A stretch of 64,000 nt of DNA, taken from positions 128,001 through 192,000 of the forward strand of contig CBDDCA010000005.1 of assembly GCA_965226055.1 (NCBI GenBank), given 5' to 3'. The first letter of the stretch is position 1; each line of letters begins with the position of its first letter. Under the pieces are notes generated by a model, which saw only the letters and a program-made list of their open reading frames with translations, made no database searches and was not told where the DNA came from. The stretch is from Spirochaetia bacterium. Its GTDB lineage: Bacteria; Spirochaetota; Spirochaetia; WTKD01; G963693115. Of the stretch, positions 1-64,000 are shown in pieces. The translations under genes were made by a program, and so were the position numbers.

Positions 1-1400
1 TTCCATGTATGAAGAATAGAATCAGCAAAACGCCACTGCGAAAATAATTCATCACTTGACAAAAATAATGAAGCATCATTTATCATAGCACTAAACAATA
101 TTCTATCGTAGCCATTACTATAGTCTATGTCCTTAAATGCATCTTCATAAGGAAAATTCAAATCAGTAGGAATAATTTGTAATGTATTACCGGGTATTTT
201 TGTTTGAACATTCAAACGAATAAATGTTTCGGGCTGAATACGAAATACAAGCCTGTTAGCGTCCAAGTGTATTTTCTCATTATCAGCAGTATTACGAAAA
301 ATATTATGAGGAACTTCCTTAAAATACACAACAAGCTCCGTACATTTCTCCTGAAGTGCTTTTCCTGAACGTATATAAATAGGCACTCCTGACCAACGCC
401 AGTTATCGACATATGTTTTCAATGCAATAAATGTTTCTGTTTTAGAATCTTCTGGGACACCTTTTTCTTGTAAATACCCTTCATATTGAGCACGAATAAC
501 ATTTGTTATGACTTCATTTGCATTGTTATATATACGCAAACTTGAGAGTACTTTATGCTTCTCATTGCGTACACTCTGTGCAGAAAAATCCTTTGGAGGT
601 TCCATAAGAGCCAACGCAAGCATTTGTAATGCATGGCTCTGTACCATATCCTTTAACATACCCGAAGAATCAAAGTAGCCCGCTCTATTTTCCACACGAA
701 TTTTCTCATTCAATGATAACTGAATATGATCAATATATCGTGAGTTCCATAAATTCTCAAATAGAGAGTTTGCAAAACGGAAAAATAAAATATTTTGTAC
801 AGGTTCTTTGCCTAAATAATGATCTATAGAATATATTTGAGCTGGATCAAATATATTTGTAATAAAACGATTAAGTTTGACAGCAGAGATATAATCTTCA
901 CCAAAAGGTTTTTCAAGAACAATTCTTGTATAGGGTTGTTGTCCAATTTTAGTATGAGCAAACTCCTTTCCTCCTGAATTTTTAGTAATAAGTGAAGATT
1001 CTTTTAAGGCTTTGCTTACATTTCTAAACTCTCCCGGAGGCAAGGATAGATAAAAAATACGATTAAGAGATTGATTTGGAACAACCGATAATATATTTTT
1101 TATCTCAGGACATACTGCGTACTGTCCTGAAACATAATGTACAATATCAAGAAATTGAGCATCGTATTTTTTTGTCTTACATAGTTCTTCTTTGTAGCTT
1201 TCTGTTGTAAATTTAGTGCGTCCATAACAAATAATATGAATAGGATCTGGCAATAAACGCGAAACATACAAAGCATGTAACGAAGGAAGCAATTTTTTCT
1301 TAGCGAGATCCCCTGAAGCCCCAAAAATGATAAGACTTACTCCTTTATGAGGACTGACCTGTTCATCAAAATTAGCAACTAAATGTGTATCGGTTGACAT
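1..1400 (-). CDS. zwf: Glucose-6-phosphate 1-dehydrogenase (3' end runs off the window)
   Basis: Manual translation from the ATG at 1400 gives MSTDTHLV...IIFGASGDLAKKKLLPS, then QIYSIDHYLGKEPVQNILFFRFAN, and near position 1 GYDRILFSAMINDASLF. Directly downstream of gnd. Absent from the ORF track because no stop codon falls in the window. Confidence 0.95.
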   Translation of the reverse strand, partial: MSTDTHLVANFDEQVSPHKGVSLIIFGASGDLAKKKLLPSLHALYVSRLLPDPIHIICYGRTKFTTESYKEELCKTKKYDAQFLDIVHYVSGQYAVCPEIKNILSVVPNQSLNRIFYLSLPPGEFRNVSKALKESSLITKNSGGKEFAHTKIGQQPYTRIVLEKPFGEDYISAVKLNRFITNIFDPAQIYSIDHYLGKEPVQNILFFRFANSLFENLWNSRYIDHIQLSLNEKIRVENRAGYFDSSGMLKDMVQSHALQMLALALMEPPKDFSAQSVRNEKHKVLSSLRIYNNANEVITNVIRAQYEGYLQEKGVPEDSKTETFIALKTYVDNWRWSGVPIYIRSGKALQEKCTELVVYFKEVPHNIFRNTADNEKIHLDANRLVFRIQPETFIRLNVQTKIPGNTLQIIPTDLNFPYEDAFKDIDYSNGYDRILFSAMINDASLFLSSDELFSQWRFADSILHTW

Positions 1401-1420
1401 GTTTTTCTTACTCCACTACC

Positions 1421-2827
1421 CTACAAGGATTCCCACTCAGTATGAAAATCTCCTTCCTTATCAATTCTCTTATATGTGTGTGCGCCAAAAAAATCTCGCT
1501 GTGCTTGAATAAGGTTTGCTGGCAAATGCTTTGTTCGTAAACCTTCTAAATACCATAAGGACGTTCCTAGTGCAGTTGCTGGCAATGCATTTTCAACACA
1601 AAGAGCAAGCACCTTTCTTACATGTGCAAGATTATCGCGCACCCGTGTTAAGAAAAAATTATCCTGTAACAGAGTAATTACATTTTTGTCTTTTAATGCA
1701 CGAGACATTTCATCAAGCATAGTTGAACGGATAATACATCCATTACGCCAAATTTCTGCAATAGCAGAGTAGTTTAAGCCAAAATTATATTCTTCATCTG
1801 CTTGACGTAGCATATAAAATCCTTGTGCATATGCAAGAATTTTTCCAGCCAGCAATGTCTTTTCTAAAAGTGAAAAAATTTCTTCTTTTGATGGAATAGG
1901 AACTTGTACTGTTTCTTCCTTGAATAAGGCACTAACAATATCACGTAATTCTCGACTACTAGAAATATAGCGACTATCAAGAGCAGCAGAAATAGCAGGA
2001 AGCGGTGCTCCTAAACGTGCGGCTTCTTGAATTGTCCACATTCCTGTCCCTTTCCCTTTTGCTTCATCTTTTATTTTATCTACTAATATATCCCCTGTTT
2101 CTTCATCTTTTACCGTAAGAATTTTTCGTGTAATATCAATAAGGTAAGAATTTAAGTCAGTAGTACTAAAATAATCAAATAGCTCTACTTGTTCTTGCGG
2201 AGTAAACTTAAAGACATGCTTTGCTATGTCATATATTTCAGCAATAAGTTGCATATCAGCATATTCAATGCCATTATGTACCATCTTTACAAAATGTCCT
2301 GCTCCCCCTGTTCCCATAAAATCTACACATGGAGCTGGATCTTGAGCTGCTACTTTTAATAAATACGGAGCAAGCTCATCATATACTTCTTTTGCTCCAC
2401 CAGGCATAAGAGATGGTCCTTCAAGAGCTCCTCTTTCTCCCCCAGATACTCCCATCCCTAGAAATCGAATATTTTTTTTCTTAAGTTCAGCTTCACGTCT
2501 GATACTGTCACTAAAAAATGAATTTCCTCCATCAATAATAATGTCATCATTTTCAAGGTACGGTACTATATTCTCAATCATAGCGTCTACAGCAGTACCT
2601 GCTTGTACAAGTAAAATAATTTTTCTAGGACGCTCTATTAACTGAACAAATTCCTCCATCGTCTTTCCACCAAAAATTGGTTTTTCTGAATTTTCCGCAA
2701 CAAATTTTTCCATCTTTGATGTGGTTCTATTGAACACTGCTATTGGGATACCTTTGTTGGCAAAGTTTAATACAAGATTTTGCCCCATGACCGCTAACCC
2801 AATAAGTCCTATTTTCGCTTGTGACAT
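1421..2827 (-). CDS. gnd: NADP-dependent 6-phosphogluconate dehydrogenase (decarboxylating)
   Basis: Motifs IGLIGLAVMGQNL, GHFVKMVHNGIEYADMQ, IWRNGCIIRS and LIQAQRDFFGAHTY. AAGGAG RBS upstream. Confidence 0.98.
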   Translation of the reverse strand: MSQAKIGLIGLAVMGQNLVLNFANKGIPIAVFNRTTSKMEKFVAENSEKPIFGGKTMEEFVQLIERPRKIILLVQAGTAVDAMIENIVPYLENDDIIIDGGNSFFSDSIRREAELKKKNIRFLGMGVSGGERGALEGPSLMPGGAKEVYDELAPYLLKVAAQDPAPCVDFMGTGGAGHFVKMVHNGIEYADMQLIAEIYDIAKHVFKFTPQEQVELFDYFSTTDLNSYLIDITRKILTVKDEETGDILVDKIKDEAKGKGTGMWTIQEAARLGAPLPAISAALDSRYISSSRELRDIVSALFKEETVQVPIPSKEEIFSLLEKTLLAGKILAYAQGFYMLRQADEEYNFGLNYSAIAEIWRNGCIIRSTMLDEMSRALKDKNVITLLQDNFFLTRVRDNLAHVRKVLALCVENALPATALGTSLWYLEGLRTKHLPANLIQAQRDFFGAHTYKRIDKEGDFHTEWESL

Positions 2828-2865
2828 ACATACTCCTTATATAATTATATTTCTCAATAAATATA

Positions 2866-2895
2866 GTATACCATGAATATACAGTATCCTTCAAG
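2866..2895 (-). promoter_or_regulatory. Putative sigma70 promoter of gnd-zwf
   Basis: Minus strand reads TTGAAG-18 nt-TATACT, with a TG extended -10 element, about 40 nt upstream of gnd. Confidence 0.45.
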
Positions 2896-2978
2896 TGTAG
2901 TTTTGAAATTTTAGAAATTTTACGGAATACTGATTTTACCAAAAGAGATCATACGAAATGGTAAAAGTACATTTTTTA

Positions 2979-3012
2979 AGGAGCTATTATCTCACATAAG
3001 ACAATAGCTCCT
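2979..3012 (-). terminator. Stem-loop 3' of the giant DUF285 gene (terminator or mRNA-stabilising hairpin)
   Basis: Minus strand AGGAGCTATTGTCT-TATGTG-AGATAATAGCTCCT forms a 14-bp stem with one G-U pair, 25 nt after the stop. There is no clear U-tract. Confidence 0.55.
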
Positions 3013-3037
3013 CCATATCCAAGAGTATACTTATGCT

Positions 3038-6000
3038 CTATTTAGAAGATGGTCCTGTATAGGTTCCTCCTGCCCAATCTGGTGTCTTATGTCTTATAGC
3101 AGTACCAGCAAATGCATTTGTCGCATTAACCTTTTTTGATCCAAAATGATCTTTCCATTCATAGAGATCTCTATCAAATGCTGTTGCACCAGCAAACATC
3201 TCAAACATATTAGTAAGACTGCTGACATCCCACCCTGCTATATTCCTATTAAACGCATGATTGTCATAAAACATACCTTTCATATTTTCAACTTTACTTA
3301 CATTCCAGCCTGATATATTCGCACTAAATGGCCGATAGTACAACCCATAGGATGAAAACATATATGCCATATTCGTAACATTACTTACATCCCAGCCTCC
3401 TATACGACTATTAAAACCATCTGTGTTTGAAAACATATAGCTCATATCTGTCACTTTCCCTACCTTCCAGTCTTTTATATCTCCCCTAAATGATGAACCA
3501 TGAAACATATCTCCCATATCGGTAACATTACTCACATTCCACCTTGATATATCTCCATTAAATTTCGATCCACGAAACATATCTCGCATAGTGGTAACAT
3601 TACTTACATCCCAATTTGATATATCCTTATTAAAACTCGAACTATAAAACAGACCTTTCATACTTGTCACATTCCCTACCTTCCAGTCTGATATATCTCC
3701 ATTAAATCTTGAATTACGAAACATACCATACATAAATTTCACATTATCTACCTTCCATTTCGATATATTCCCCTTAAATGATGTATTAAGAAACATATTA
3801 CTCATATCGGTAACATTACTCACATCCCACCCCGATATATCTCCCTTAAATGATGATGTATGAAACATACCTCCCATATCGGTAACATTACTCACATTCC
3901 AACCTGATATATCCCCATTAAATTTCGATTTATAAAACATACCTCTCATATTTGTCACTTTATCTACCTTCCAACCCGATATATCTCCGTTAAATGACGA
4001 TGTACTAAACATACTTTCCATATCTTCTACTTTATCTACCTTCCAGCCCGATATATCTCCGTTAAATGATGTATCAAGAAACATATTACTCATATCGGTA
4101 ACATTACTCACATTCCACCTTGATATATCTCCAGTAAATTTCGATGCCTGAAACATTTCTTTCATGGTTGTAACATTACTCACATCCCACCTTGCTATAT
4201 TCCCATTAAAATTCCTCAAAAAAGGATCATTAAATACCTTACTCATATCCCTAATATTTCCTGTGTATATGACATTCAAATCTGCTCTATTATTAGTAGA
4301 TATCATCTGCCTTATTGCTTTTATCAATTCTGCTTTATTCGTAGGTTGATATTGATATGTCCAGCTTGGTATTTTATCATTAGGTATCTTAGTCTTATCA
4401 AATATCCCTGGTATGTTTATTTTCCTTCCTGCTACATGCTCTCCCCATGATTCCAAATCTTGATTAAACTCTGTTGCTCCGTTAAACATATATTCCATAG
4501 TAGTTACTGTATCAACTGCCCAGCCCGATATATCTTGATTAAAGGCAGTTGCCTTGTAAAACATATAATCCGTATCGGTAACTTTCTTTACATTCCACCT
4601 TGATATATCTCCATTAAATTGCGCATAGGCAAACATAAAGTACATAGTAGTAACATTACCGACATCCCAACCCGATATATCTTTAGTAAATGGCGAATCA
4701 TAAAACATTGCTTCCATATCAGTAACATTACTTACATCCCATTTCGATATATCCCCATTAAATTGCGATTTATAAAACATATGTTTCATATTACCAACAC
4801 TACTTACATCCCAATCTGATATATCCCCATTAAATTGCGATTCACGGAACATCCAATACATCTGTTCTACATCACTTACATCCCAGCTTGATATATCTCC
4901 AGTAAACTGCGATTTATAAAACATACCTTGCATATAGCTCACATTGCTTACATCCCAGCTTGATATATCTCCAGTAAATTGACTCTCCTTAAACAAATTT
5001 CGCATATTGACAACATTACTTACATCCCAGCCCGATATATCCCCATTAAAACTTTTCAAAGCACTGTCATAAAATACCTCACGCATATCTGTTATGTATC
5101 CTGTATATATTCCATTCAAGTCTGCTGTGTTCCCATCAGGGTTACCATCCCCATCAGCATCTGCTGCCATCACTGTTTTTATATTTGCTATCAAAGCATT
5201 CTTTGTTTTTGGGTAATATGTATATGTACCACTACCGTCATGTATGTGTATGGTAAACTCTTTTGTACGCCTTTTTCCTGCATAATCACCAGTCCCTGTA
5301 AACACAATTATATATTTTCTCAGTGCAAGTGCTTTTGTAGGACTTCCGCTTATCAATCCACTAGCTCCACTTCCTCCACTAAATGTCAAGCCTGTGTCTG
5401 CAGTAAAGGTACTTGGCAGTATACTATAGTCCCCTGTCGCATTAAATGTACTCACTCCAGTATTAGTCAATGGAATACTAATGTTCTGTTGCCCTTTTAC
5501 CATAGTAAATAATGAAGCAACATTGCCTCCATATGTCTGTGATATGCTATATATCCAGCTTGGTATATTTTCATCAGAAACATTAGCATCGGTAAATATA
5601 TTTCCCTTATCCACTGTTCTTCCTGCTATATGCTCTCCCCATGCTTCTAAATCTTGATCAAACGCTGTTGTTTTGCGAAACATATTTTTTATAGTAGTTA
5701 CACTATCAACTGCCCACCCTGCTATATCTCCATTAAATTGCGAAAACCAAAACATGCCATACATATTCCTCACATTACTTACCTTCCACCTTGATATATC
5801 TCCAGTAAATTGCGACTTATAAAACATTGTGTCCATATCGATAACATTACTTACATCCCATTCCGATATATCTCCATTAAATGGCGTACCCCAAAACATA
5901 TGTCTCATATTACCAACACTACTTACATCCCATTCTGATATGTCTCCAGTAAATGGCGTTTCATAAAACATTGCTTCCATATCAGTAACATTACTTACAT

Positions 6001-9000
6001 CCCATTTCGATATATCCCCATTAAATGGCGTTCTATAAAACATATAGCGCATAATAGTAACATTACTTACATCCCAACCCGATATATCCCCATTAAATTT
6101 TGATTGATAAAACATTGTTCGCATAGTGGTAACATTACTTACATCCCAATTTGATATATCTCCATTAAATGACGAATCATAAAACATAGATCGCATGGTT
6201 GTAACATTACTTACATCCCATTTCGATATATCCCCATTAAAACTTGTTAAGTCATCACTAAATAACTCACGCATATCTGTAATATTCCCCGTGTAGATGA
6301 CATTCAAATCGGCACTGTTATCATTAGGACTCCCATCATCATTAGTATCCATCACATCCTTTATCGCTGCTATCAACTCCGCTTTATTGGTAGGAGAGTA
6401 ACTATACTTTCCTGCTGCTACTGTCATGATAAATGGTATCTCATAGCTTTTGCTTGCATAGTCTCCTGTTCCACTAAAGAGCAGTGTATAGCTTTTTGTA
6501 CTTTGTACTTTTGTTGGACTCCCACTTATCGCTCCTGTACTTGCATCTAAGCTAAGCCCTATATCTGTTATGCTCGGAGAGATAGTATAACTCCCCACTG
6601 CCGTAGTAGGCAATTTCTTACTTACTGTTATTGCACCATCTGCTTCTATGGCTTTGCCTACAAACCCACTTATAGTACTGCTTTCGGTTCCTCCAACTGT
6701 AAGCACAAAATCGTAGAGCCATGTAGGTATGTTTTTATCAGAGAGTATCACTCCACTATTATCTGCGGTATTGAATATTTTATCAGTATTTACTGTTCTT
6801 TCTGCTATATGCTCTCCCCATGCTTCTAAATCCTTATCAAAGGCTGTTGCCCCTTGAAACATTGACTCCATAGTAGTCACAACATCAACTGCCCAGCTTG
6901 ATATATCTTGATTAAATGCTCCTGTTTCACTAAACATCTGTTTCATAGTAGCTACCTTGCTTACATTCCAATAGGATATGTCCTTATCAAATGCTGTGTT
7001 CTTATAAAACATTAATTCCATATCTGCAACATTTCGAACATCCCATAGGGTTATATCATTGTTATACGCTGTTTCTCGAAACATCTCGTTCATAGTTGTG
7101 ACATTCCTTACATCCCAGCCTGATATATCCCCTGCATATGACGACTTCTTAAACATATCATTCATATCTGTTATGTTCCCTACATCCCAACTTGTTATGT
7201 CTCCATTTTCTCCTGTAAACTTCGATTCTTCAAACATACTGTCCATCGTAGTTACATTACTGACATCCCAGCCCGATATATCCCCATTAAAATTTCTCAA
7301 GGCACTCTCATTAAATATCCCACTCATATCTGTTATATACCCTGTATATATGACATTCAAGTCTGCTGTATTCCCATCAGGGTTACCATCTCCATCAGCA
7401 TCTGCTGCCATCACCGTTTTTATATCTGCTATCAAAGCTGCATTTGTTTTAGGGGTATAAGTATAAGCACTCACATCCTGTATCGTGAGAGTGAGAGGGG
7501 TACTTTTTTTCCTGCCAACATACCCTCCATTTCCTGTAAATGTTATGGTATACTCTTTTGTAGCCAATGCTACCGTAGGAGAACCACTTATCTCTCCAGT
7601 TGCTGTATCAAATATCAACCCTGTATCTGTAGTAAATGTAGTGGGTACTACACTATAAGTTCCTGTTGCTGCTTTTGGTGTTTTGTCAATAGACAGAACA
7701 ATATTTTTATCACTCGTAGTGAACACTTTCTTATTTACTGTAACGCCTGTATCTTTGTACACAAGAGTATATACCCATGATGGAATTTTTTCATCAGGCA
7801 AATGAGAAAATATGCCTGTTATATCCAGTGGTTTTCCTGATTCTGTTATCTCTGGTATATGCTCTCCCCATGCTTCTAAATCTTGATCAAACGATTTTGC
7901 ACTATTAAACATCTCCTCCATAGTAGTGACTTTCTCAACATTCCACCCTGATATATTTTGATTAAAAGATTTTGCTGATGCAAACATTTTCTTCATCCGT
8001 GTAACATCACGCACATCCCACTTTGATACATCTCCATTAAATGGCGAAGCATAAAACATATATCCCATATCGGTAACATTACTTACATCCCAATCCGATA
8101 TATCTCCATTAAATTGCGAAAGCCAAAACATGCCATACATATCCCTCACATTACTTACCTTCCACCTTGATATATCTCCAGTAAATTGCGATTCATTAAA
8201 CATACCATTCATAGCTATTACATTACTTACATCCCAATCCGATATATCTCCAGTAAATGGCGAACCCCAAAACATAAATCTCATATCACTAACACTACTT
8301 ACATCCCAGCCCGATATATCTCCATTAAATTGCGAATTCATAAACATTGATTCCATAATGGCAACATTACTTACCTTCCACCTTGATATATCTCCAGTAA
8401 ATTGCGAGCCACGAAACATATTACTCATACTTGTTACTTTGCTTACCTTCCAGTTTGATATATTGCCATTAAATGATGTACCAAAAAACATATATTTCAT
8501 AGTAGTTACATTACTTACATCCCAACCCGATATATCCCCATTAAATTGCGATTTATAAAACATGGCGTACATGTTTGTAACATTACTTACATCCCAACCC
8601 GATATATCCCCATTAAAACTTCTCAAGACACTGCCATGAAAAACAGCACTCATATCTGTAATATTCCCTGTATAGATGATATTCAAGTCTGCTTTATTAT
8701 CATCTGGCGTCCCATCACCGTTTATATCCATTACCTTTTTTATTGCTGCTATCAATTCTGTTTTGTTATTAGGGAAATATGCATATTTCCCTTGATTTGC
8801 CTTTACTTCTAATGAAAATGGGATAACAAGACTCTTGCCTTGAAACTTAGCGTCTCCAGTAAAAGTAATTGTATATGCTTTTTTTGCTACTTCTTGTGTT
8901 GCTATTCCTTTTATTATTCCCTTTTGTGCATCAAATGATAATCCTGTATCTGCGGTAAATGTATTAGGTGCTATACTATATTGTCCTGTCGCATGTGATG

Positions 9001-10750
9001 GAAATTGCTTTTTAATCCTCACTACTATGTTTTGATACTGCAACACAGTAAGATCGTTTATGCTTGCTTCTTGATATACCACATCAAACACATATGCCCA
9101 TGTAGGTATCTTTTCATCAGATACACTAGAGCTATCAAATATATCTGTTTTATCTACTGTCCTTCCTGCTATATGCTCTCCCCATGCTTCCAAATCTTGA
9201 TCAAATGCTTTTGTTGAATTAAACATATTCTCCATAGTAGTTACCGCATCAACTGCCCAGCCTGATATATCCTGATTAAAGGCAGTTGCTCCTTCAAACA
9301 TACCATCCATAATGGTAACTTTCTTTACATCCCATTGCGATATATCGCTATTAAATTGTGCAGTATGAAACATCTCTTTCATATCTCTCACGTTACTCAC
9401 AACCCAAATTGATATATTTCCATTAAATCGCGATCCACGAAACATCTCTTTCATTTCTCTTACATTACTGACGTCCCAACTTGATATGTCCCCAGTAAAT
9501 TGTGAATCACGAAACATACTATTCATTTCTCTCACATTACTTACATCCCAGCCTGATATATTTCCATTAAACTTTGATCCTCGGAACATCTCATTCATAT
9601 ATTTCACTTTACTGACATCCCAGCCCGATATATCTCCAGTAAAATGTTTCAGCATACTATCATTAAATATACCACTCATATCAGTAATGGCACTGACATC
9701 AATGCTATTGAGATCTGCTGTAGCATTATCAATAATCCCATTCCCATCAGCATCTACTATCACTTTTATGAGTGCTATCAGCTCTGCTTTTGTCTTAGGT
9801 TGTGTCGAATAATCCTTCACTGATACCGATACAGCTGCTTGCACATTTTTATTTACTGCTTTATCAAATTCTCCTGTCCCATTAAAAGTAACAGTAAACC
9901 TGTGAGGACTTCCCTTTGTTATCGTCTTAAGGTCTCCTGCATTTGCTGTTATTGTCCCTGTCGTGCCATCAAAATTCATCCCTGTTGGAAGTACATCTCT
10001 CCCTGCCAACACTGGGAGTAATGCAAATGTTCCTGTTGTTGTTACTGGCCACCGAGTGATAGACACATTCACTGCCCGCCCTACTATTGCCACCACTACC
10101 TTTGGCTCTAACAGCACCTCTAATGTCAACCATCTGGGATCCTCAGTAACCCCCGAATTCTTAAATACATCTTTACTCACTTTACTTACCGCAGGTGCTA
10201 CTGCCCATTGCTTCAGATCCTGAGTAAAAGCAGCTGTTCCTTCAAACATGCTGTTGATCTGTTTTACATTACTTACATCCCAGCCTGATATATCCCCATT
10301 AAATTTGGTCGCTCCCTTAAACATAGTATTCATGTTTGTTACTTTGCTTACATCCCACCTTGATATCCCTCCACGAAACTCTGTCACTCCTTCAAACATA
10401 CCACTCATATTTGTTACATGGCTTACATCCCACTCCGACACATTGCCACTAAAGGTAGGAAACTGGACAAACAAATTACTCATATCAGCAACCTTACTTA
10501 CATCTATATCGTTTAAGTCTGCTGCCATATCTTTACTTAATCGCTCAGAGATAAGCTGTAATAATTGCGACTTTGAGCTAGGCTGTACCTTTCCTCCACC
10601 CCCTCCAGGAGCAGGAGAAGATCCTCCACTAGAGCCCCCTCCTGGATCTTCACAGCCCAGTAATAGTAGTACTAGTACCAATAGTAGCATTACCCCCCCC
10701 CCCCCCATATATACAGCATTGCTATGTATAAACAAATTATTTTTTCTCAT
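3038..10750 (-). CDS. Giant surface lipoprotein with 7 DUF285/BspA-like repeat modules and 5 Ig-like (He_PIG-like) spacers; G14 tract in the signal peptide
   Basis: Start placed at ATG 10750 (MRKNN, preceded by AAGGAG), not 10774. Lipobox LLLGC, Gly/Ser linker, many FNGDISxWDVSNVTxMxxMF repeats, and spacers such as TGLIFDTATGEISGSPT. Confidence 0.9.
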   Translation of the reverse strand: MRKNNLFIHSNAVYMGGGGVMLLLVLVLLLLGCEDPGGGSSGGSSPAPGGGGGKVQPSSKSQLLQLISERLSKDMAADLNDIDVSKVADMSNLFVQFPTFSGNVSEWDVSHVTNMSGMFEGVTEFRGGISRWDVSKVTNMNTMFKGATKFNGDISGWDVSNVKQINSMFEGTAAFTQDLKQWAVAPAVSKVSKDVFKNSGVTEDPRWLTLEVLLEPKVVVAIVGRAVNVSITRWPVTTTGTFALLPVLAGRDVLPTGMNFDGTTGTITANAGDLKTITKGSPHRFTVTFNGTGEFDKAVNKNVQAAVSVSVKDYSTQPKTKAELIALIKVIVDADGNGIIDNATADLNSIDVSAITDMSGIFNDSMLKHFTGDISGWDVSKVKYMNEMFRGSKFNGNISGWDVSNVREMNSMFRDSQFTGDISSWDVSNVREMKEMFRGSRFNGNISIWVVSNVRDMKEMFHTAQFNSDISQWDVKKVTIMDGMFEGATAFNQDISGWAVDAVTTMENMFNSTKAFDQDLEAWGEHIAGRTVDKTDIFDSSSVSDEKIPTWAYVFDVVYQEASINDLTVLQYQNIVVRIKKQFPSHATGQYSIAPNTFTADTGLSFDAQKGIIKGIATQEVAKKAYTITFTGDAKFQGKSLVIPFSLEVKANQGKYAYFPNNKTELIAAIKKVMDINGDGTPDDNKADLNIIYTGNITDMSAVFHGSVLRSFNGDISGWDVSNVTNMYAMFYKSQFNGDISGWDVSNVTTMKYMFFGTSFNGNISNWKVSKVTSMSNMFRGSQFTGDISRWKVSNVAIMESMFMNSQFNGDISGWDVSSVSDMRFMFWGSPFTGDISDWDVSNVIAMNGMFNESQFTGDISRWKVSNVRDMYGMFWLSQFNGDISDWDVSNVTDMGYMFYASPFNGDVSKWDVRDVTRMKKMFASAKSFNQNISGWNVEKVTTMEEMFNSAKSFDQDLEAWGEHIPEITESGKPLDITGIFSHLPDEKIPSWVYTLVYKDTGVTVNKKVFTTSDKNIVLSIDKTPKAATGTYSVVPTTFTTDTGLIFDTATGEISGSPTVALATKEYTITFTGNGGYVGRKKSTPLTLTIQDVSAYTYTPKTNAALIADIKTVMAADADGDGNPDGNTADLNVIYTGYITDMSGIFNESALRNFNGDISGWDVSNVTTMDSMFEESKFTGENGDITSWDVGNITDMNDMFKKSSYAGDISGWDVRNVTTMNEMFRETAYNNDITLWDVRNVADMELMFYKNTAFDKDISYWNVSKVATMKQMFSETGAFNQDISSWAVDVVTTMESMFQGATAFDKDLEAWGEHIAERTVNTDKIFNTADNSGVILSDKNIPTWLYDFVLTVGGTESSTISGFVGKAIEADGAITVSKKLPTTAVGSYTISPSITDIGLSLDASTGAISGSPTKVQSTKSYTLLFSGTGDYASKSYEIPFIMTVAAGKYSYSPTNKAELIAAIKDVMDTNDDGSPNDNSADLNVIYTGNITDMRELFSDDLTSFNGDISKWDVSNVTTMRSMFYDSSFNGDISNWDVSNVTTMRTMFYQSKFNGDISGWDVSNVTIMRYMFYRTPFNGDISKWDVSNVTDMEAMFYETPFTGDISEWDVSSVGNMRHMFWGTPFNGDISEWDVSNVIDMDTMFYKSQFTGDISRWKVSNVRNMYGMFWFSQFNGDIAGWAVDSVTTIKNMFRKTTAFDQDLEAWGEHIAGRTVDKGNIFTDANVSDENIPSWIYSISQTYGGNVASLFTMVKGQQNISIPLTNTGVSTFNATGDYSILPSTFTADTGLTFSGGSGASGLISGSPTKALALRKYIIVFTGTGDYAGKRRTKEFTIHIHDGSGTYTYYPKTKNALIANIKTVMAADADGDGNPDGNTADLNGIYTGYITDMREVFYDSALKSFNGDISGWDVSNVVNMRNLFKESQFTGDISSWDVSNVSYMQGMFYKSQFTGDISSWDVSDVEQMYWMFRESQFNGDISDWDVSSVGNMKHMFYKSQFNGDISKWDVSNVTDMEAMFYDSPFTKDISGWDVGNVTTMYFMFAYAQFNGDISRWNVKKVTDTDYMFYKATAFNQDISGWAVDTVTTMEYMFNGATEFNQDLESWGEHVAGRKINIPGIFDKTKIPNDKIPSWTYQYQPTNKAELIKAIRQMISTNNRADLNVIYTGNIRDMSKVFNDPFLRNFNGNIARWDVSNVTTMKEMFQASKFTGDISRWNVSNVTDMSNMFLDTSFNGDISGWKVDKVEDMESMFSTSSFNGDISGWKVDKVTNMRGMFYKSKFNGDISGWNVSNVTDMGGMFHTSSFKGDISGWDVSNVTDMSNMFLNTSFKGNISKWKVDNVKFMYGMFRNSRFNGDISDWKVGNVTSMKGLFYSSSFNKDISNWDVSNVTTMRDMFRGSKFNGDISRWNVSNVTDMGDMFHGSSFRGDIKDWKVGKVTDMSYMFSNTDGFNSRIGGWDVSNVTNMAYMFSSYGLYYRPFSANISGWNVSKVENMKGMFYDNHAFNRNIAGWDVSSLTNMFEMFAGATAFDRDLYEWKDHFGSKKVNATNAFAGTAIRHKTPDWAGGTYTGPSSK
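3150..10460 (-). repeat. Seven coding arrays of about 72-bp (24-aa) DUF285 repeats
   Basis: GGTAACATTAC recurs at 3521, 3593 and 3881 (multiples of 72). Approximate arrays: 3150-4215, 4460-5055, 5660-6245, 6830-7295, 7880-8620, 9200-9645 and 10220-10460. Confidence 0.9.
10693..10706 (-). repeat. G14 homopolymer in the signal-peptide coding sequence (contingency locus)
   Basis: 14 consecutive C on the plus strand, encoding M-G-G-G-G-V. No other G/C run of comparable length was seen in this AT-rich window. Confidence 0.9.
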
Positions 10751-10860
10751 ATGTATCTCCTTACTTTTTTTCAAAAATATTCAATATTGTATATAATAAA
10801 CTATATTACATAATATTACAATACTGTTTCTGCGATCACCACGAGTTCAAGGACTAAATA

Positions 10861-11448
10861 CTACTTATAGGCGTTCTGTTCTTCTACTGCTTTATCAATA
10901 GAAATGCCATCAAAATATACACCTTTAATCCTCGCTTTTCCATCTCTTATAAAAATACTAGCATATACTTCTTTGCTTTCCTGATATAACTGCTCTGCTT
11001 TTTGAACTTCATCTTCGTTCATATACCAGCTGGTAATAGGAAACACAATATTACTATGATTATCTCCATCCTCTGACAGATATGGACGACTATCAATAAT
11101 AGTCTTTAAGAAATCTTTAGTATGTTCAGGACATTCTGTTTCTACCAAAGACAAAGATGCAAAGCCATCCTCAGCTACATCATATTGTACATACACTGGA
11201 GTTCCTGCCTCATAGGGAGTAGAAGGATAATAAGTAATGGCTCTGTCATCATAATTAAGATATAAGTATTTTCCACGAAAAATATCAGCAGGATCTTTTA
11301 CAATCAGCTTAAACTTATACTCTGTACCGTTTTTTAACACAGAAACACTAGAGAGTACCATAAAAAGTACAACCCCTAATTGTAAAAAGGAACACAGAAT
11401 AAAGAACAATACTCTAATTATTTTTTTATTAACATTTTTCATCATCAC
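10861..11448 (-). CDS. GDYXXLXY-domain membrane-anchored protein
   Basis: N-terminal TM helix followed by KDPADIFRGKYLYLNY, matching the DPxD.FRGxYxxLxY signature. Adjacent to a DUF2157-like gene, its usual partner. Confidence 0.8.
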   Translation of the reverse strand: MMMKNVNKKIIRVLFFILCSFLQLGVVLFMVLSSVSVLKNGTEYKFKLIVKDPADIFRGKYLYLNYDDRAITYYPSTPYEAGTPVYVQYDVAEDGFASLSLVETECPEHTKDFLKTIIDSRPYLSEDGDNHSNIVFPITSWYMNEDEVQKAEQLYQESKEVYASIFIRDGKARIKGVYFDGISIDKAVEEQNAYK

Positions 11449-11479
11449 ATCTCATATTAATATATTACAAAAGAATAAT

Positions 11480-12949
11480 TTATACCTCTTTTGCTATACG
11501 CCTTTCTTTTGCTCTTAGAAAAAATATATTGATTTGTAGAAATACTATACCCAATAGAATAAATACTATTCCTCGAGTAAAATAACTAAAATCCGTATTC
11601 AAAAACTGCTGTACTATCCATATACAAATAATGCATACAGAAAAATTAAGTTGCCGAATATTTACCACGCTATGTTTTTTTACGGACTGTAATAACATAA
11701 ACATAGCACTCATAAGAATAAGCACATTAAAGATAACAGTGCTAACAGCATATACTCTCATCATATACTGTTCGCCTCCTCTTATTACTGCTTGATAGGC
11801 ACTTTCTCGCATTATTAGAGCAACAAGAAACGACATACAAAGTATTGCAAAGAAATCAATAGTAACAGAAATATTTTCTTTCTTCTTTTTATGTATAGAA
11901 CGAGATACAATAAAGATATGCACCACTAAAGACAAAACAAGAATGATACCCAAAAATACAATACTCTGTTGTGTTGCTTCTCTACTATGGGTACTATACA
12001 TATTATAAAAATTAGAATCAATTACATAAAACACCACTACAAGCATTCCAAACATACCTACTATTTTATACGCATTCAATAGTACCCCTGTATGCGAATA
12101 TACTCTACTTCCAAATAAATATAGTATCTGAAAAAATAGACTATACCCAATAACCCACACGCTAGAAATAATAAACGCTGCAGAATCTATCATTGAAAGT
12201 ATCAACGATACCCCTAACCAACAAGCAATAACAATACACCAATTTTGTATTGCTACAATAAAAGATACTCTTTTGAGAGAAACAATAGATTTTTGAAATT
12301 GAATATAAAAAGGAAGAGAAATAACAAGTGGAGTAAGGTATACTAAGGACTTCAATTTATACAAATTTGAGTAGTTGGAATAAAAAAACAGTATATCGGC
12401 ATCGTAAAAAACATGTATCAAAAGCCAAATGATAGTAACAATAAACAACAAAGATAATGTAGGGCTACGAAAAATATACAAAACAGGAAGTATAAGTATA
12501 AGTACAATAAAAAGAAACTGAGAAAGTTCTGCAGGAATATGATATATTTGAGAAATAAAAGCAATAGATGCACCAAGGGAAAGCAATAAAAAACAAACGC
12601 TTCCTTCACGCCATGCAGAAGATTGCTTTTTTTGTATAAGGGTAACACCACACAGTATTTGTGCAGTAACTAAAAGCACAAAAGCAATAGATATTTTTAC
12701 TCCACTTGATAGTATATCCCAGTTGTGAGCAAAAATAAGCACGATACCAACACCAACACATAAAGCTCCAAACACCGAGAATAATACAGTCAGTATAGTT
12801 CTCTTTTTATCATGAGTGCTTTGTAATGTACTGTCTGCCATCTCCTGTTCAGCATAATATGCTTGTATTGATCTTGCAGTATCCTTATCAATGACAGCAG
12901 CATCTACGAGCTTTTGAATATCAGCTTCCATCCCTTTTTGGTTGTGCAT
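11480..12949 (-). CDS. DUF2157-family polytopic membrane protein
   Basis: FGALCVGVGIVLIFAHNWDIL and GASIAFISQIYHI motifs, plus many hydrophobic helices. Confidence 0.8.
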   Translation of the reverse strand: MHNQKGMEADIQKLVDAAVIDKDTARSIQAYYAEQEMADSTLQSTHDKKRTILTVLFSVFGALCVGVGIVLIFAHNWDILSSGVKISIAFVLLVTAQILCGVTLIQKKQSSAWREGSVCFLLLSLGASIAFISQIYHIPAELSQFLFIVLILILPVLYIFRSPTLSLLFIVTIIWLLIHVFYDADILFFYSNYSNLYKLKSLVYLTPLVISLPFYIQFQKSIVSLKRVSFIVAIQNWCIVIACWLGVSLILSMIDSAAFIISSVWVIGYSLFFQILYLFGSRVYSHTGVLLNAYKIVGMFGMLVVVFYVIDSNFYNMYSTHSREATQQSIVFLGIILVLSLVVHIFIVSRSIHKKKKENISVTIDFFAILCMSFLVALIMRESAYQAVIRGGEQYMMRVYAVSTVIFNVLILMSAMFMLLQSVKKHSVVNIRQLNFSVCIICIWIVQQFLNTDFSYFTRGIVFILLGIVFLQINIFFLRAKERRIAKEV

Positions 12950-13001
12950 ATATATCCCCTATATTATAGATTGCAAAAAATATACTTTACAAACATAAAG
13001 T

Positions 13002-13084
13002 TGCGGTAGAAAGGACTTGAACCTTCACGGCCTAGGGCCACTAGCCCCTCAAGCTAGCGTGTCTACCAATTCCACCACTACCGC
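13002..13084 (-). tRNA. tRNA-Leu(GAG)
   Basis: GCGGTAG acceptor stem, D loop GGAATTGGTAGAC, anticodon arm CTAGC-TTGAGGG-GCTAG, long variable arm and GGTTCAAGTCC T-arm. CCA is not encoded. Confidence 0.97.
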
Positions 13085-13094
13085 AGATATATGT

Positions 13095-13123
13095 AGTGTA
13101 GTAAATATACATACTTATGTCAA
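13095..13123 (-). promoter_or_regulatory. sigma70 promoter of tRNA-Leu
   Basis: TTGACA (13123-13118), 17 nt, TACACT (13100-13095). Confidence 0.8.
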
Positions 13124-13309
13124 TTTTCTTATATAACATTTTTTGATTCAAACATTACATGCAACATAAAAGATTTTCACAAAATGGTAAAATTCCAAAA
13201 AAAGTATTATATATCTACTTGAAAAACACTCAAGCATATACTACTATATAGTAAGTCTATATCCCTTGTAATAACTACATAATCATATGATATAGGCAAG
13301 GAGTAAATT

Positions 13310-14104
13310 ATGAAAAAAATATTGATTATATGTCTGCTACTTAGTATGAGTACAGCTCTCTTCTCACAAGAACCAGTGCAAGAAACTGTAACTGTCATTC
13401 AAGCAAAACGTACTATCCCTCCTAAATTTTTATTAGGACTTGGCTTTGATCTTCTTTTTGGTACTGATACCACGACACAATCAACATCAAAATCAGGTGA
13501 TGCTAATACATTCACAGAATCTAACCCAAAAAACGATAGTTATGATGCTGGTATTATAGGAGATTTTTATGTTGCGTTAGGAACACGTATACTCAGAAGT
13601 CTTGATATATACGGGAGATTAGGGGTAAACTATGCATTTATCCATCAGGATATTGAATTGAAAACAGATGGAAAAAATAACTTTATTTGGTATAACCGAT
13701 TCGATTTTAATATAGATGCAAATACACGATATACTTTCCCTCTTGGTTCATTTGGTGGTCCTTATGTTGGATTAGGGCTAGGACTTGCATTTAATATGTC
13801 AGAGGATATACAGTGGTTTCAGTACGATAAGGATAGTGATAAATTTGAGGTAACAACACTCAGAAATAATAACAAAAGAGCAAAAGTACATGGTTACACT
13901 AACTTTGGGCTTGGATTTTTATTTAAGACATATGACGATACTGCGTTTTCATTAGGATATAGTATGCGCTTCTACTTTTCTTCTTTATTCAACGAAGATG
14001 GAGACAAAATCTTGAAAAAAAGCAATGGAGAAACAGCAAAAATAAAATTTGGCAACAATCAATTACTGCATGGTATTAACCTTGAATTTTCAACTGCATT
14101 TTAA
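13310..14104 (+). CDS. Putative outer-membrane beta-barrel protein
   Basis: Sec signal peptide, alternating aromatic/Gly strands (PYVGLGLGLAF) and a C-terminal Phe strand (GINLEFSTAF). AAGGAG RBS. Confidence 0.7.
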   Translation: MKKILIICLLLSMSTALFSQEPVQETVTVIQAKRTIPPKFLLGLGFDLLFGTDTTTQSTSKSGDANTFTESNPKNDSYDAGIIGDFYVALGTRILRSLDIYGRLGVNYAFIHQDIELKTDGKNNFIWYNRFDFNIDANTRYTFPLGSFGGPYVGLGLGLAFNMSEDIQWFQYDKDSDKFEVTTLRNNNKRAKVHGYTNFGLGFLFKTYDDTAFSLGYSMRFYFSSLFNEDGDKILKKSNGETAKIKFGNNQLLHGINLEFSTAF

Positions 14105-14122
14105 TACTCCATAGATACTACC

Positions 14123-15169
14123 ATGATACAAACATATACCATTCAGAATACCTTAGGAACAACACTCACACTCTGTAATCTTGGTGCTAGTATTCTCTCA
14201 TTTAAGAATAAGGAAGGCATGGAATGTATTGTAGGTGATAAAGATCCACATTATATTACTGCTGAGAACTATCCGTATTTCGGTCTTACTGTAGGACCTC
14301 TTGCAGGAAGAACACGTACCACTCCATTTAGAGTAAACAAAAAAAGCTATACAGTACCAGCAAATGAAAACAAGGATGTTAGTCTCCATGGAGGAGCAAC
14401 AAGACAAGATATTAGCAATAATAACAGCCCTGCACTTAGCTTTTGTGAGTGGGAGCATACCGAGTTAGAACATACTTCGATGCAAGGATATATTTTCCAC
14501 ACCACTGTCAATGCATATGATACAAAAGCATCAATACAATGTCTTATTGCTCTCAAAAACAAAGAAAACACTATCCATATTGAATACAAAGTTAGTGCAG
14601 ATTCCTCGTTCCCTATAAACCTCACTAATCATAGCTACTTTAATCTTGGAGAAAATACTATTCTTAATCATACTATCAGTATTCCTGCTTCCTATATATA
14701 TAGAGTTAATGCACTTGGACTTGCTACAGGAGAACTCATGTATGTACGTAATAGTCCGCTTGATGTACATCCTTCCACTGCCCCTGCTTTTCTGCTAAAA
14801 GACTGTATTGATGCACTAAAACATGATAGAAACGGCTTAGATCATACCTTTAAGATAGACCATAATGCAGAAAAACACAATGCCGCCATAGCTTTGGAGA
14901 ATACTAACCGTATTCTCCACTTGGCTGGTACTCTTACTCTGCACAATTATAGATTACGCACCTTTACTACCTGTCCTGCGGTAGTATGCTATACTGGTAA
15001 TTTCCTTAACAAGTACACAGCAGGAGAAAAAGCCTACAGCCAATACGAAGCAATATGCTTTGAAACACAATATCCATCAGGCTTTACTCATATCCCAACA
15101 TTTCCACAAAGTGTTGCCGATACAAAAAAACCGTGGGTGCAATGTACTGAGTACGTATTTGATGTGTAA
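14123..15169 (+). CDS. galM: Aldose 1-epimerase (galactose mutarotase family)
   Basis: YFGLTVGPLAGR, SLHGG, NLTNHSYFNL, GLDH, YTGNFL and ICFETQ motifs. Confidence 0.9.
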   Translation: MIQTYTIQNTLGTTLTLCNLGASILSFKNKEGMECIVGDKDPHYITAENYPYFGLTVGPLAGRTRTTPFRVNKKSYTVPANENKDVSLHGGATRQDISNNNSPALSFCEWEHTELEHTSMQGYIFHTTVNAYDTKASIQCLIALKNKENTIHIEYKVSADSSFPINLTNHSYFNLGENTILNHTISIPASYIYRVNALGLATGELMYVRNSPLDVHPSTAPAFLLKDCIDALKHDRNGLDHTFKIDHNAEKHNAAIALENTNRILHLAGTLTLHNYRLRTFTTCPAVVCYTGNFLNKYTAGEKAYSQYEAICFETQYPSGFTHIPTFPQSVADTKKPWVQCTEYVFDV

Positions 15170-15303
15170 AACAATAGCATAGCAAGCATACCTTCCTTCT
15201 ATTTACAACCTCCTCATCATCAAGACAATTTTTACAAATTTTTATATAATAGTTATAGATACCATTTATATATCTAATTTACATAAATAACTGAGGAGAT
15301 ACT

Positions 15304-17178
15304 ATGAAAAAAATAAGACTCACCTGTTCTCAAGCACTTGTTCAGTTTCTTGATAAACAATATATTGAGTATGATGGAAAGCAACAAAAGTTTGTTGAAG
15401 GAATGGTAGGCATATTTGGACATGGGAGTGTACTTGGTATTGGGGATGCCTTACAACTCGACAATCATTCTTTACGATTTTATCGTGCTAATAATGAACA
15501 AGGGGCAGGACATATTGCAATGGGCTTCGCAAAACAACACAACAGAAAAAAAATACTGTGTGCGTTCAGTTCCATTGGCCCTGGTGCTATGAATATGATA
15601 ACAGCTGCAGCAACTGCCACAGCTAATCGTATTCCTGTATTGTTTATACCTGGAGATATTTTTGCTACTCGGCAACCCGACCCTGTACTACAACAAATAG
15701 AACAAGAACACGACTACACTATCAGCAGTAACGATGCGTTTCGTCCTGTCAGTAAATACTGGGATCGCATATCACGTCCCGAACAGATAATGTCCGCTGC
15801 CATCCATGCAATGCGAGTACTCACTGACCCTGCCACTACTGGAGCAGTTACCTTAAGCCTCCCTCAAGATACAGCAGCAGAAGCCTATGATTATCCTCTC
15901 TCCTTTTTTAAGAAAAGAATTCATCGTATACAGAGACGCCCTCTTGCACCAGAGCTTGCCGAAGAAATAGCTACAAAGATTGTAAAAAAGAAAAAACCTC
16001 TCATCATTGTTGGAGGCGGAGTACGATACTCTGAAGCATGGAAAGAAGTGGAAGCGTTTGCTCAAAAGTATGCTATTCCTTTTGCTGAGACACAGGCAGG
16101 AAAAGGCGTAATACTATCCCATAACCCACTGAACCTTGGAGGCGTTGGCACTACAGGGACCGAATGTGCAAACAAATACGCAGCCACCACAGATTGCCTC
16201 ATTGCTATAGGCACACGACTAAACGATTTTCATACTGCATCAAAATGGGCATTTAGAAATACTACTCTTGAAGTACTTTCCATAAATGTAAACAGCATGG
16301 ATGCCTACAAACTAAATGGCACTCCCTATATAGCAGATGCGAAACTTGCAATACAAGAAATTGATATTGCATTACAAAAAAAGAATTATAGCACCACTCC
16401 CGCTGTGCAACAAACAGTAAGCACCCTCAAAGCAAAATGGGATAAGGAAGTAGATACTCTCTATGCAAAAAAGCATACAGAACTCCTTACACAAACCCAA
16501 ATTTTAGGAGAACTCAACGAAGGTACTATAGTGCCAGATTCTGCAATCATTGTATGTGCGTCTGGGAGTCTTCCTTCAGACTTAGAACGTGTATGGCGTA
16601 CAAAATCTCTTCATAGCTATCATTTAGAATATGGATATTCATGTATGGGCTATGAAATAGCAGGTGCTATTGGAGCAAAAATAGCAGAGCCAAAACGAGA
16701 TGTATACGCTCTTGTAGGCGATGGAGCCTATCTTATGCTTCATCAAGAAATTGTTATGGCTATTGAAGAAAATATCAAAATTACTATTGTGTTGGTGGAT
16801 AACGGTGGATGGCAATGCATTGATAACTTGCAGACTGGATCGGGTATTCCACGTTTTGGCTGTGAACTACGTTTTCGCAACCCTACAACAAAACGACTTG
16901 ACGGAGACTATGTTCCCATAGATTTTGCACAAAATGCACAAAGCTATGGTGCAGACACATGGACTGTGTGCAACGAAACAGAGTTACAACAAGCCCTTAC
17001 AGCATCACAGAAAAGCAAGAAGCTCTGTCTTATAGCCTGTAAAAGTGTAGTAAAATCTATGACACAAGGATATGCCACATGGTGGCGTGCTGGCACTCCC
17101 GAAGTTTCGGAATACTCAGCAGTAAAAAAAGCCACTCATACCATGCATAAACATATACAAGAAGCAAAAGAATTTTAA
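15304..17178 (+). CDS. iolD: 3D-(3,5/4)-trihydroxycyclohexane-1,2-dione acylhydrolase
   Basis: IRLTCSQALVQFL, GIFGHGS, ATRQPDPVLQQIE, YHLEYGYSCMGYEIAG and the ThDP motif GDGAY. Confidence 0.96.
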   Translation: MKKIRLTCSQALVQFLDKQYIEYDGKQQKFVEGMVGIFGHGSVLGIGDALQLDNHSLRFYRANNEQGAGHIAMGFAKQHNRKKILCAFSSIGPGAMNMITAAATATANRIPVLFIPGDIFATRQPDPVLQQIEQEHDYTISSNDAFRPVSKYWDRISRPEQIMSAAIHAMRVLTDPATTGAVTLSLPQDTAAEAYDYPLSFFKKRIHRIQRRPLAPELAEEIATKIVKKKKPLIIVGGGVRYSEAWKEVEAFAQKYAIPFAETQAGKGVILSHNPLNLGGVGTTGTECANKYAATTDCLIAIGTRLNDFHTASKWAFRNTTLEVLSINVNSMDAYKLNGTPYIADAKLAIQEIDIALQKKNYSTTPAVQQTVSTLKAKWDKEVDTLYAKKHTELLTQTQILGELNEGTIVPDSAIIVCASGSLPSDLERVWRTKSLHSYHLEYGYSCMGYEIAGAIGAKIAEPKRDVYALVGDGAYLMLHQEIVMAIEENIKITIVLVDNGGWQCIDNLQTGSGIPRFGCELRFRNPTTKRLDGDYVPIDFAQNAQSYGADTWTVCNETELQQALTASQKSKKLCLIACKSVVKSMTQGYATWWRAGTPEVSEYSAVKKATHTMHKHIQEAKEF

Positions 17179-17182
17179 TATA

Positions 17183-18241
17183 ATGGAGGAAACGAAAGAA
17201 AGCAATACAAACACAGTCATACAAAACCTCTTTGATTTCGAAACAACACAAAAAGAACATGCTATTGAGAAAACCATTGATTGCATTACCATAGGAAGAG
17301 CAAATGTTGATCTCTACCCTCCTGTAGAAGAACATTTAGATTTTGCTCGAAGCTATGAAGCGTTTGTAGGAGGATCTCCAGCTAATATTGCTGCAGGCAT
17401 TTCCTGTCTCGGGCTTAGCAGTGCTATTATTACCCGAGTAGCAAACGATCTTCATGGAAAGTTTGTAGTAAACTATTTGAGTAAAACATGTAATGTCGAT
17501 TGTTCTATGGTACAATACGATAATAGTGATGCTAAAACATCCCTCGCTTTTGCCGAACGCTGCCCTGACGCATCAACAATAATGTATCGAAATAATTGTG
17601 CAGATTTGTATCTTGATTACACCGAAATTCATCCCAAAGATATAGCAAAAAGTCGTAGTATTTGTATATCAGGAACAGCCCTCACTTCACAGCATTCAAG
17701 AAAAGCAGTGCTTTGGATACTCAATATTGCAAAACAATGCAAGATACCCTGCATTATTGATATTGATTATCGACCCTATGGATGGAAATCTTATGCTGAG
17801 GCTGCTGGAGTACTTTCTACTGTCGCTAAAATGTGTGACATTGTCATAGGAACAGAAGAAGAATTTACGATAGCAAATGCGCTAGTCGAGTCAGTAGAAA
17901 AAAAAGGCTTTACCGATGAACAGCTAGCACAAGGATTATTTAAGGAAGAATGCAAGATGGCTATTATTAAATATGGTGCAGAAGGTTCTGTATGCTATGT
18001 AAAAGATCATGCTACTATTGATGGGTTTGTGTTTAATGTAGATCCAATCAAGCCATGGGGTGCAGGAGATGCCTTTGCAAGTGCCTTTATTTCTTATTTA
18101 ATACTTGGAGAAGATATTGAAAAAGCCTTAGAAGCAGGAGCAGCTTCAGCAGCAATAAATATTACTGGACTTTCTTGTACGGAGGCTATGCCAACTCGTC
18201 AAGAATTACGTGACTTTATAAAAAAATATAGAAACAAATAA
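17183..18241 (+). CDS. iolC: 5-dehydro-2-deoxygluconokinase (PfkB family)
   Basis: IGRANVDLYP, FVGGSPANIA, DIDYRPYGW and KPWGAGDAF motifs. Lies between iolD and iolB. Confidence 0.92.
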   Translation: MEETKESNTNTVIQNLFDFETTQKEHAIEKTIDCITIGRANVDLYPPVEEHLDFARSYEAFVGGSPANIAAGISCLGLSSAIITRVANDLHGKFVVNYLSKTCNVDCSMVQYDNSDAKTSLAFAERCPDASTIMYRNNCADLYLDYTEIHPKDIAKSRSICISGTALTSQHSRKAVLWILNIAKQCKIPCIIDIDYRPYGWKSYAEAAGVLSTVAKMCDIVIGTEEEFTIANALVESVEKKGFTDEQLAQGLFKEECKMAIIKYGAEGSVCYVKDHATIDGFVFNVDPIKPWGAGDAFASAFISYLILGEDIEKALEAGAASAAINITGLSCTEAMPTRQELRDFIKKYRNK

Positions 18242-18304
18242 TGCATATGAGAAATACATGTATTTTTTCAATTATGCCTGCATATAAAAAGGAGTATTTA
18301 TACT

Positions 18305-19150
18305 ATGCCAGCACATATCCCCTATTATAACAACAATAACAATGCTATTATTGATGATACAAATCATATGGTAGACCGTAGCTACCTTAATAGAGTAGTG
18401 CTACAAAAAGGAGACAACTATGTCCATGCACTAGACGGCTATGAGAGTTGCTGTACTGTTGTAGCAGGTACTTGTACCATACAAACAGCTACCAATACAT
18501 ACACATCCGTAGGAGAAAGAACAGCACTATTTGAAGGCAAACCTGATTCTGTATACATACCTTTAGGTGACAGTGCTACCATAACAGCAGATAGCAATAC
18601 AGTCGAAGTGTTTATTGCTGCAGGAAAAGCAACAAAGCAATACACTAGCTTTCGTGTTTCTCCCCAAGAAGTAGACACAGTGCAGTATGGCAGTGATGAC
18701 ACAAAAACGCATAGAAAAATCTATCATATACTGGGACAAAAACAAGAAGGCATGGTAGACAAGCTATTGCTAAGTGAACTATTTACCGTAGGAGCAGGAG
18801 GCTGGTCGGGGTTTCCTCCGCATAAACATCATGTCGATAAAGAAGGAATAGAAAGCGATCATGAAGAGCTATACTTATTTAAGTTTAATCCATCACATGG
18901 CTTTGGAGCACAGTTTGCCTATGTAAACGATAACGATTTTGGACCAGTGTATCATATCAAAGATAATTCAGTTATTATACTCGATAAAAGCTATCATCCT
19001 GTTGTTGCTGCACCTGGCTATGAGATGTATTATTTTACCATTCTTGTGGGAAAAACACAGCGTCCACTGGTACAATATTTTCAACCACAACATAGCTACC
19101 AGCTGGAAACTATCCCTGGCATAAAAGACATGATACGCAAATTTAAATAA
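18305..19150 (+). CDS. iolB: 5-deoxy-glucuronate isomerase (KduI/IolB family)
   Basis: GGWSGFPPHKH, HEELY and YHPVVAAPGYEMYY motifs. Confidence 0.93.
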   Translation: MPAHIPYYNNNNNAIIDDTNHMVDRSYLNRVVLQKGDNYVHALDGYESCCTVVAGTCTIQTATNTYTSVGERTALFEGKPDSVYIPLGDSATITADSNTVEVFIAAGKATKQYTSFRVSPQEVDTVQYGSDDTKTHRKIYHILGQKQEGMVDKLLLSELFTVGAGGWSGFPPHKHHVDKEGIESDHEELYLFKFNPSHGFGAQFAYVNDNDFGPVYHIKDNSVIILDKSYHPVVAAPGYEMYYFTILVGKTQRPLVQYFQPQHSYQLETIPGIKDMIRKFK

Positions 19151-19173
19151 TTAGCATTCTATAGGAAACTGTT

Positions 19174-20025
19174 ATGCTAGTAAATTTACAAAACATATTG
19201 CCTGATGCACAGAGAAATAACTATGCTATAGCAGGCTTTAATATTTTCAGTCTTGCATGGGCAGAAGCAGTCATACAAGCGGCAAGTGATGCTTCTTGTC
19301 CTACCATTATCATGTGTAACAAAGCAATGATGGACTCGTTTCCTCCCTCTGTTATTGGCATAGCACTCTCTCGCTTAGCAGAAAAAGCAACAGTTCCTGT
19401 ATGTGTGCATTTAGATCATTGCTCTGATATTACGCGTATTCAAGAAGCTATAGAAAACGGCTTTACATCAGTCATGTACGATGGTTCGTCTCTGCCTTTT
19501 GAACAAAATCTAAAAAACACTCAGTCGGTAGTGCAGTTTGCCCATAGTAAAGGAGTATCAGTAGAAGCAGAACTAGGAACAGTAGCGTATAGCGATATGC
19601 CACACTCAACAGGCTCACTCAGCAAGCCTCAAGAAGTAGAACAGTTTACTCATGCCTGTGCAGTAGATGCTCTTGCTATCTCTATAGGAAATATACATCG
19701 TCTTACCGAAAAAACCGCTACTATTGATTTCAGTTTACTAAAAGCTATAGAACAAAAGACACAGACTCCCTTAGTGATTCACGGAACAAGTGGCATTACC
19801 GAACAAGACATAAAAACACTGTTATCAAGTTCCGTTTCAAAATTTAATATAGGAACAGCACTTCGCATGGCATTTGCAAAGTCCTTACGTACTACATTAC
19901 AAGAACATCCTGCTTTATTCGATTGGCTGCAAATTGAAAAACAATGTATACAATCAGTGTATGAAGCAGCGTATTATCATCTTGTATTACTCTCTCATAC
20001 AGAACATAACGGAGAAAAAACATGA
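19174..20025 (+). CDS. Class II fructose-bisphosphate aldolase family protein, probably IolJ-type
   Basis: PVCVHLDH, GFTSVMYDGS, VEAELG, SIGNIH and LVIHGTSG motifs. IolJ role inferred from context. Confidence 0.88.
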   Translation: MLVNLQNILPDAQRNNYAIAGFNIFSLAWAEAVIQAASDASCPTIIMCNKAMMDSFPPSVIGIALSRLAEKATVPVCVHLDHCSDITRIQEAIENGFTSVMYDGSSLPFEQNLKNTQSVVQFAHSKGVSVEAELGTVAYSDMPHSTGSLSKPQEVEQFTHACAVDALAISIGNIHRLTEKTATIDFSLLKAIEQKTQTPLVIHGTSGITEQDIKTLLSSSVSKFNIGTALRMAFAKSLRTTLQEHPALFDWLQIEKQCIQSVYEAAYYHLVLLSHTEHNGEKT

Positions 20026-20852
20026 AATATGCATTACATGGAATGCTTACAAAACACTCAAACTTACTTTCAGATATAACCTTAGCGGCTACAGAGACCT
20101 ATGATGCTATAGAAATACACACCGATAAGCTATGGCGTTACTTAGAGGCAGGATATACTGCACATACCTTAAAAACAGCACTCAATACAAAAAACATGAA
20201 AGTTTCAGCTATAGATATTATAGGGAATGTAGAATGTCCACGAAAAAATAATTTTGCTAGCATATTGACACAGGCTCAAACACTTATTGATCTTGCAAGC
20301 ACTGTTGGATGTAACACTATACAGCTCAATGCGTTTAATGAACTTGATGGACTGGATATTACAAGCGTCATAAAGCTCACTGCAAAAAATATCCGCAAAA
20401 TAGCGTTGTTAGGACAGAAAAAAAATATTTCTTTTCAATATGAGGGTGCTGCATGGACTCCCATACATAGCTTGAAAGATTGCTTGCACCTTGTAGAAGA
20501 AGTTGCATGTGATAACTTTGGCTTAGTCATAGATTACTGGCATTTTTGGGCTTCTGGAAAAACAAGTCCAGACGATATTGCAAGGCTTGACAAAAAACTT
20601 ATATACAATGTGCATTGTTGTGGAGGAAATAAGCCTGCCAATACTACACTATGGCCTGATGAGAGTACTTTACGCGACTGCTTTCCTTTAGAGGGAGCTT
20701 TGCCTGCACAGGAGTGGACTGACGCAATAAAAGCAACAGGCTACACTGGGTATGTCTCAGGTGAGTTGCTGGGAGCTACATGTTGGGAGCATAGCCATTC
20801 TTATAATGCACATACAATGCTCAATATACTAAAAACATTGTTTAAGGACTAA
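20022..20852 (+). CDS. Sugar phosphate isomerase/epimerase (TIM barrel, IolI/IolH-like)
   Basis: FQYEG, GLVIDYWHF, PLEG and GYTGYVSGE motifs. ATGA overlap with the aldolase gene. Confidence 0.8.
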   Translation: MKYALHGMLTKHSNLLSDITLAATETYDAIEIHTDKLWRYLEAGYTAHTLKTALNTKNMKVSAIDIIGNVECPRKNNFASILTQAQTLIDLASTVGCNTIQLNAFNELDGLDITSVIKLTAKNIRKIALLGQKKNISFQYEGAAWTPIHSLKDCLHLVEEVACDNFGLVIDYWHFWASGKTSPDDIARLDKKLIYNVHCCGGNKPANTTLWPDESTLRDCFPLEGALPAQEWTDAIKATGYTGYVSGELLGATCWEHSHSYNAHTMLNILKTLFKD

Positions 20853-20928
20853 TGCTCTCCTACATATAGTATAGCACATACTCTCATCTTTTGTGTTAGT
20901 CCTAAAGCTGTTATTACCACTGTCTTTA

Positions 20929-21750
20929 CTACACTGTATAGAAAAAAAGCCCCCATGCAATACTGCTGACAATACACAGAACACTCAGCCCTATCATGCT
21001 TTTTTTGGTATCATAGCTTGCACGGTGCATGCCACGAGAAGCAGAAGCAGTGGTATTTGATTGCTTCTGTGTCTGTTGCAGATGATATTTTTCTAATACA
21101 TTACAGAGAAACATATCTACTTTTACAAACAGAGGGACTGATGGAGAGTGCTGTTGTGCTTGTATCATTTCTGTGTCTTTTTGATCATCAGATGGAGACG
21201 ATTGCGATACTATTGTATCTTTACTTTCAAACAGCAGGGCAAACAAACGTAAGCTCACAGAAAGCACTTTTCCTCCATAGCCTGGCAATGATAAATGAGG
21301 ACTTATAGCCCATAAAGAGAGAAACACATAGGCACTCAATGTGATACCTCGAAACACTCCTTCTTCCAATGCTCCCTGAGTAATACGTAATGGCCCTATA
21401 GTATAGAGGAGCTTACCGCTTGGCAGCAATAGAGAGAAAAACACAATAGAAGCTATAAAAAATATGTAGTAGGAAATTCGTACGCGTTTCTGTGATGATG
21501 CAAGTATATAAAATATACCTACTAATATCAATCTCCCATATAACGAGGCTTGAAAGAGAAATGCAAAAAAATTTACAGCTCCCATAAAGAGCAATACAAC
21601 AGGATGCACTGCAGACAGAGTAGAAGAAAGAAAGGAAGCAATAGCTCCCCTCCTCTTATGTACTCTTTTTTGTGAAGCATTTTTACGATGCTTGTTAGTA
21701 AAGAACATGCAGTATTCCTTATCATGTTCCTTTTGCAAGTGAATGAGCAT
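20929..21750 (-). CDS. Membrane protein, possibly an EcfT-like partner of the Gx transporter
   Basis: Several TM helices and PSGKLLYTIGPLRITQGALEEG, resembling an EcfT/CbiQ N-terminal segment. Overlaps the Gx gene. Confidence 0.55.
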   Translation of the reverse strand: MLIHLQKEHDKEYCMFFTNKHRKNASQKRVHKRRGAIASFLSSTLSAVHPVVLLFMGAVNFFAFLFQASLYGRLILVGIFYILASSQKRVRISYYIFFIASIVFFSLLLPSGKLLYTIGPLRITQGALEEGVFRGITLSAYVFLSLWAISPHLSLPGYGGKVLSVSLRLFALLFESKDTIVSQSSPSDDQKDTEMIQAQQHSPSVPLFVKVDMFLCNVLEKYHLQQTQKQSNTTASASRGMHRASYDTKKSMIGLSVLCIVSSIAWGLFFYTV

Positions 21751-22300
21751 ACTGCTGATACAACAAACCTAAAAACTGAGAATTACGATAATAATATTCT
21801 GCAATCAAGCCTACCACTATCCCTGAGATACATCCCAACAATAACAAGTATGGAGCAATAATAATAGAGCTTGTGCCAAATATAAACAATACAGAAAAGA
21901 TAACCTGTACTGTATTACTGGTAGCAGCACCAATAATACTAATGCCTAGCAACCCTACCCTCTGTTTCAGCAATGTAATAACTATCCACTGCATACATAC
22001 AGCACTGATAGCACCACTCAAGGAAAATAAAAACACATAGGAAGCAATAGTACCATGCAGTATTCCAGTGGCAAATACACGTAGTATAAGCACAAAAAAT
22101 ATATCAGAAACCTTAAAATTACGTAAAATAAGCAAAATAACGATATTTGACAAACCAAAACGAAAAAAAGGCACTGGTCGAGGAAATAAATATTCTATAG
22201 AAGACAAAAAGAGACTACACGCAATACAGAATGCCAGTATTTCCTGTTTTGTAAGAGAAGAAATACTATTCTTATAGGGAGTATGTGGAAAATGCGACAT
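21722..22300 (-). CDS. Gx transporter family protein (heptaprenyl diphosphate synthase component I-like)
   Basis: LSSIEYLFPRPVPFFRFGLSN, FSLSGA and GISIIGAATSNTVQ motifs. Confidence 0.85.
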   Translation of the reverse strand: MSHFPHTPYKNSISSLTKQEILAFCIACSLFLSSIEYLFPRPVPFFRFGLSNIVILLILRNFKVSDIFFVLILRVFATGILHGTIASYVFLFSLSGAISAVCMQWIVITLLKQRVGLLGISIIGAATSNTVQVIFSVLFIFGTSSIIIAPYLLLLGCISGIVVGLIAEYYYRNSQFLGLLYQQYAHSLAKGT

Positions 22301-22443
22301 ATCTATAGTATACTTTAATTTTTCATCTTTACTGCTTGAACTCGTGGCTCATCCTCCGTGCAGATTCCAGAATCAAATGCGACATACAAGGCTTTCGCAA
22401 AATGAATATTACATAATGGCTATATTGCTATACTATATATTAG

Positions 22444-23703
22444 ATGAGCAAACAAGAAAAAAAAGAATCTACTGTTTTAACAAAAAAAACTCCCTCCTTA
22501 CGCTTCAAGCAGGACGATGGCTCTGATTTTCCCGATTGGGAAGAGAGGAGGCTGGGGGATATTGGAGAAACATTTAGTGGTTTATCTGGTAAGACAAAAG
22601 ATGATTTTGGTAAAGGAAAACCCTTTATTCAATATATGCAAATATTCAGTTCGGCTATAATAAACACTTCAAATTTTGGGCTTGTTAGAATACGAAATGG
22701 CGAAAAGCAGACTAAAGTTCGATTAGGAGATATTTTGTTTACAACCTCTTCTGAGACAGCAGAGGAAATAGGATGCTCTTCTGTTTTAATTGAAAATGTA
22801 GAGGAAGTGTACTTAAATAGCTTTTGTTTTGGGTATCGTCCTTATTCTTTGAGTCAGCTATATCCAAATTTTTCAGCATATCTTTTTAGAAGTGAACTAT
22901 TTAGAAAAAAGATTATAAAATTAGCTCAAGGAAGTACTCGCTATAATATGTCAAAGGTTCAACTAATGAACATCCATGTTAATATACCAGTAATTGAAGA
23001 GCAACAAAAAATAGGCTCTTTTCTGCAGAGTGTAGACACAAAAATACAGCTCCTTGAAAGAAAAGTAACACTGTTGCAGTCGTACAAAAAGGGTGTCATG
23101 CAAAAACTTTTTTCACAGGAGCTACGCTTTAAAGACGAGCAAGGAAACGAGTATCCCGATTGGGAATTTTTGAGAGGAGATGAGATATTTAAAAGCATTT
23201 CAAATAGAGATCATAATTCTGATTTGCCAATATTAGCCATTTCTCAAGAATATGGAGCTATTCCAAGAGAATTTATTGATTTGGAAATTATTGTATCAGA
23301 AAATAGCATAAGTACATATAAAGTTGTAGAAAAAGGTGATTTCATAATTAGTTTGAGATCATTTCAAGGAGGTATTGAATATTCTAATTACAAAGGTATC
23401 TGTAGTCCTGCCTACATTATTCTTAGATCAATTATAAAAATTAACGATTATTACTTTAAGTCATATTTCAAAACTTTTAAGTATATTCAAGAATTAAACA
23501 AAAAATTGGAAGGGATTCGAGATGGTAAAATGATTAGCTACAAATACTTTTCTGAAATAAAATTACCAGTTCCTTCCCTCCCCGAACAACAAAAGATAGC
23601 CTCTTTTCTGCAGAGCCTCGATACAAAAATATCGCTCACACAGAAACAAGTAGCACTTACAAAGCAGTATAAGAAAGGCTTATTACAAAGGATGTTTGTA
23701 TAA
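22444..23703 (+). CDS. hsdS: Type I restriction-modification specificity subunit (orphan in this window)
   Basis: PSLRFK...PDWEERRLGD, two TRDs, twice-repeated EQQKIxSFLQSxDTKI helices and KKGLLQRMFV. No hsdM or hsdR in the window. Confidence 0.95.
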   Translation: MSKQEKKESTVLTKKTPSLRFKQDDGSDFPDWEERRLGDIGETFSGLSGKTKDDFGKGKPFIQYMQIFSSAIINTSNFGLVRIRNGEKQTKVRLGDILFTTSSETAEEIGCSSVLIENVEEVYLNSFCFGYRPYSLSQLYPNFSAYLFRSELFRKKIIKLAQGSTRYNMSKVQLMNIHVNIPVIEEQQKIGSFLQSVDTKIQLLERKVTLLQSYKKGVMQKLFSQELRFKDEQGNEYPDWEFLRGDEIFKSISNRDHNSDLPILAISQEYGAIPREFIDLEIIVSENSISTYKVVEKGDFIISLRSFQGGIEYSNYKGICSPAYIILRSIIKINDYYFKSYFKTFKYIQELNKKLEGIRDGKMISYKYFSEIKLPVPSLPEQQKIASFLQSLDTKISLTQKQVALTKQYKKGLLQRMFV

Positions 23704-23871
23704 AAAATTGCAGATTCAAGAACTAAGTGCAACAGCAAAAGCCTTTATTCTTTCTATTTTGCTCTTTTGTCGTATTTAATATTTGAACTTGTGTTTAATA
23801 AAAAACAAGAAACAATCAAATGTATTTTTACCTCTGACGAAGGCGAATTAGTAGGTATTTATGAACGCTAG
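23704..23871 (+). pseudogene. Possible gene remnant (open frame without an ATG)
   Basis: The frame continuing after the hsdS TAA reads KIADSRTK...YFALLSYLIFELVFNKKQETIKCIFTSDEGELVGIYER*. It looks protein-like but has no ATG or RBS. Confidence 0.25.
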
Positions 23872-23897
23872 TTAGTTTTTTGCTTTATAGTATATCG

Positions 23898-24356
23898 TTA
23901 TATTCCAAATACTTTAGCTATAAAAATGCCTATAAAAGTACCTATAACTACAAATACAATCGGTAGTACTAATTGATTTAAAAAATAAGATTTTTTTATT
24001 CTATTTGAAAGTTGTTGACTCTTTAAGAGCTCTCTTCCTGATAGCGTTAGATGTCCTGAATAATGTAGTATATTATTCATCTCGTCATATGATGTACAAT
24101 GAAAATATTTATCGTTTATTAACTCTCTCATACTTATATTAAAATATTTTTCTAAACCTTCATATTCTCCGTTAAGACAAGTAATGTTTATACATACTCC
24201 TCCAGAAGAACGAGACATTTCATCCAAAATTATAGGCTTAGTGTATTCAATCATTTGAGAGGTATTCTTTTTTGTTTTCATTTTTTCTATTTTCTTAGCT
24301 ATTCTTCTGCGTCGTTTTTCTTCTTGTTTTCTGGTAAGTCTTTTATTCCATATCAT
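23898..24356 (-). CDS. Hypothetical protein with basic N-terminus and C-terminal TM helix
   Basis: 152-aa ORF with an AAGGAG RBS. C-terminal hydrophobic segment LVLPIVFVVIGTFIGIFIAKVF. Confidence 0.75.
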   Translation of the reverse strand: MIWNKRLTRKQEEKRRRRIAKKIEKMKTKKNTSQMIEYTKPIILDEMSRSSGGVCINITCLNGEYEGLEKYFNISMRELINDKYFHCTSYDEMNNILHYSGHLTLSGRELLKSQQLSNRIKKSYFLNQLVLPIVFVVIGTFIGIFIAKVFGI

Positions 24357-24546
24357 TTTAGTTTCTCCTTTTCATCTATTTATATCTAGTTTATACTAAC
24401 TTAAGTTTGACTGTATGTACAGTTTAGTTTCTTAAAATTAAAATTTTTTGACCTAATAAAATAGTCAATCTTTGGCTACTTTGTATATAATTCCCAGAAT
24501 TGCTCATATATTGCAATAATAAATAAAATCAATTATTATATATAGT

Positions 24547-26484
24547 ATGGAAAGCAAAGAAAAACACAAACAACCATTTGTAACACTGGATAAAGTAATC
24601 ATTCAAGGCTTTCGTTCTATAGAATATATGGAGCTTGCTATTCCTAAAGGCGAACCAGTAATACTCACAGGCAAAAATGAATGCGGTAAATCCAATATTC
24701 TAAAAGCAATAGAGCTTTTGAATACTCAAGATTTTACTATTGATGATAAAAAACAAGGATATGAAAAACAAGATAATTGTGTAAAGTTTGAATGTACTGT
24801 TAATTGGGAGAATATAGTTCTTGAAAATGCTATACGTGAAGCTATACACTTTACTGATAAAGACAATAACAGTATTTCAAAAAAAGACATAGATACTTTT
24901 ATATCATATATAATTATGACAATAACAGACATGATAGAACAAACTACAGTAATTATAAAACCTAAAAAAACATTACAGATTACACCTAAAGTCTTAAAAC
25001 TTAATATATATAAACTCACAAAAACAGAAGCACAGCTTAATAACTATTCGTATTCATACGAAACAGATAACAATGATACTATTACTGACATAATTCTCAA
25101 CAAAGAAAAAAATGGAAAAAAAACAATACCTTTCAGCAAACTAACACAAAAAATAGCAGTACAGATACTCAAAGAAAAATTACCCAAAATCATATTATGG
25201 AACTATGATAATATTGATAATTCCTATTCCATAGATATAGAACAGTTTACAACAAATCCTGATCGTTACAATCATTACACTCTCCTCAAAAACTTATTTT
25301 TAATGGCTGGTATTCCACAAGAAACCTATAGAAACACAGATAATTGGTTATCTTCAGATAATAGAGTAGTAGCAAAAAACAAGACAGAATTAGAAAAAGT
25401 CAACAAAATATTAAATGAATATATTAAAAATAGCTGGAAAGAATACGCAGAAAAAGAACATAAAACACCTGAAAAAGAATATAAATTACCTGAATTTGAG
25501 CTATACCTCACACCATCAAAATATTTCACAATAATAATTAAAGATGAAAATAACTTTACATTTAATGCACGCAGTGATGGATTTAAAAAATTTATACATC
25601 TGCTATTAACAACTATCGCCCCCATTGAAAAAAAACATACCAACAGACAAACTGTACTTCTTATTGATGAGCCAGAAACCAGCTTACATCCCAGTGCAGC
25701 AAAAGATTTACACAATAAGTTAAAAGAGCTTGCCAAGAAAACTCCAGTTATATATGCCACTCATTCCATATCAATGGTAGACACTATCACTATTAGTAAC
25801 AATAAAATAGTGAAAAAAATAGGCGAAAATACAAAAATACCATTAGACGAAGAAGAAGCAAGAGATAAAATATATCCCCCAGATCTTGTATACGAAGCTA
25901 TGGGCTTTTCAATACTTGATATACTAAAACCACAAAATATCATCTTTGAAGGTCATTATGATAGAAAATTATTTGAGATAATTATGAAAGGAAATACAGA
26001 TTGGGACAGTATAGGAAAATGTGTTATGAATGGAGTAAGGAACATTGAATTCTATATGCCCTTCTTTGAATTAAGTTCAACAAGGTATATCATTATATCA
26101 GATGCAGATGATGTAGCATACGAAGAAAAAAGAAAATTTGAAAAAAACTATGGTGAAGGCATGTGGTATACCTATAAAGATTTAGGACTAGACCATATAA
26201 CAGGAGAAGACTTTCTCAAAAATACATACATACAAGAACGGCTACAGATAACAGATGAGATACCAAAGTATAACAAAATGGCAACAATACAAAAACAACT
26301 AGAAAATATAAAAAGCAAAATTCCAAATATAACAAAAAAAAACGATTGTAAAGATCAACTATGGGCTAAATTTACAAAAGATGTACATATAGAAGAAGTA
26401 AAAGAATACATACATATAGATGAAGTACAAAAAGTACTAAACAAAATCAAAGAAAAACTAAAAGCACAGATACTAACAGTATGA
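24547..26484 (+). CDS. ABC-type ATPase fused to TOPRIM (OLD-family/GajA-like ATP-dependent nuclease)
   Basis: IQGFRSI, Walker A GKNECGKS, signature RSDG, Walker B/D-loop LLIDEPETSLHP, H-loop ATHS, and TOPRIM motifs IIFEGHYD and SDAD. Confidence 0.85.
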   Translation: MESKEKHKQPFVTLDKVIIQGFRSIEYMELAIPKGEPVILTGKNECGKSNILKAIELLNTQDFTIDDKKQGYEKQDNCVKFECTVNWENIVLENAIREAIHFTDKDNNSISKKDIDTFISYIIMTITDMIEQTTVIIKPKKTLQITPKVLKLNIYKLTKTEAQLNNYSYSYETDNNDTITDIILNKEKNGKKTIPFSKLTQKIAVQILKEKLPKIILWNYDNIDNSYSIDIEQFTTNPDRYNHYTLLKNLFLMAGIPQETYRNTDNWLSSDNRVVAKNKTELEKVNKILNEYIKNSWKEYAEKEHKTPEKEYKLPEFELYLTPSKYFTIIIKDENNFTFNARSDGFKKFIHLLLTTIAPIEKKHTNRQTVLLIDEPETSLHPSAAKDLHNKLKELAKKTPVIYATHSISMVDTITISNNKIVKKIGENTKIPLDEEEARDKIYPPDLVYEAMGFSILDILKPQNIIFEGHYDRKLFEIIMKGNTDWDSIGKCVMNGVRNIEFYMPFFELSSTRYIIISDADDVAYEEKRKFEKNYGEGMWYTYKDLGLDHITGEDFLKNTYIQERLQITDEIPKYNKMATIQKQLENIKSKIPNITKKNDCKDQLWAKFTKDVHIEEVKEYIHIDEVQKVLNKIKEKLKAQILTV

Positions 26485-27110
26485 CTTCCTTATTTCCCCC
26501 TATTATTCTTGCCTCTAGTTCCCCTCGCAGAAAAGATATTCTCTCGCAAATGCGTATTCAGTATACATGCATATCCCCTGACATACACGAGCATAGTATA
26601 CACAAAGATCCCGTAGCTTTTTGTAGCGACATAGCAGCACAAAAAGCCTCTGCAGTACAACAGTACATACAAAACAACACCGTAAAGAACGCACAACAAC
26701 TACAAAAGTATCGCTACATACTCTCTGCCGATACCATAGTGTATTGCAACACATCACTCTTACAGAAACCAGCAACAGTACAAGAAGCAAAAGAAATGCT
26801 CAGCATGCTTTCAGACACACAGCATACTGTATACAGCGCCCTATGTCTTCTTGACATGCACAATCACTCACGGGCAGTACACTGTGCCTCTGCAAAAGTA
26901 CAGTTTGCCCCCATCACTCCCCAAGAGCGAGACACATATCTTGCAAGCAACGAATGGCAAGGGGTAGCGGGAGGCTATCGTATACAAGGACTAGGAGCAT
27001 GCTTTATCACCTCCATTGAAGGAGAATATTCTACCGTACAGGGCTTGCCTATTCGATTACTTTATGATATACTTATATCTGTAGTTGCTAAGGATAATAC
27101 TATACTGTAG
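26481..27110 (+). CDS. maf: Maf-family nucleoside triphosphate pyrophosphatase
   Basis: ILASSSPRR, SADTIV, KP, AGGYRIQG and VQGLP motifs. Confidence 0.95.
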   Translation: MTSLFPPIILASSSPRRKDILSQMRIQYTCISPDIHEHSIHKDPVAFCSDIAAQKASAVQQYIQNNTVKNAQQLQKYRYILSADTIVYCNTSLLQKPATVQEAKEMLSMLSDTQHTVYSALCLLDMHNHSRAVHCASAKVQFAPITPQERDTYLASNEWQGVAGGYRIQGLGACFITSIEGEYSTVQGLPIRLLYDILISVVAKDNTIL

Positions 27111-27245
27111 AATGTATACCATAAAATTTACACGTAGCATTATCCCAACTACATATTTTCCGGTATATTATACAAAAGTATCGCTACTAAAGTATAATGA
27201 CTGAGTACAAAGAGAAGGAATACTATTTAATAGAATGGAGGAACT

Positions 27246-28142
27246 ATGGCAATGGTTACAATGAAAGATCTTCTTGAAGCAGGAGTGCATTTTGGGCATC
27301 AAGTAAAAAAATGGAATCCTAAAATGAAACGATTCATATACTCTTCAAGAAACAGTATACATATAATAAATCTTCAAAAGACAATACTATGTATTAAAGA
27401 TGCCTTTGATGCAGTACGCAAAACAATACTTGAAGGAAAACATATCCTCTTTGTTGGAACAAAAAAACAAGCACAGGATATAGTAAAAGAATCAGCTGAA
27501 AAATGCGAAATGCACTACATTACCCATCACTGGATGGGAGGCTTGCTCACTAACTTCAATACCATAAAGCAAACTGTCTCGCGACTAAAGCGTCTCGAAA
27601 AGATGCAAGCCGATGGCACTCTTGATCAGCTTACAAAAAAAGAACGCTCTCTCTATCTTAAAGACATAGAAAGACTCAATAAGCGTTTTGGAGGCATTAA
27701 GAGCATGGATAAAATTCCTGGCATGCTTTTTATTATAGATGTTCGTCTTGATGCTATAGCAATAGCCGAAGCAAAACGTCTCAATATTCCTATTGTAGCC
27801 GTAGTTGACACTAATAGCGATCCCACAAATATAGACTATCCTATTCCGGGCAACGATGATGCCATCAAAGCAATAGCTCTCTATACAAACATCATTTCAC
27901 AAGCTGTCCTTGAAGCAGACAAAGAAGTTAGTCTAGAATTTAACGCTGAAGAAGACTTTAAGGAACAGCTAGATAATCAAGATATATCAGGAATAGCAGA
28001 AGATCAATATACTGCTTACGAAGTAGAAGATTATTCAAACTATAAAGCAAACGAAGACAAAGAAATTACAGAAGAGCAATCTCAAGAAGAAGAAATTGCT
28101 CGTAAATCTGGAATAGAAGAAGATACTTTATATAAGTACTAA
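27246..28142 (+). CDS. rpsB: 30S ribosomal protein S2
   Basis: LLEAGVHFGH, WNPKM and IPGNDDAI motifs, with an acidic C-terminal tail. Confidence 0.99.
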   Translation: MAMVTMKDLLEAGVHFGHQVKKWNPKMKRFIYSSRNSIHIINLQKTILCIKDAFDAVRKTILEGKHILFVGTKKQAQDIVKESAEKCEMHYITHHWMGGLLTNFNTIKQTVSRLKRLEKMQADGTLDQLTKKERSLYLKDIERLNKRFGGIKSMDKIPGMLFIIDVRLDAIAIAEAKRLNIPIVAVVDTNSDPTNIDYPIPGNDDAIKAIALYTNIISQAVLEADKEVSLEFNAEEDFKEQLDNQDISGIAEDQYTAYEVEDYSNYKANEDKEITEEQSQEEEIARKSGIEEDTLYKY

Positions 28143-28168
28143 ACACATATATTAAAGAGGTATAACAC

Positions 28169-29008
28169 ATGTCAGTGTCAATGGAAGATATAAAAAAACT
28201 CCGTGCAAAAACAGGTGCAGGATTTGCAATCTGTAAAGAAGCATTGGAAAAACATAACAACAATTTTGATGAAGCTGTTACGCATCTACAAAAAATAGGA
28301 ATGGCAGAAGTAGCAAAACGTCGTGGTCGCTCAACAAGTGAAGGAAGCATTTTTACTAAAATTGAAGGCAACATTGCGGTCATACTAGAGCTTAGCTGTG
28401 AAACAGATTTCGTTGCACGCAATAAAGATTTTGTCGCATTAGGCAACGATTTAGCTACTACTATTCTTGAAAAAAAGCCTAGCAGTATTACAGATGAACT
28501 CAGATCAAAAGTAGAACGCACCATAGCCACTATCAAAGAAAACATGGAACTCCGCCGTTTCCAAATAATTGAAAAAAAAGAGTCAGAGATATTTGCACAT
28601 TATACGCACGGTGCTCCAGCAAAACTCGGTACTATTGTAATACTCTCAGTAGAAAATGGTGATGCTAACACTGAACTGATCAAAAAGTTTGCTCATAATA
28701 CCGCATTGCATGCAGTGGCAAAACTCCCCCTCTTTCTTACAAAAGACAGTGTGGATGAAACCTACAAAAATTCACAACTTGAAATTTTTAGGGAACAAGC
28801 TGCCCAAACAGGAAAATCAGGAGACATTGCAGAAAAAATTGTTATGGGAAAATGGAATAAGCTCTTAAACGAAGTATGTTTTATACAACAGCCGTGGGTG
28901 TTTGATGAAAAAAGCACAGTAGCAAAAGAGTTAGAAACAATACAAAAAGAATCTGGAGCAACAATCACCATTTCTCAATTTTTAATATACACACTAGGGT
29001 CAGATTAG
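28169..29008 (+). CDS. tsf: Elongation factor Ts
   Basis: IKKLRAKTGAG...CKEAL and ELSCETDFVARN motifs. Confidence 0.98.
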   Translation: MSVSMEDIKKLRAKTGAGFAICKEALEKHNNNFDEAVTHLQKIGMAEVAKRRGRSTSEGSIFTKIEGNIAVILELSCETDFVARNKDFVALGNDLATTILEKKPSSITDELRSKVERTIATIKENMELRRFQIIEKKESEIFAHYTHGAPAKLGTIVILSVENGDANTELIKKFAHNTALHAVAKLPLFLTKDSVDETYKNSQLEIFREQAAQTGKSGDIAEKIVMGKWNKLLNEVCFIQQPWVFDEKSTVAKELETIQKESGATITISQFLIYTLGSD

Positions 29009-29013
29009 GAGCA

Positions 29014-29577
29014 ATGATGACAACACATGATATTATATCCCAAGCAAAAGAGAAAATGCAAAAAAGCATTCATGCATTTCAAGAAAAACTGGCAACACTG
29101 CGTACAGGAAGAGCCTCAATACACCAGTTTGAAAACATTCAAGTAGAATGCTATGGTACAGCAAGCCCATTAAAACAGCTCGCTAATATTAACTCTCCTG
29201 AACCAAGACTCATTACTATACAAGCGTGGGATACTTCTATCTTAGGAGATATTGAAAAAGCCATACAAAAAACAATGGTCTCTATCAACCCTCAAAACGA
29301 TGGAAAAATACTGCGTATACATATACCCCCTCTCACAGATGAAACAAGACAGCAAAACATTAAGCTATCAAAAAGCTATGAAGAAGAAGCGAAAGTTGCT
29401 ATTCGAAACATCCGAAGAGAAGCAAATGACAAATTAAAAAAGCTAGAACAAAGCAGTGAAATAAGTAAAGACGAACTTGCTACCCACGAGCAAGAAATAC
29501 AAAAACTCACTGATGAAGATATTAAGCAACTTGATACAATACAAGCAAAAAAAGCAAAAGAAATAATTGATGATTAA
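29014..29577 (+). CDS. frr: Ribosome recycling factor
   Basis: LRTGRA, NPQNDG, IPPLTDE and KVAIRNIRR motifs. Confidence 0.98.
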   Translation: MMTTHDIISQAKEKMQKSIHAFQEKLATLRTGRASIHQFENIQVECYGTASPLKQLANINSPEPRLITIQAWDTSILGDIEKAIQKTMVSINPQNDGKILRIHIPPLTDETRQQNIKLSKSYEEEAKVAIRNIRREANDKLKKLEQSSEISKDELATHEQEIQKLTDEDIKQLDTIQAKKAKEIIDD

Positions 29578-30371
29578 TGACACTAAAGTCTTCCTCTCCA
29601 CTTTCTACCATACACCATAACAGCTCTCAAACAGACATTCCTCTTTCAAAAAAAAATGAAAAAAAGACCTTTCATACATTACCTCAGCATGTTGCCATTA
29701 TCATGGATGGCAACGGAAGATGGGCAAAACAAAAAAAACTAAAGCGCGAAAAAGGACATGAAAATGGCGTAAATCCAGTAAAAGCAAGTATTTTAGAATG
29801 CATACAGCTAGGCATCCCCTATCTTTCTGTGTATGTTTTTTCTACAGAAAATTGGAAACGCCCTAGACATGAAGTATCCTTTATCATGCAAATGCTCAGC
29901 AAGCGGCTCAGAAATAACTACGATTTCTATCGACAAAATAACATACGTATAGTACACTCAGGAAACCGTGAAGCATTAAACAAAAGCACCTTAAAAGAAA
30001 TTGATAAAGTGGTAAACGAAACCAAGCATAACACTGCAGTCACTCTCAACATGGCATGCAACTATGGAGGAAAAGACGAAATTATCAGAGGCATTAAGAA
30101 TTTTTTTTCACAAGGAAACACGTTGTCTCAGCTTAACGAACACGAATTTACTAAATATCTTGACACTCCTGAGCTACCTGATATTGATTTATTGATTCGT
30201 ACTGGAGGACATGCACGATTAAGCAATTTTTTCTTATGGAAAGTTGCATATGCAGAATTATATTTTACCAATGTACTGTGGCCTGATTGGTCAAAAGAAA
30301 ATTTTCTTGACGCTATACAATTTTATCAATCAGTAAAAAGAAAGTTTGGTGCATTAAAGGAAAATTTTTAG
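29577..30371 (+). CDS. uppS: Undecaprenyl (polyprenyl) diphosphate synthase
   Basis: PQHVAIIMDGNGRWA, FSTENWKR, NYGG and LLIRTGG..RLSNF motifs. Confidence 0.97.
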   Translation: MTLKSSSPLSTIHHNSSQTDIPLSKKNEKKTFHTLPQHVAIIMDGNGRWAKQKKLKREKGHENGVNPVKASILECIQLGIPYLSVYVFSTENWKRPRHEVSFIMQMLSKRLRNNYDFYRQNNIRIVHSGNREALNKSTLKEIDKVVNETKHNTAVTLNMACNYGGKDEIIRGIKNFFSQGNTLSQLNEHEFTKYLDTPELPDIDLLIRTGGHARLSNFFLWKVAYAELYFTNVLWPDWSKENFLDAIQFYQSVKRKFGALKENF

Positions 30372-30374
30372 TGT

Positions 30375-31265
30375 ATGCCAATATTATCTAACAAAGTACA
30401 AAGAACCATTATCACTCTCTTTGGTATCAGCATTACTTTCATACTGTTTGCTATCCCCTATTTTGATTACATAACAGTAAAAATAGCCTATTTTATTGTA
30501 CTAACACTCAGTATAGTAGAACTACATTCAATACTGCCAAAATCACTGCAGTTTCATTCCCCTATTACTGCTATACTTATAGGAAGTTTCAGCTCCATAC
30601 TCACTTTTCTCAGTCACTACTATGTATTCTTTCTGTATATATCAAATGTGTTACTCAACACAAGGACACTTTTTTTCATTATCATGATGCTGATATGCTT
30701 AAATTTCATGGCAGTACAGAAAAAGCAAGATCATATTTTTAAGACAATATTCAAATGCACATTTTTTCTCATCTATCCAGGAACTATGTTTTCGTTTATT
30801 CTTTCTATACTCACTATCAAACCGTATCCTCTTCTTCATCTGTATATAGTGGTCTTTACAGTATACATAGCAGATGGATTTTCTTATTTAACAGGAATTA
30901 TATTACGCCCTAAACATTCAATGCTTCCGCACTCCATCCATGCTATCAGCCCAAAAAAAACATTGATTGGCTACATAGGTGGCACAGTATTTGCTCTATA
31001 CTTTATGTTTTTAACAAGGCATACAGAACCTTCACTATTTCCATTTTCATTACCACTCTTTGTATTATTTGCTATGATGGTCATTTTTAGCACATTTATT
31101 GGTGATTTATTTGAATCTACACTAAAAAGAAAATTAAACATAAAAGACAGTGGCACATTGATGCTAGGACGTGGCGGAGTACTTGATTCTTTTGATTCAC
31201 TCTATTTTGCTGCTCCAACCTACTATCTACTGTACACATTGTTTGCTACATTATTTTCACAATAA
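30375..31265 (+). CDS. cdsA: Phosphatidate cytidylyltransferase
   Basis: ISPKKT and GDLFESTLKRKLNIKDSG...GRGGVLDSFDS motifs. Confidence 0.95.
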   Translation: MPILSNKVQRTIITLFGISITFILFAIPYFDYITVKIAYFIVLTLSIVELHSILPKSLQFHSPITAILIGSFSSILTFLSHYYVFFLYISNVLLNTRTLFFIIMMLICLNFMAVQKKQDHIFKTIFKCTFFLIYPGTMFSFILSILTIKPYPLLHLYIVVFTVYIADGFSYLTGIILRPKHSMLPHSIHAISPKKTLIGYIGGTVFALYFMFLTRHTEPSLFPFSLPLFVLFAMMVIFSTFIGDLFESTLKRKLNIKDSGTLMLGRGGVLDSFDSLYFAAPTYYLLYTLFATLFSQ

Positions 31266-31293
31266 CAATATACTAAACACTAGGAGAACTATT

Positions 31294-32616
31294 ATGCTAC
31301 TTATTGGATTACTATGCATTGGAGTTATCATCACAGTCCATGAATTTGGACATTATTTTTTCGCAAAATTATTTTCAGTAAGCGTCCATGAATTTGCTAT
31401 TGGCATAGGACCAAAACTCTATTCTCGTCAAGGAAAGCATACATTGTTTACATTACGAGCATTTCCTCTGGGAGGCTTCTGTAAACTTGAGAGTTTTGAT
31501 ACGCAAGCACTCGAACAACTCAGTCCTGCACAGAAAAAACAACCTATACGTTTTATACAAGGCTCTCTTTACGCAGTATCATATGGAAAAAGAGTTCTTA
31601 TTCTACTCGGTGGCATTATCGCAAACATAGTATTTTTCTACTTATTATTTTTTCTTTTATTCATATTTCAATATAAACAAAATGCTTTTCGTCCAGATAT
31701 AGAACCAATAGAAAACTCCCCTGCCATTGAAGCAGGCTTACAAACAGGAGACACTATCACTGCAATAAATACAATGACAGTACAGAGCTTTGAAGAAATA
31801 CGCAGTACTCTTGAGAAGTTTGCAGGAGAATCTGTTACCATATACTATACACGCAACAACGCTTCCTTTTCCACTATTGCTACTCTTAATGCACAGCCTC
31901 CCGTGTTAGGCATACGCCCCTTTGTAGCCCCAGTCATATATACCTTTGATGCATCATCTAAAGCCTCTCTCACCCGCATAAAAGAAGGAGATACCATACA
32001 AGCTATCAACACACAACCTGTTATAAATATATATGACTATTACTCTATTTTACAATCTATCAAAGATCAAGTTGCACGATTTGATATGCAAACCCCTGAT
32101 GGCACACAATACCATGTAGACATTGAACTAGAATCAAACCCAGTAAAAGAACTAGGCATATACTTTCCACAATATAAAATAGCCATGACCTTTAGCTCAT
32201 TTATACAAACCACCAGTACCTATATTATAGAAGTAATGAGGGCAACCTTTGGCATTCTTATTAAACTATTTACATTTAATACAAGTGAAATAACACAAAA
32301 TGCAGCAGGACCTATACGGCTTATGTCTATTATAGGTTCAATAACAGCTAATAATATTTCTACTGGAGGAATAATAGAAGCAATATTAGGAGTTATTCGT
32401 ATTACCGCCCTCATTTCACTTGGAATTGGTATTTTTAACCTGCTCCCTATTCCTGTACTAGATGGAGGACACATATTCTTTCATAGTATTTTTGCCATAC
32501 TAAGAAAAATACCGAGCTACAGATCAGTATCTTTTTTTAATACCTTTGGTGTTATCATACTACTTACTTTATTTATTCTTGTTGCAATTAAGGATATAAG
32601 TTTTTTGATACAATAA
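31294..32616 (+). CDS. rseP: RIP metalloprotease RseP (M50 family, PDZ domains)
   Basis: HEFGH, PLGGFC and NLLPIPVLDGG motifs. Start moved to ATG 31294, which follows AGGAG at 31282. Confidence 0.95.
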   Translation: MLLIGLLCIGVIITVHEFGHYFFAKLFSVSVHEFAIGIGPKLYSRQGKHTLFTLRAFPLGGFCKLESFDTQALEQLSPAQKKQPIRFIQGSLYAVSYGKRVLILLGGIIANIVFFYLLFFLLFIFQYKQNAFRPDIEPIENSPAIEAGLQTGDTITAINTMTVQSFEEIRSTLEKFAGESVTIYYTRNNASFSTIATLNAQPPVLGIRPFVAPVIYTFDASSKASLTRIKEGDTIQAINTQPVINIYDYYSILQSIKDQVARFDMQTPDGTQYHVDIELESNPVKELGIYFPQYKIAMTFSSFIQTTSTYIIEVMRATFGILIKLFTFNTSEITQNAAGPIRLMSIIGSITANNISTGGIIEAILGVIRITALISLGIGIFNLLPIPVLDGGHIFFHSIFAILRKIPSYRSVSFFNTFGVIILLTLFILVAIKDISFLIQ

Positions 32617-32622
32617 TAGTAT

Positions 32623-34965
32623 ATGCAGTATACCCCCATGTTGCATACAACAACACGTAAACAACTCCTTTTATGGCTATGTACCATTTTCTTTCTATTT
32701 TTAGGTAATAGGCATCATGCAGTATCTCAAGAATCTATTTCCCGTACCCCCTCCATAGAAGCCACACATGAATCAAAAATACTCCTTATTGCACAACATA
32801 AACAGCATATATATTCTCTCGACAATTATTCTTTACTGAAAATACAAGAAAAAACAACCACTCACTCAGAACAAGATAATATTCAAACAATTTTCATAGG
32901 GAGAGAACAACTAAAAAGAGCATACTTTCGTTATCCATTTATTATAACAGAAACAGTACAAAACTCCCTTGTATTCTATAATATTATAGAACAAAAAAAT
33001 CTCTACACATTTCCAAGCGATGGACACAGCTTTGCTCTCTCAAATGACAGTACACTGTTTGCTTTTAGTTATAGATCGCATATAGTTATTATTAACCTCG
33101 TTGAAAGAACCATACTCAACAGTATTCCATTTAACACATCTACTCCTCCATTATTTATGACTATCGCATCTAACAACAAAAATATTATGGTATATTACTC
33201 AGATGGCACGATAGAGTATTTACAAATCAGTACCGCAAAAATCTTACAGAAAGCAAAAAATAATAACAAACTCCTTGCTCTTACATTAAACACAAGCCGT
33301 AGGTATATCATTGGTCATAATGACACTAACCTCTTAAGTATTGATGCAGTAAACGGAAATACTATCAGCAATTACTTCTTTACTGATACTATACAACAAA
33401 TACAAATAAGTCAATCGACTAATACTGTATTAGTAGTAAGTAAAAACTCTCAGGCCACACAGACAATTTCTTTTTATACCATCTTAAAAAATGGAAGACT
33501 CGTCCTAGATGATAATTTTCAAATATCAGGATTAAAAAAAATAAGTACTATTTCAGAAGTAGATGAAACTACTGTGTTTATTGGAAAAGCCGATGGCTCT
33601 ATACTTTCCTACAATAGAACAGATAGTATTTTTTCTTTATTATACCCTAACACTACACAAGCAATATACGACGCAAGCATATTTAATGCTTCTCTTGTTA
33701 TTGCAAAATCAGATAGCCTTATACACCTTCCTTTAGACAACATTATCACCACACAAAATACACAAAACTACAGTAATACAAAAGAAACACATAGCATCTA
33801 CCGTGAAATAGAGTATACTCCTACTATACTGCTACAATATGAAAACCCACGTTTTATCCGTCCGCATACCCTTACAGAATATTCCAAAAACTCCATGTAT
33901 ATTCTTTCACAAAATCCACTCAATCCATTATTATATACATTTAATAAAGAGTTTGCACTCATCAAAGCCGATACCTTACAGTTTATTCCCGATCTAGTAT
34001 TTATTCCGCAAAATGACTATATACTCTACTATCAAGAACAAAGTGCCTTTTTAGTATCACGTACCCATACTAATGAAACTAATGTTATCTTAGACACAAA
34101 CCAGCTTATATATAGCTTACAATATCCTATGTATACAAAAGAAGCCTCATATGCCAACCCTGTGTTATGGCTTAATACTCCTATCAATCAGAGAAAAAGT
34201 GCAAATACAGTTAGCACAGATTTACAATTATGGGCATATTCTCTCAAAAATATACAACAGCTTTCTCCTTCTTCGTCTGTTACAAGCAATACAAATAATA
34301 GTAACAACAATACTATTATATCTCAAAACAACCCTACCAATACAATAAGTAACAACATACAAACAGACATAGATCCTCAAACTATACAGTTTCCTTTTAA
34401 CTCAAAAGAGATAATATACATTCAAGCTATACATACTTCTCCTAACAACAGTTTTTTTCTTATCAATAAAACCCCATCATACAATAGAAGCGAGCAAGCA
34501 GATACCATAACAAACAATACATTTCAATTTTCGTATCAAAATTTCTCTCTATCGCCATCAAGGTATACTGTACATGTAGCGACAAAAAAACATACACAAC
34601 AAAATAACAGCGATATCAATGCACTGTTTTCTCTTATCAATACCCCTCTCGCTACTATCGATCATGATGATATAGTATATGTGCTTCCATATGGAGACTC
34701 TCATGAATCACTGCTTTTGTTTACAAAAAACTACATACAAATCATTACCGTAGATATTACTACATTAAGCCTTTCTTTCGATACACGCATGAAATACCCT
34801 GATAATTTCAGTATCCTTCGCAATGTAGGAGTATACGACAATTATATTGTGATGGTAGACACACACAACACACTCATAATGCTTGAAATACAAAATAATA
34901 CTATCCAGAACAGAGCAAAGCTATTTCTGAGTGAACGCACAATACATATACAAGAACACATGTAA
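32623..34965 (+). CDS. Exported hypothetical protein, possibly beta-propeller/WD40-like, with an Asn-rich segment
   Basis: 780-aa ORF with a signal-like N-terminus and repeated strand-turn motifs (YYSDGTI, GKADGSI). Confidence 0.55.
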   Translation: MQYTPMLHTTTRKQLLLWLCTIFFLFLGNRHHAVSQESISRTPSIEATHESKILLIAQHKQHIYSLDNYSLLKIQEKTTTHSEQDNIQTIFIGREQLKRAYFRYPFIITETVQNSLVFYNIIEQKNLYTFPSDGHSFALSNDSTLFAFSYRSHIVIINLVERTILNSIPFNTSTPPLFMTIASNNKNIMVYYSDGTIEYLQISTAKILQKAKNNNKLLALTLNTSRRYIIGHNDTNLLSIDAVNGNTISNYFFTDTIQQIQISQSTNTVLVVSKNSQATQTISFYTILKNGRLVLDDNFQISGLKKISTISEVDETTVFIGKADGSILSYNRTDSIFSLLYPNTTQAIYDASIFNASLVIAKSDSLIHLPLDNIITTQNTQNYSNTKETHSIYREIEYTPTILLQYENPRFIRPHTLTEYSKNSMYILSQNPLNPLLYTFNKEFALIKADTLQFIPDLVFIPQNDYILYYQEQSAFLVSRTHTNETNVILDTNQLIYSLQYPMYTKEASYANPVLWLNTPINQRKSANTVSTDLQLWAYSLKNIQQLSPSSSVTSNTNNSNNNTIISQNNPTNTISNNIQTDIDPQTIQFPFNSKEIIYIQAIHTSPNNSFFLINKTPSYNRSEQADTITNNTFQFSYQNFSLSPSRYTVHVATKKHTQQNNSDINALFSLINTPLATIDHDDIVYVLPYGDSHESLLLFTKNYIQIITVDITTLSLSFDTRMKYPDNFSILRNVGVYDNYIVMVDTHNTLIMLEIQNNTIQNRAKLFLSERTIHIQEHM

Positions 34966-35014
34966 TATATTACTACTCCCCTATACTTGTACTATACTTG
35001 TGTGCGTGATGATG

Positions 35015-36394
35015 CTATTCAAAACTTCCAAATTTTCGCTTATCCACTTGATTAGTAGTCTCTACGGCTTGATTAGTGGCTAACTCCTTAAAAGTAAAGT
35101 TAGAAAAATTATACATAACAGAACCAGTCGGACCATTTCGTTGTTTTGCTATAATAAGTTTTATGAGACTAGGGTTATTGTCTTCTGCTTTATGAAGAAA
35201 AAGAACAACATCAGCGTCTTGTTCAATAGCTCCCGATTCTCTAATATTTGCTAAACTAGGATTTTTTCCTTCTCCTTCACGATTTAACTGAGAGAGAACA
35301 ACGATAGGAATATCTAACTCTCCTGCTAATACTTTAAGAGAACGAGAAATTTCAGCAAACTGTTCATGTTTAGGCAATACATATCTCCCTTGCCCATCAT
35401 CATTAAAACGGTGATAATAATTCAACAAGCCAAGATAATCAATAAAAATAACTTTCACTCCTTCCTTATGCACTAATCTTCGTGCTTGCACCTTTAAGTC
35501 AAATAAGCTGAGAGATTTTATGTCCGATATAAACAGTTGTGCTTGAGAATATTGTATGACAACTTTCTGAATTCTTTGCAGTTCAACATCGGATAACATA
35601 TTTTGTCGTATTTTTTCATTATCTATCCCTGTCAGCTGACATACAAGACGAGACACAATTTCTCTCCCTTGCATTTCCATAGAAAAATACCCTACAGGAA
35701 TATTCTGTTCAAACGCTATACTCTGTACCATATTCAAAGAAAAAGCTGTTTTTCCCACTGACGGCCTCGCTCCAAGAATAATAAGCTCTCCATCCTGTAG
35801 CCCTGATAAAATTTTATCTAACTTTAGAAATTTTGTCTCTATTCCCGAATATGTTCCTTGTGGCTCTTCCGATCTCCTCTGAACAACAGAATAAAACTCA
35901 GAAAGATAATGTTCCACATCATGATACATTTTACTCTGTACCCTATCGGTAACATCAAAAATATTTTTCTCACATTCCTCTATAACACCTAAAATTTCCT
36001 TTGATTCATCCTGAGCCCACCCCAGCATTTCCCCTGAAAATCGTATAAGTCTTCTACGCTGGTTTTTCTGAATTATTATCTGTGCATAGTATCCAATAGC
36101 ACTCTCTCCTACTATCCCTTTCTCTAACAACGATGAGATATACGCAGTGCCACCTGCTAACTGTAGCTTATTTTCTGCCATTAAAAAATCTGATATAGAA
36201 ACAATATCTACAGGATTACCTGTATCCCATAGCTGTATTATTGCAGAAAATAACAAACGGTGGCGTTCAAAATAAAAGTCTTCTTTGGCGGGCTTATTAT
36301 CTAATTCTGAAAATAAACTCGCATTATTTAAGAGAACACCAAGAAAGGATTGCTCAGCATCCTCATTATAGGGTAATGCAGTATTTGACTCCAT
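35015..36394 (-). CDS. dnaB: Replicative DNA helicase
   Basis: ILGARPSVGKT, FIDYL, LSQLNR, RESGAIEQDAD and IAKQRNGPTG motifs. Confidence 0.98.
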   Translation of the reverse strand: MESNTALPYNEDAEQSFLGVLLNNASLFSELDNKPAKEDFYFERHRLLFSAIIQLWDTGNPVDIVSISDFLMAENKLQLAGGTAYISSLLEKGIVGESAIGYYAQIIIQKNQRRRLIRFSGEMLGWAQDESKEILGVIEECEKNIFDVTDRVQSKMYHDVEHYLSEFYSVVQRRSEEPQGTYSGIETKFLKLDKILSGLQDGELIILGARPSVGKTAFSLNMVQSIAFEQNIPVGYFSMEMQGREIVSRLVCQLTGIDNEKIRQNMLSDVELQRIQKVVIQYSQAQLFISDIKSLSLFDLKVQARRLVHKEGVKVIFIDYLGLLNYYHRFNDDGQGRYVLPKHEQFAEISRSLKVLAGELDIPIVVLSQLNREGEGKNPSLANIRESGAIEQDADVVLFLHKAEDNNPSLIKLIIAKQRNGPTGSVMYNFSNFTFKELATNQAVETTNQVDKRKFGSFE

Positions 36395-36433
36395 CTATAC
36401 TATCTGTATATCTCCACCTATGAAAAGGCAAAA

Positions 36434-37057
36434 CTAAACAGTACTGCTCTCAGTATCTTGTTGTACACTGCTCTCTGATGAAGATGAAGAAGCGTTTGAA
36501 TCTGACTGTACATTGTCAGATGATGCACTATCAGCTATAGTATCGGAAATATCAGACACACTATCATGAGTAGCAGGCTCTTCTTTATCATGAGACAGGA
36601 CATTTGGATAATTTTCGGACATTATATCAATAGAAAATGTTGCACTCACATTTTGGCTAAACTTAGCAATAAGCTCATATACCCCTACCGACTTTATCGT
36701 GTGTTCAGGCACTAATAATTGTCGCTTATCTATTTCAATTCCTTCTTTTACAAGTGCATCTAACACTATAGCCTGATTGATAGCTCCATACAAATGCCCT
36801 TTATCATTTGTCTTAATAACTATAGCAAAAGTCTTTCCTTCTATGCGTTCTTTTAGGCTCATCTGCTGTAGACGCTTTTCTTCTTTTCTTTTCTGTATCG
36901 CTTTTTGCCTACTCTTAAGCACAGAAACATTTTGATTACTATGCTCTACCCCTTTTCTACTAGGAATAAGATAATTACGTGCATACCCATTTGCAATATC
37001 CACTATATCGCCTTCTTCTCCTAATCCATGAACATCTTTTGTTAATATAACTTTCAT
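36434..37057 (-). CDS. rplI: 50S ribosomal protein L9
   Basis: MKVIL..DV.GLGEEGD and GYARNYLIP motifs, with a Ser/Asp-rich tail. Confidence 0.97.
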   Translation of the reverse strand: MKVILTKDVHGLGEEGDIVDIANGYARNYLIPSRKGVEHSNQNVSVLKSRQKAIQKRKEEKRLQQMSLKERIEGKTFAIVIKTNDKGHLYGAINQAIVLDALVKEGIEIDKRQLLVPEHTIKSVGVYELIAKFSQNVSATFSIDIMSENYPNVLSHDKEEPATHDSVSDISDTIADSASSDNVQSDSNASSSSSESSVQQDTESSTV

Positions 37058-37066
37058 ATAAAGCTC

Positions 37067-38077
37067 CTAATTTTTTCTTTTTTTTAATTGTTCAATATGT
37101 ACTAAATCTTGTAAAATTCCAGAAAAAAGCAGTATATATACTACTATCTGACCTACTATCGGTATAAATACTATAGCACACATTGCAATAAAATACAAAT
37201 CCTTTCTTACAAGAATCTTATACATAAACAGAGAATGCAATACTACAAGACCTCGTATAATATAGAGAAACAATACCACAAACAAAAAGTTACCAAAAAA
37301 TAATGCCATAACAGAAAGCACTATACTACTTGATCCTTGCCATGTAGGAACAACAAAACTATTGATGATCCACAAAGCTCCCCCAATAACTAAAAATGTT
37401 CTCGAAACAAAGTCTCTTTTTATTTTCTCAAACAAATAGGTAAAATAATTATTTGGATGAGCAGTGTAGCGTTTACTGAGAATTGATATTGCAATAAACC
37501 AGTTACTTAAAAACCATATTATCATACTTACCCATGCAAGATTGTTTCTAAAAAAGGAAAATATTTGCTCATAAAATATCTGTATCTGCTCACTATCTGT
37601 TTGAAATATAGCAGCCAGATCTGAAAAAATAGTAGTGTTTTTCACCATACTTTCCATATACGAAAGTACGGGAATAATACAAAAAAATACCACCATAGTA
37701 CTCATAGGTAAGCGAAATTGCCATACTATCTTACTGCTATTTGCATACAGTAAAAGCATAACAAACCATGAGCTTATAAATAAAAACTGATTGATAAACT
37801 GCATAACATCATACTGTACAGAAGATGTGTTTCCATTAAGATTACTATTGGCTGTTATTGAGTACCAAAAAATAACTTCACTTATGAGCAAAATAGCCAC
37901 AGAAAACAAAAAAGAATACAATAAGCATTTCTTAAAAAATACAGCACTATACCGATAATAGACGTATATCAATGGTACCATAAAAAAGAACATAAGGATA
38001 CTTATGTTCAATAATATTGCACTCAAAAAAGCAAATAGAACTACTTTCTTTTGTTGATTCTTTTGTATAGCATTCAT
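37067..38077 (-). CDS. Membrane protein (positional YybS/DUF2232 equivalent)
   Basis: Multiple TM helices; lies between rpsR and rplI. Confidence 0.6.
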   Translation of the reverse strand: MNAIQKNQQKKVVLFAFLSAILLNISILMFFFMVPLIYVYYRYSAVFFKKCLLYSFLFSVAILLISEVIFWYSITANSNLNGNTSSVQYDVMQFINQFLFISSWFVMLLLYANSSKIVWQFRLPMSTMVVFFCIIPVLSYMESMVKNTTIFSDLAAIFQTDSEQIQIFYEQIFSFFRNNLAWVSMIIWFLSNWFIAISILSKRYTAHPNNYFTYLFEKIKRDFVSRTFLVIGGALWIINSFVVPTWQGSSSIVLSVMALFFGNFLFVVLFLYIIRGLVVLHSLFMYKILVRKDLYFIAMCAIVFIPIVGQIVVYILLFSGILQDLVHIEQLKKRKN

Positions 38078-38203
38078 ACAATGCTGCCTCTTTTATATCT
38101 TGTAGTTACCTTAATGCCATACATAATACATATGTATTGAAAACAATATCATAAAGCAATGTAAGGCGTTTACTTATAATACCCTAAAAATACAGAGTAT
38201 ATA

Positions 38204-38761
38204 CTATGCTGAAGGAAGAAGCCCAATATGTCGTGCTCGTTTAATTTCTCTGATAAGCCTTCGTTGATTTTTTGATGAAGTACCAGTAAAGGATGTAGAG
38301 AGTATTTTTCCTTCTTCAGTGATAAAATCTTTTAGTATATGAGGCTTCTTATAATCAATATCGAGCTTTTTAGTTGCAATTTTATCGTATTTACGAAATT
38401 TCTTAAAACGAGGGTCTCTATCTTTTGCAAATTCATTTCTTTTGTCATTAAACCGATGAGGACGATACCCTCCTTCTTTTCTAAAAGAAGATTGCTGTCC
38501 ACTTTCTGACGATCTTGCATACCTATTATTTCTGTCTACAGGGGAAGATTCTTTATTATATGAAGTATTGCTCTGTGTATCAGTAGTACCACTTGTAGAA
38601 AATTCTGTTGTAGCTGCTCCATCCGATTCAGTGCTTGCTTGAGTTTGCATTCCCTGTTGTGTTGTTTCTGCTCCTCCAGTTACTTGATGCTCTACTGTAT
38701 CATTAGCATGTGTAGATACTTGCGTACTTGTATTGTGTTCTTCTCTGGTATCATTATCCAT
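38204..38761 (-). CDS. rpsR: 30S ribosomal protein S18 with a long N-terminal extension
   Basis: C-terminal core IDYKK...FITEEGKIL...TGT...[18 protein letters not shown]. Located downstream of ssb. Confidence 0.95.
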
Positions 38762-38848
38762 AATTTCACCTCTTTTTATTATTTATGCTGATCTTTTTAC
38801 TGTTTTTTTATATTGTTCTTTTTTGTTATCCGTTTATTCTCACTATTA

Positions 38849-39301
38849 TTAAAAAGGAATATCATCTTCAAAATTATCTCCTCCACTATCAGAATACCCT
38901 TGCTGTTGATTGGGAGTATATCCCCCTCCTCCCATAGTGGTGGCAGTACCTGTAGGAACTCCTGTATTTCCATTTCGACTCCCTAAAAGCTGTACATTAT
39001 TTGCTATGATTATTACACGACTACGCTTTTGTCCTTCTTGCTCCCATCTATTCTGTCGTAGCTCACCATCCACTGCTATCTGTGTTCCTTTTGTGAGATA
39101 CTGCTGTAATGCTTCTCCTAATCTCCCAAAAAGAGTAACATCAAAATAACTCACTTCATCATTCCATGTGCCATCCTGACTCTTTGCTCTCCGATTTACT
39201 GCTAAGGAAATATTACATACAGTAGTATTAGGAATAGATCGTACCTCACAATCTCTTGTAAGCCTTCCTACTATTGTTATATTATTAATGTCTGCTGCCA
39301 T
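38849..39301 (-). CDS. ssb: Single-stranded DNA-binding protein
   Basis: VGRLTRD, YLTKG and C-terminal DDIPF. Confidence 0.98.
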   Translation of the reverse strand: MAADINNITIVGRLTRDCEVRSIPNTTVCNISLAVNRRAKSQDGTWNDEVSYFDVTLFGRLGEALQQYLTKGTQIAVDGELRQNRWEQEGQKRSRVIIIANNVQLLGSRNGNTGVPTGTATTMGGGGYTPNQQQGYSDSGGDNFEDDIPF

Positions 39302-39330
39302 TCTTATAATCTCTCTATTATGTTTACGTA

Positions 39331-39606
39331 TTATTTATGAATCACTAATATACGTAATAATTGCTTGACATAAGCTACATTTTTTCTTAAACTATATGCT
39401 TTTTCAGGAGACATAAACGCAATAAAATACAAATAACGTGCATGCGTATGCTTTTTTATCTGAAAAGATAACTCTTTTACTCCTAAATCTTCCTCTTGTT
39501 CAATTTTTCCCTCTAGCTCAGCTATTTTACTTTTTACTTCTTGTAACCCCTCACTAAACTCTTCTACTTGAGGAACAAACACACACATTATCTCGTACTT
39601 TCTCAT
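39331..39606 (-). CDS. rpsF: 30S ribosomal protein S6
   Basis: MRKYEIM and DLGVKELSFQIKK motifs; first gene of the rpsF-ssb-rpsR operon. Alternative TTG start at 39618. Confidence 0.93.
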   Translation of the reverse strand: MRKYEIMCVFVPQVEEFSEGLQEVKSKIAELEGKIEQEEDLGVKELSFQIKKHTHARYLYFIAFMSPEKAYSLRKNVAYVKQLLRILVIHK

Positions 39607-39644
39607 ATATGCTACCAATACTCCTTACATTGTACTTACTTATT

Positions 39645-39673
39645 AGTGTACTACTACTGCCCTAACTTGTCAA
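39645..39673 (-). promoter_or_regulatory. sigma70 promoter of the rpsF operon
   Basis: TTGACA (39673-39668), 17 nt, TACACT (39650-39645). Confidence 0.8.
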
Positions 39674-39712
39674 TAGTATATTGAGGTTCGTGAAAAATTC
39701 TCATATAACACA

Positions 39713-40939
39713 TTACCAACGAAATGCAGTTTCTAAGGCAAACCCAGGAGTTGTTCGTTCACGAATATTTCCTCCTGATTCCTGTGTGTATATAGTAAAA
39801 GCAATATCGACATACCATATATCAAAGCCCATCCCAAATGTAGGACCTCCCTTATTAGCTCCTACTTGCATGGTAATAAATGGCTTTAATATTTCAAACT
39901 CTACGCCTGTATGAATACGGCTTACAAAATCTGGCTTCCTACTCGATTCAAGATACGAAAGATAAAAAGGGTCGGTAAACTGTAAATAGACAGTAACATC
40001 AAAATACTGCTCCAACCATATAAGATTAGCAGCGGTCATGTTATATGCAATTCCCAAATTTACATAGAGAGGCAATACATAATAATCACTGGGGCTTTTA
40101 GTAGTAGCTTTTCCTGAAAAATAGTCCGCTGTTTTCGCTTCTGTATATACAATAGGAGTAAATATATTATGTATATCTGCTCCAAAAGTAACTCCCATCC
40201 ATTCAAGTTGTAATCCTGCATCATGCCCTATAGCAAAGCCATGCAATCCAGTAAATGCATCAAATGCTTGTGCAATATCTCCACTGTTTAAGATAGCAAC
40301 ATTTGCTTCTCCTCCTGATAACTCATTATATGTACGAAACAATGGACGAGCAGTTACTCCTAAACGTAAGAGAATATTAGAAAAATGAAATTGATATGCA
40401 TATCCTGCCATAAACTGTAATTGATCAACTAAAATAGCACGAACACTGTAATAAGAATCAGGAGTATATACATCAGTATTAAAAGAATTTATAATACCAA
40501 AACCGAAACTTCCCCATCGTTTTTGCGATATATACCCACCACTTATTGGAAAGCCTAATGCTATTCCTGTAGTATTGAGTACTTTTAAGCTAGAACTAAA
40601 ATTTTTTTCAAAAAAATTATCAAATACCTTCTTTACATCTCCAGGATACGGTTCTGTCCAGAATGTAAAAGAAAAAGCTGTTATTTCGCTATCCTTTTCA
40701 AAATGCGTAACATATTTTTTTGCTAATCCAGCAGGATTTGTCCAAAGAGAATGGAAACCAGAGGCCTGTGCAGAAAACCCATTTCCCATTCCCATAATGC
40801 GTGGAACTATGGGTAATACATCTTTATGATATACAGTTTTTGCGTATACCGTACCTTGCACAGACAACATACCCACAAACCATACAGAGAATAATAGTAT
40901 ATACTTATATCGACACTGTTCTTTTTTCATGCTAACCAA
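39713..40939 (-). CDS. FadL/TraF-like outer-membrane beta-barrel protein
   Basis: Signal peptide, hatch-like motif PRIMGMGNGFSA...SLWTNPAGLA, and aromatic C-terminus ETAFRW. Confidence 0.7.
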   Translation of the reverse strand: MVSMKKEQCRYKYILLFSVWFVGMLSVQGTVYAKTVYHKDVLPIVPRIMGMGNGFSAQASGFHSLWTNPAGLAKKYVTHFEKDSEITAFSFTFWTEPYPGDVKKVFDNFFEKNFSSSLKVLNTTGIALGFPISGGYISQKRWGSFGFGIINSFNTDVYTPDSYYSVRAILVDQLQFMAGYAYQFHFSNILLRLGVTARPLFRTYNELSGGEANVAILNSGDIAQAFDAFTGLHGFAIGHDAGLQLEWMGVTFGADIHNIFTPIVYTEAKTADYFSGKATTKSPSDYYVLPLYVNLGIAYNMTAANLIWLEQYFDVTVYLQFTDPFYLSYLESSRKPDFVSRIHTGVEFEILKPFITMQVGANKGGPTFGMGFDIWYVDIAFTIYTQESGGNIRERTTPGFALETAFRW

Positions 40940-40989
40940 CTAATAATCATATAGCTTACATTATATAGTATTATCTTATCATTAGTATA

Positions 40990-42012
40990 CTATATATCCT
41001 CTATTTCTTCTAGAAGAAATTCTAAGCCACATTCTTTCACTACGTCTTCTATGTTGCTTTTACTTCCCACAAGATTATTGTCATATAAAAACCCTTTATT
41101 AAAAATATAATCTTTCACTTTTAATGTTGGTACAACAGTAAGAGAAGAATCAATATGAACAAAATCCTCTACTTTTAAAATGAAAATATCTTTATATTCT
41201 TTCTCATTTGAAAGATATTTAATCAATGTTTCTTTATAATCATCTTTATATTCTACTGGATCTGTATCTGCTATTTCACATGCCGTTTCTGTTTCCCCTA
41301 CTTTACAAACAGGATCTTTTTTTGTTATTGTTCCAGTATCAGATACCTCTATCACTCTATGAAATCGATACAGAAAATCAAATATACTGGACATTATTGC
41401 TACTTCTGCAAAAGCAAACTTTGTTTCTTCAAAACCACTGTTACTAGACGGAAATTCTTCCCCTTTCTTAAATTCTGCCCCTAATAGATTGAGCATGTTT
41501 TGTAACAAAATGGAATAAGAAACAAAATCACTTACATATTGTTTCCCTTTTCCTTTAATATTTTCATATATAGCATCTGCATACTCATTAAGATCAAAAT
41601 CTTCTCCTGTATCTAATAGAGTTTGGTATAAATCAATAAAAAACACAAAACTTATATCTGCTATTTCCGTTGTCCTAAACAATAACTTGATAACATTGAG
41701 ATAATGTAATACTCTATGTTCTCCTTCACTCTCTTCTCCTTCCTTAGTATAGTATTCAATAAGCTCATTGCGTTTTTTTCCATTATATCTAAGATACCGA
41801 GATACATCTCTGTCATCCAATAAAAAGTAAAATTGAGTGCTGTCTGCTTCATCAATACGTTTATTTATATCTTGTGCTACACGAAATATATTTAGATCAT
41901 AACAAGAGCTGAGGAACAAAAACAAAATGTATACCATGAGTAGATACCATAAGTTTCCTTGAAGAGAAAAAAAATTTTTCTGTTGTCTCATAACATACCA
42001 CTCATTACACAA
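40990..42012 (-). CDS. Putative lipoprotein
   Basis: Hydrophobic stretch ending in the lipobox LSSC. Directly upstream of the FadL-like gene. Confidence 0.65.
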   Translation of the reverse strand: MCNEWYVMRQQKNFFSLQGNLWYLLMVYILFLFLSSCYDLNIFRVAQDINKRIDEADSTQFYFLLDDRDVSRYLRYNGKKRNELIEYYTKEGEESEGEHRVLHYLNVIKLLFRTTEIADISFVFFIDLYQTLLDTGEDFDLNEYADAIYENIKGKGKQYVSDFVSYSILLQNMLNLLGAEFKKGEEFPSSNSGFEETKFAFAEVAIMSSIFDFLYRFHRVIEVSDTGTITKKDPVCKVGETETACEIADTDPVEYKDDYKETLIKYLSNEKEYKDIFILKVEDFVHIDSSLTVVPTLKVKDYIFNKGFLYDNNLVGSKSNIEDVVKECGLEFLLEEIEDI

Positions 42013-42041
42013 TACATATATGCCTATTATAGTATAAATTC

Positions 42042-42710
42042 TTAATTTGACAAGAGCTCTACTTGAATTTTCTGTCGGGCTAATCGATTACTTGGATCTA
42101 ATTGTAGTACTTTTCTATATAATGCTATTGCTTCTTCTTTTTCATTCTTTTGTTCTTTTATCGTAGCAAATAGAAGCAGCCACTCTACATTGTTAGGTCT
42201 ATAAGATACTGCTGCTGCCATAGAAATATCAGCCTTGAACAATTTACCTTCTTGTAAGTATATTTGTGCAATATAAAAATATATCAAATCGACTACTTCC
42301 TCATTTGGTCCCTTTCTTAGATACTCAGAAAGATACCGAAGAGACTCTTTGTTTTGTTTTAGTGCATAATATGACTCTGCAATCGCTAATATCAATCGTA
42401 AATCATTAGGAGCATACCGATAGCCTTCTTGTGCTATTTGCAGGGCATTCGCCCACTGTCCTAGTCCAATATACGCAATACTTGCAACAACAAACGCAGA
42501 TATGTTGCTTTTATCTGCCTCAATTAAAAGTAATGCAGCATCAATAGCCTCACGATGACGTCCTTGTTTGTATAATGCATATGGAGGCTCTGTTGGTTCT
42601 TGCTGTGCGTATAAAGGAAATAAGAGCAGTACCCATAAAGATACTGCTACCAGTATTCTTTCTATTCTTCTATGAGCCAAAGTTCCTTGTGTTTTTTTTT
42701 GCATACTCAT
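42042..42710 (-). CDS. Exported tetratricopeptide repeat protein
   Basis: Signal peptide plus TPR helices such as AIALYRKVLQLDPSN. Confidence 0.85.
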   Translation of the reverse strand: MSMQKKTQGTLAHRRIERILVAVSLWVLLLFPLYAQQEPTEPPYALYKQGRHREAIDAALLLIEADKSNISAFVVASIAYIGLGQWANALQIAQEGYRYAPNDLRLILAIAESYYALKQNKESLRYLSEYLRKGPNEEVVDLIYFYIAQIYLQEGKLFKADISMAAAVSYRPNNVEWLLLFATIKEQKNEKEEAIALYRKVLQLDPSNRLARQKIQVELLSN

Positions 42711-42798
42711 CTCTCTATATTATTTTGAAAAAATAACAAACTCTGCCTGCTATTTTTATGTGTATAATCATATTTTTTCCCTTAATTGTTACACAATA

Positions 42799-43176
42799 CT
42801 ATTTTTTACTACTGTCTTGCTTGTTATTGGATGGCAACATTTTACAAGTACCATTAAAAATGCCTCCCGATTCAATTTGTAAGAAAGCAACTGTTATTTC
42901 CCCTTTTATTTCACCACCACGCGAAAGATATAACATGTCTTTCGCCTTAAATTTTCCTTCTGTTTTTCCTAAGATAATAAGAATGTCTGCTTCTACATCT
43001 TTGGTAACACTTGCATGATTTGCAATCAATAGAGTGGTAACTTTTATCTTTGAATCTGTAATAACACCTTTGACAAACAGAGATTCATCTGCCTCTATTT
43101 CTCCAGAAAATTCAACATCTTCGCCTAAAACAGTAGCATACTCGCTTTCTTCACGATGCATATTTAATAATGACAT
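42799..43176 (-). CDS. Bactofilin (polymer-forming cytoskeletal protein)
   Basis: TVLGEDVEFSGEI and LQIESGGIFNGTCKM motifs. Start placed at ATG 43176. Confidence 0.9.
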   Translation of the reverse strand: MSLLNMHREESEYATVLGEDVEFSGEIEADESLFVKGVITDSKIKVTTLLIANHASVTKDVEADILIILGKTEGKFKAKDMLYLSRGGEIKGEITVAFLQIESGGIFNGTCKMLPSNNKQDSSKK

Positions 43177-43333
43177 ATGTTTTATTATAGTATAGTTTGC
43201 TCTCTCCAGCAATGCTATTGATGGAAATTCTAATCAGAAGCCGAACAATACAAGAAAAATAAAAAAAAGAACAAATGAGGAAATTTTTTTATGAATATAC
43301 AAAAAAAGCAGAAAAAGTCTTTATTTTTTTCCT

Positions 43334-43834
43334 TTACTGAAGATTTTGAGAAATTCGCTTTTTCCAATTATTATCAGCCTGAGTAATGTAGACATCTTTC
43401 TTTTTTTCCCATTTTCGTTTTACACTAGTACTAAAATTTAAGTATAGTTTTCCTTTATAAACAGTCCATGCTTTCACATCAATAGGAGCTAAATAATCTT
43501 GAGCCATTGCATATGCACAGTAGCCACCGTATTGTGGAACATACTTACTTGGATCTTCCATAAATAACTCTAGGTGTTGCTGAGAACTAAAATACCATGT
43601 CGCTCCTATATATTCACTTTGATATGCTTTTTTTCCTTTTACTGCTTTTTTTTGCGTGAAATATGCAACTGTATCATATCCTTTTATTGCAACAGAGGAT
43701 GCATTTGTAAACACTGGAGGATACTGTTCTTCATTAGCGATACGCTGTACTCCAGCATCAACATGTTCAGAATAGAGAGGTACTATATAAAAAATACTTA
43801 TTATTAATAACAACACTATATATCTATATTTCAT
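43334..43834 (-). CDS. Exported YHS-domain protein
   Basis: AIKGYDTVAYF, WYFSS, KYVPQYGGYCAYAM and GKLYLNF motifs. Confidence 0.9.
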   Translation of the reverse strand: MKYRYIVLLLIISIFYIVPLYSEHVDAGVQRIANEEQYPPVFTNASSVAIKGYDTVAYFTQKKAVKGKKAYQSEYIGATWYFSSQQHLELFMEDPSKYVPQYGGYCAYAMAQDYLAPIDVKAWTVYKGKLYLNFSTSVKRKWEKKKDVYITQADNNWKKRISQNLQ

Positions 43835-43902
43835 TTACTTTCTCCTTTTCATATTTTATATACTATACTACATTTAGAAATAATATGTTTGTACTCATTG
43901 TA

Positions 43903-46110
43903 TCAGTTATCGTATCCCGGTAAAATATAGCCTCCTATATCTTGACCACTACTATTATAAAAATAGCCCGTCAAAATAATAGGAACATATTGTTTAGCAT
44001 TATCGCTACGATATTTACTAGTAAACTCAAGAGTATATTCCCCTACATCAGGAGTAAATATATCATCAATAATTGATGTTTCTGCTCCTTGTAAAATAAA
44101 GGGGTATCGGTAGCTTTTCCCTTTTGTGCGTTCTACCATAGAAGCAAAATAGGTCATAGAAGAAGTAGTAGGCGATGGGGATGCTGTTTCATTTTCTCCT
44201 TGAATAATATTTGGGTTTACCCAAAATAACGAGATATTATTAATAACCAACGCTTTTTCTAAATTTTCCCATACCTCTCTATCATGTAATTCATTCATAC
44301 TTCCAACATATATAATCACTTTATTTCCTTGCTTTAATAATAGCATATTTAAGGCAGTATGCAATGCTTGATATATATTTTTATTTGAAACACTATCAGT
44401 ATCTACTGCTTCAGTAAACTCTTCTACTTTGCTTGCTAATATAGTATTTTCAATGGCTACATAAGGAATAGATTCAGTAGGCTGTACAAGACTAAATATA
44501 ACATTGTTATTATCAGCTTTCGCATTTGCATTTTCACTAATAATAGCAACACTATCTTTTAAGCGTCTTTCTTGTACTGGATCAGATGCATCATTCAGTA
44601 GCCCTGTGACAATAACTATATTAGTAGTTCTTTCTTTTACGGTATTTTCCTGCATATTAAAAGCTAGCACAGGGCTATTTGCTTCTGTAAGAGCTATAGA
44701 AGAAGCAGTGAGACCAGTAATAGATTTATTTGAAGCATTTTTTATAGAAAATACAATACGTATAGTAGGATAATTATTTGTATACACAGAAAGCATATTT
44801 ATATGTAACCCCGTATAAAAATTTGAAATATTTGTAAATATATCTAACTTATTTCTTCCTTGATCGGCAACCCATAATAATCCATTCTTATCTATTGTAG
44901 CACTTATCAATTTAGAAAATTCTGAGTCTTCAAGACGCTCTACTATTTTTCTTTGTTTACTATCAAACTTTATCAGAGAATTTGTTAATGTAAGCATAAG
45001 AGTATCATTGTTAAGAGTTTGTATACTTTCAATGTTTGTATCTGCGGAAATACGTCCTTCAAAAGAAACAGTGCTTACATAATTACCGCTTATATCAAAT
45101 TCAACAAGCGAAGAAGCTGCATCTCCATTACTAGCAACCCACAGTTGATTTCCCTGAACAACAATACCAGTAGGGTTTTCAAGGCCAGAAAAAGAATCAA
45201 TGGGTCGTCCAAAGCGCTGTACTAACATGCCTTCTGGTGAAAATTTAGCTATTTCTGCAGTTCCATATACACTGATAAAAACATTATCAAATATGTCTTT
45301 TGTCATAAACTGTGGACCAATCAGTACATTTTTAGTGATAGCTTCTCCGTTTTGCTCATCATTATGCTGTATAAAAGAGCCTGTATAACTCCCTTCGGTA
45401 TTAAATGCAGATATAGAGTTAGATCCAAACTCTGAAACAATAATAGTACCATTACTGAGCTGTTCTATATCCATAGGTAACTTAAAAGAATCAATATTCT
45501 TTGACAAAAACCGTGATATAACTCCAGTAGGATTAATCAATGCCACAACATTAGATTTGAGTATTGTCAAACCTAATGTGCCATTATCCAATGCCTTAAG
45601 TGTCATTGGTAATAATAACTGCCTGTCAGAAAGGTTTATACTACTTGCTCTACTCAGTCGTGATAATTGTATTGTTGAGACTTGATTTTTTTGAGATTGT
45701 AAAATTTCCAACTTATTTCTTAAGTACGACTGAAAAAACTCTTGAGTAATAAGTTCTCGCCATAACACTTCTGCAATATCTTCGTTCCCATAGGCATAAT
45801 TGGCTTTTGCAAGCCAAAATTTATACATACTTACCGTAGTAGCATCATTATCAGATTGCTCAGTAGCATCATTTTGTGTAAATAAAAGTACTGCATTTCT
45901 AAATGCCAACAACGCCTGTGCAAAATTACCTGCATTATAGAGGTTTACTCCTTGAAAAAATTCGAAACGAGCCTCAGATTGAGCAAAAAACGCATTTAAT
46001 TGATCAGCATTAAATGCTTCTGCAGTCTCGTCTAAAAAAAGAGTATCTTGCTGTGCAAAAATAACGCAAGGAACTATATATAATATCAATACCAGTAGAA
46101 TTTTATACAT
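43903..46110 (-). CDS. Exported protein with TPR, NHL-repeat propeller and vWA-like domains
   Basis: Signal peptide, TPR-like N-terminus, NHL repeats (LENPTGIVV, LWVADQG) and a C-terminal alpha/beta domain. Confidence 0.75.
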   Translation of the reverse strand: MYKILLVLILYIVPCVIFAQQDTLFLDETAEAFNADQLNAFFAQSEARFEFFQGVNLYNAGNFAQALLAFRNAVLLFTQNDATEQSDNDATTVSMYKFWLAKANYAYGNEDIAEVLWRELITQEFFQSYLRNKLEILQSQKNQVSTIQLSRLSRASSINLSDRQLLLPMTLKALDNGTLGLTILKSNVVALINPTGVISRFLSKNIDSFKLPMDIEQLSNGTIIVSEFGSNSISAFNTEGSYTGSFIQHNDEQNGEAITKNVLIGPQFMTKDIFDNVFISVYGTAEIAKFSPEGMLVQRFGRPIDSFSGLENPTGIVVQGNQLWVASNGDAASSLVEFDISGNYVSTVSFEGRISADTNIESIQTLNNDTLMLTLTNSLIKFDSKQRKIVERLEDSEFSKLISATIDKNGLLWVADQGRNKLDIFTNISNFYTGLHINMLSVYTNNYPTIRIVFSIKNASNKSITGLTASSIALTEANSPVLAFNMQENTVKERTTNIVIVTGLLNDASDPVQERRLKDSVAIISENANAKADNNNVIFSLVQPTESIPYVAIENTILASKVEEFTEAVDTDSVSNKNIYQALHTALNMLLLKQGNKVIIYVGSMNELHDREVWENLEKALVINNISLFWVNPNIIQGENETASPSPTTSSMTYFASMVERTKGKSYRYPFILQGAETSIIDDIFTPDVGEYTLEFTSKYRSDNAKQYVPIILTGYFYNSSGQDIGGYILPGYDN

Positions 46111-46121
46111 ACAATAGCTTA

Positions 46122-46790
46122 CTATCTCCTTCCTTGTATAGCAATATTGATATGTTCAAGAATAAGCGGATCTTGAGTCATTTTATATGCATGTTCTAGC
46201 ACTTTTCTTGCATCTTTAAATTTTCCTAATCGACATAATATCAATCCATATGTATCCAAATATGCAGGATTACTAGGCTGTTTAGATATAGCCCGTTGTA
46301 TAAAAGAAAGAGCTACATCTAATTTTACATTATTCTCTGCAAGAATATAGCTCATAGAATTTAAGGCGGTAGTGTTTGAAGAATCTAAATTAAGAGATTT
46401 TTGAATGAAATGCACTGCTTGATTTGTCTTTCCTTGAACATATACAACATGCCCTACCGCAGCATATACTCTTGTAGATTCATATCCCATATTGATTAAA
46501 TCTAAAAACTCAAGCTCTGCCTGACGCAATTTTTTCATTACAGTATAAATATATCCTTTAATCATTTTACACTGATAGGTATAAATAAATCCTAACCTTG
46601 AAGAAAGTACAAAATCAAAAAAATCTAATGCTTTTTTATAAGATTTGAGGTTAGCGTAACAAATTGCCTTATAATAATGAATTTTAGTAGCATTTGTCTT
46701 AATATCATCCTGATTTGCGTGTTTCATGTACTCCAAAGCATTCTCATATAATTTTTTTTGCATGAGTACTCTTACATACACTAAATTCAT
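46122..46790 (-). CDS. Tetratricopeptide repeat protein
   Basis: TALNSMSYILAE and PSNPAYLDTYG TPR motifs. Confidence 0.85.
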   Translation of the reverse strand: MNLVYVRVLMQKKLYENALEYMKHANQDDIKTNATKIHYYKAICYANLKSYKKALDFFDFVLSSRLGFIYTYQCKMIKGYIYTVMKKLRQAELEFLDLINMGYESTRVYAAVGHVVYVQGKTNQAVHFIQKSLNLDSSNTTALNSMSYILAENNVKLDVALSFIQRAISKQPSNPAYLDTYGLILCRLGKFKDARKVLEHAYKMTQDPLILEHINIAIQGRR

Positions 46791-46804
46791 ATGCCCCTCA
46801 AAAT

Positions 46805-47569
46805 TTATTTTATCTTATCTCTGTGTATACTACTTTTAATACTATGAGAAGAAACAGATACAATAGTCATTACACTGTAGCCTTGTGTTGTATAAAACCA
46901 ATCAGTACCTGTTGGAATATCACTATCGTCTATCTTAAAATCTCTGTGTACAATATATTCTTTTGGAAATGTATGTTCATCATGAGATACAGCTTTTAAC
47001 TGAAAATTATTACTATATTTTCTTTTCGATAGTTCTGCTTCTCGTAAATGCAAGGATACAGGCAATGGAATATTCACATTTACATAGGCATTGGTATGTG
47101 TTTCTGCAATATCCACGAGTTTTATCAGCCATGTACTAAGAAAATTATGCCATTGTTCCATATCAATAGTATTGACCTTGTAAGAATCATCAAGTATAGA
47201 CAGTGCAATAGCAGGAATACCTGCAACTGCTGCTTCACGAGCTGCCGCAACAGTACCAGAATACACAATGTCATCTCCAAGGTTTGAGCCTATGTTTGGA
47301 CCAGAAATTACAAGATCAAAACTCTCTTGTAAGTGTAATGCCATTTTCACACAGTCAACAGGATACCCTTCAAGTGAATAAAAATTTTCATGCATTTCAC
47401 GTAAATACACAGAAGAATCAAAAGATAATGCTGAAGAAATAGCACTTTTATTACCATGAGGTGCTATTACGGTAATAACGCTATGAGGAAAAATAGACGG
47501 AAGAAACCGATACAAATCATTGAGTAAAAAACTTGTATAACCGTCATCGTTCGTTAGTAGTATTCTCAA
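46805..47569 (-). CDS. surE: 5'/3'-nucleotidase SurE
   Basis: ILLTNDDG, GYPVDCV and SGPNIGSNLG...YSGTVAAA motifs. TTG start. Confidence 0.95.
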   Translation of the reverse strand: MRILLTNDDGYTSFLLNDLYRFLPSIFPHSVITVIAPHGNKSAISSALSFDSSVYLREMHENFYSLEGYPVDCVKMALHLQESFDLVISGPNIGSNLGDDIVYSGTVAAAREAAVAGIPAIALSILDDSYKVNTIDMEQWHNFLSTWLIKLVDIAETHTNAYVNVNIPLPVSLHLREAELSKRKYSNNFQLKAVSHDEHTFPKEYIVHRDFKIDDSDIPTGTDWFYTTQGYSVMTIVSVSSHSIKSSIHRDKIK

Positions 47570-47653
47570 GTATGTCCCCCCACTTTTATTATATCATATA
47601 TGATTTTCTTTGTTTCATAATAATGTAAAAATTTCATTGCTTATTCTAGTATA

Positions 47654-49414
47654 ATGAATGGTATAATGATATCGTTTAAATATTATGGTTTACTCCTTTT
47701 ACTGGGACTTTGTTCGGCTCTTTTATTATTTTTAAGTTTGCCTAATTTTTTTGTTTTATATGGAATACCCTATATAGGGTTTATTTGCATTGTTCCATTA
47801 CTTATTGCTCTTTTCTTCAGCCCAAGCATTCGGAGTGCATTTTTTATTGTAACAATATGGACAGTAGTATATGTTACTGCCATTTTCTTTTGGTTACTTA
47901 ATTTTCAAGAAATGGCACTCCTTGCTTACTTAGGGGTACTCATTGGCTCTATTCTACTCTATGCAAATGTTATTACAAGCATAAAATGTATTATGAATAG
48001 CTTTACTGCTGTGTATCGACCATTTCTTATTGCTATTTTCTGGGTAGGCTATGAATATATGCGGTCTCGTGGGTATCTTGCTTTTCCTTGGGCATTATTA
48101 TCACAGGCAAGTTATCATATTGACCCTTTTGTACAAATAGCCAGTATTGGTGGTGATTGGCTTGTCAGCTTTATGGTAGCATATACAAATGCAGTATTGT
48201 TTGAAGTAATACTGTACATGCTACGAAATGATAATAAAGCAATAGCATTACAACACAGTAACACACTGTTACCTATGTATCAAAAACCATTACGTTATCA
48301 TATTACACTGCTCCACAAAAAAAACTACAGAGCTAATTATAGAACAACACCACATCCTATGTACTTCCATGTATGCTTTTTAGGCATCTTATTTACTCTT
48401 AGCTTTATATATGGCGTGCATTCATTACAACAACAAAAGTATATGGACACAGACAAAAAAATATCCACTTTAGGGTTACAGCAAAACACTGATAGTTGGA
48501 ATACAGACGATAAAATTGCAGCACTAAAAACTCTTATTGACACAACTCAAACAGCACTCAATACCCTTGACAAAACACCAGATATACTATTTTGGAGCGA
48601 AACAAGCCTCTTTTACTCATATCAACCAAAAGAGTTACCAGACAGTAGGTATTTTTATGAATCAAATCCCCCACATTTTCCTTTTACTCGTTTTTTACAG
48701 ACTAACAATATTCCTCTTGTTACTGGCATTCCAGTTCAAAAAAAAGAAAATGATACTAAACAATTTTTCAATAGTGCTATCGTATTATCTCCATCAGGAG
48801 AAGTGCTTGATTCATATGCAAAAAATCAATTAGTGCCATTTGCAGAACATATACCAGCAAGTGATAATCCTATAGTAAGAAGTATACTTACAGCTTTAGG
48901 AATACAGTCTCTGTGGACACCAGGGCGTTCTGTACATACCGTGAGTGTCCCTATTCAAAATAACACCACTAACAAAGAAAGTACCATTACCTTAGGAATA
49001 GCGATATGTTTTGAAGATGCGTTCTCATTTATAACACGAACACATGCAAATCTTGGTGCAGAACTATTAGTAAATCTTTCCAATGTAAGCTGGTCAAAAA
49101 CAAAAAGTGCTCAAGTACAACAGCTTATTGCATCAAAATTTCGTAGTATTGAGACAGGTCTCCCTATGATTCGAGTAACAAACAGTGGAGTAAACGCAAT
49201 CATCAATCCATGGGGACAAGTAGTACAACAAACTCCCATGTTTGAAACTAATACGATGTTTTCTGAAATTCCGCTTATTTCTATTCCTACCCTCTATCGT
49301 ACGATAGGAGATTCTTTTGCTATACTATGCCTTATTGGGTTTATCATAATCATATTATTATGCATCATCAATTATAAGAAACACATAGCTCTCAATGAAA
49401 GAAAGAGCATATGA
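47654..49414 (+). CDS. lnt: Apolipoprotein N-acyltransferase
   Basis: TM N-terminus, FPW, and CN-hydrolase triad regions WSETS, YAKNQLVPFAE and ICFED. Confidence 0.95.
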   Translation: MNGIMISFKYYGLLLLLGLCSALLLFLSLPNFFVLYGIPYIGFICIVPLLIALFFSPSIRSAFFIVTIWTVVYVTAIFFWLLNFQEMALLAYLGVLIGSILLYANVITSIKCIMNSFTAVYRPFLIAIFWVGYEYMRSRGYLAFPWALLSQASYHIDPFVQIASIGGDWLVSFMVAYTNAVLFEVILYMLRNDNKAIALQHSNTLLPMYQKPLRYHITLLHKKNYRANYRTTPHPMYFHVCFLGILFTLSFIYGVHSLQQQKYMDTDKKISTLGLQQNTDSWNTDDKIAALKTLIDTTQTALNTLDKTPDILFWSETSLFYSYQPKELPDSRYFYESNPPHFPFTRFLQTNNIPLVTGIPVQKKENDTKQFFNSAIVLSPSGEVLDSYAKNQLVPFAEHIPASDNPIVRSILTALGIQSLWTPGRSVHTVSVPIQNNTTNKESTITLGIAICFEDAFSFITRTHANLGAELLVNLSNVSWSKTKSAQVQQLIASKFRSIETGLPMIRVTNSGVNAIINPWGQVVQQTPMFETNTMFSEIPLISIPTLYRTIGDSFAILCLIGFIIIILLCIINYKKHIALNERKSI

Positions 49415-49474
49415 CACAAAACAGCTGATACAATGTGACAAAGCACAAATAGTAGAAATGATAAAATAGCCTTA

Positions 49475-49720
49475 TCAGTCTTTTATATTAAAACGCTTTC
49501 TAAATCTATCTATTCTTCCGCCAGTATCAATAAGTTTTTGCTGACCTGTATAAAAAGGATGAGAAGAGCTAGAAATTTCTAATTCAACAAGTGGATATTC
49601 TGTCCCTTCTACTGCCTCAGTTTTTTTGCTTTGTAATGTTGAGTGTATCTTAAATGTCTCTCCAGTTGACATATCTTTAAAAAGCACCTCTTGGTACTTT
49701 GGGTGTATATCTTTTTTCAT
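49475..49720 (-). CDS. rpmE: 50S ribosomal protein L31 type B (zinc-free)
   Basis: MKKDIHPKY and ISSSSHPFYTG motifs; 81 aa with no Cys. Confidence 0.97.
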   Translation of the reverse strand: MKKDIHPKYQEVLFKDMSTGETFKIHSTLQSKKTEAVEGTEYPLVELEISSSSHPFYTGQQKLIDTGGRIDRFRKRFNIKD

Positions 49721-49789
49721 ATTCCTCCTTCATAGATTATACCTACTTTCTCTTTATTGTATCATACTATACATTATTGACTATGCACA

Positions 49790-51328
49790 TTATTGACTAT
49801 TCATAGATAAGAGAAAATCTTTATTATTCTTTGATTTAGACATTCTATCTACCAATAGCTCAGTTACTTCTAAATCATCCATGTTATTTATTACTTTACG
49901 TAAAACCCACATTTTTTGCAACTCACCCTCAGTGAGTAAAAGATCTTCCCTTCTTGTTCCAGAACGCTTACAGTTTATAGCGGGGTACACCCTTCTTTCT
50001 GATAGCTTTCTATCAAGGTTAATTTCCATATTTCCTGTTCCCTTAAATTCTTCAAAAATAACTTCATCCATCCTACTTCCTGTTTCTATCAAAGCGGTAG
50101 CCACTATAGTAAGGCTTCCTCCATCCTCAATGTTCCGAGCTGCACCAAAAAAACGTTTTGGCTTATGCAAAGCATTAGAGTCAACCCCTCCCGAAAGAAC
50201 TTTGCCTGATGCAGGAATAGTTTGATTATATGCGCGAGCAAGACGTGTAATAGAATCTAAAAGTATTACAACATCTCTCTTATGCTCAATCAATCTTTTT
50301 GCTTTTTCAATTACCATTTCTGCTACCTGCACATGACGTGTAGCTTGTTCATCAAACGTTGAGGATATCACTTCCGCTTTTACATTTCTTTGCATATCAG
50401 TCACTTCTTCAGGACGTTCATCTATAAGAAGTACAATAAGATATACCTCTGGATGATTTGCGGTTATTGCATTTGCAATTTTCTGTAATAAAATTGTCTT
50501 TCCAGTACGAGGAGGAGCTACAACAAGCCCTCTTTGTCCTTTTCCTATAGGACAGAATAAATTTATAATTCTTGTAGCAATTTCATTATTAGATTCTGTT
50601 TCAAGCTCTAAACGAGTATCAGGATAAAGAGGAGTAAGATGATCAAATGGAATACGTGTAATAGCATTATTTCGATTATCAAAATTTATGCTTTCTATTT
50701 TATTCAAGGCAAAAAACCGTTCTCCTTCTTTCGGCAAACGAATAATCCCTTCAACAGTATCACCAGTTTTAAGATTCATTTTTCGAATATGAGCAGGAGA
50801 AACATATATATCTCCAGGACCCGGTAAATACGAATTATGAGATGAACGCAAAAAGCCATATGAATCAGACATAATTTCTAGGGTCCCTCGTGCATGTGCA
50901 ACAATACCTCCTTGAATAAATATATTTAATATCTTAAAAATAAGCTCTTGTTTTTTTAATGCTGAAATACTCTCGTAATCTAAGCCAATTTTTAAGGCAA
51001 GATCACGTAAATCAAGAATTGATTTCTCTGTTAACTCATCATGGTATACATCAGTTGTATCATTAAATTCGCTTGGCATTTTTATTGCTGATGTTTCTTG
51101 TTCAATACGTTGCTGTTGTAACCCAACTTCTTCCTGTGCTTGTTTGTTTCCTAAATGATCATGTTTTTTCTTTTTATTTCTTATATTTTTTCGTACGGGT
51201 TCTTTTTTAATTTTCTTATCAGATCGTAGCCTTACTTCTATTCTTTTACTCTCATGTCCTTTAGCTTCATTACTTAGCTCATTTTGAGTTATTTTCTGAG
51301 TACTATCTTCTTCTTTGTTTTCTTCCAT
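49790..51328 (-). CDS. rho: Transcription termination factor Rho
   Basis: [14 protein letters not shown]...[20 protein letters not shown] and FEEFKGTGN motifs. Confidence 0.99.
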
Positions 51329-51616
51329 TTTATCTCCATCTTTATTTATATAAGTTTAATTATTAACTTTCATAACTTTTAAAAAAATACTGCATTTCTT
51401 TCTTATAGAATTCCTTCACACTATTCTATAAATACAAATAAAATCTATAGTAATGATAAACCATTTTATGATTACCTTACCATAGGCATAAAAACCTCTA
51501 GTATACTACTTATTAGGAAGATATTGCCATCTACAAATATACATTGCTTATAATTTTATTATGAATATGCCATATAGATATCCCAATATACTTTAAGAAA
51601 ATTCAGCACTCTCTTA

Positions 51617-51644
51617 AGTATAATACATTATATAATTTTGTCAA
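51617..51644 (-). promoter_or_regulatory. Putative sigma70 promoter of rho
   Basis: TTGACA (51644-51639), 16 nt, TATACT (51622-51617). Confidence 0.65.
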
Positions 51645-51671
51645 TACTTAATTTCCAAATCTACGTCCTGC

Positions 51672-51701
51672 TTGACACATTCCTACTAATTCTAGTATTA
51701 T
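51672..51701 (+). promoter_or_regulatory. sigma70 promoter of tRNA-fMet
   Basis: TTGACA (51672-51677), 18 nt, TATTAT (51696-51701). Confidence 0.7.
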
Positions 51702-51712
51702 TATAGTAATAT

Positions 51713-51785
<73 letters not shown>

Positions 51786-51804
51786 AATAAAAAACCTGTA
51801 TCAT

Positions 51805-52551
51805 ATGGATATCTCTGCACTTGTATCTTCCTTACAATCTCTTCCTCCTATTGTAATATCGCTTTTAACATTTGCTATTGCATATACATGTCTCTCTCTT
51901 TTTGCATTCTTTTTCGGAAAATCTGGACTATACTGTTATATGGTTATTGCCCTCATCATGGCAAATATACAGGTACTAAAAGTAAGTCAATTTTCATTTT
52001 TTAGTAGCCCAGTTGCATTAGGAACCGAGTTATTTGCAAGCACCTATCTTGCTACAGATATTTTAGCTGAAGTATACGGAAAAAAATCTGCCAAAAAAGC
52101 AGTTATGATTGGTTTTTTTGCATTGATAGTATGGACACTTTTTTCAATACTCACTCTATCGTTTAGACCTATCCCTGATGATACTATGCAAAATACCTTA
52201 AATACAATATTTTTACCTTTTCCTCGTTTTTTGATTGCAAGCATGGTAGCCTATCTCATTAGCCAAACATTTGATGTATATATATTTTCTTATCTAAAAA
52301 ATACACATAACAGTAAATACCTTTGGTTACGCAACAATCTTTCTACAATACTTTCTTCACTTATTGATAATATAGTATTTAGCGTTATTGCATTTGTGAT
52401 ATTAAATCCAGAGCCCATAAAACTACCAATACTTATTATGACATATATATTAGGAACTTATTTATTTCGACTTTTTGCAGCACTACTTGACACTCCAGTG
52501 GTATACTTTGTAAGTAAGTCACTAAAAAATAAAACAAAGCATATTATATAA
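51805..52551 (+). CDS. yhhQ: Queuosine precursor transporter (COG1738/YhhQ)
   Basis: ANIQVLK, YLATDILAEVYG, SQTFDV, WLRNNLST..S.LIDN and LDTP motifs. Adjacent to tgt. Confidence 0.92.
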   Translation: MDISALVSSLQSLPPIVISLLTFAIAYTCLSLFAFFFGKSGLYCYMVIALIMANIQVLKVSQFSFFSSPVALGTELFASTYLATDILAEVYGKKSAKKAVMIGFFALIVWTLFSILTLSFRPIPDDTMQNTLNTIFLPFPRFLIASMVAYLISQTFDVYIFSYLKNTHNSKYLWLRNNLSTILSSLIDNIVFSVIAFVILNPEPIKLPILIMTYILGTYLFRLFAALLDTPVVYFVSKSLKNKTKHII

Positions 52552-52568
52552 TAAACACTGTAAAGTCA

Positions 52569-53783
52569 ATGAGCATTAACCTGCACTCTTTGTATCCATA
52601 TTTTTCTTTTGATTATAATACTATTTTTTCAAAAGCTCGGCTAGGAACACTAAATACCCCACATGGAACTGTGCATACTCCTAACTTTATATTCTGTGCT
52701 ACAAAAGCGAGTATAAAAGCAATACCTTCCTATACTATGCAAGAGCTTGGTGCAGAAATTATACTTGCTAATACCTACCATCTTATGCTACAGCCTGGCT
52801 CAGAACTCATTGCACAACAAAATGGCATTCATTCCTTTATGGGATGGCAAAAACCAATGCTAAGCGACTCAGGAGGGTATCAAGTTTTTTCTATGGGATA
52901 CGGTTCAGTATCATCTGAAATTAAAAAAAGTGCTAATAGGAGCTTTCCAAAAAGTATCCTTTCTATCAATGAAGATGGAGTATATTTTAAGTCTTATATA
53001 GATGGTGCTACTATATTCCTTAGCCCCGAACAATCTATTAAAACACAAAGAGAAATAGGCTGTGATATTATACTGCAGTTTGATGAGTGTACTCCTTACC
53101 ATGTTGATAAGGAATATACTCAACAATCTATGGAGCTATCATTACGCTGGGGAAAACGTAGCCTTGTAAATTTCATGCAACACAGCACAGAAACTCAGGC
53201 TCTCTATGGTATTATCCAAGGCGGTATATATCAAGATTTACGAAAAAAAAGTGCAGAATCAACAATGGAACAGAATTTTTTTGGCACAGCTATTGGCGGG
53301 AGCTTAGGAAAAAATAATCAAGAAATGCAAGACATAGTTGCACTTACAACACAGTATTTACATCCCTCTCGCCCTGTACACCTTTTAGGGATTGGTGATC
53401 TAAAAAGTATCTTTTGGGGAGTGCGACATGGAATTGACACATTTGATTGTGTTCATCCCACTCGTATTGCAAGACACGCAATAGCGTTAATACCAATAAA
53501 TAACGAAGGTAAGACACAGCTTAATCTTCGTAATAGTAAGCATAAGCAAGAATCAGAAGCCATAGATTCACATTGTCCTCACCCTTGCTGTACCCAATAC
53601 TCAAGAGCGTACATACACCATCTGTTTAAGGCAAAAGAGCTATTAGCAATGCAATTACTCTCTATGCATAATATAGGGTTTATGGTAAGAGTATTACAGT
53701 CAATACGAGATGCCTTAGCTAACAACACCCCTGAACAAGCATATAATGATACCGAAAAATATTGGATAGGAAATTCACAATAA
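52569..53783 (+). CDS. tgt: tRNA-guanine transglycosylase
   Basis: ARLG...TPHG, LANTYHL, SDSGGYQVFS, FDEC, GIIQGG and DTFDCVHPTR motifs. Confidence 0.97.
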   Translation: MSINLHSLYPYFSFDYNTIFSKARLGTLNTPHGTVHTPNFIFCATKASIKAIPSYTMQELGAEIILANTYHLMLQPGSELIAQQNGIHSFMGWQKPMLSDSGGYQVFSMGYGSVSSEIKKSANRSFPKSILSINEDGVYFKSYIDGATIFLSPEQSIKTQREIGCDIILQFDECTPYHVDKEYTQQSMELSLRWGKRSLVNFMQHSTETQALYGIIQGGIYQDLRKKSAESTMEQNFFGTAIGGSLGKNNQEMQDIVALTTQYLHPSRPVHLLGIGDLKSIFWGVRHGIDTFDCVHPTRIARHAIALIPINNEGKTQLNLRNSKHKQESEAIDSHCPHPCCTQYSRAYIHHLFKAKELLAMQLLSMHNIGFMVRVLQSIRDALANNTPEQAYNDTEKYWIGNSQ

Positions 53784-53892
53784 AAATAAAGGAAACTCTA
53801 ATTACTAACCGAACAATAGTTATACAAGGACTTATAAGTGAAAGAGTAAAAAAATACATATATCTCTCCTCTCTTATATGTAATACACTATT

Positions 53893-55038
53893 ATGAAAAT
53901 AAACAGTGCGTACTTTTACTGCCCTTCTCAACAAGGCACTGCACATAGAGCCTTTTATCCTCATAGTACAATAGCAATAGCAGAAGGATTGCATGCATTA
54001 CACATTCCCATTTTCAGCAATAACAACTATTGGCTACTTGACGATAAAAACAAAACATATCTTTTTACTAAAAAGCAAAACATAGAAGCAGCAGATTGCG
54101 ATCTCATATTATTAAGTGCAGAATATTTATTACAAGGAGAACCTTTTCCTCATTTTTTGAAAAAGAAACAGAACAATAAAGTATTGGTATTTATTGATAT
54201 TTCTGATGGAGTATATTCTCACTCATTTTATAAAAACATACAACACTTTGATATTATACTACGTGCAAGCTATAATAGTGCAGCAAAAGGGTATCCTAGC
54301 AATATGCATCCATGGTGTTTTGGTAGTCCACAAAGAATTATTGATGCTTGTAAAAACCAACAAAAAGCATGGAATGAGCGAAACAAAACCTTACTTTGCA
54401 ACCACAGAGTAGCTCATCCAATACGTACCATAATACAAAAAAGCCCTCTCTATTCAAAGATAGCTTCCCGTTTTGCTTTAGACACACACACAGAACCCTT
54501 TGATGTCCCAAAAGAACCAGAAGCATTATTAAATTGGACACGTACAGGAAGAAGACATTACCCTCAATATTACCAGCGTTTGTGTAATGCTCAAGCAAGT
54601 GCCTGCTTTGGAGGATACTTTTATAGCAAAAGGCTTTTTCCATTGCATCTTCGCTATTATACAAAAAACAAAAAAAAGCCTTTTATGAATCGTACAAAAG
54701 AATTTTTATGTGCAGTATATAATAAACTCATTCCTCATACAAAAAAAATAATATATCAATGGGATAGCTTTCGACTATGGGAAAGCTTTGCTGCAAGCTG
54801 CTTAGTATTTCATATAAATTTTGAAAAATATACACTAGCTCTCCCTGTGATGCCTCAAAACAGAATACACTATATTGGCGTTGCCCTTGATTCCTTAGAG
54901 GATGATATAGAATTTTTACTACACTCCGATGACACAGTATTAGCAAATATAGCAGAAAAAGGACATAAATGGATGTTGGAACATTATAGCCCTCTTCCTA
55001 TGGCTCAACGATTACTCAGCTTATGTTCAGCAATATAG
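53893..55038 (+). CDS. Putative GT-B glycosyltransferase (CgeB/Glyco_trans_1_2-like C-terminus)
   Basis: WDSFRLWESFAASC and IAEKGHKWMLEHYSP resemble GT-B C-terminal segments. Confidence 0.6.
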   Translation: MKINSAYFYCPSQQGTAHRAFYPHSTIAIAEGLHALHIPIFSNNNYWLLDDKNKTYLFTKKQNIEAADCDLILLSAEYLLQGEPFPHFLKKKQNNKVLVFIDISDGVYSHSFYKNIQHFDIILRASYNSAAKGYPSNMHPWCFGSPQRIIDACKNQQKAWNERNKTLLCNHRVAHPIRTIIQKSPLYSKIASRFALDTHTEPFDVPKEPEALLNWTRTGRRHYPQYYQRLCNAQASACFGGYFYSKRLFPLHLRYYTKNKKKPFMNRTKEFLCAVYNKLIPHTKKIIYQWDSFRLWESFAASCLVFHINFEKYTLALPVMPQNRIHYIGVALDSLEDDIEFLLHSDDTVLANIAEKGHKWMLEHYSPLPMAQRLLSLCSAI

Positions 55039-55040
55039 CA

Positions 55041-55997
55041 CTAGGCATTCCTTATCTTTGTGTACTCAGCTGCTATTTTCGCTCCTAAGAGAGCATTATT
55101 CTTTACTAGCTGTATATTAGAAAACAAGCTCTTCTTTTCTGTTCTTTCTGCAATATATGAAAGTAAAAAGGGAGTAGTAGCTTTTCCTACTATACCTTTT
55201 AAGGAACATTGTTGTAACGCCTCTTCTACTACTGTATGTATATACGATTCATCCATAGAATATTCTTCAGGAATTGGATTAGCAATAACAACACCAGTAT
55301 GTCCAGAAACTTCTCCATATTCACGAGAAGAAACAAGAGACCACTTGATAGCAAGAAATTTAGCAATTTTTTCTACTGTATCAAGACTCATATCAAGATT
55401 AAAATTACTATTGCGAGTATAGAAAGCAGGCAAAACCTCCGTTTTATATCCAATCACTGGCACAGCTTTTGTTTCTAAGTATTCTAATGTAAGCCTTAAA
55501 TCAAGTATTGATTTAGCTCCCGCGCATACTACTGCAACAGGAGTTTTAGACAACTCATCAAGATCTGCAGAAATATCAAAACTTGTTTCTGCTCCACGAT
55601 GTACCCCTCCTATTCCTCCAGTAGCAAACACAGATATACCAGCAAGATGTGCTATATACATAGTAGCAGCAACAGTAGTTCCTCCACTTCTCTTCTGTAC
55701 AAGAGCAAAAGGAATATCTTTTGTACTTACTTTCAGCATTGTATTGCTATCCTGTTTTGCTACATTATCAAGCTCCTCTGCACTTAAGCCAACACGAATA
55801 GTGCCATCAATAATTGCAATAGTTGCAGGAGTAGCTCCATTTGCTCGAATTGTTTCTTCAAGTAACACAGCGGTATCCCTATTTTCAGGATATGGCATAC
55901 CATGAGTAATAATAGTAGATTCAAGTGCTACTATTGCCTTTTTCTCATCATATGCTCTTTTCACTTCATGAGAATAATGAATTTTTAATGATTTCAT
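55041..55997 (-). CDS. psuG: Pseudouridine-5'-phosphate glycosidase
   Basis: VALESTIITHGMPYP, TTVAATM, FATGGIGGVHRG and DISADL motifs. Confidence 0.97.
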   Translation of the reverse strand: MKSLKIHYSHEVKRAYDEKKAIVALESTIITHGMPYPENRDTAVLLEETIRANGATPATIAIIDGTIRVGLSAEELDNVAKQDSNTMLKVSTKDIPFALVQKRSGGTTVAATMYIAHLAGISVFATGGIGGVHRGAETSFDISADLDELSKTPVAVVCAGAKSILDLRLTLEYLETKAVPVIGYKTEVLPAFYTRNSNFNLDMSLDTVEKIAKFLAIKWSLVSSREYGEVSGHTGVVIANPIPEEYSMDESYIHTVVEEALQQCSLKGIVGKATTPFLLSYIAERTEKKSLFSNIQLVKNNALLGAKIAAEYTKIRNA

Positions 55998-56062
55998 ACT
56001 TCACTCCTTATAATTCAATTAGTACTTATAATAGTACATTGATACATCTTATATCATATATT

Positions 56063-57133
56063 TTATTTTTTAGAAAAAATTTGCATTCGCAATTTCTGTA
56101 TTACGCTCTCACTGATACTGCTAGATACTGCACTATTACTCTGTATGGTGTGACTTGCTACAGTCATTCCATATTCTACAGATTCTTGTAGAGAATAGTT
56201 ATTATATAACGCATATACTATGCCTGCACATAGAGAGTCTCCTGCACCAGTAGTACTTTTTACTTGCAAAGTATTTGATATTGTATTGTCCAGATATATA
56301 TGCTTATGTTCAACTATACCATAATTTGCATTATGATTTTTTGTTATATACCATACTCCATTTTTCCCCATAGAAACTACAAGCCCACCAAGCCCTCTTG
56401 TAATAAGCAGCATACCAATTTCATACAATAGTGAAAAAAAAGTACTATCTTGAACATGAAATACATCTTTTTCTTTATAACAATCAGTATCAATACCACT
56501 ATGAATAAAATGTAGTATATCATTATAATAACTAGAGTGCAAATCTTTAATAACAGAAGCCAGTTCTGCCACATTTGTCTTTAACAAAAAAATACCATCT
56601 ATACAAGTTTGAACTTTATGTGCCTTTGCTCCTGACACTGTGTCAACGATATATTGCGTACCTTTTATATCATGTACAATATAATCCAAACTTTCCTGAG
56701 AAAGATTTGTGTCTAATACACAAAATGAAGAACTTGTTATACAGCTCCTTTTTGTAGCAAAATAAGCAATATTCATTTCTTCTACTATATCCATATCCGA
56801 TATTGCATACACCATTTCCCCTTGCTCGTTATGAAAGGCATTATAACACGATGTATTAGCATCATTAAGCAACAACATATGAGAACAATCAAGAGAAGAA
56901 AAAGCAGTACTTTTCATATACTCCATCAATATAGTACCTAACATATCTTTTGCTGCTACACTCATGAGAATGCTAGGAATTCCAAGACGACAAAGATTTT
57001 CAGCAATATTTCGTGCAACTCCACCAAAAGATATTCGTATTGCCCCTTTATGAGAATCTTGCATAATCAAACTTGAAGTATATGCTTGCGATAAAACATC
57101 AACATTTGAGGCTCCAATAACACATACACTCAC
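56063..57133 (-). CDS. psuK: Pseudouridine kinase (PfkB family)
   Basis: GGVARNIAENL and TTGAGDS motifs; directly upstream of psuG. GTG start after AAGGAG. Confidence 0.82.
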   Translation of the reverse strand: MSVCVIGASNVDVLSQAYTSSLIMQDSHKGAIRISFGGVARNIAENLCRLGIPSILMSVAAKDMLGTILMEYMKSTAFSSLDCSHMLLLNDANTSCYNAFHNEQGEMVYAISDMDIVEEMNIAYFATKRSCITSSSFCVLDTNLSQESLDYIVHDIKGTQYIVDTVSGAKAHKVQTCIDGIFLLKTNVAELASVIKDLHSSYYNDILHFIHSGIDTDCYKEKDVFHVQDSTFFSLLYEIGMLLITRGLGGLVVSMGKNGVWYITKNHNANYGIVEHKHIYLDNTISNTLQVKSTTGAGDSLCAGIVYALYNNYSLQESVEYGMTVASHTIQSNSAVSSSISESVIQKLRMQIFSKK

Positions 57134-57175
57134 AATCTTTTATACTCCTTATTTCGCGTTAGATATATTATGAAG

Positions 57176-60100
57176 TTATGGCCCCTTATATGTTCCTCCT
57201 GCCCAATCTGGCACTTTATTCGTAGCTACACCAGAATTTGTAAAAGCATTCTTCGTGTTGATGCTTCTTGATCCCAGATGATCTTTCCATTCATATATAT
57301 CCTGACTAAAAGCTGTTGCTTTATAAAATATATATCTCATATCAGTAATACTGCCTACATCCCAACCAGATATATCTTGATTAAATACCGAATTATTATT
57401 AAACATACCCCCCATATTCTTTACACTACTTACATCCCAGTCTGATATACTTTTATTAAAGCTAGTAAACTTGAACATATCAACCATATTTGTAACACTA
57501 CCTACATTCCAAGCATGCAAAGGTTGATTAAAAACAGTAGCTTCACTAAACATTTCCTTCATATTGATTACGCTGCTTGTATCCCAAATATTAAGAGATT
57601 GATTAAAAGCAGTAGCTTTACTAAACATATATTGCATATCATTAACACTACTTACATCCCAACTTGATATATCACCATTAAATACTGAATTATCATAAAA
57701 CATAGATCCCATATTCTGTACGCTACTCACATCCCAACTTGATATATCACCATTAAATACACTTTGATTAAATACCCCTTCCATATTTGTTACATTACTT
57801 GTATCCCAGTAACTTACATCTCCATTAAATGTTTTATTGTTGTTAAAAAGATTTCTAAAAGAAGTCATATTACTTGTATCTATGTTTTTAAGATCTGGAG
57901 AGTTTGTACCTTGCTTAGTTACCTCAGCAGAAATAGCAGTTTGTAATTCTGCCACAGTAGAGGGAGTATGGTCATATACTATTTCAATGATAGTCATATT
58001 CATTACCACTGTTTTTATCTCACCTGTATAAATACCAGAACCTGTGAAGGTTATAGTATAAGCAGTATCATTAGAAGTTACAGAAGGAGTGCCTGAAATA
58101 ATACCTGTATTGGTATCCATTGATATACCAGTAGGAAACGATGGGTTTACTGAAAAAGTACCTGTGGCACTACTAGGAGATTTTTTAACTTCTATATTTT
58201 TTATACCTCTCCCTTTCACTAATTTTGAATATGATGTTTTTACTAAATCAATAGATGCACTATTCACTATAATAGAAAGCTGTATTGTTGGTTGTTGACC
58301 AGTATATGCACCACTAGCAGTAAACGTTATAGTATATTGTTTACTAGACTGTACTACAGTAGGAATACCTGAGATAGCACCTGTGTTGTTATCAATGGAT
58401 ATACCAGTAGGAAACGATGGGCTTACTGAAAAAGTACCTGTGGCTGAACTAATACTTTTGTTAATGAAAAATGGTGAAATAGAAGCATCTTTTATTGCAT
58501 ACACTTGTGTTACTTTTGTAGAAAGAACAATGGCTTCTAACACAGTAATAGTAACTGTCTTGGTTGCATCTGTATACACCCCTGTTCCTGTAAATGTTAT
58601 TGTGTAAGTAGCTTGTGAAGCTAACGCACTAGGTGTTCCTGAAATAGCTCCTGTTGCCTGATCAATACTCAACCCAGCAGGCAACGATGGACTCACAGTA
58701 AAGCTCCCTGTCGCTGCACTCGGATTTTTCGTAACAGTAATGGGTGTTATGCTTTTTCCTTTTATCGCTGTCAAGGTCGCTACATTTGTTGTGAGATTTA
58801 CTGGTTCTTTCACTGCTATACTCACCTGTTTTGTTGCATCTGCATATATTCCTGTTCCTGTAAATGTTATCGTGTAAGTAGCTTGTGAAGCTAATACACT
58901 AGGTGTTCCTGAAATAGCTCCTGTTCCCTGATCAATACTCAACCCAGTAGGCAACGATGGACTCACAGTAAAGCCTCCTGTCGCTGCACTCGGATTTTTT
59001 GTAACAGTAATTGGTGTTATGCTTTGTCCTTTTGTCGCTATCAAAGTCGCTACACTTGTTGTGAGGTTTACTGGTTCTTCCACTGCTATATTTACCTTTG
59101 CTGTAGCATTTACATACACTCCTGTTCCTGTAAATGTTATTGTATAGACCGCTTGTGCAGATGACACACTCGGTGTTCCTGAAATAGCTCCCGTTTTCTG
59201 ATCTATGCTCAAACCAATAGGCAGAGATGGATTTACAGAAAAATTTCCTGTCGCTACACTCGGATTTTTCGTAACAGTAATAGGTGTTATACTTTGCCCT
59301 TTTGTCGCTGTCAATGTTGCTACGCTTGTTGTGAGATTTACTGAACCTTCCACCGTTATACTTACCTGTTTTGTCGCATCTGCATATATTCCTGTTCCTG
59401 TAAATGTTATCGTATAAGTAGTCTGTGCAGATGACACACTTGGCGTTCCTGAAATAGCTCCCGTTTTCTGATCTATGCTCAACCCAGTAGGCAACGATGG
59501 ACTCACAGTAAAGCTCCCTGTCGCTGCACTCGGATTTTTCGTAACAGTAATAGGTGTTATGCTTTTTCCTTTTGTCGCTGTCAATGTTGCCACACTTGTT
59601 GTGAGGTTTACTGGTTCTTTCACTGCTATACTCACCTGCTTTGTCGCATCTGTATATATTCCTGTTCCTGTAAATGTTATTGTATAGGCTGCTTGTGCAG
59701 ATGATACACTCGGTGTTCCTGAAATAGCTCCTGTTTTCTGATCTATGCTCAAACCAATAGGCAGAGATGGATTTACAGTAAAGCTCCCTGTCGCTATACT
59801 CGGATCTTTCGTAACAGTAATGGAAGTTATGCTTTGCCCTTTTATCGCTGTCAATGTTGCTACGCTTGTTGTGAGATTTACTGGCTCTTCTACTGTTATG
59901 CTTACCTGTGCTGTAGCATTTGAGTGTCCACCAGTACCAGTAAAATGTATGGTATATGTTTTTTGTTGAGCTGATACACTTGGTATCCCCGAGATCTCTC
60001 CAGTTCCCTTATCTATACTCAATCCAGCAGGCAACAATGGACTAATAGTAAAATTTCCTGTCGCTGCACTATCTTTTTTGGTAATTGTAATTGGGGTAAT

Positions 60101-63100
60101 ACGTTGATTTTTTGTTGCTGTCAATGTGGCTACACTTGGAGTAATATCTTCCTGATCTTTTACTATGAGAGTAACTTGTGCTGTTGCATCTGCATATACT
60201 CCTGTCCCTGCAAACTCTATTGCATAAGCAGCCTGTGTAGCTAACACACTCGGTGTTCCTGAAATAGCTCCTGTTTTCTGATCTATACTCAGCCCAGCAG
60301 GCAATGTTGGATTTACAGTAAAGCTGCCTGTCGCTATACTCGGATCTTTCGTAACAGTAATAGGTATTATACTTTTCCCTTTTATCGCTGTCAATGTTAC
60401 CATGCTTGGAGTGAGATTTACAGGCTCTTTCACCATTATACTCACCTGTTTTGTCGCATCTGCATATATTCCTGTTCCTGTAAATGTTATCGTGTAGGCC
60501 GCTTGTGCAGATGACACACTCGGTGTTCCTGAAATAGCTCCTGTTTTCTGATCTATACTCAACCCAGTAGGCAATGTTGGATTTACAGTAAAGTCTCCTG
60601 TCGCTGCACTCGGATTTTTTGTAACAGTAATGGGGCTTATGCTTTGCCTTTTTATTGCGGTCAATGTTGCTACACTTGTGGTGAGATTTACAGGCTCTTC
60701 TACTGCTATATTTACCTGTGCTGTAGCATTTACATACACTCCTATTCCTGTAAATGTTATCGTGTATATCGCTTGTGCAAATGACACACTCGGTGTTCCT
60801 GAAATAGCTCCTGTTTTCTGATCTATGCTCAACCCAGTAGGCAATGTTGGACTTACAGTAAAGCTACCTGTCGCTTCACTCGGATCTTTCGTAACAGTAA
60901 TGGAACTTATAGCCACCCCTTTCGTAAAAGTATATTGTTTTTGATTTGTGGTAAGAGTTACAGAAACAGTTGAATTTGCTACCGCGATAGAGACATTTCT
61001 ATTTACGCTCTTGCCTTGATACTCATCTTTCCCTGTAAACTGCACTGCATATTGTGTGACTTTAGATTCTGTTGTAGGGGTACCATATATTCCTCCTGTG
61101 TCATTTATCAATAAACCATCAGGAAGTGCAGGAGTTACTACATATGTTCCTTTTGCTCCAACAGGAAAAAGTATAACAGAAATAGCATTCTCAGTAGCAA
61201 TAGCTTCTCCTTTTAATACACTTATACTATTTGATTCAAAAGTATATGCCCAACTTGGAATAAGTGCTCCTGTTACTCCTGAATTCTTAAATATATCTAC
61301 TTTTGTTGCCGTGTCTTTAACATTCCACTCTTCAAGGCTTTCCTTAAAATTACTAGCGTCCTTAAACATTTCATTAAAATTAGCTACTGTATTTATATTC
61401 CATGCTGATATATCTCCATCAAACAATGATCCTTGAAACATACCACTCATATTTGTTACCTTACTCACATCCCACTTCGATATATTTCCATGAAAATCTT
61501 TAAGAACTTCCCCAGAAAAAAGATTGCTCATATCAGTAATGCCACTTACATCTATATCATTAAGATTTGATCTAGGAAAATCAATAGTACCATCATTATC
61601 AACATCTACAATAGCTTTAATCAGAGTTATTAAATCTGATTTTTTTGTCAGATTACGAGTCAATTTTATTGCTATCACTACATCCGTAGATATTTTCTTT
61701 TTATTGTTCACTGTATTAGTAAATGTTATTGTGTATACTCTGGCAGGCATAGCAATTTTAGGGATACCAGAAATTTTTGCAGTATACTCTGCATCTTTAG
61801 TGAGAGCTAAGGTGAGCCCAGCTGGAAGTGTAGGGACTACCGAAACACCTACCATTTCATTATCAGGAGAAAAAGTAAAAGTAATATCAGTAATGGCTGT
61901 ATCTTGTGTTCCATTAAGGATTTTGGTGCTTGATACAAGTGTATAATTCCATGATGGATAGTCACTAAAAGGCACAGCAGAAAGCTTAAACATATCTTTC
62001 TTTATTACAGAGGAAGCTACATTCCATGCTTCAATATCTTTATTAAAATTATTTGCTCCATAAAACATTTCAGTCATATCAGTAACTTTACTCACATCCC
62101 AGACAGATATATCTTTATTAAATGTGCTTCCTTTGAACATAGCTCGCATAGTAGTGACATTGCTTACATCCCACTCCGATATATCTCCATCAAAAGATCT
62201 AAGGAGAGGATCAGTAAAAAGTTCGCTCATATCAGTTATTGCACTTGTTGATATACCATTAAGATCAGCAGAATTGTTATCAGCGTTGCCATCACCATCA
62301 GTATCCACTAGCTTTTTTATTTCATCAATAAGCTCTTGCTTTGTTGTAGGATTTGCAGTAAATGTCTTTATTGTAATTGATATATCTTGCTCAATGTTTA
62401 CAGCGTTTTTAGTTTCCCAATCACTACCTGTTTCTGGAGTAAATGTAAAAGTAATGTTTGTTTTTGCAGTATCAACAGTAGTTCCTGCTACTGCACTTAA
62501 GATACCTGTATTATTCTCTTTGTCATACGAAAAAGAAATTCCTGTAGGTAAAGGAGTATTAGTACTAACGGTAAGCTCACCTTCAGCCGCAAAAGGATAT
62601 ACTTGCACAGAAAAACCACTATTAAATGCTTTTCCAGTTTGTAACACAATAGCATAATCACTAGGAGTTATCGTAATTTTCTTTGTTTTCCAACTAGGTT
62701 CATCTTTCGCTTTTATGCCAGATCCAATGAAAACATCAGTTATGCTCGCTGATTTTTTTACTTTCCATAGTTCAGTATCTTGCTTAAATGAAATAGCATC
62801 TTCAAAGATACTATCAAATTTTTCTACCTTAGATACATTCCATCTTGATATATCATTATTAAACGCTACTGATCCCTTAAACATACCGCTCATATCCGTA
62901 ACATTACTAACATTCCATGATGAGATATTTCCATTAAAGAGCGGAAAATCAACAAATAGATCACTCATATTGGTAATTTTACTCGTATCAATATCCGAAA
63001 GATCAGGGCTAGGGTTTGTATCTGTTATACGAGATGCTAATAACTGCAACAATTCCATTTTTGTTGATGGAGTAATTTGCTTTGGGATAGTTGGTGGTGT

Positions 63101-63220
63101 AAGTTTTGGCTCATCTTCATTAGAACTAGAAGTTAAAAATTCACATCCTACAATAATAAACATCATTGTAGATAATATCAATATACCAATACATAATTGA
63201 AGCATATTGTTTTTTCGCAT
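57176..63220 (-). CDS. Giant surface lipoprotein with 4 DUF285 modules and a tandem He_PIG (putative Ig) stalk
   Basis: MRKNN start with lipobox IVGC, DISxWDVS repeats and LPTGLSIDQKTGAISGTPS repeats. AAGGAGG RBS. Confidence 0.92.
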   Translation of the reverse strand: MRKNNMLQLCIGILILSTMMFIIVGCEFLTSSSNEDEPKLTPPTIPKQITPSTKMELLQLLASRITDTNPSPDLSDIDTSKITNMSDLFVDFPLFNGNISSWNVSNVTDMSGMFKGSVAFNNDISRWNVSKVEKFDSIFEDAISFKQDTELWKVKKSASITDVFIGSGIKAKDEPSWKTKKITITPSDYAIVLQTGKAFNSGFSVQVYPFAAEGELTVSTNTPLPTGISFSYDKENNTGILSAVAGTTVDTAKTNITFTFTPETGSDWETKNAVNIEQDISITIKTFTANPTTKQELIDEIKKLVDTDGDGNADNNSADLNGISTSAITDMSELFTDPLLRSFDGDISEWDVSNVTTMRAMFKGSTFNKDISVWDVSKVTDMTEMFYGANNFNKDIEAWNVASSVIKKDMFKLSAVPFSDYPSWNYTLVSSTKILNGTQDTAITDITFTFSPDNEMVGVSVVPTLPAGLTLALTKDAEYTAKISGIPKIAMPARVYTITFTNTVNNKKKISTDVVIAIKLTRNLTKKSDLITLIKAIVDVDNDGTIDFPRSNLNDIDVSGITDMSNLFSGEVLKDFHGNISKWDVSKVTNMSGMFQGSLFDGDISAWNINTVANFNEMFKDASNFKESLEEWNVKDTATKVDIFKNSGVTGALIPSWAYTFESNSISVLKGEAIATENAISVILFPVGAKGTYVVTPALPDGLLINDTGGIYGTPTTESKVTQYAVQFTGKDEYQGKSVNRNVSIAVANSTVSVTLTTNQKQYTFTKGVAISSITVTKDPSEATGSFTVSPTLPTGLSIDQKTGAISGTPSVSFAQAIYTITFTGIGVYVNATAQVNIAVEEPVNLTTSVATLTAIKRQSISPITVTKNPSAATGDFTVNPTLPTGLSIDQKTGAISGTPSVSSAQAAYTITFTGTGIYADATKQVSIMVKEPVNLTPSMVTLTAIKGKSIIPITVTKDPSIATGSFTVNPTLPAGLSIDQKTGAISGTPSVLATQAAYAIEFAGTGVYADATAQVTLIVKDQEDITPSVATLTATKNQRITPITITKKDSAATGNFTISPLLPAGLSIDKGTGEISGIPSVSAQQKTYTIHFTGTGGHSNATAQVSITVEEPVNLTTSVATLTAIKGQSITSITVTKDPSIATGSFTVNPSLPIGLSIDQKTGAISGTPSVSSAQAAYTITFTGTGIYTDATKQVSIAVKEPVNLTTSVATLTATKGKSITPITVTKNPSAATGSFTVSPSLPTGLSIDQKTGAISGTPSVSSAQTTYTITFTGTGIYADATKQVSITVEGSVNLTTSVATLTATKGQSITPITVTKNPSVATGNFSVNPSLPIGLSIDQKTGAISGTPSVSSAQAVYTITFTGTGVYVNATAKVNIAVEEPVNLTTSVATLIATKGQSITPITVTKNPSAATGGFTVSPSLPTGLSIDQGTGAISGTPSVLASQATYTITFTGTGIYADATKQVSIAVKEPVNLTTNVATLTAIKGKSITPITVTKNPSAATGSFTVSPSLPAGLSIDQATGAISGTPSALASQATYTITFTGTGVYTDATKTVTITVLEAIVLSTKVTQVYAIKDASISPFFINKSISSATGTFSVSPSFPTGISIDNNTGAISGIPTVVQSSKQYTITFTASGAYTGQQPTIQLSIIVNSASIDLVKTSYSKLVKGRGIKNIEVKKSPSSATGTFSVNPSFPTGISMDTNTGIISGTPSVTSNDTAYTITFTGSGIYTGEIKTVVMNMTIIEIVYDHTPSTVAELQTAISAEVTKQGTNSPDLKNIDTSNMTSFRNLFNNNKTFNGDVSYWDTSNVTNMEGVFNQSVFNGDISSWDVSSVQNMGSMFYDNSVFNGDISSWDVSSVNDMQYMFSKATAFNQSLNIWDTSSVINMKEMFSEATVFNQPLHAWNVGSVTNMVDMFKFTSFNKSISDWDVSSVKNMGGMFNNNSVFNQDISGWDVGSITDMRYIFYKATAFSQDIYEWKDHLGSRSINTKNAFTNSGVATNKVPDWAGGTYKGP
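58000..60960 (-). repeat. Tandem 270-bp (90-aa) Ig-like repeats, 11 copies
   Basis: GAAATAGCTC at 58641, 58911, 59181, 59451, 59721, 60261, 60531 and 60801, with variants at 58371 and 59991, giving an exact 270-bp period. An eleventh, more diverged copy lies near 58090. Confidence 0.95.
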
Positions 63221-63363
63221 ATATTCCTCCTTACAAATCTATTAGTACTAAAAATATAGCAACTATTTTTAATATATCATAACAAAAAAAACATTATTCT
63301 GCGGATTCAAGCTACTATTTGTATTGATTTTTACTATAAAAAAAGGTATACTTTATATACAAC

Positions 63364-64000
63364 ATGCAACAAGATAGACATACTATTCCCCAAAAAATAC
63401 TTTTTATAGGATTTGGCACAATGGGATATGCTATAGCTACCTCCCTCCATAAAAAAAAGAAATATCAGTTATTAGCCATTGATCCATATAATACAAAAAA
63501 TGCAGAGGTATTAGGAATACCATATTATAGTAATTTACAATCTATAGCAGATCATTTTCAGTCCTCACAAAACCTTTTAATAGTACTAGCAGTGAAACCA
63601 CAACAAGCATATCAAATATGTCAACAACTATCATCCTTTATAAGAAAGAATGACACTATAATATCTATTATAGCAGGAATACATAGTTCTGTTTTACAAA
63701 AACTATTACACACACAACGCATTATTCGTTTTATGCCCACTATTGGAGCTACTATCAATAAAAGCGTAACTGGTATATATGTAGCATCTCAGCAAGATCA
63801 CCATGAATTAACAGAAATAGCACAAACTATAGCAAATACATTTGGTACTAGTTATGTATTTTCTCAGGAAGAACACATAGCTGCTATTACTGGAATTTCT
63901 GGATCGGGCATAGCATTTGTAACCGCATTTTTAGATGCCATGATACTTGCAGGAATACGCGAGGGGCTTACAAAATCACAAGCACAAAGCATCTCCCTCG
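63364..64000 (+). CDS. proC: Pyrroline-5-carboxylate reductase (3' end runs off the window)
   Basis: Manual translation gives ILFIGFGTMGYAIA, LAVKPQ, ISIIAG, IIRFMP and AITGISGSGIAF. Confidence 0.92.
   Translation, partial: MQQDRHTIPQKILFIGFGTMGYAIATSLHKKKKYQLLAIDPYNTKNAEVLGIPYYSNLQSIADHFQSSQNLLIVLAVKPQQAYQICQQLSSFIRKNDTIISIIAGIHSSVLQKLLHTQRIIRFMPTIGATINKSVTGIYVASQQDHHELTEIAQTIANTFGTSYVFSQEEHIAAITGISGSGIAFVTAFLDAMILAGIREGLTKSQAQSISL

Follow-up and report, generated by a model that had tools for sequence, protein, structure and literature searches.

Spirochaetes provide precedents for programmed gene-conversion systems, and VlsE of Borrelia and TprK of Treponema pallidum undergo antigenic variation by gene conversion. 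Simple-sequence contingency loci with poly-G phase variation are known from Neisseria and Campylobacter, BspA proteins have roles in adhesion, and the VLR genes of jawless vertebrates, which are incomplete in the germline, are somatically assembled from flanking cassettes. PARCEL/DUF285 lipoproteins have been described from Mollicutes, where they include LppQ, LppC, and the Drp family of Mycoplasma agalactiae (PMC2996958, PMC2824730). The accessible text of Roske et al. 2010 (PMC2996958) sets out the conserved hydrophobic frame and the variable hydrophilic positions of PARCELs, and that of Nouvel et al. 2010 (PMC2824730) describes lipoprotein genes of M. agalactiae whose 5' ends bear polyG tracts of up to 13 nt. 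The tpr genes of T. pallidum are under poly-G control, according to the accessible part of PMC7864442. The literature found to connect DUF285 with phase variation concerns mycoplasmas or is the PARCEL paper only, and outside subscription journals nothing was found on DUF285 expansion or on poly-G switching of DUF285 genes in spirochaetes.

In this study, we analysed a window of 64,000 nucleotides (the whole stretch of DNA under study) from a Spirochaetia MAG, and found that it contains a giant gene that is a member of a lineage-specific family of the known PARCEL/DUF285 repeat type. Taken as a whole, we consider it rather probable that this gene encodes a very large surface-anchored leucine-rich repeat (LRR) lipoprotein with recombination-diversified arrays and a probable G-tract switch. 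In this explanation, seven capped PARCEL/DUF285 arrays are strung along one polypeptide that would be anchored at the surface. On an evolutionary time scale, they have diversified by gain and loss of whole 72-bp units, by ectopic gene conversion or unequal recombination of arrays, both with one another inside a gene and with those of paralogues, and by copying of the whole gene into new loci. Slipped-strand changes in the length of a G14 tract would probably switch expression on and off.

The coding sequence lies on the minus strand at 3038..10750, with its ATG at 10750 and its stop at 3038-3040, as given by the ORF, its translation, and Pfam/TIGR matches. The ORF lister begins this frame at a TTG at 10774 (3038..10774, minus strand, 2578 aa); the likely actual start is the ATG at 10750, which is preceded at a distance of 6 nt by a Shine-Dalgarno-like (SD) AAGGAG read from the sequence (10757..10762, minus strand), and the encoded lipoprotein has a length of ~2570 aa. 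Its lipoprotein signal peptide, MRKNN...VMLLLVLVLLLLGC, is encoded at 10652..10750 (minus strand) and in translation carries the lipobox LLGC with Cys41 (P0001 numbering); the lipobox rule is [LVI][ASTVI][GAS]C. Lipoprotein targeting as in PARCELs is thus present as a sequence pattern (MRKNN...LLLLGC with lipobox LLGC). The genes flanking the giant gene are housekeeping genes, encoding 6PGD, G6PD, and DUF2157 and GDYXXLXY proteins.

The sequence-only reading had described seven capped modules of mostly 24-aa repeats, and this layout was borne out. Seven N-caps, each terminated by ADLN, lie at aa 85, 353, 695, 1137, 1488, 1884, and 2164, and the seven C-caps read DLEAWGEH in modules 2-5, DLESWGEH in module 6, DLKQWAVA in module 1, and DLYEWKDH in module 7. 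Arrays 1-7 hold 3, 6, 10, 6, 8, 8, and 14 units, of which 37 out of a total of 55 are exactly 24 aa long and most others 25 aa, and TRF finds a 72-nt period in all larger arrays. In the cap/unit parse, with all features on the minus strand, module 1 (10190..10582) has 3 units between its N-cap and C-cap, and module 2 (9167..9799) has 6 units behind an N-cap with a DADGNGIID loop. Module 3 (7853..8773; 10 units) is the most remodelled array, and module 4 (6803..7453; 6 units) is conserved (dN against paralogue A 0.003) and, by the unit map, largely colinear in six compared sequences. Module 5 (5624..6394; 8 units) is a mosaic, the nearest counterparts of its units 5.4 and 5.7 lying within the gene itself, in modules 6 and 3, and module 6 (4430..5212; 8 units) is colinear with paralogue A (0.93-1.00). 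A linker of 28 aa (4346..4429) joins module 6 to module 7 (3140..4345), whose 14 units contain an internal 288-bp (4-unit) higher-order repeat (TRF period 288). On the plus strand, an ORF at 4979-5512 has a Cys-rich low-complexity translation that is no repeat protein, and it was taken as a by-product of composition.

Five beta-rich spacers of ~130 aa, also on the minus strand, separate arrays 1-6 and are probably Ig-like. He_PIG (PF05345) matches four of the five at E values between 2.4e-5 and 6.4e-4, its 24-bit cut-off being passed by one only. These are spacer 1 (9800..10189, 130 aa, beta-rich and weakly Ig-like; E=6.4e-4), spacer 2 (8774..9166, 131 aa; E=2.4e-5, 25.1 bits), spacer 3 (7454..7852, 133 aa; E=9.7e-5), and spacer 4 (6395..6802, 136 aa; E=2.5e-4), the AF2 model of which is all-beta at low confidence (pLDDT 52). 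Spacer 5 (5213..5623, 137 aa) aligns with the other spacers and has no Pfam match at E<=0.1.

Pfam DUF285 (PF03382) matches the protein at E=0 with 1754.1 bits, against a cut-off of 25, over 22 stretches, and the PARCEL repeat model TIGR02167 reaches 515 bits (cut-off 30). NF045896 (Mbov_0838 family PARCEL lipoprotein; 433 positions, 500-bit threshold) gives 991 bits, but this is the sum of 18 partial stretches, the best of which spans model positions 265-420 only, so the score reflects repeat content rather than orthology. Relatives named by NCBI are almost all "BspA family leucine-rich repeat surface protein", and giant multi-domain relatives with Ig-like domains account for 4115 of 7998 candidates at E<=1e-20. 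The earlier remark that the function of DUF285 is not established is fair, although the family has already been named and described, both as PARCEL and as BspA-family LRR surface proteins.

Numbering the unit from the D of DISxW, we found five invariant positions (I2, W5, V7, M13, and F17) and eight with an entropy above 2.2 bits (4, 11, 12, 14, 15, 18, 19, and 21), which is the PARCEL pattern of tandem units of ~25 residues with a hydrophobic frame and variable hydrophilic positions. This agrees with the conserved framework and the changing positions around M-xx-M-F noted from the sequence before. However, the hypervariable face is not a peculiarity of the giant gene, since the positions that vary in it also vary across 36 diverse homologues and in the PARCEL description of 2010. 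In the DNA of the units no dyad symmetry was seen by a simple test of our own design, different from the method of the 2010 paper: the best shift of the consensus against its own reverse complement gave 32/72, against 32.8 +/- 2.3 for shuffles, and reverse-complement k-mer sharing was at the null level.

The AF2 model of module 5 (pLDDT 96.0, pTM 0.91) is an LRR solenoid. VIA-align superposed it on 166 chains at Z>=8, and all of the 50 matches listed are LRR proteins, with 4u08_B at the top (Z 16.7, rmsd 3.2 A, 241 residues aligned), and with 7zal (Z 15.2, 19% identity), 2o6q_A (Z 13.9), and 4fs7 (Z 13.8) among the others. Foldseek gave weak matches only (best E=0.012), and a sequence search of solved structures gave no match at E<=0.01. 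One turn per repeat, superposable on solved LRR proteins, is what the model contains, and each array is thus predicted to be an LRR-type solenoid with one turn per 24 aa. In such a solenoid, I2, W5, V7, M13, M16, F17, and F22 form the core, whereas the Tyr/Arg/Trp/Lys/Gly-rich positions 4, 11, 12, 14, 15, 18, 19, and 21 would, from the LRR pattern, be exposed. Putative ligand binding is most likely a function of these exposed variable positions, and fold and family together suggest that the giant lipoprotein acts as an adhesin or receptor.

Three DNA identities inside the gene, on which the sequence-only reading had based its case for reshuffling, were all confirmed and are above chance. Positions 4698-4763 and 5961-6026 (modules 6 and 5) are identical at 66/66 nt, 5723-5815 and 8099-8191 (modules 5 and 3) at 91/93 nt, and 3788-3825 and 4076-4113, four repeats apart, at 38/38 nt. 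Among the 37 canonical units, nine exact matches of at least 36 nt and seven of at least 40 nt were observed, against simulated means of 0.47 (maximum 3) and 0.125, respectively, in 200 simulations with column-wise codon resampling as the null. Compared with paralogue A, the giant gene has six indels of exactly 72 bp, and every indel that separates it from the paralogues comprises whole units or a multiple of 3. Between 0 and 5 differences from A per 150 nt are found in the spacers, and up to 44 per 150 nt in module 3, where the last unit is the sole colinear match in A. In addition, there are out-of-order matches, such as unit o5.7 to o3.7 (0.97) and unit o3.3 to the fourth unit of module 6 in the orthologue from the sister species (0.96), and units 6.2 and 6.3 are closest to module 7 of that orthologue.

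Alignments of paralogue arrays may pair non-orthologous units, which would inflate the dS, quartet, and PHI signals in the arrays. Silent divergence from A (dS) is 0.485 [0.35-0.68] in module 3, 0.21 in modules 5 and 7, and 0.011-0.089 in spacers S1-S5, a range of about 40-fold between segments; 230 quartet sites are concordant and 50 and 58 discordant, the discordant ones clustering in modules 3, 5, and 7; and PHI on the alignment of six paralogous sequences gives p<=0.001 over 671 informative sites, with p<=0.001 for the 412 array sites and a weaker p=0.005 (about 3 SD) for the 259 spacer-only sites. Turnover is seen in arrays 3, 5, and 7. Arrays 1 and 4 remain stable throughout the comparisons, module 4 retaining colinear units at 6/6 in A, A2, and the sister species (G001), 5/6 in paralogues C and D, and 4/6 in B. 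The units of arrays 2 and 6 correspond one to one with those of A and A2, but these arrays are conserved only against those two copies. The syntenic orthologue of G001 has arrays of 3, 6, 10, 6, 9, 6, and 15 units. Together, the 72-bp indels, the dS contrast, the out-of-order matches, and PHI support movement of repeat units and segments between arrays by recombination on an evolutionary scale, and to that extent the proposed reshuffling stands. Mosaicism inside one unit is not supported: PHI fails to reach significance for the 37 canonical 72-nt units (p=0.97, or 0.12 with third positions alone; by module, p=0.79 for M3/5/6 and p=0.027 for M7), single units being too short and too saturated for PHI to be informative. 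Nor is the repertoire held within one gene, as had been proposed, because relatives and possible donors occur in six multi-module paralogues and 69 family ORFs.

The arrays might instead be products of neutral repeat dynamics, that is, leftovers of tandem duplication and unequal crossing-over, with variability in unconstrained surface residues and no adaptive role. Many exact matches do lie in register within one array, at offsets of 72, 144, 216, 288, 360, and 576 nt, TRF reports higher-order periods of 144, 216, and 288, and the non-significant unit-level PHI and the family-wide variability of the same positions point the same way. So does the lack of any sign of positive selection: dN/dS at the variable positions never exceeds about 1, reaching about 1.0 only where units are non-orthologous, and lies at 0.5-0.8 in colinear modules. 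However, the longest matches are out of order and link different modules lying at a distance of 1.2-2.6 kb, and the variable positions of modules 1 and 4 are under purifying selection (dN/dS 0.11-0.26), which means that those residues matter. Furthermore, the family is kept intact at 69 ORFs and 313,317 bp, 13.9% of a 2.25-Mb genome, and its ORFs of 1500-2500 aa stay open even behind out-of-frame starts, which argues for selection to retain the repertoire. We therefore regard a purely neutral origin as rather unlikely. As to the spread of the family, DUF285 matches are present in all five other genomes of the same taxonomic family (87-175 in four, 1 in the fifth) and in none of three genomes of the sister family.

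The G14 homopolymer (10693..10706, minus strand; poly-C on the plus strand) is a new observation, absent from the earlier note. It lies 44 nt downstream of the ATG, with the n-region (MRKNNLFIHSNAVYM) of the signal peptide on one side and the h-region on the other, and, as in contingency loci, separates the start codon from the main part of the ORF. In a genome of 35% GC, 36 G/C runs of at least 8 nt and 30 of at least 12 nt were found, whereas fewer than 0.01 of the latter are expected by hand calculation from base composition. Twenty-one of the 36 sit at the 5' ends of family ORFs, in all cases with G on the coding strand. Tract lengths among the paralogues run from G9 to G20 (modal 14-15), and in one public contig the tract of the giant gene is 4 nt shorter. 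Homopolymer lengths are error-prone in long-read assemblies, so ON/OFF calls are tentative: the giant gene is in frame (ON) in the current assembly, and the 20 tracts with an intact downstream ORF of at least 500 aa (505-2550 aa) divide into 5 whose SD-linked ATG is in frame and 15 for which it is not. A and A2 have an out-of-frame SD-linked start but keep a second, in-frame ATG that abuts the tract, so their state is ambiguous. In G001, 14 of 20 examined tracts precede the same lipoprotein signal, with 1 of these 14 in frame and 13 out of frame (14 out of frame among 15 scored). Differences in tract length, in- and out-of-frame states, and intact ORFs are thus found together, with the uncertainty of assembled homopolymer lengths, and the G14 tract is probably a slipped-strand on/off switch, a candidate that would have been acquired recently by the giant gene, as no tract is present in the orthologue of the sister species or in paralogues B, C, and D. 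With at least 20 family genes carrying a G tract, the part of the repertoire that a cell displays would keep changing.

Runs of 13-16 G are of sufficient length for RNA polymerase to slip, and the tracts could therefore act by transcriptional or ribosomal slippage, giving low constant expression whatever the DNA frame and no heritable switching. The excess of intact genes that are out of frame (15/20 here and 13/14 in G001), above the two thirds expected at random, would fit such a mechanism. But the spread of tract lengths among paralogues and the shorter tract in the public contig are as expected for DNA-level slippage, and DNA-level homopolymer switching at the 5' ends of surface lipoprotein genes is documented in mycoplasmas in the accessible part of PMC2824730. 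We consider expression by slippage of this kind unlikely, and a probable slipped-strand switch remains our preferred reading of the tract.

According to Megablast, the unit at 2977..10859 is present three times in the genome, the other copies lying at C5:367687-375317 and C6:843384-851014. These two are ~91% identical to the giant gene, the scaffolds are 97-100% identical across the three copies, and the copies differ in arrays 3, 5, and 7. The closest relatives, A and A2, are full-length genes at dispersed loci, each with its own upstream region, SD, start, tract, and signal peptide. It would be tempting to see here a two-layer system of an uncultured spirochaete genus, in which independent poly-G switches in the signal-peptide region of at least 20 paralogues give a combinatorial display and the three scaffold-identical copies exchange array segments in real time, although we hold this to be improbable. 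We would be as sceptical of arrays 3, 5, and 7 as variable cassettes on a constant frame, resembling VlsE/TprK but with a solenoid binder in place of a porin or coat protein, and similarly doubt that having one copy in frame and the SD-linked start out of frame in the other two is part of such a system.

Another alternative is programmed high-frequency segmental gene conversion, working like VlsE/TprK or, in outcome, like lamprey VLRs. The giant gene, as the expressed copy, would then keep taking up array segments during growth, from the two near-identical copies and from other paralogues, and antigenic variants would arise within a clone. The near-identical scaffolds with differing arrays 3, 5, and 7, the frame states of the three copies, and the spirochaete precedents would fit it, as would patches of 28-171 nt that carry 40 of the 96 A/A2 differences and exact patches of 44-66 nt between flanks only 64-82% identical. 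Against this, the putative donors are complete genes rather than promoterless cassettes grouped around an expression site, the copies have undergone few events since their separation (spacer dS 0.01-0.09), and arrays 1 and 4 are static everywhere while arrays 2 and 6 equal those of A and A2 unit for unit. A perfect donor for the four clusters in which A/A2 differences lie was not found in the genome, the best non-self matches being 92-95% identical, so that no donor is identical to any recent patch. In four public runs, which are short assembled contigs with many joints having sides of 21-60 nt that can come from paralogues, 38 of the 39 within-ORF variant positions among the 40 rows listed (out of these and 439 further rows) carry a known paralogue or orthologue letter, with no sign of extra variants among them. 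Programmed conversion is accordingly quite unlikely in our view.

That the shared segments and odd arrays are chimeras of collapsed or mis-joined repeats is extremely improbable. Chimeras would fit the highly repetitive nature of the gene, its two further copies of ~91% identity, and the breaks inside it in public short-read contigs (longest listed piece 893 nt). Against them, its frame is uninterrupted over 7.7 kb, its indels keep whole units or multiples of 3, all 30 bins of the stretch are covered by contigs from four public runs, and a sister-species chromosome that was assembled independently has the same seven-module plan at the same locus.

Among the "surface proteins" of genomes and metagenomes, DUF285/PARCEL proteins belong to the most common, with thousands of clusters matched, and have almost no known ligands. 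The locus described here is a compact natural experiment. Its three near-identical copies have most of their differences in three of the seven arrays, and it comes with a sister-species orthologue, a confident LRR model, and a probable simple-sequence switch. Its arrays diversify by whole-unit indels and ectopic exchange, and not by point mutation under positive selection. Our results suggest that roughly one seventh of the genome in an uncultured lineage of spirochaetes is given over to an LRR repertoire that can be switched. If the switching proves true, a bacterial group and a protein family would both be new to contingency-locus biology, and there would be a handle on what DUF285/PARCEL proteins bind.

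Compared with known systems, the protein shares the LRR solenoid fold with BspA-family/TpLRR-type proteins (4fs7, 4h09) and the FNIP-type LRR 7zal, although no solved structure matches it by sequence. With the VLRs of jawless vertebrates it shares capped LRR solenoid arrays of variable units, and hagfish VLR 2o6q_A is among the fold matches but is no better than other LRR proteins. A VLR-like repertoire had been raised from the sequence. Somatic assembly as in VLRs is not indicated, since the gene is complete and open from the SD-linked ATG to the stop and has housekeeping genes rather than LRR cassettes at its flanks. Moreover, VLRs vary on the concave beta-face, whereas positions 11-21 here would, from the LRR pattern, lie mostly outside the I-S-x-W-x-V strand.

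Like VlsE and TprK, the giant lipoprotein is a predicted spirochaete surface protein with mosaic exchange among paralogous segments. However, exchange is seen here only over evolutionary time, the protein family is unrelated, and an expression site with adjacent silent cassettes is not found, A and A2 being full-length and dispersed. The tpr genes are also similar in that homopolymeric G tracts are tied to expression of a paralogous surface-protein family, but the tpr tract lies in the promoter, whereas the tract here is inside the coding region and would be a translational frame switch. Contingency loci likewise have a long 5'-coding poly-G tract, many independent surface-protein loci per genome, and mixed in- and out-of-frame states with intact downstream ORFs. 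The tracts here, as putative switches, differ in being longer (modal 14-15), in occurring in a 35% GC genome, and in being concentrated in one protein family.

The PARCELs of Mollicutes have the same Pfam/TIGR repeat, lipoprotein targeting, nearly every unit unique, and blocks that are sometimes separated by spacers, and their multigene families, which vary between strains and contain homopolymer frameshifts in some members, have been proposed as sequence reservoirs. As far as the accessible parts of these sources extend (PMC2996958, PMC2824730), the present family differs from them in several respects. Its host is a spirochaete, its units are mostly 24 aa instead of 25, its unit DNA showed no dyad symmetry in our test, and the model is an LRR solenoid where the 2010 paper predicted amphipathic helices (PMC2996958). 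Furthermore, seven capped arrays and probably Ig-like spacers are combined in one 2570-aa protein, the family comprises 69 ORFs and 13.9% of the genome as compared to 12-13 genes, and the G tract lies within the signal-peptide coding region of the DUF285 genes themselves.

The giant gene (window 3038..10750, minus strand) belongs to the known kind of PARCEL/DUF285/BspA-type LRR surface lipoproteins, as a new and very large member. According to the ORF listing and translation, it lies in an open frame of 2578 codons (3038..10774, minus strand), in which translation most likely begins at the ATG at 10750, six bases 3' of AAGGAG. The translated N-terminus, MRKNNLFIHSNAVYMGGGGVMLLLVLVLLLLGC, is predicted to be a lipoprotein signal peptide, with LLGC as its lipobox. 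The body of the protein is made up of seven capped repeat modules, as the sequence-only reading had described. Each has a helical, ADLN-terminated N-cap (aa 85, 353, 695, 1137, 1488, 1884, and 2164) and a DLxxW C-cap (DLEAWGEH in modules 2-5, DLESWGEH in module 6, divergent in modules 1 and 7). There are 55 units in total (3/6/10/6/8/8/14 in modules 1-7), 37 of them exactly 24 aa long, and TRF found a periodicity of 72 nt in the arrays. Between modules 1-6 lie five spacers, each 130-137 aa long, and a 28-aa linker connects modules 6 and 7.

Two further features of the coding region were observed. In modules 2-6, the N-caps contain a D-x-[DN]-[GD]-[DN]-G-x-x-[DN] loop, such as DADGDGNPD, resembling calcium-binding loops (9728-9754, 8702-8728, 7376-7402, 6323-6349, and 5135-5161, minus strand); this region gave a weak Pfam FG-GAP_3 match (E=5.8e-4), and AlphaFold2 confidence drops to about 75 at the motif. 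On the plus strand, antisense ORFs of 86-182 aa run across the arrays, and the one at 4979-5512 (plus strand) translates to a Cys-rich, low-complexity product. This last ORF most likely arises from skewed composition (GC skew -0.26 to -0.36).

Family membership is indicated by a Pfam DUF285 match (E=0, 1754 bits, 22 stretches) and by NCBIfam TIGR02167, 'PARCEL repeat-containing surface protein' (515 bits). Relatives abound: when 8000 candidates between 154 and 490 aa long were scored against module 5, 7773 matched at E<=1e-10, and when 7998 between 1417 and 4512 aa long were scored against the whole protein, 4115 matched at E<=1e-20, many of these having Ig-like domains as well. Nearly all NCBI-named relatives are called 'BspA family leucine-rich repeat surface protein', with one 'surface protein' per list; entries from the eukaryote Bathycoccus prasinos are named 'unnamed protein product'. 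PARCELs (a name standing for palindromic amphipathic repeat coding elements) were described in Roske et al. 2010 (PMC2996958), which reports periodic conserved hydrophobic residues alongside hydrophilic positions that vary strongly, arrays of 2-59 nearly all unique units, blocks occasionally interrupted by spacers, and lipoprotein targeting, and puts forward 'intra-genomic shuffling'. The sequence-only reading had noted a 'hypervariable face'. The positions left undefined in the consensus of 36 diverse homologues are those that vary inside the giant gene, and this feature is therefore a trait of the family rather than of this gene.

No sequence match to the giant protein was found among solved structures. 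An AlphaFold2 model of module 5 built from a 36-sequence alignment (pLDDT 96.0, pTM 0.91) has a helix at the N-terminus and a beta-bridge once per 24 residues, at unit position 12 (counted from the D of DISxW). Foldseek against the PDB returned only weak LRR matches for this model (best 4fmz_B, E=0.012). VIA-align against 48,161 chains gave 166 at Z>=8, and all 50 of those listed were LRR proteins, led by 4u08_B (Z 16.7 over 241 aligned residues, rmsd 3.2 A); FNIP-type 7zal scored Z 15.2 (19% identity) and BspA-like 4fs7 Z 13.8. The model and these matches together indicate that every array is an LRR-type solenoid. By the LRR pattern, I2-S-x4-W5-x6-V7 would be the strand segment of the unit, and in positions 11-21 buried M13, M16, F17, and S20 would alternate with exposed variable residues. 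The spacers appear weakly Ig-like, with a He_PIG match in four of five (E 2.4e-5 to 6.4e-4), and their AlphaFold2 model is all-beta yet unreliable (pLDDT 52).

The sequence-only reading had also placed the repertoire within a single gene, which does not fit the genome-wide paralogue family that we found. The window corresponds to positions 128001-192000 of contig C5 in a genome of 2.25 Mb and six contigs (C1-C6). A motif search counting ORFs with at least three units found 69 family ORFs in this genome, summing to 313,317 bp or 13.9% of it. DUF285 was present in all five further genomes from this taxonomic family, with 87-175 matches in four and one match in the fifth, an 88%-complete assembly of 60 contigs, and in none of three genomes of the sister family of the order. 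The seven-module plan is common to six genes, the five paralogues being A (C5:367806-375197), A2 (C6:843504-850895), D, C, and B, with 91.5%, 91.0%, 76.5%, 75.2%, and 63.4% amino-acid identity to the giant gene, respectively. The stretch common to the giant gene, A, and A2 (window 2977-10859) comprises the gene and about 60-120 bp on each side, and nothing further.

The sister species has a syntenic orthologue with the same genes on both sides, flanks of about 90-92% DNA identity, and arrays of 3/6/10/6/9/6/15 units. Directly downstream of the giant gene, the glucose-6-phosphate dehydrogenase and 6-phosphogluconate dehydrogenase genes (3-2827, minus strand) are a housekeeping baseline next to a fast-changing gene; the latter's protein is 99% identical to that of the sister species. 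The sister species also has an additional giant paralogue adjoining a 1.2-kb multi-copy element (L002:4948-6158), and the matching site in our genome is empty. This element, probably an insertion sequence, has copies 94% identical, located in our genome at C6:228721-229931, C5:528414-529624, C2:119862-121070, C4:60711-61921, and C4:116286-117496.

Other architectures were also observed. A second family member in the window (57176-63220, minus strand, 2014 aa) has 12 He_PIG Ig-like and 6 DUF285 stretches, forming a long Ig stalk with arrays at the C-terminus, and has no long G tract at its 5' end. About 40 ORFs of 1530-1625 aa (for example C6:627691-632403 and C5:75574-80313, outside the window) share a near-identical lipoprotein signal, HSRYKQNLT...LVLVGC, and have 3-5 C-terminal DUF285 units. 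At C5:613097-624344, six ORFs in a row (1003, 1022, 610, 365, 313, and 311 aa) are built almost entirely from DUF285 units, and the ADLN N-cap motif was not found in them. Either a broken giant gene or a unit store could account for them; one 78% match aside, the best matches of the giant gene's arrays did not include them.

What the sequence-only reading saw is confirmed, and its interpretation holds in part. The claim of recombination among repeats stands for exchange of segments. The three DNA segments reported as shared were recovered exactly (66/66, 91/93, and 38/38 identical positions), and exact matches of at least 36 nt among the 37 canonical units exceed chance, with nine observed against a mean of 0.47 and a maximum of 3 in 200 column-wise codon resamplings of those units. 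Compared with A, the giant gene shows 0-5 differences per 150 nt in the spacers and modules 1, 2, 4, and 6, climbing to 44 in module 3, along with six indels of exactly 72 bp. Sliding-window best matches show the giant gene to be a mosaic: A contains nothing close to module 3, whose pieces are closest to paralogue D and to the gene's own module 5, and nt 145-290 are closest to paralogue C (97-100%). In the unit map, relations run out of order between modules and genes. Module 5 unit 7 matches module 3 unit 7 at 0.97 and its counterpart in A at 0.83, module 5 unit 4 matches module 6 unit 5 at 0.94, module 3 unit 3 matches unit 4 in module 6 of the sister-species orthologue at 0.96, and module 6 units 2 and 3 pair with module 7 of that species. 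Colinearity is highest in module 4, with one-to-one units in 6/6 cases for A, A2, and the sister-species orthologue, 5/6 for C and D, and 4/6 for B. Quartet sites numbered 230 for the giant gene with A and 50 and 58 for the two discordant patterns, which concentrate in modules 3, 5, and 7. In the six-sequence alignment PHI was significant for all 671 informative sites (p<=0.001), for 259 spacer-only sites (p=0.005), and for 412 array sites (p<=0.001), where alignments between paralogues may pair non-orthologous units. Inside single units PHI was not significant, and the claim does not extend to that scale. No perfect donor was found for four clusters containing 40 of 96 A/A2 differences.

Positive selection on point mutations would be another source of the extra divergence. 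Silent-site divergence is 0.485 [0.35-0.68] in module 3 and 0.21 in modules 5 and 7, against 0.011-0.089 in spacers 1-5 and 0.024-0.094 in modules 1, 2, 4, and 6; because silent and replacement sites rise together, the excess reflects segment replacement instead. There was no sign of dN/dS above 1 in frame positions (0.06-0.25), spacers (0.24-0.36), or variable positions. At the latter it reached about 1.0 only where units were not orthologous, and was 0.51-0.78 against A and A2 in modules that are colinear (counts small) and 0.11-0.26 in modules 1 and 4 against the sister species and C. Some arrays are clearly constrained. Repeat-segment exchange is real, though seen only on an evolutionary time scale, and nothing in the assembled sequences compared points to VLR-like or VlsE-like programmed assembly.

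Among the new leads, a poly-G tract system is the most useful. A run of 14 G (10693-10706, minus strand), missed by the sequence-only reading, follows the start codon and precedes the signal peptide's hydrophobic core. This 35% GC genome has 36 G/C runs of at least 8 nt (modal length 14-15), of which 21 are at 5' ends of family ORFs, with G on the coding strand in every case; among the 32 runs of at least 9 nt, 20 have behind them an intact ORF, 505-2550 aa long, that starts with a lipoprotein signal. At least 20 DUF285-family lipoprotein genes on contigs C2-C6 have 5' homopolymers of 9-20 nt. At assembled lengths, which are uncertain for homopolymers, an ATG behind a Shine-Dalgarno-like sequence is in frame at five of these 20 loci (the giant gene, C4:145509, C5:123067, C5:412491, and C5:450702) and out of frame at 15. 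A and A2 are out of frame because of a 1-nt deletion ahead of the tract; their state is ambiguous, since a second ATG abutting the tract stays in frame. Four other G14-G20 tracts (C1:13372, C3:96327, C4:27722, and C6:662400) have near-identical 60-nt upstream sequences and no long ORF downstream, and look like repeated-element ends rather than gene switches.

The sister species has many tracts (183 overlapping 12-G matches); 14 of 20 examined lie ahead of the same kind of signal peptide, one of the 14 in frame. Of three other genomes compared, one has two tracts and two have none of this kind. The tract is recent in the giant gene, because its sister-species orthologue and B, C, and D have none; C has a degenerate GTGGGAGGA at that place. 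In one public-run contig, about 94% identical and perhaps from another strain, the giant gene's tract is 4 nt shorter. The arrangement makes the tracts candidate on/off switches for a large repertoire of LRR lipoproteins in this uncultured genus of spirochaetes.

With respect to known systems, the LRR solenoid model corrects the amphipathic-helix prediction of Roske et al. 2010 for PARCELs. Hagfish VLR 2o6q_A (Z 13.9 against module 5) is no closer than other LRR proteins, and unlike in VLRs, variability would, by the LRR pattern, lie mostly on an arc outside the classical concave strand. The tract arrangement, as read from assembled sequence, has the same anatomy as simple-sequence contingency loci, and a report on Mycoplasma agalactiae (PMC2824730) offers a precedent, both for DUF285 genes and for lipoprotein genes with polyG at their 5' ends.
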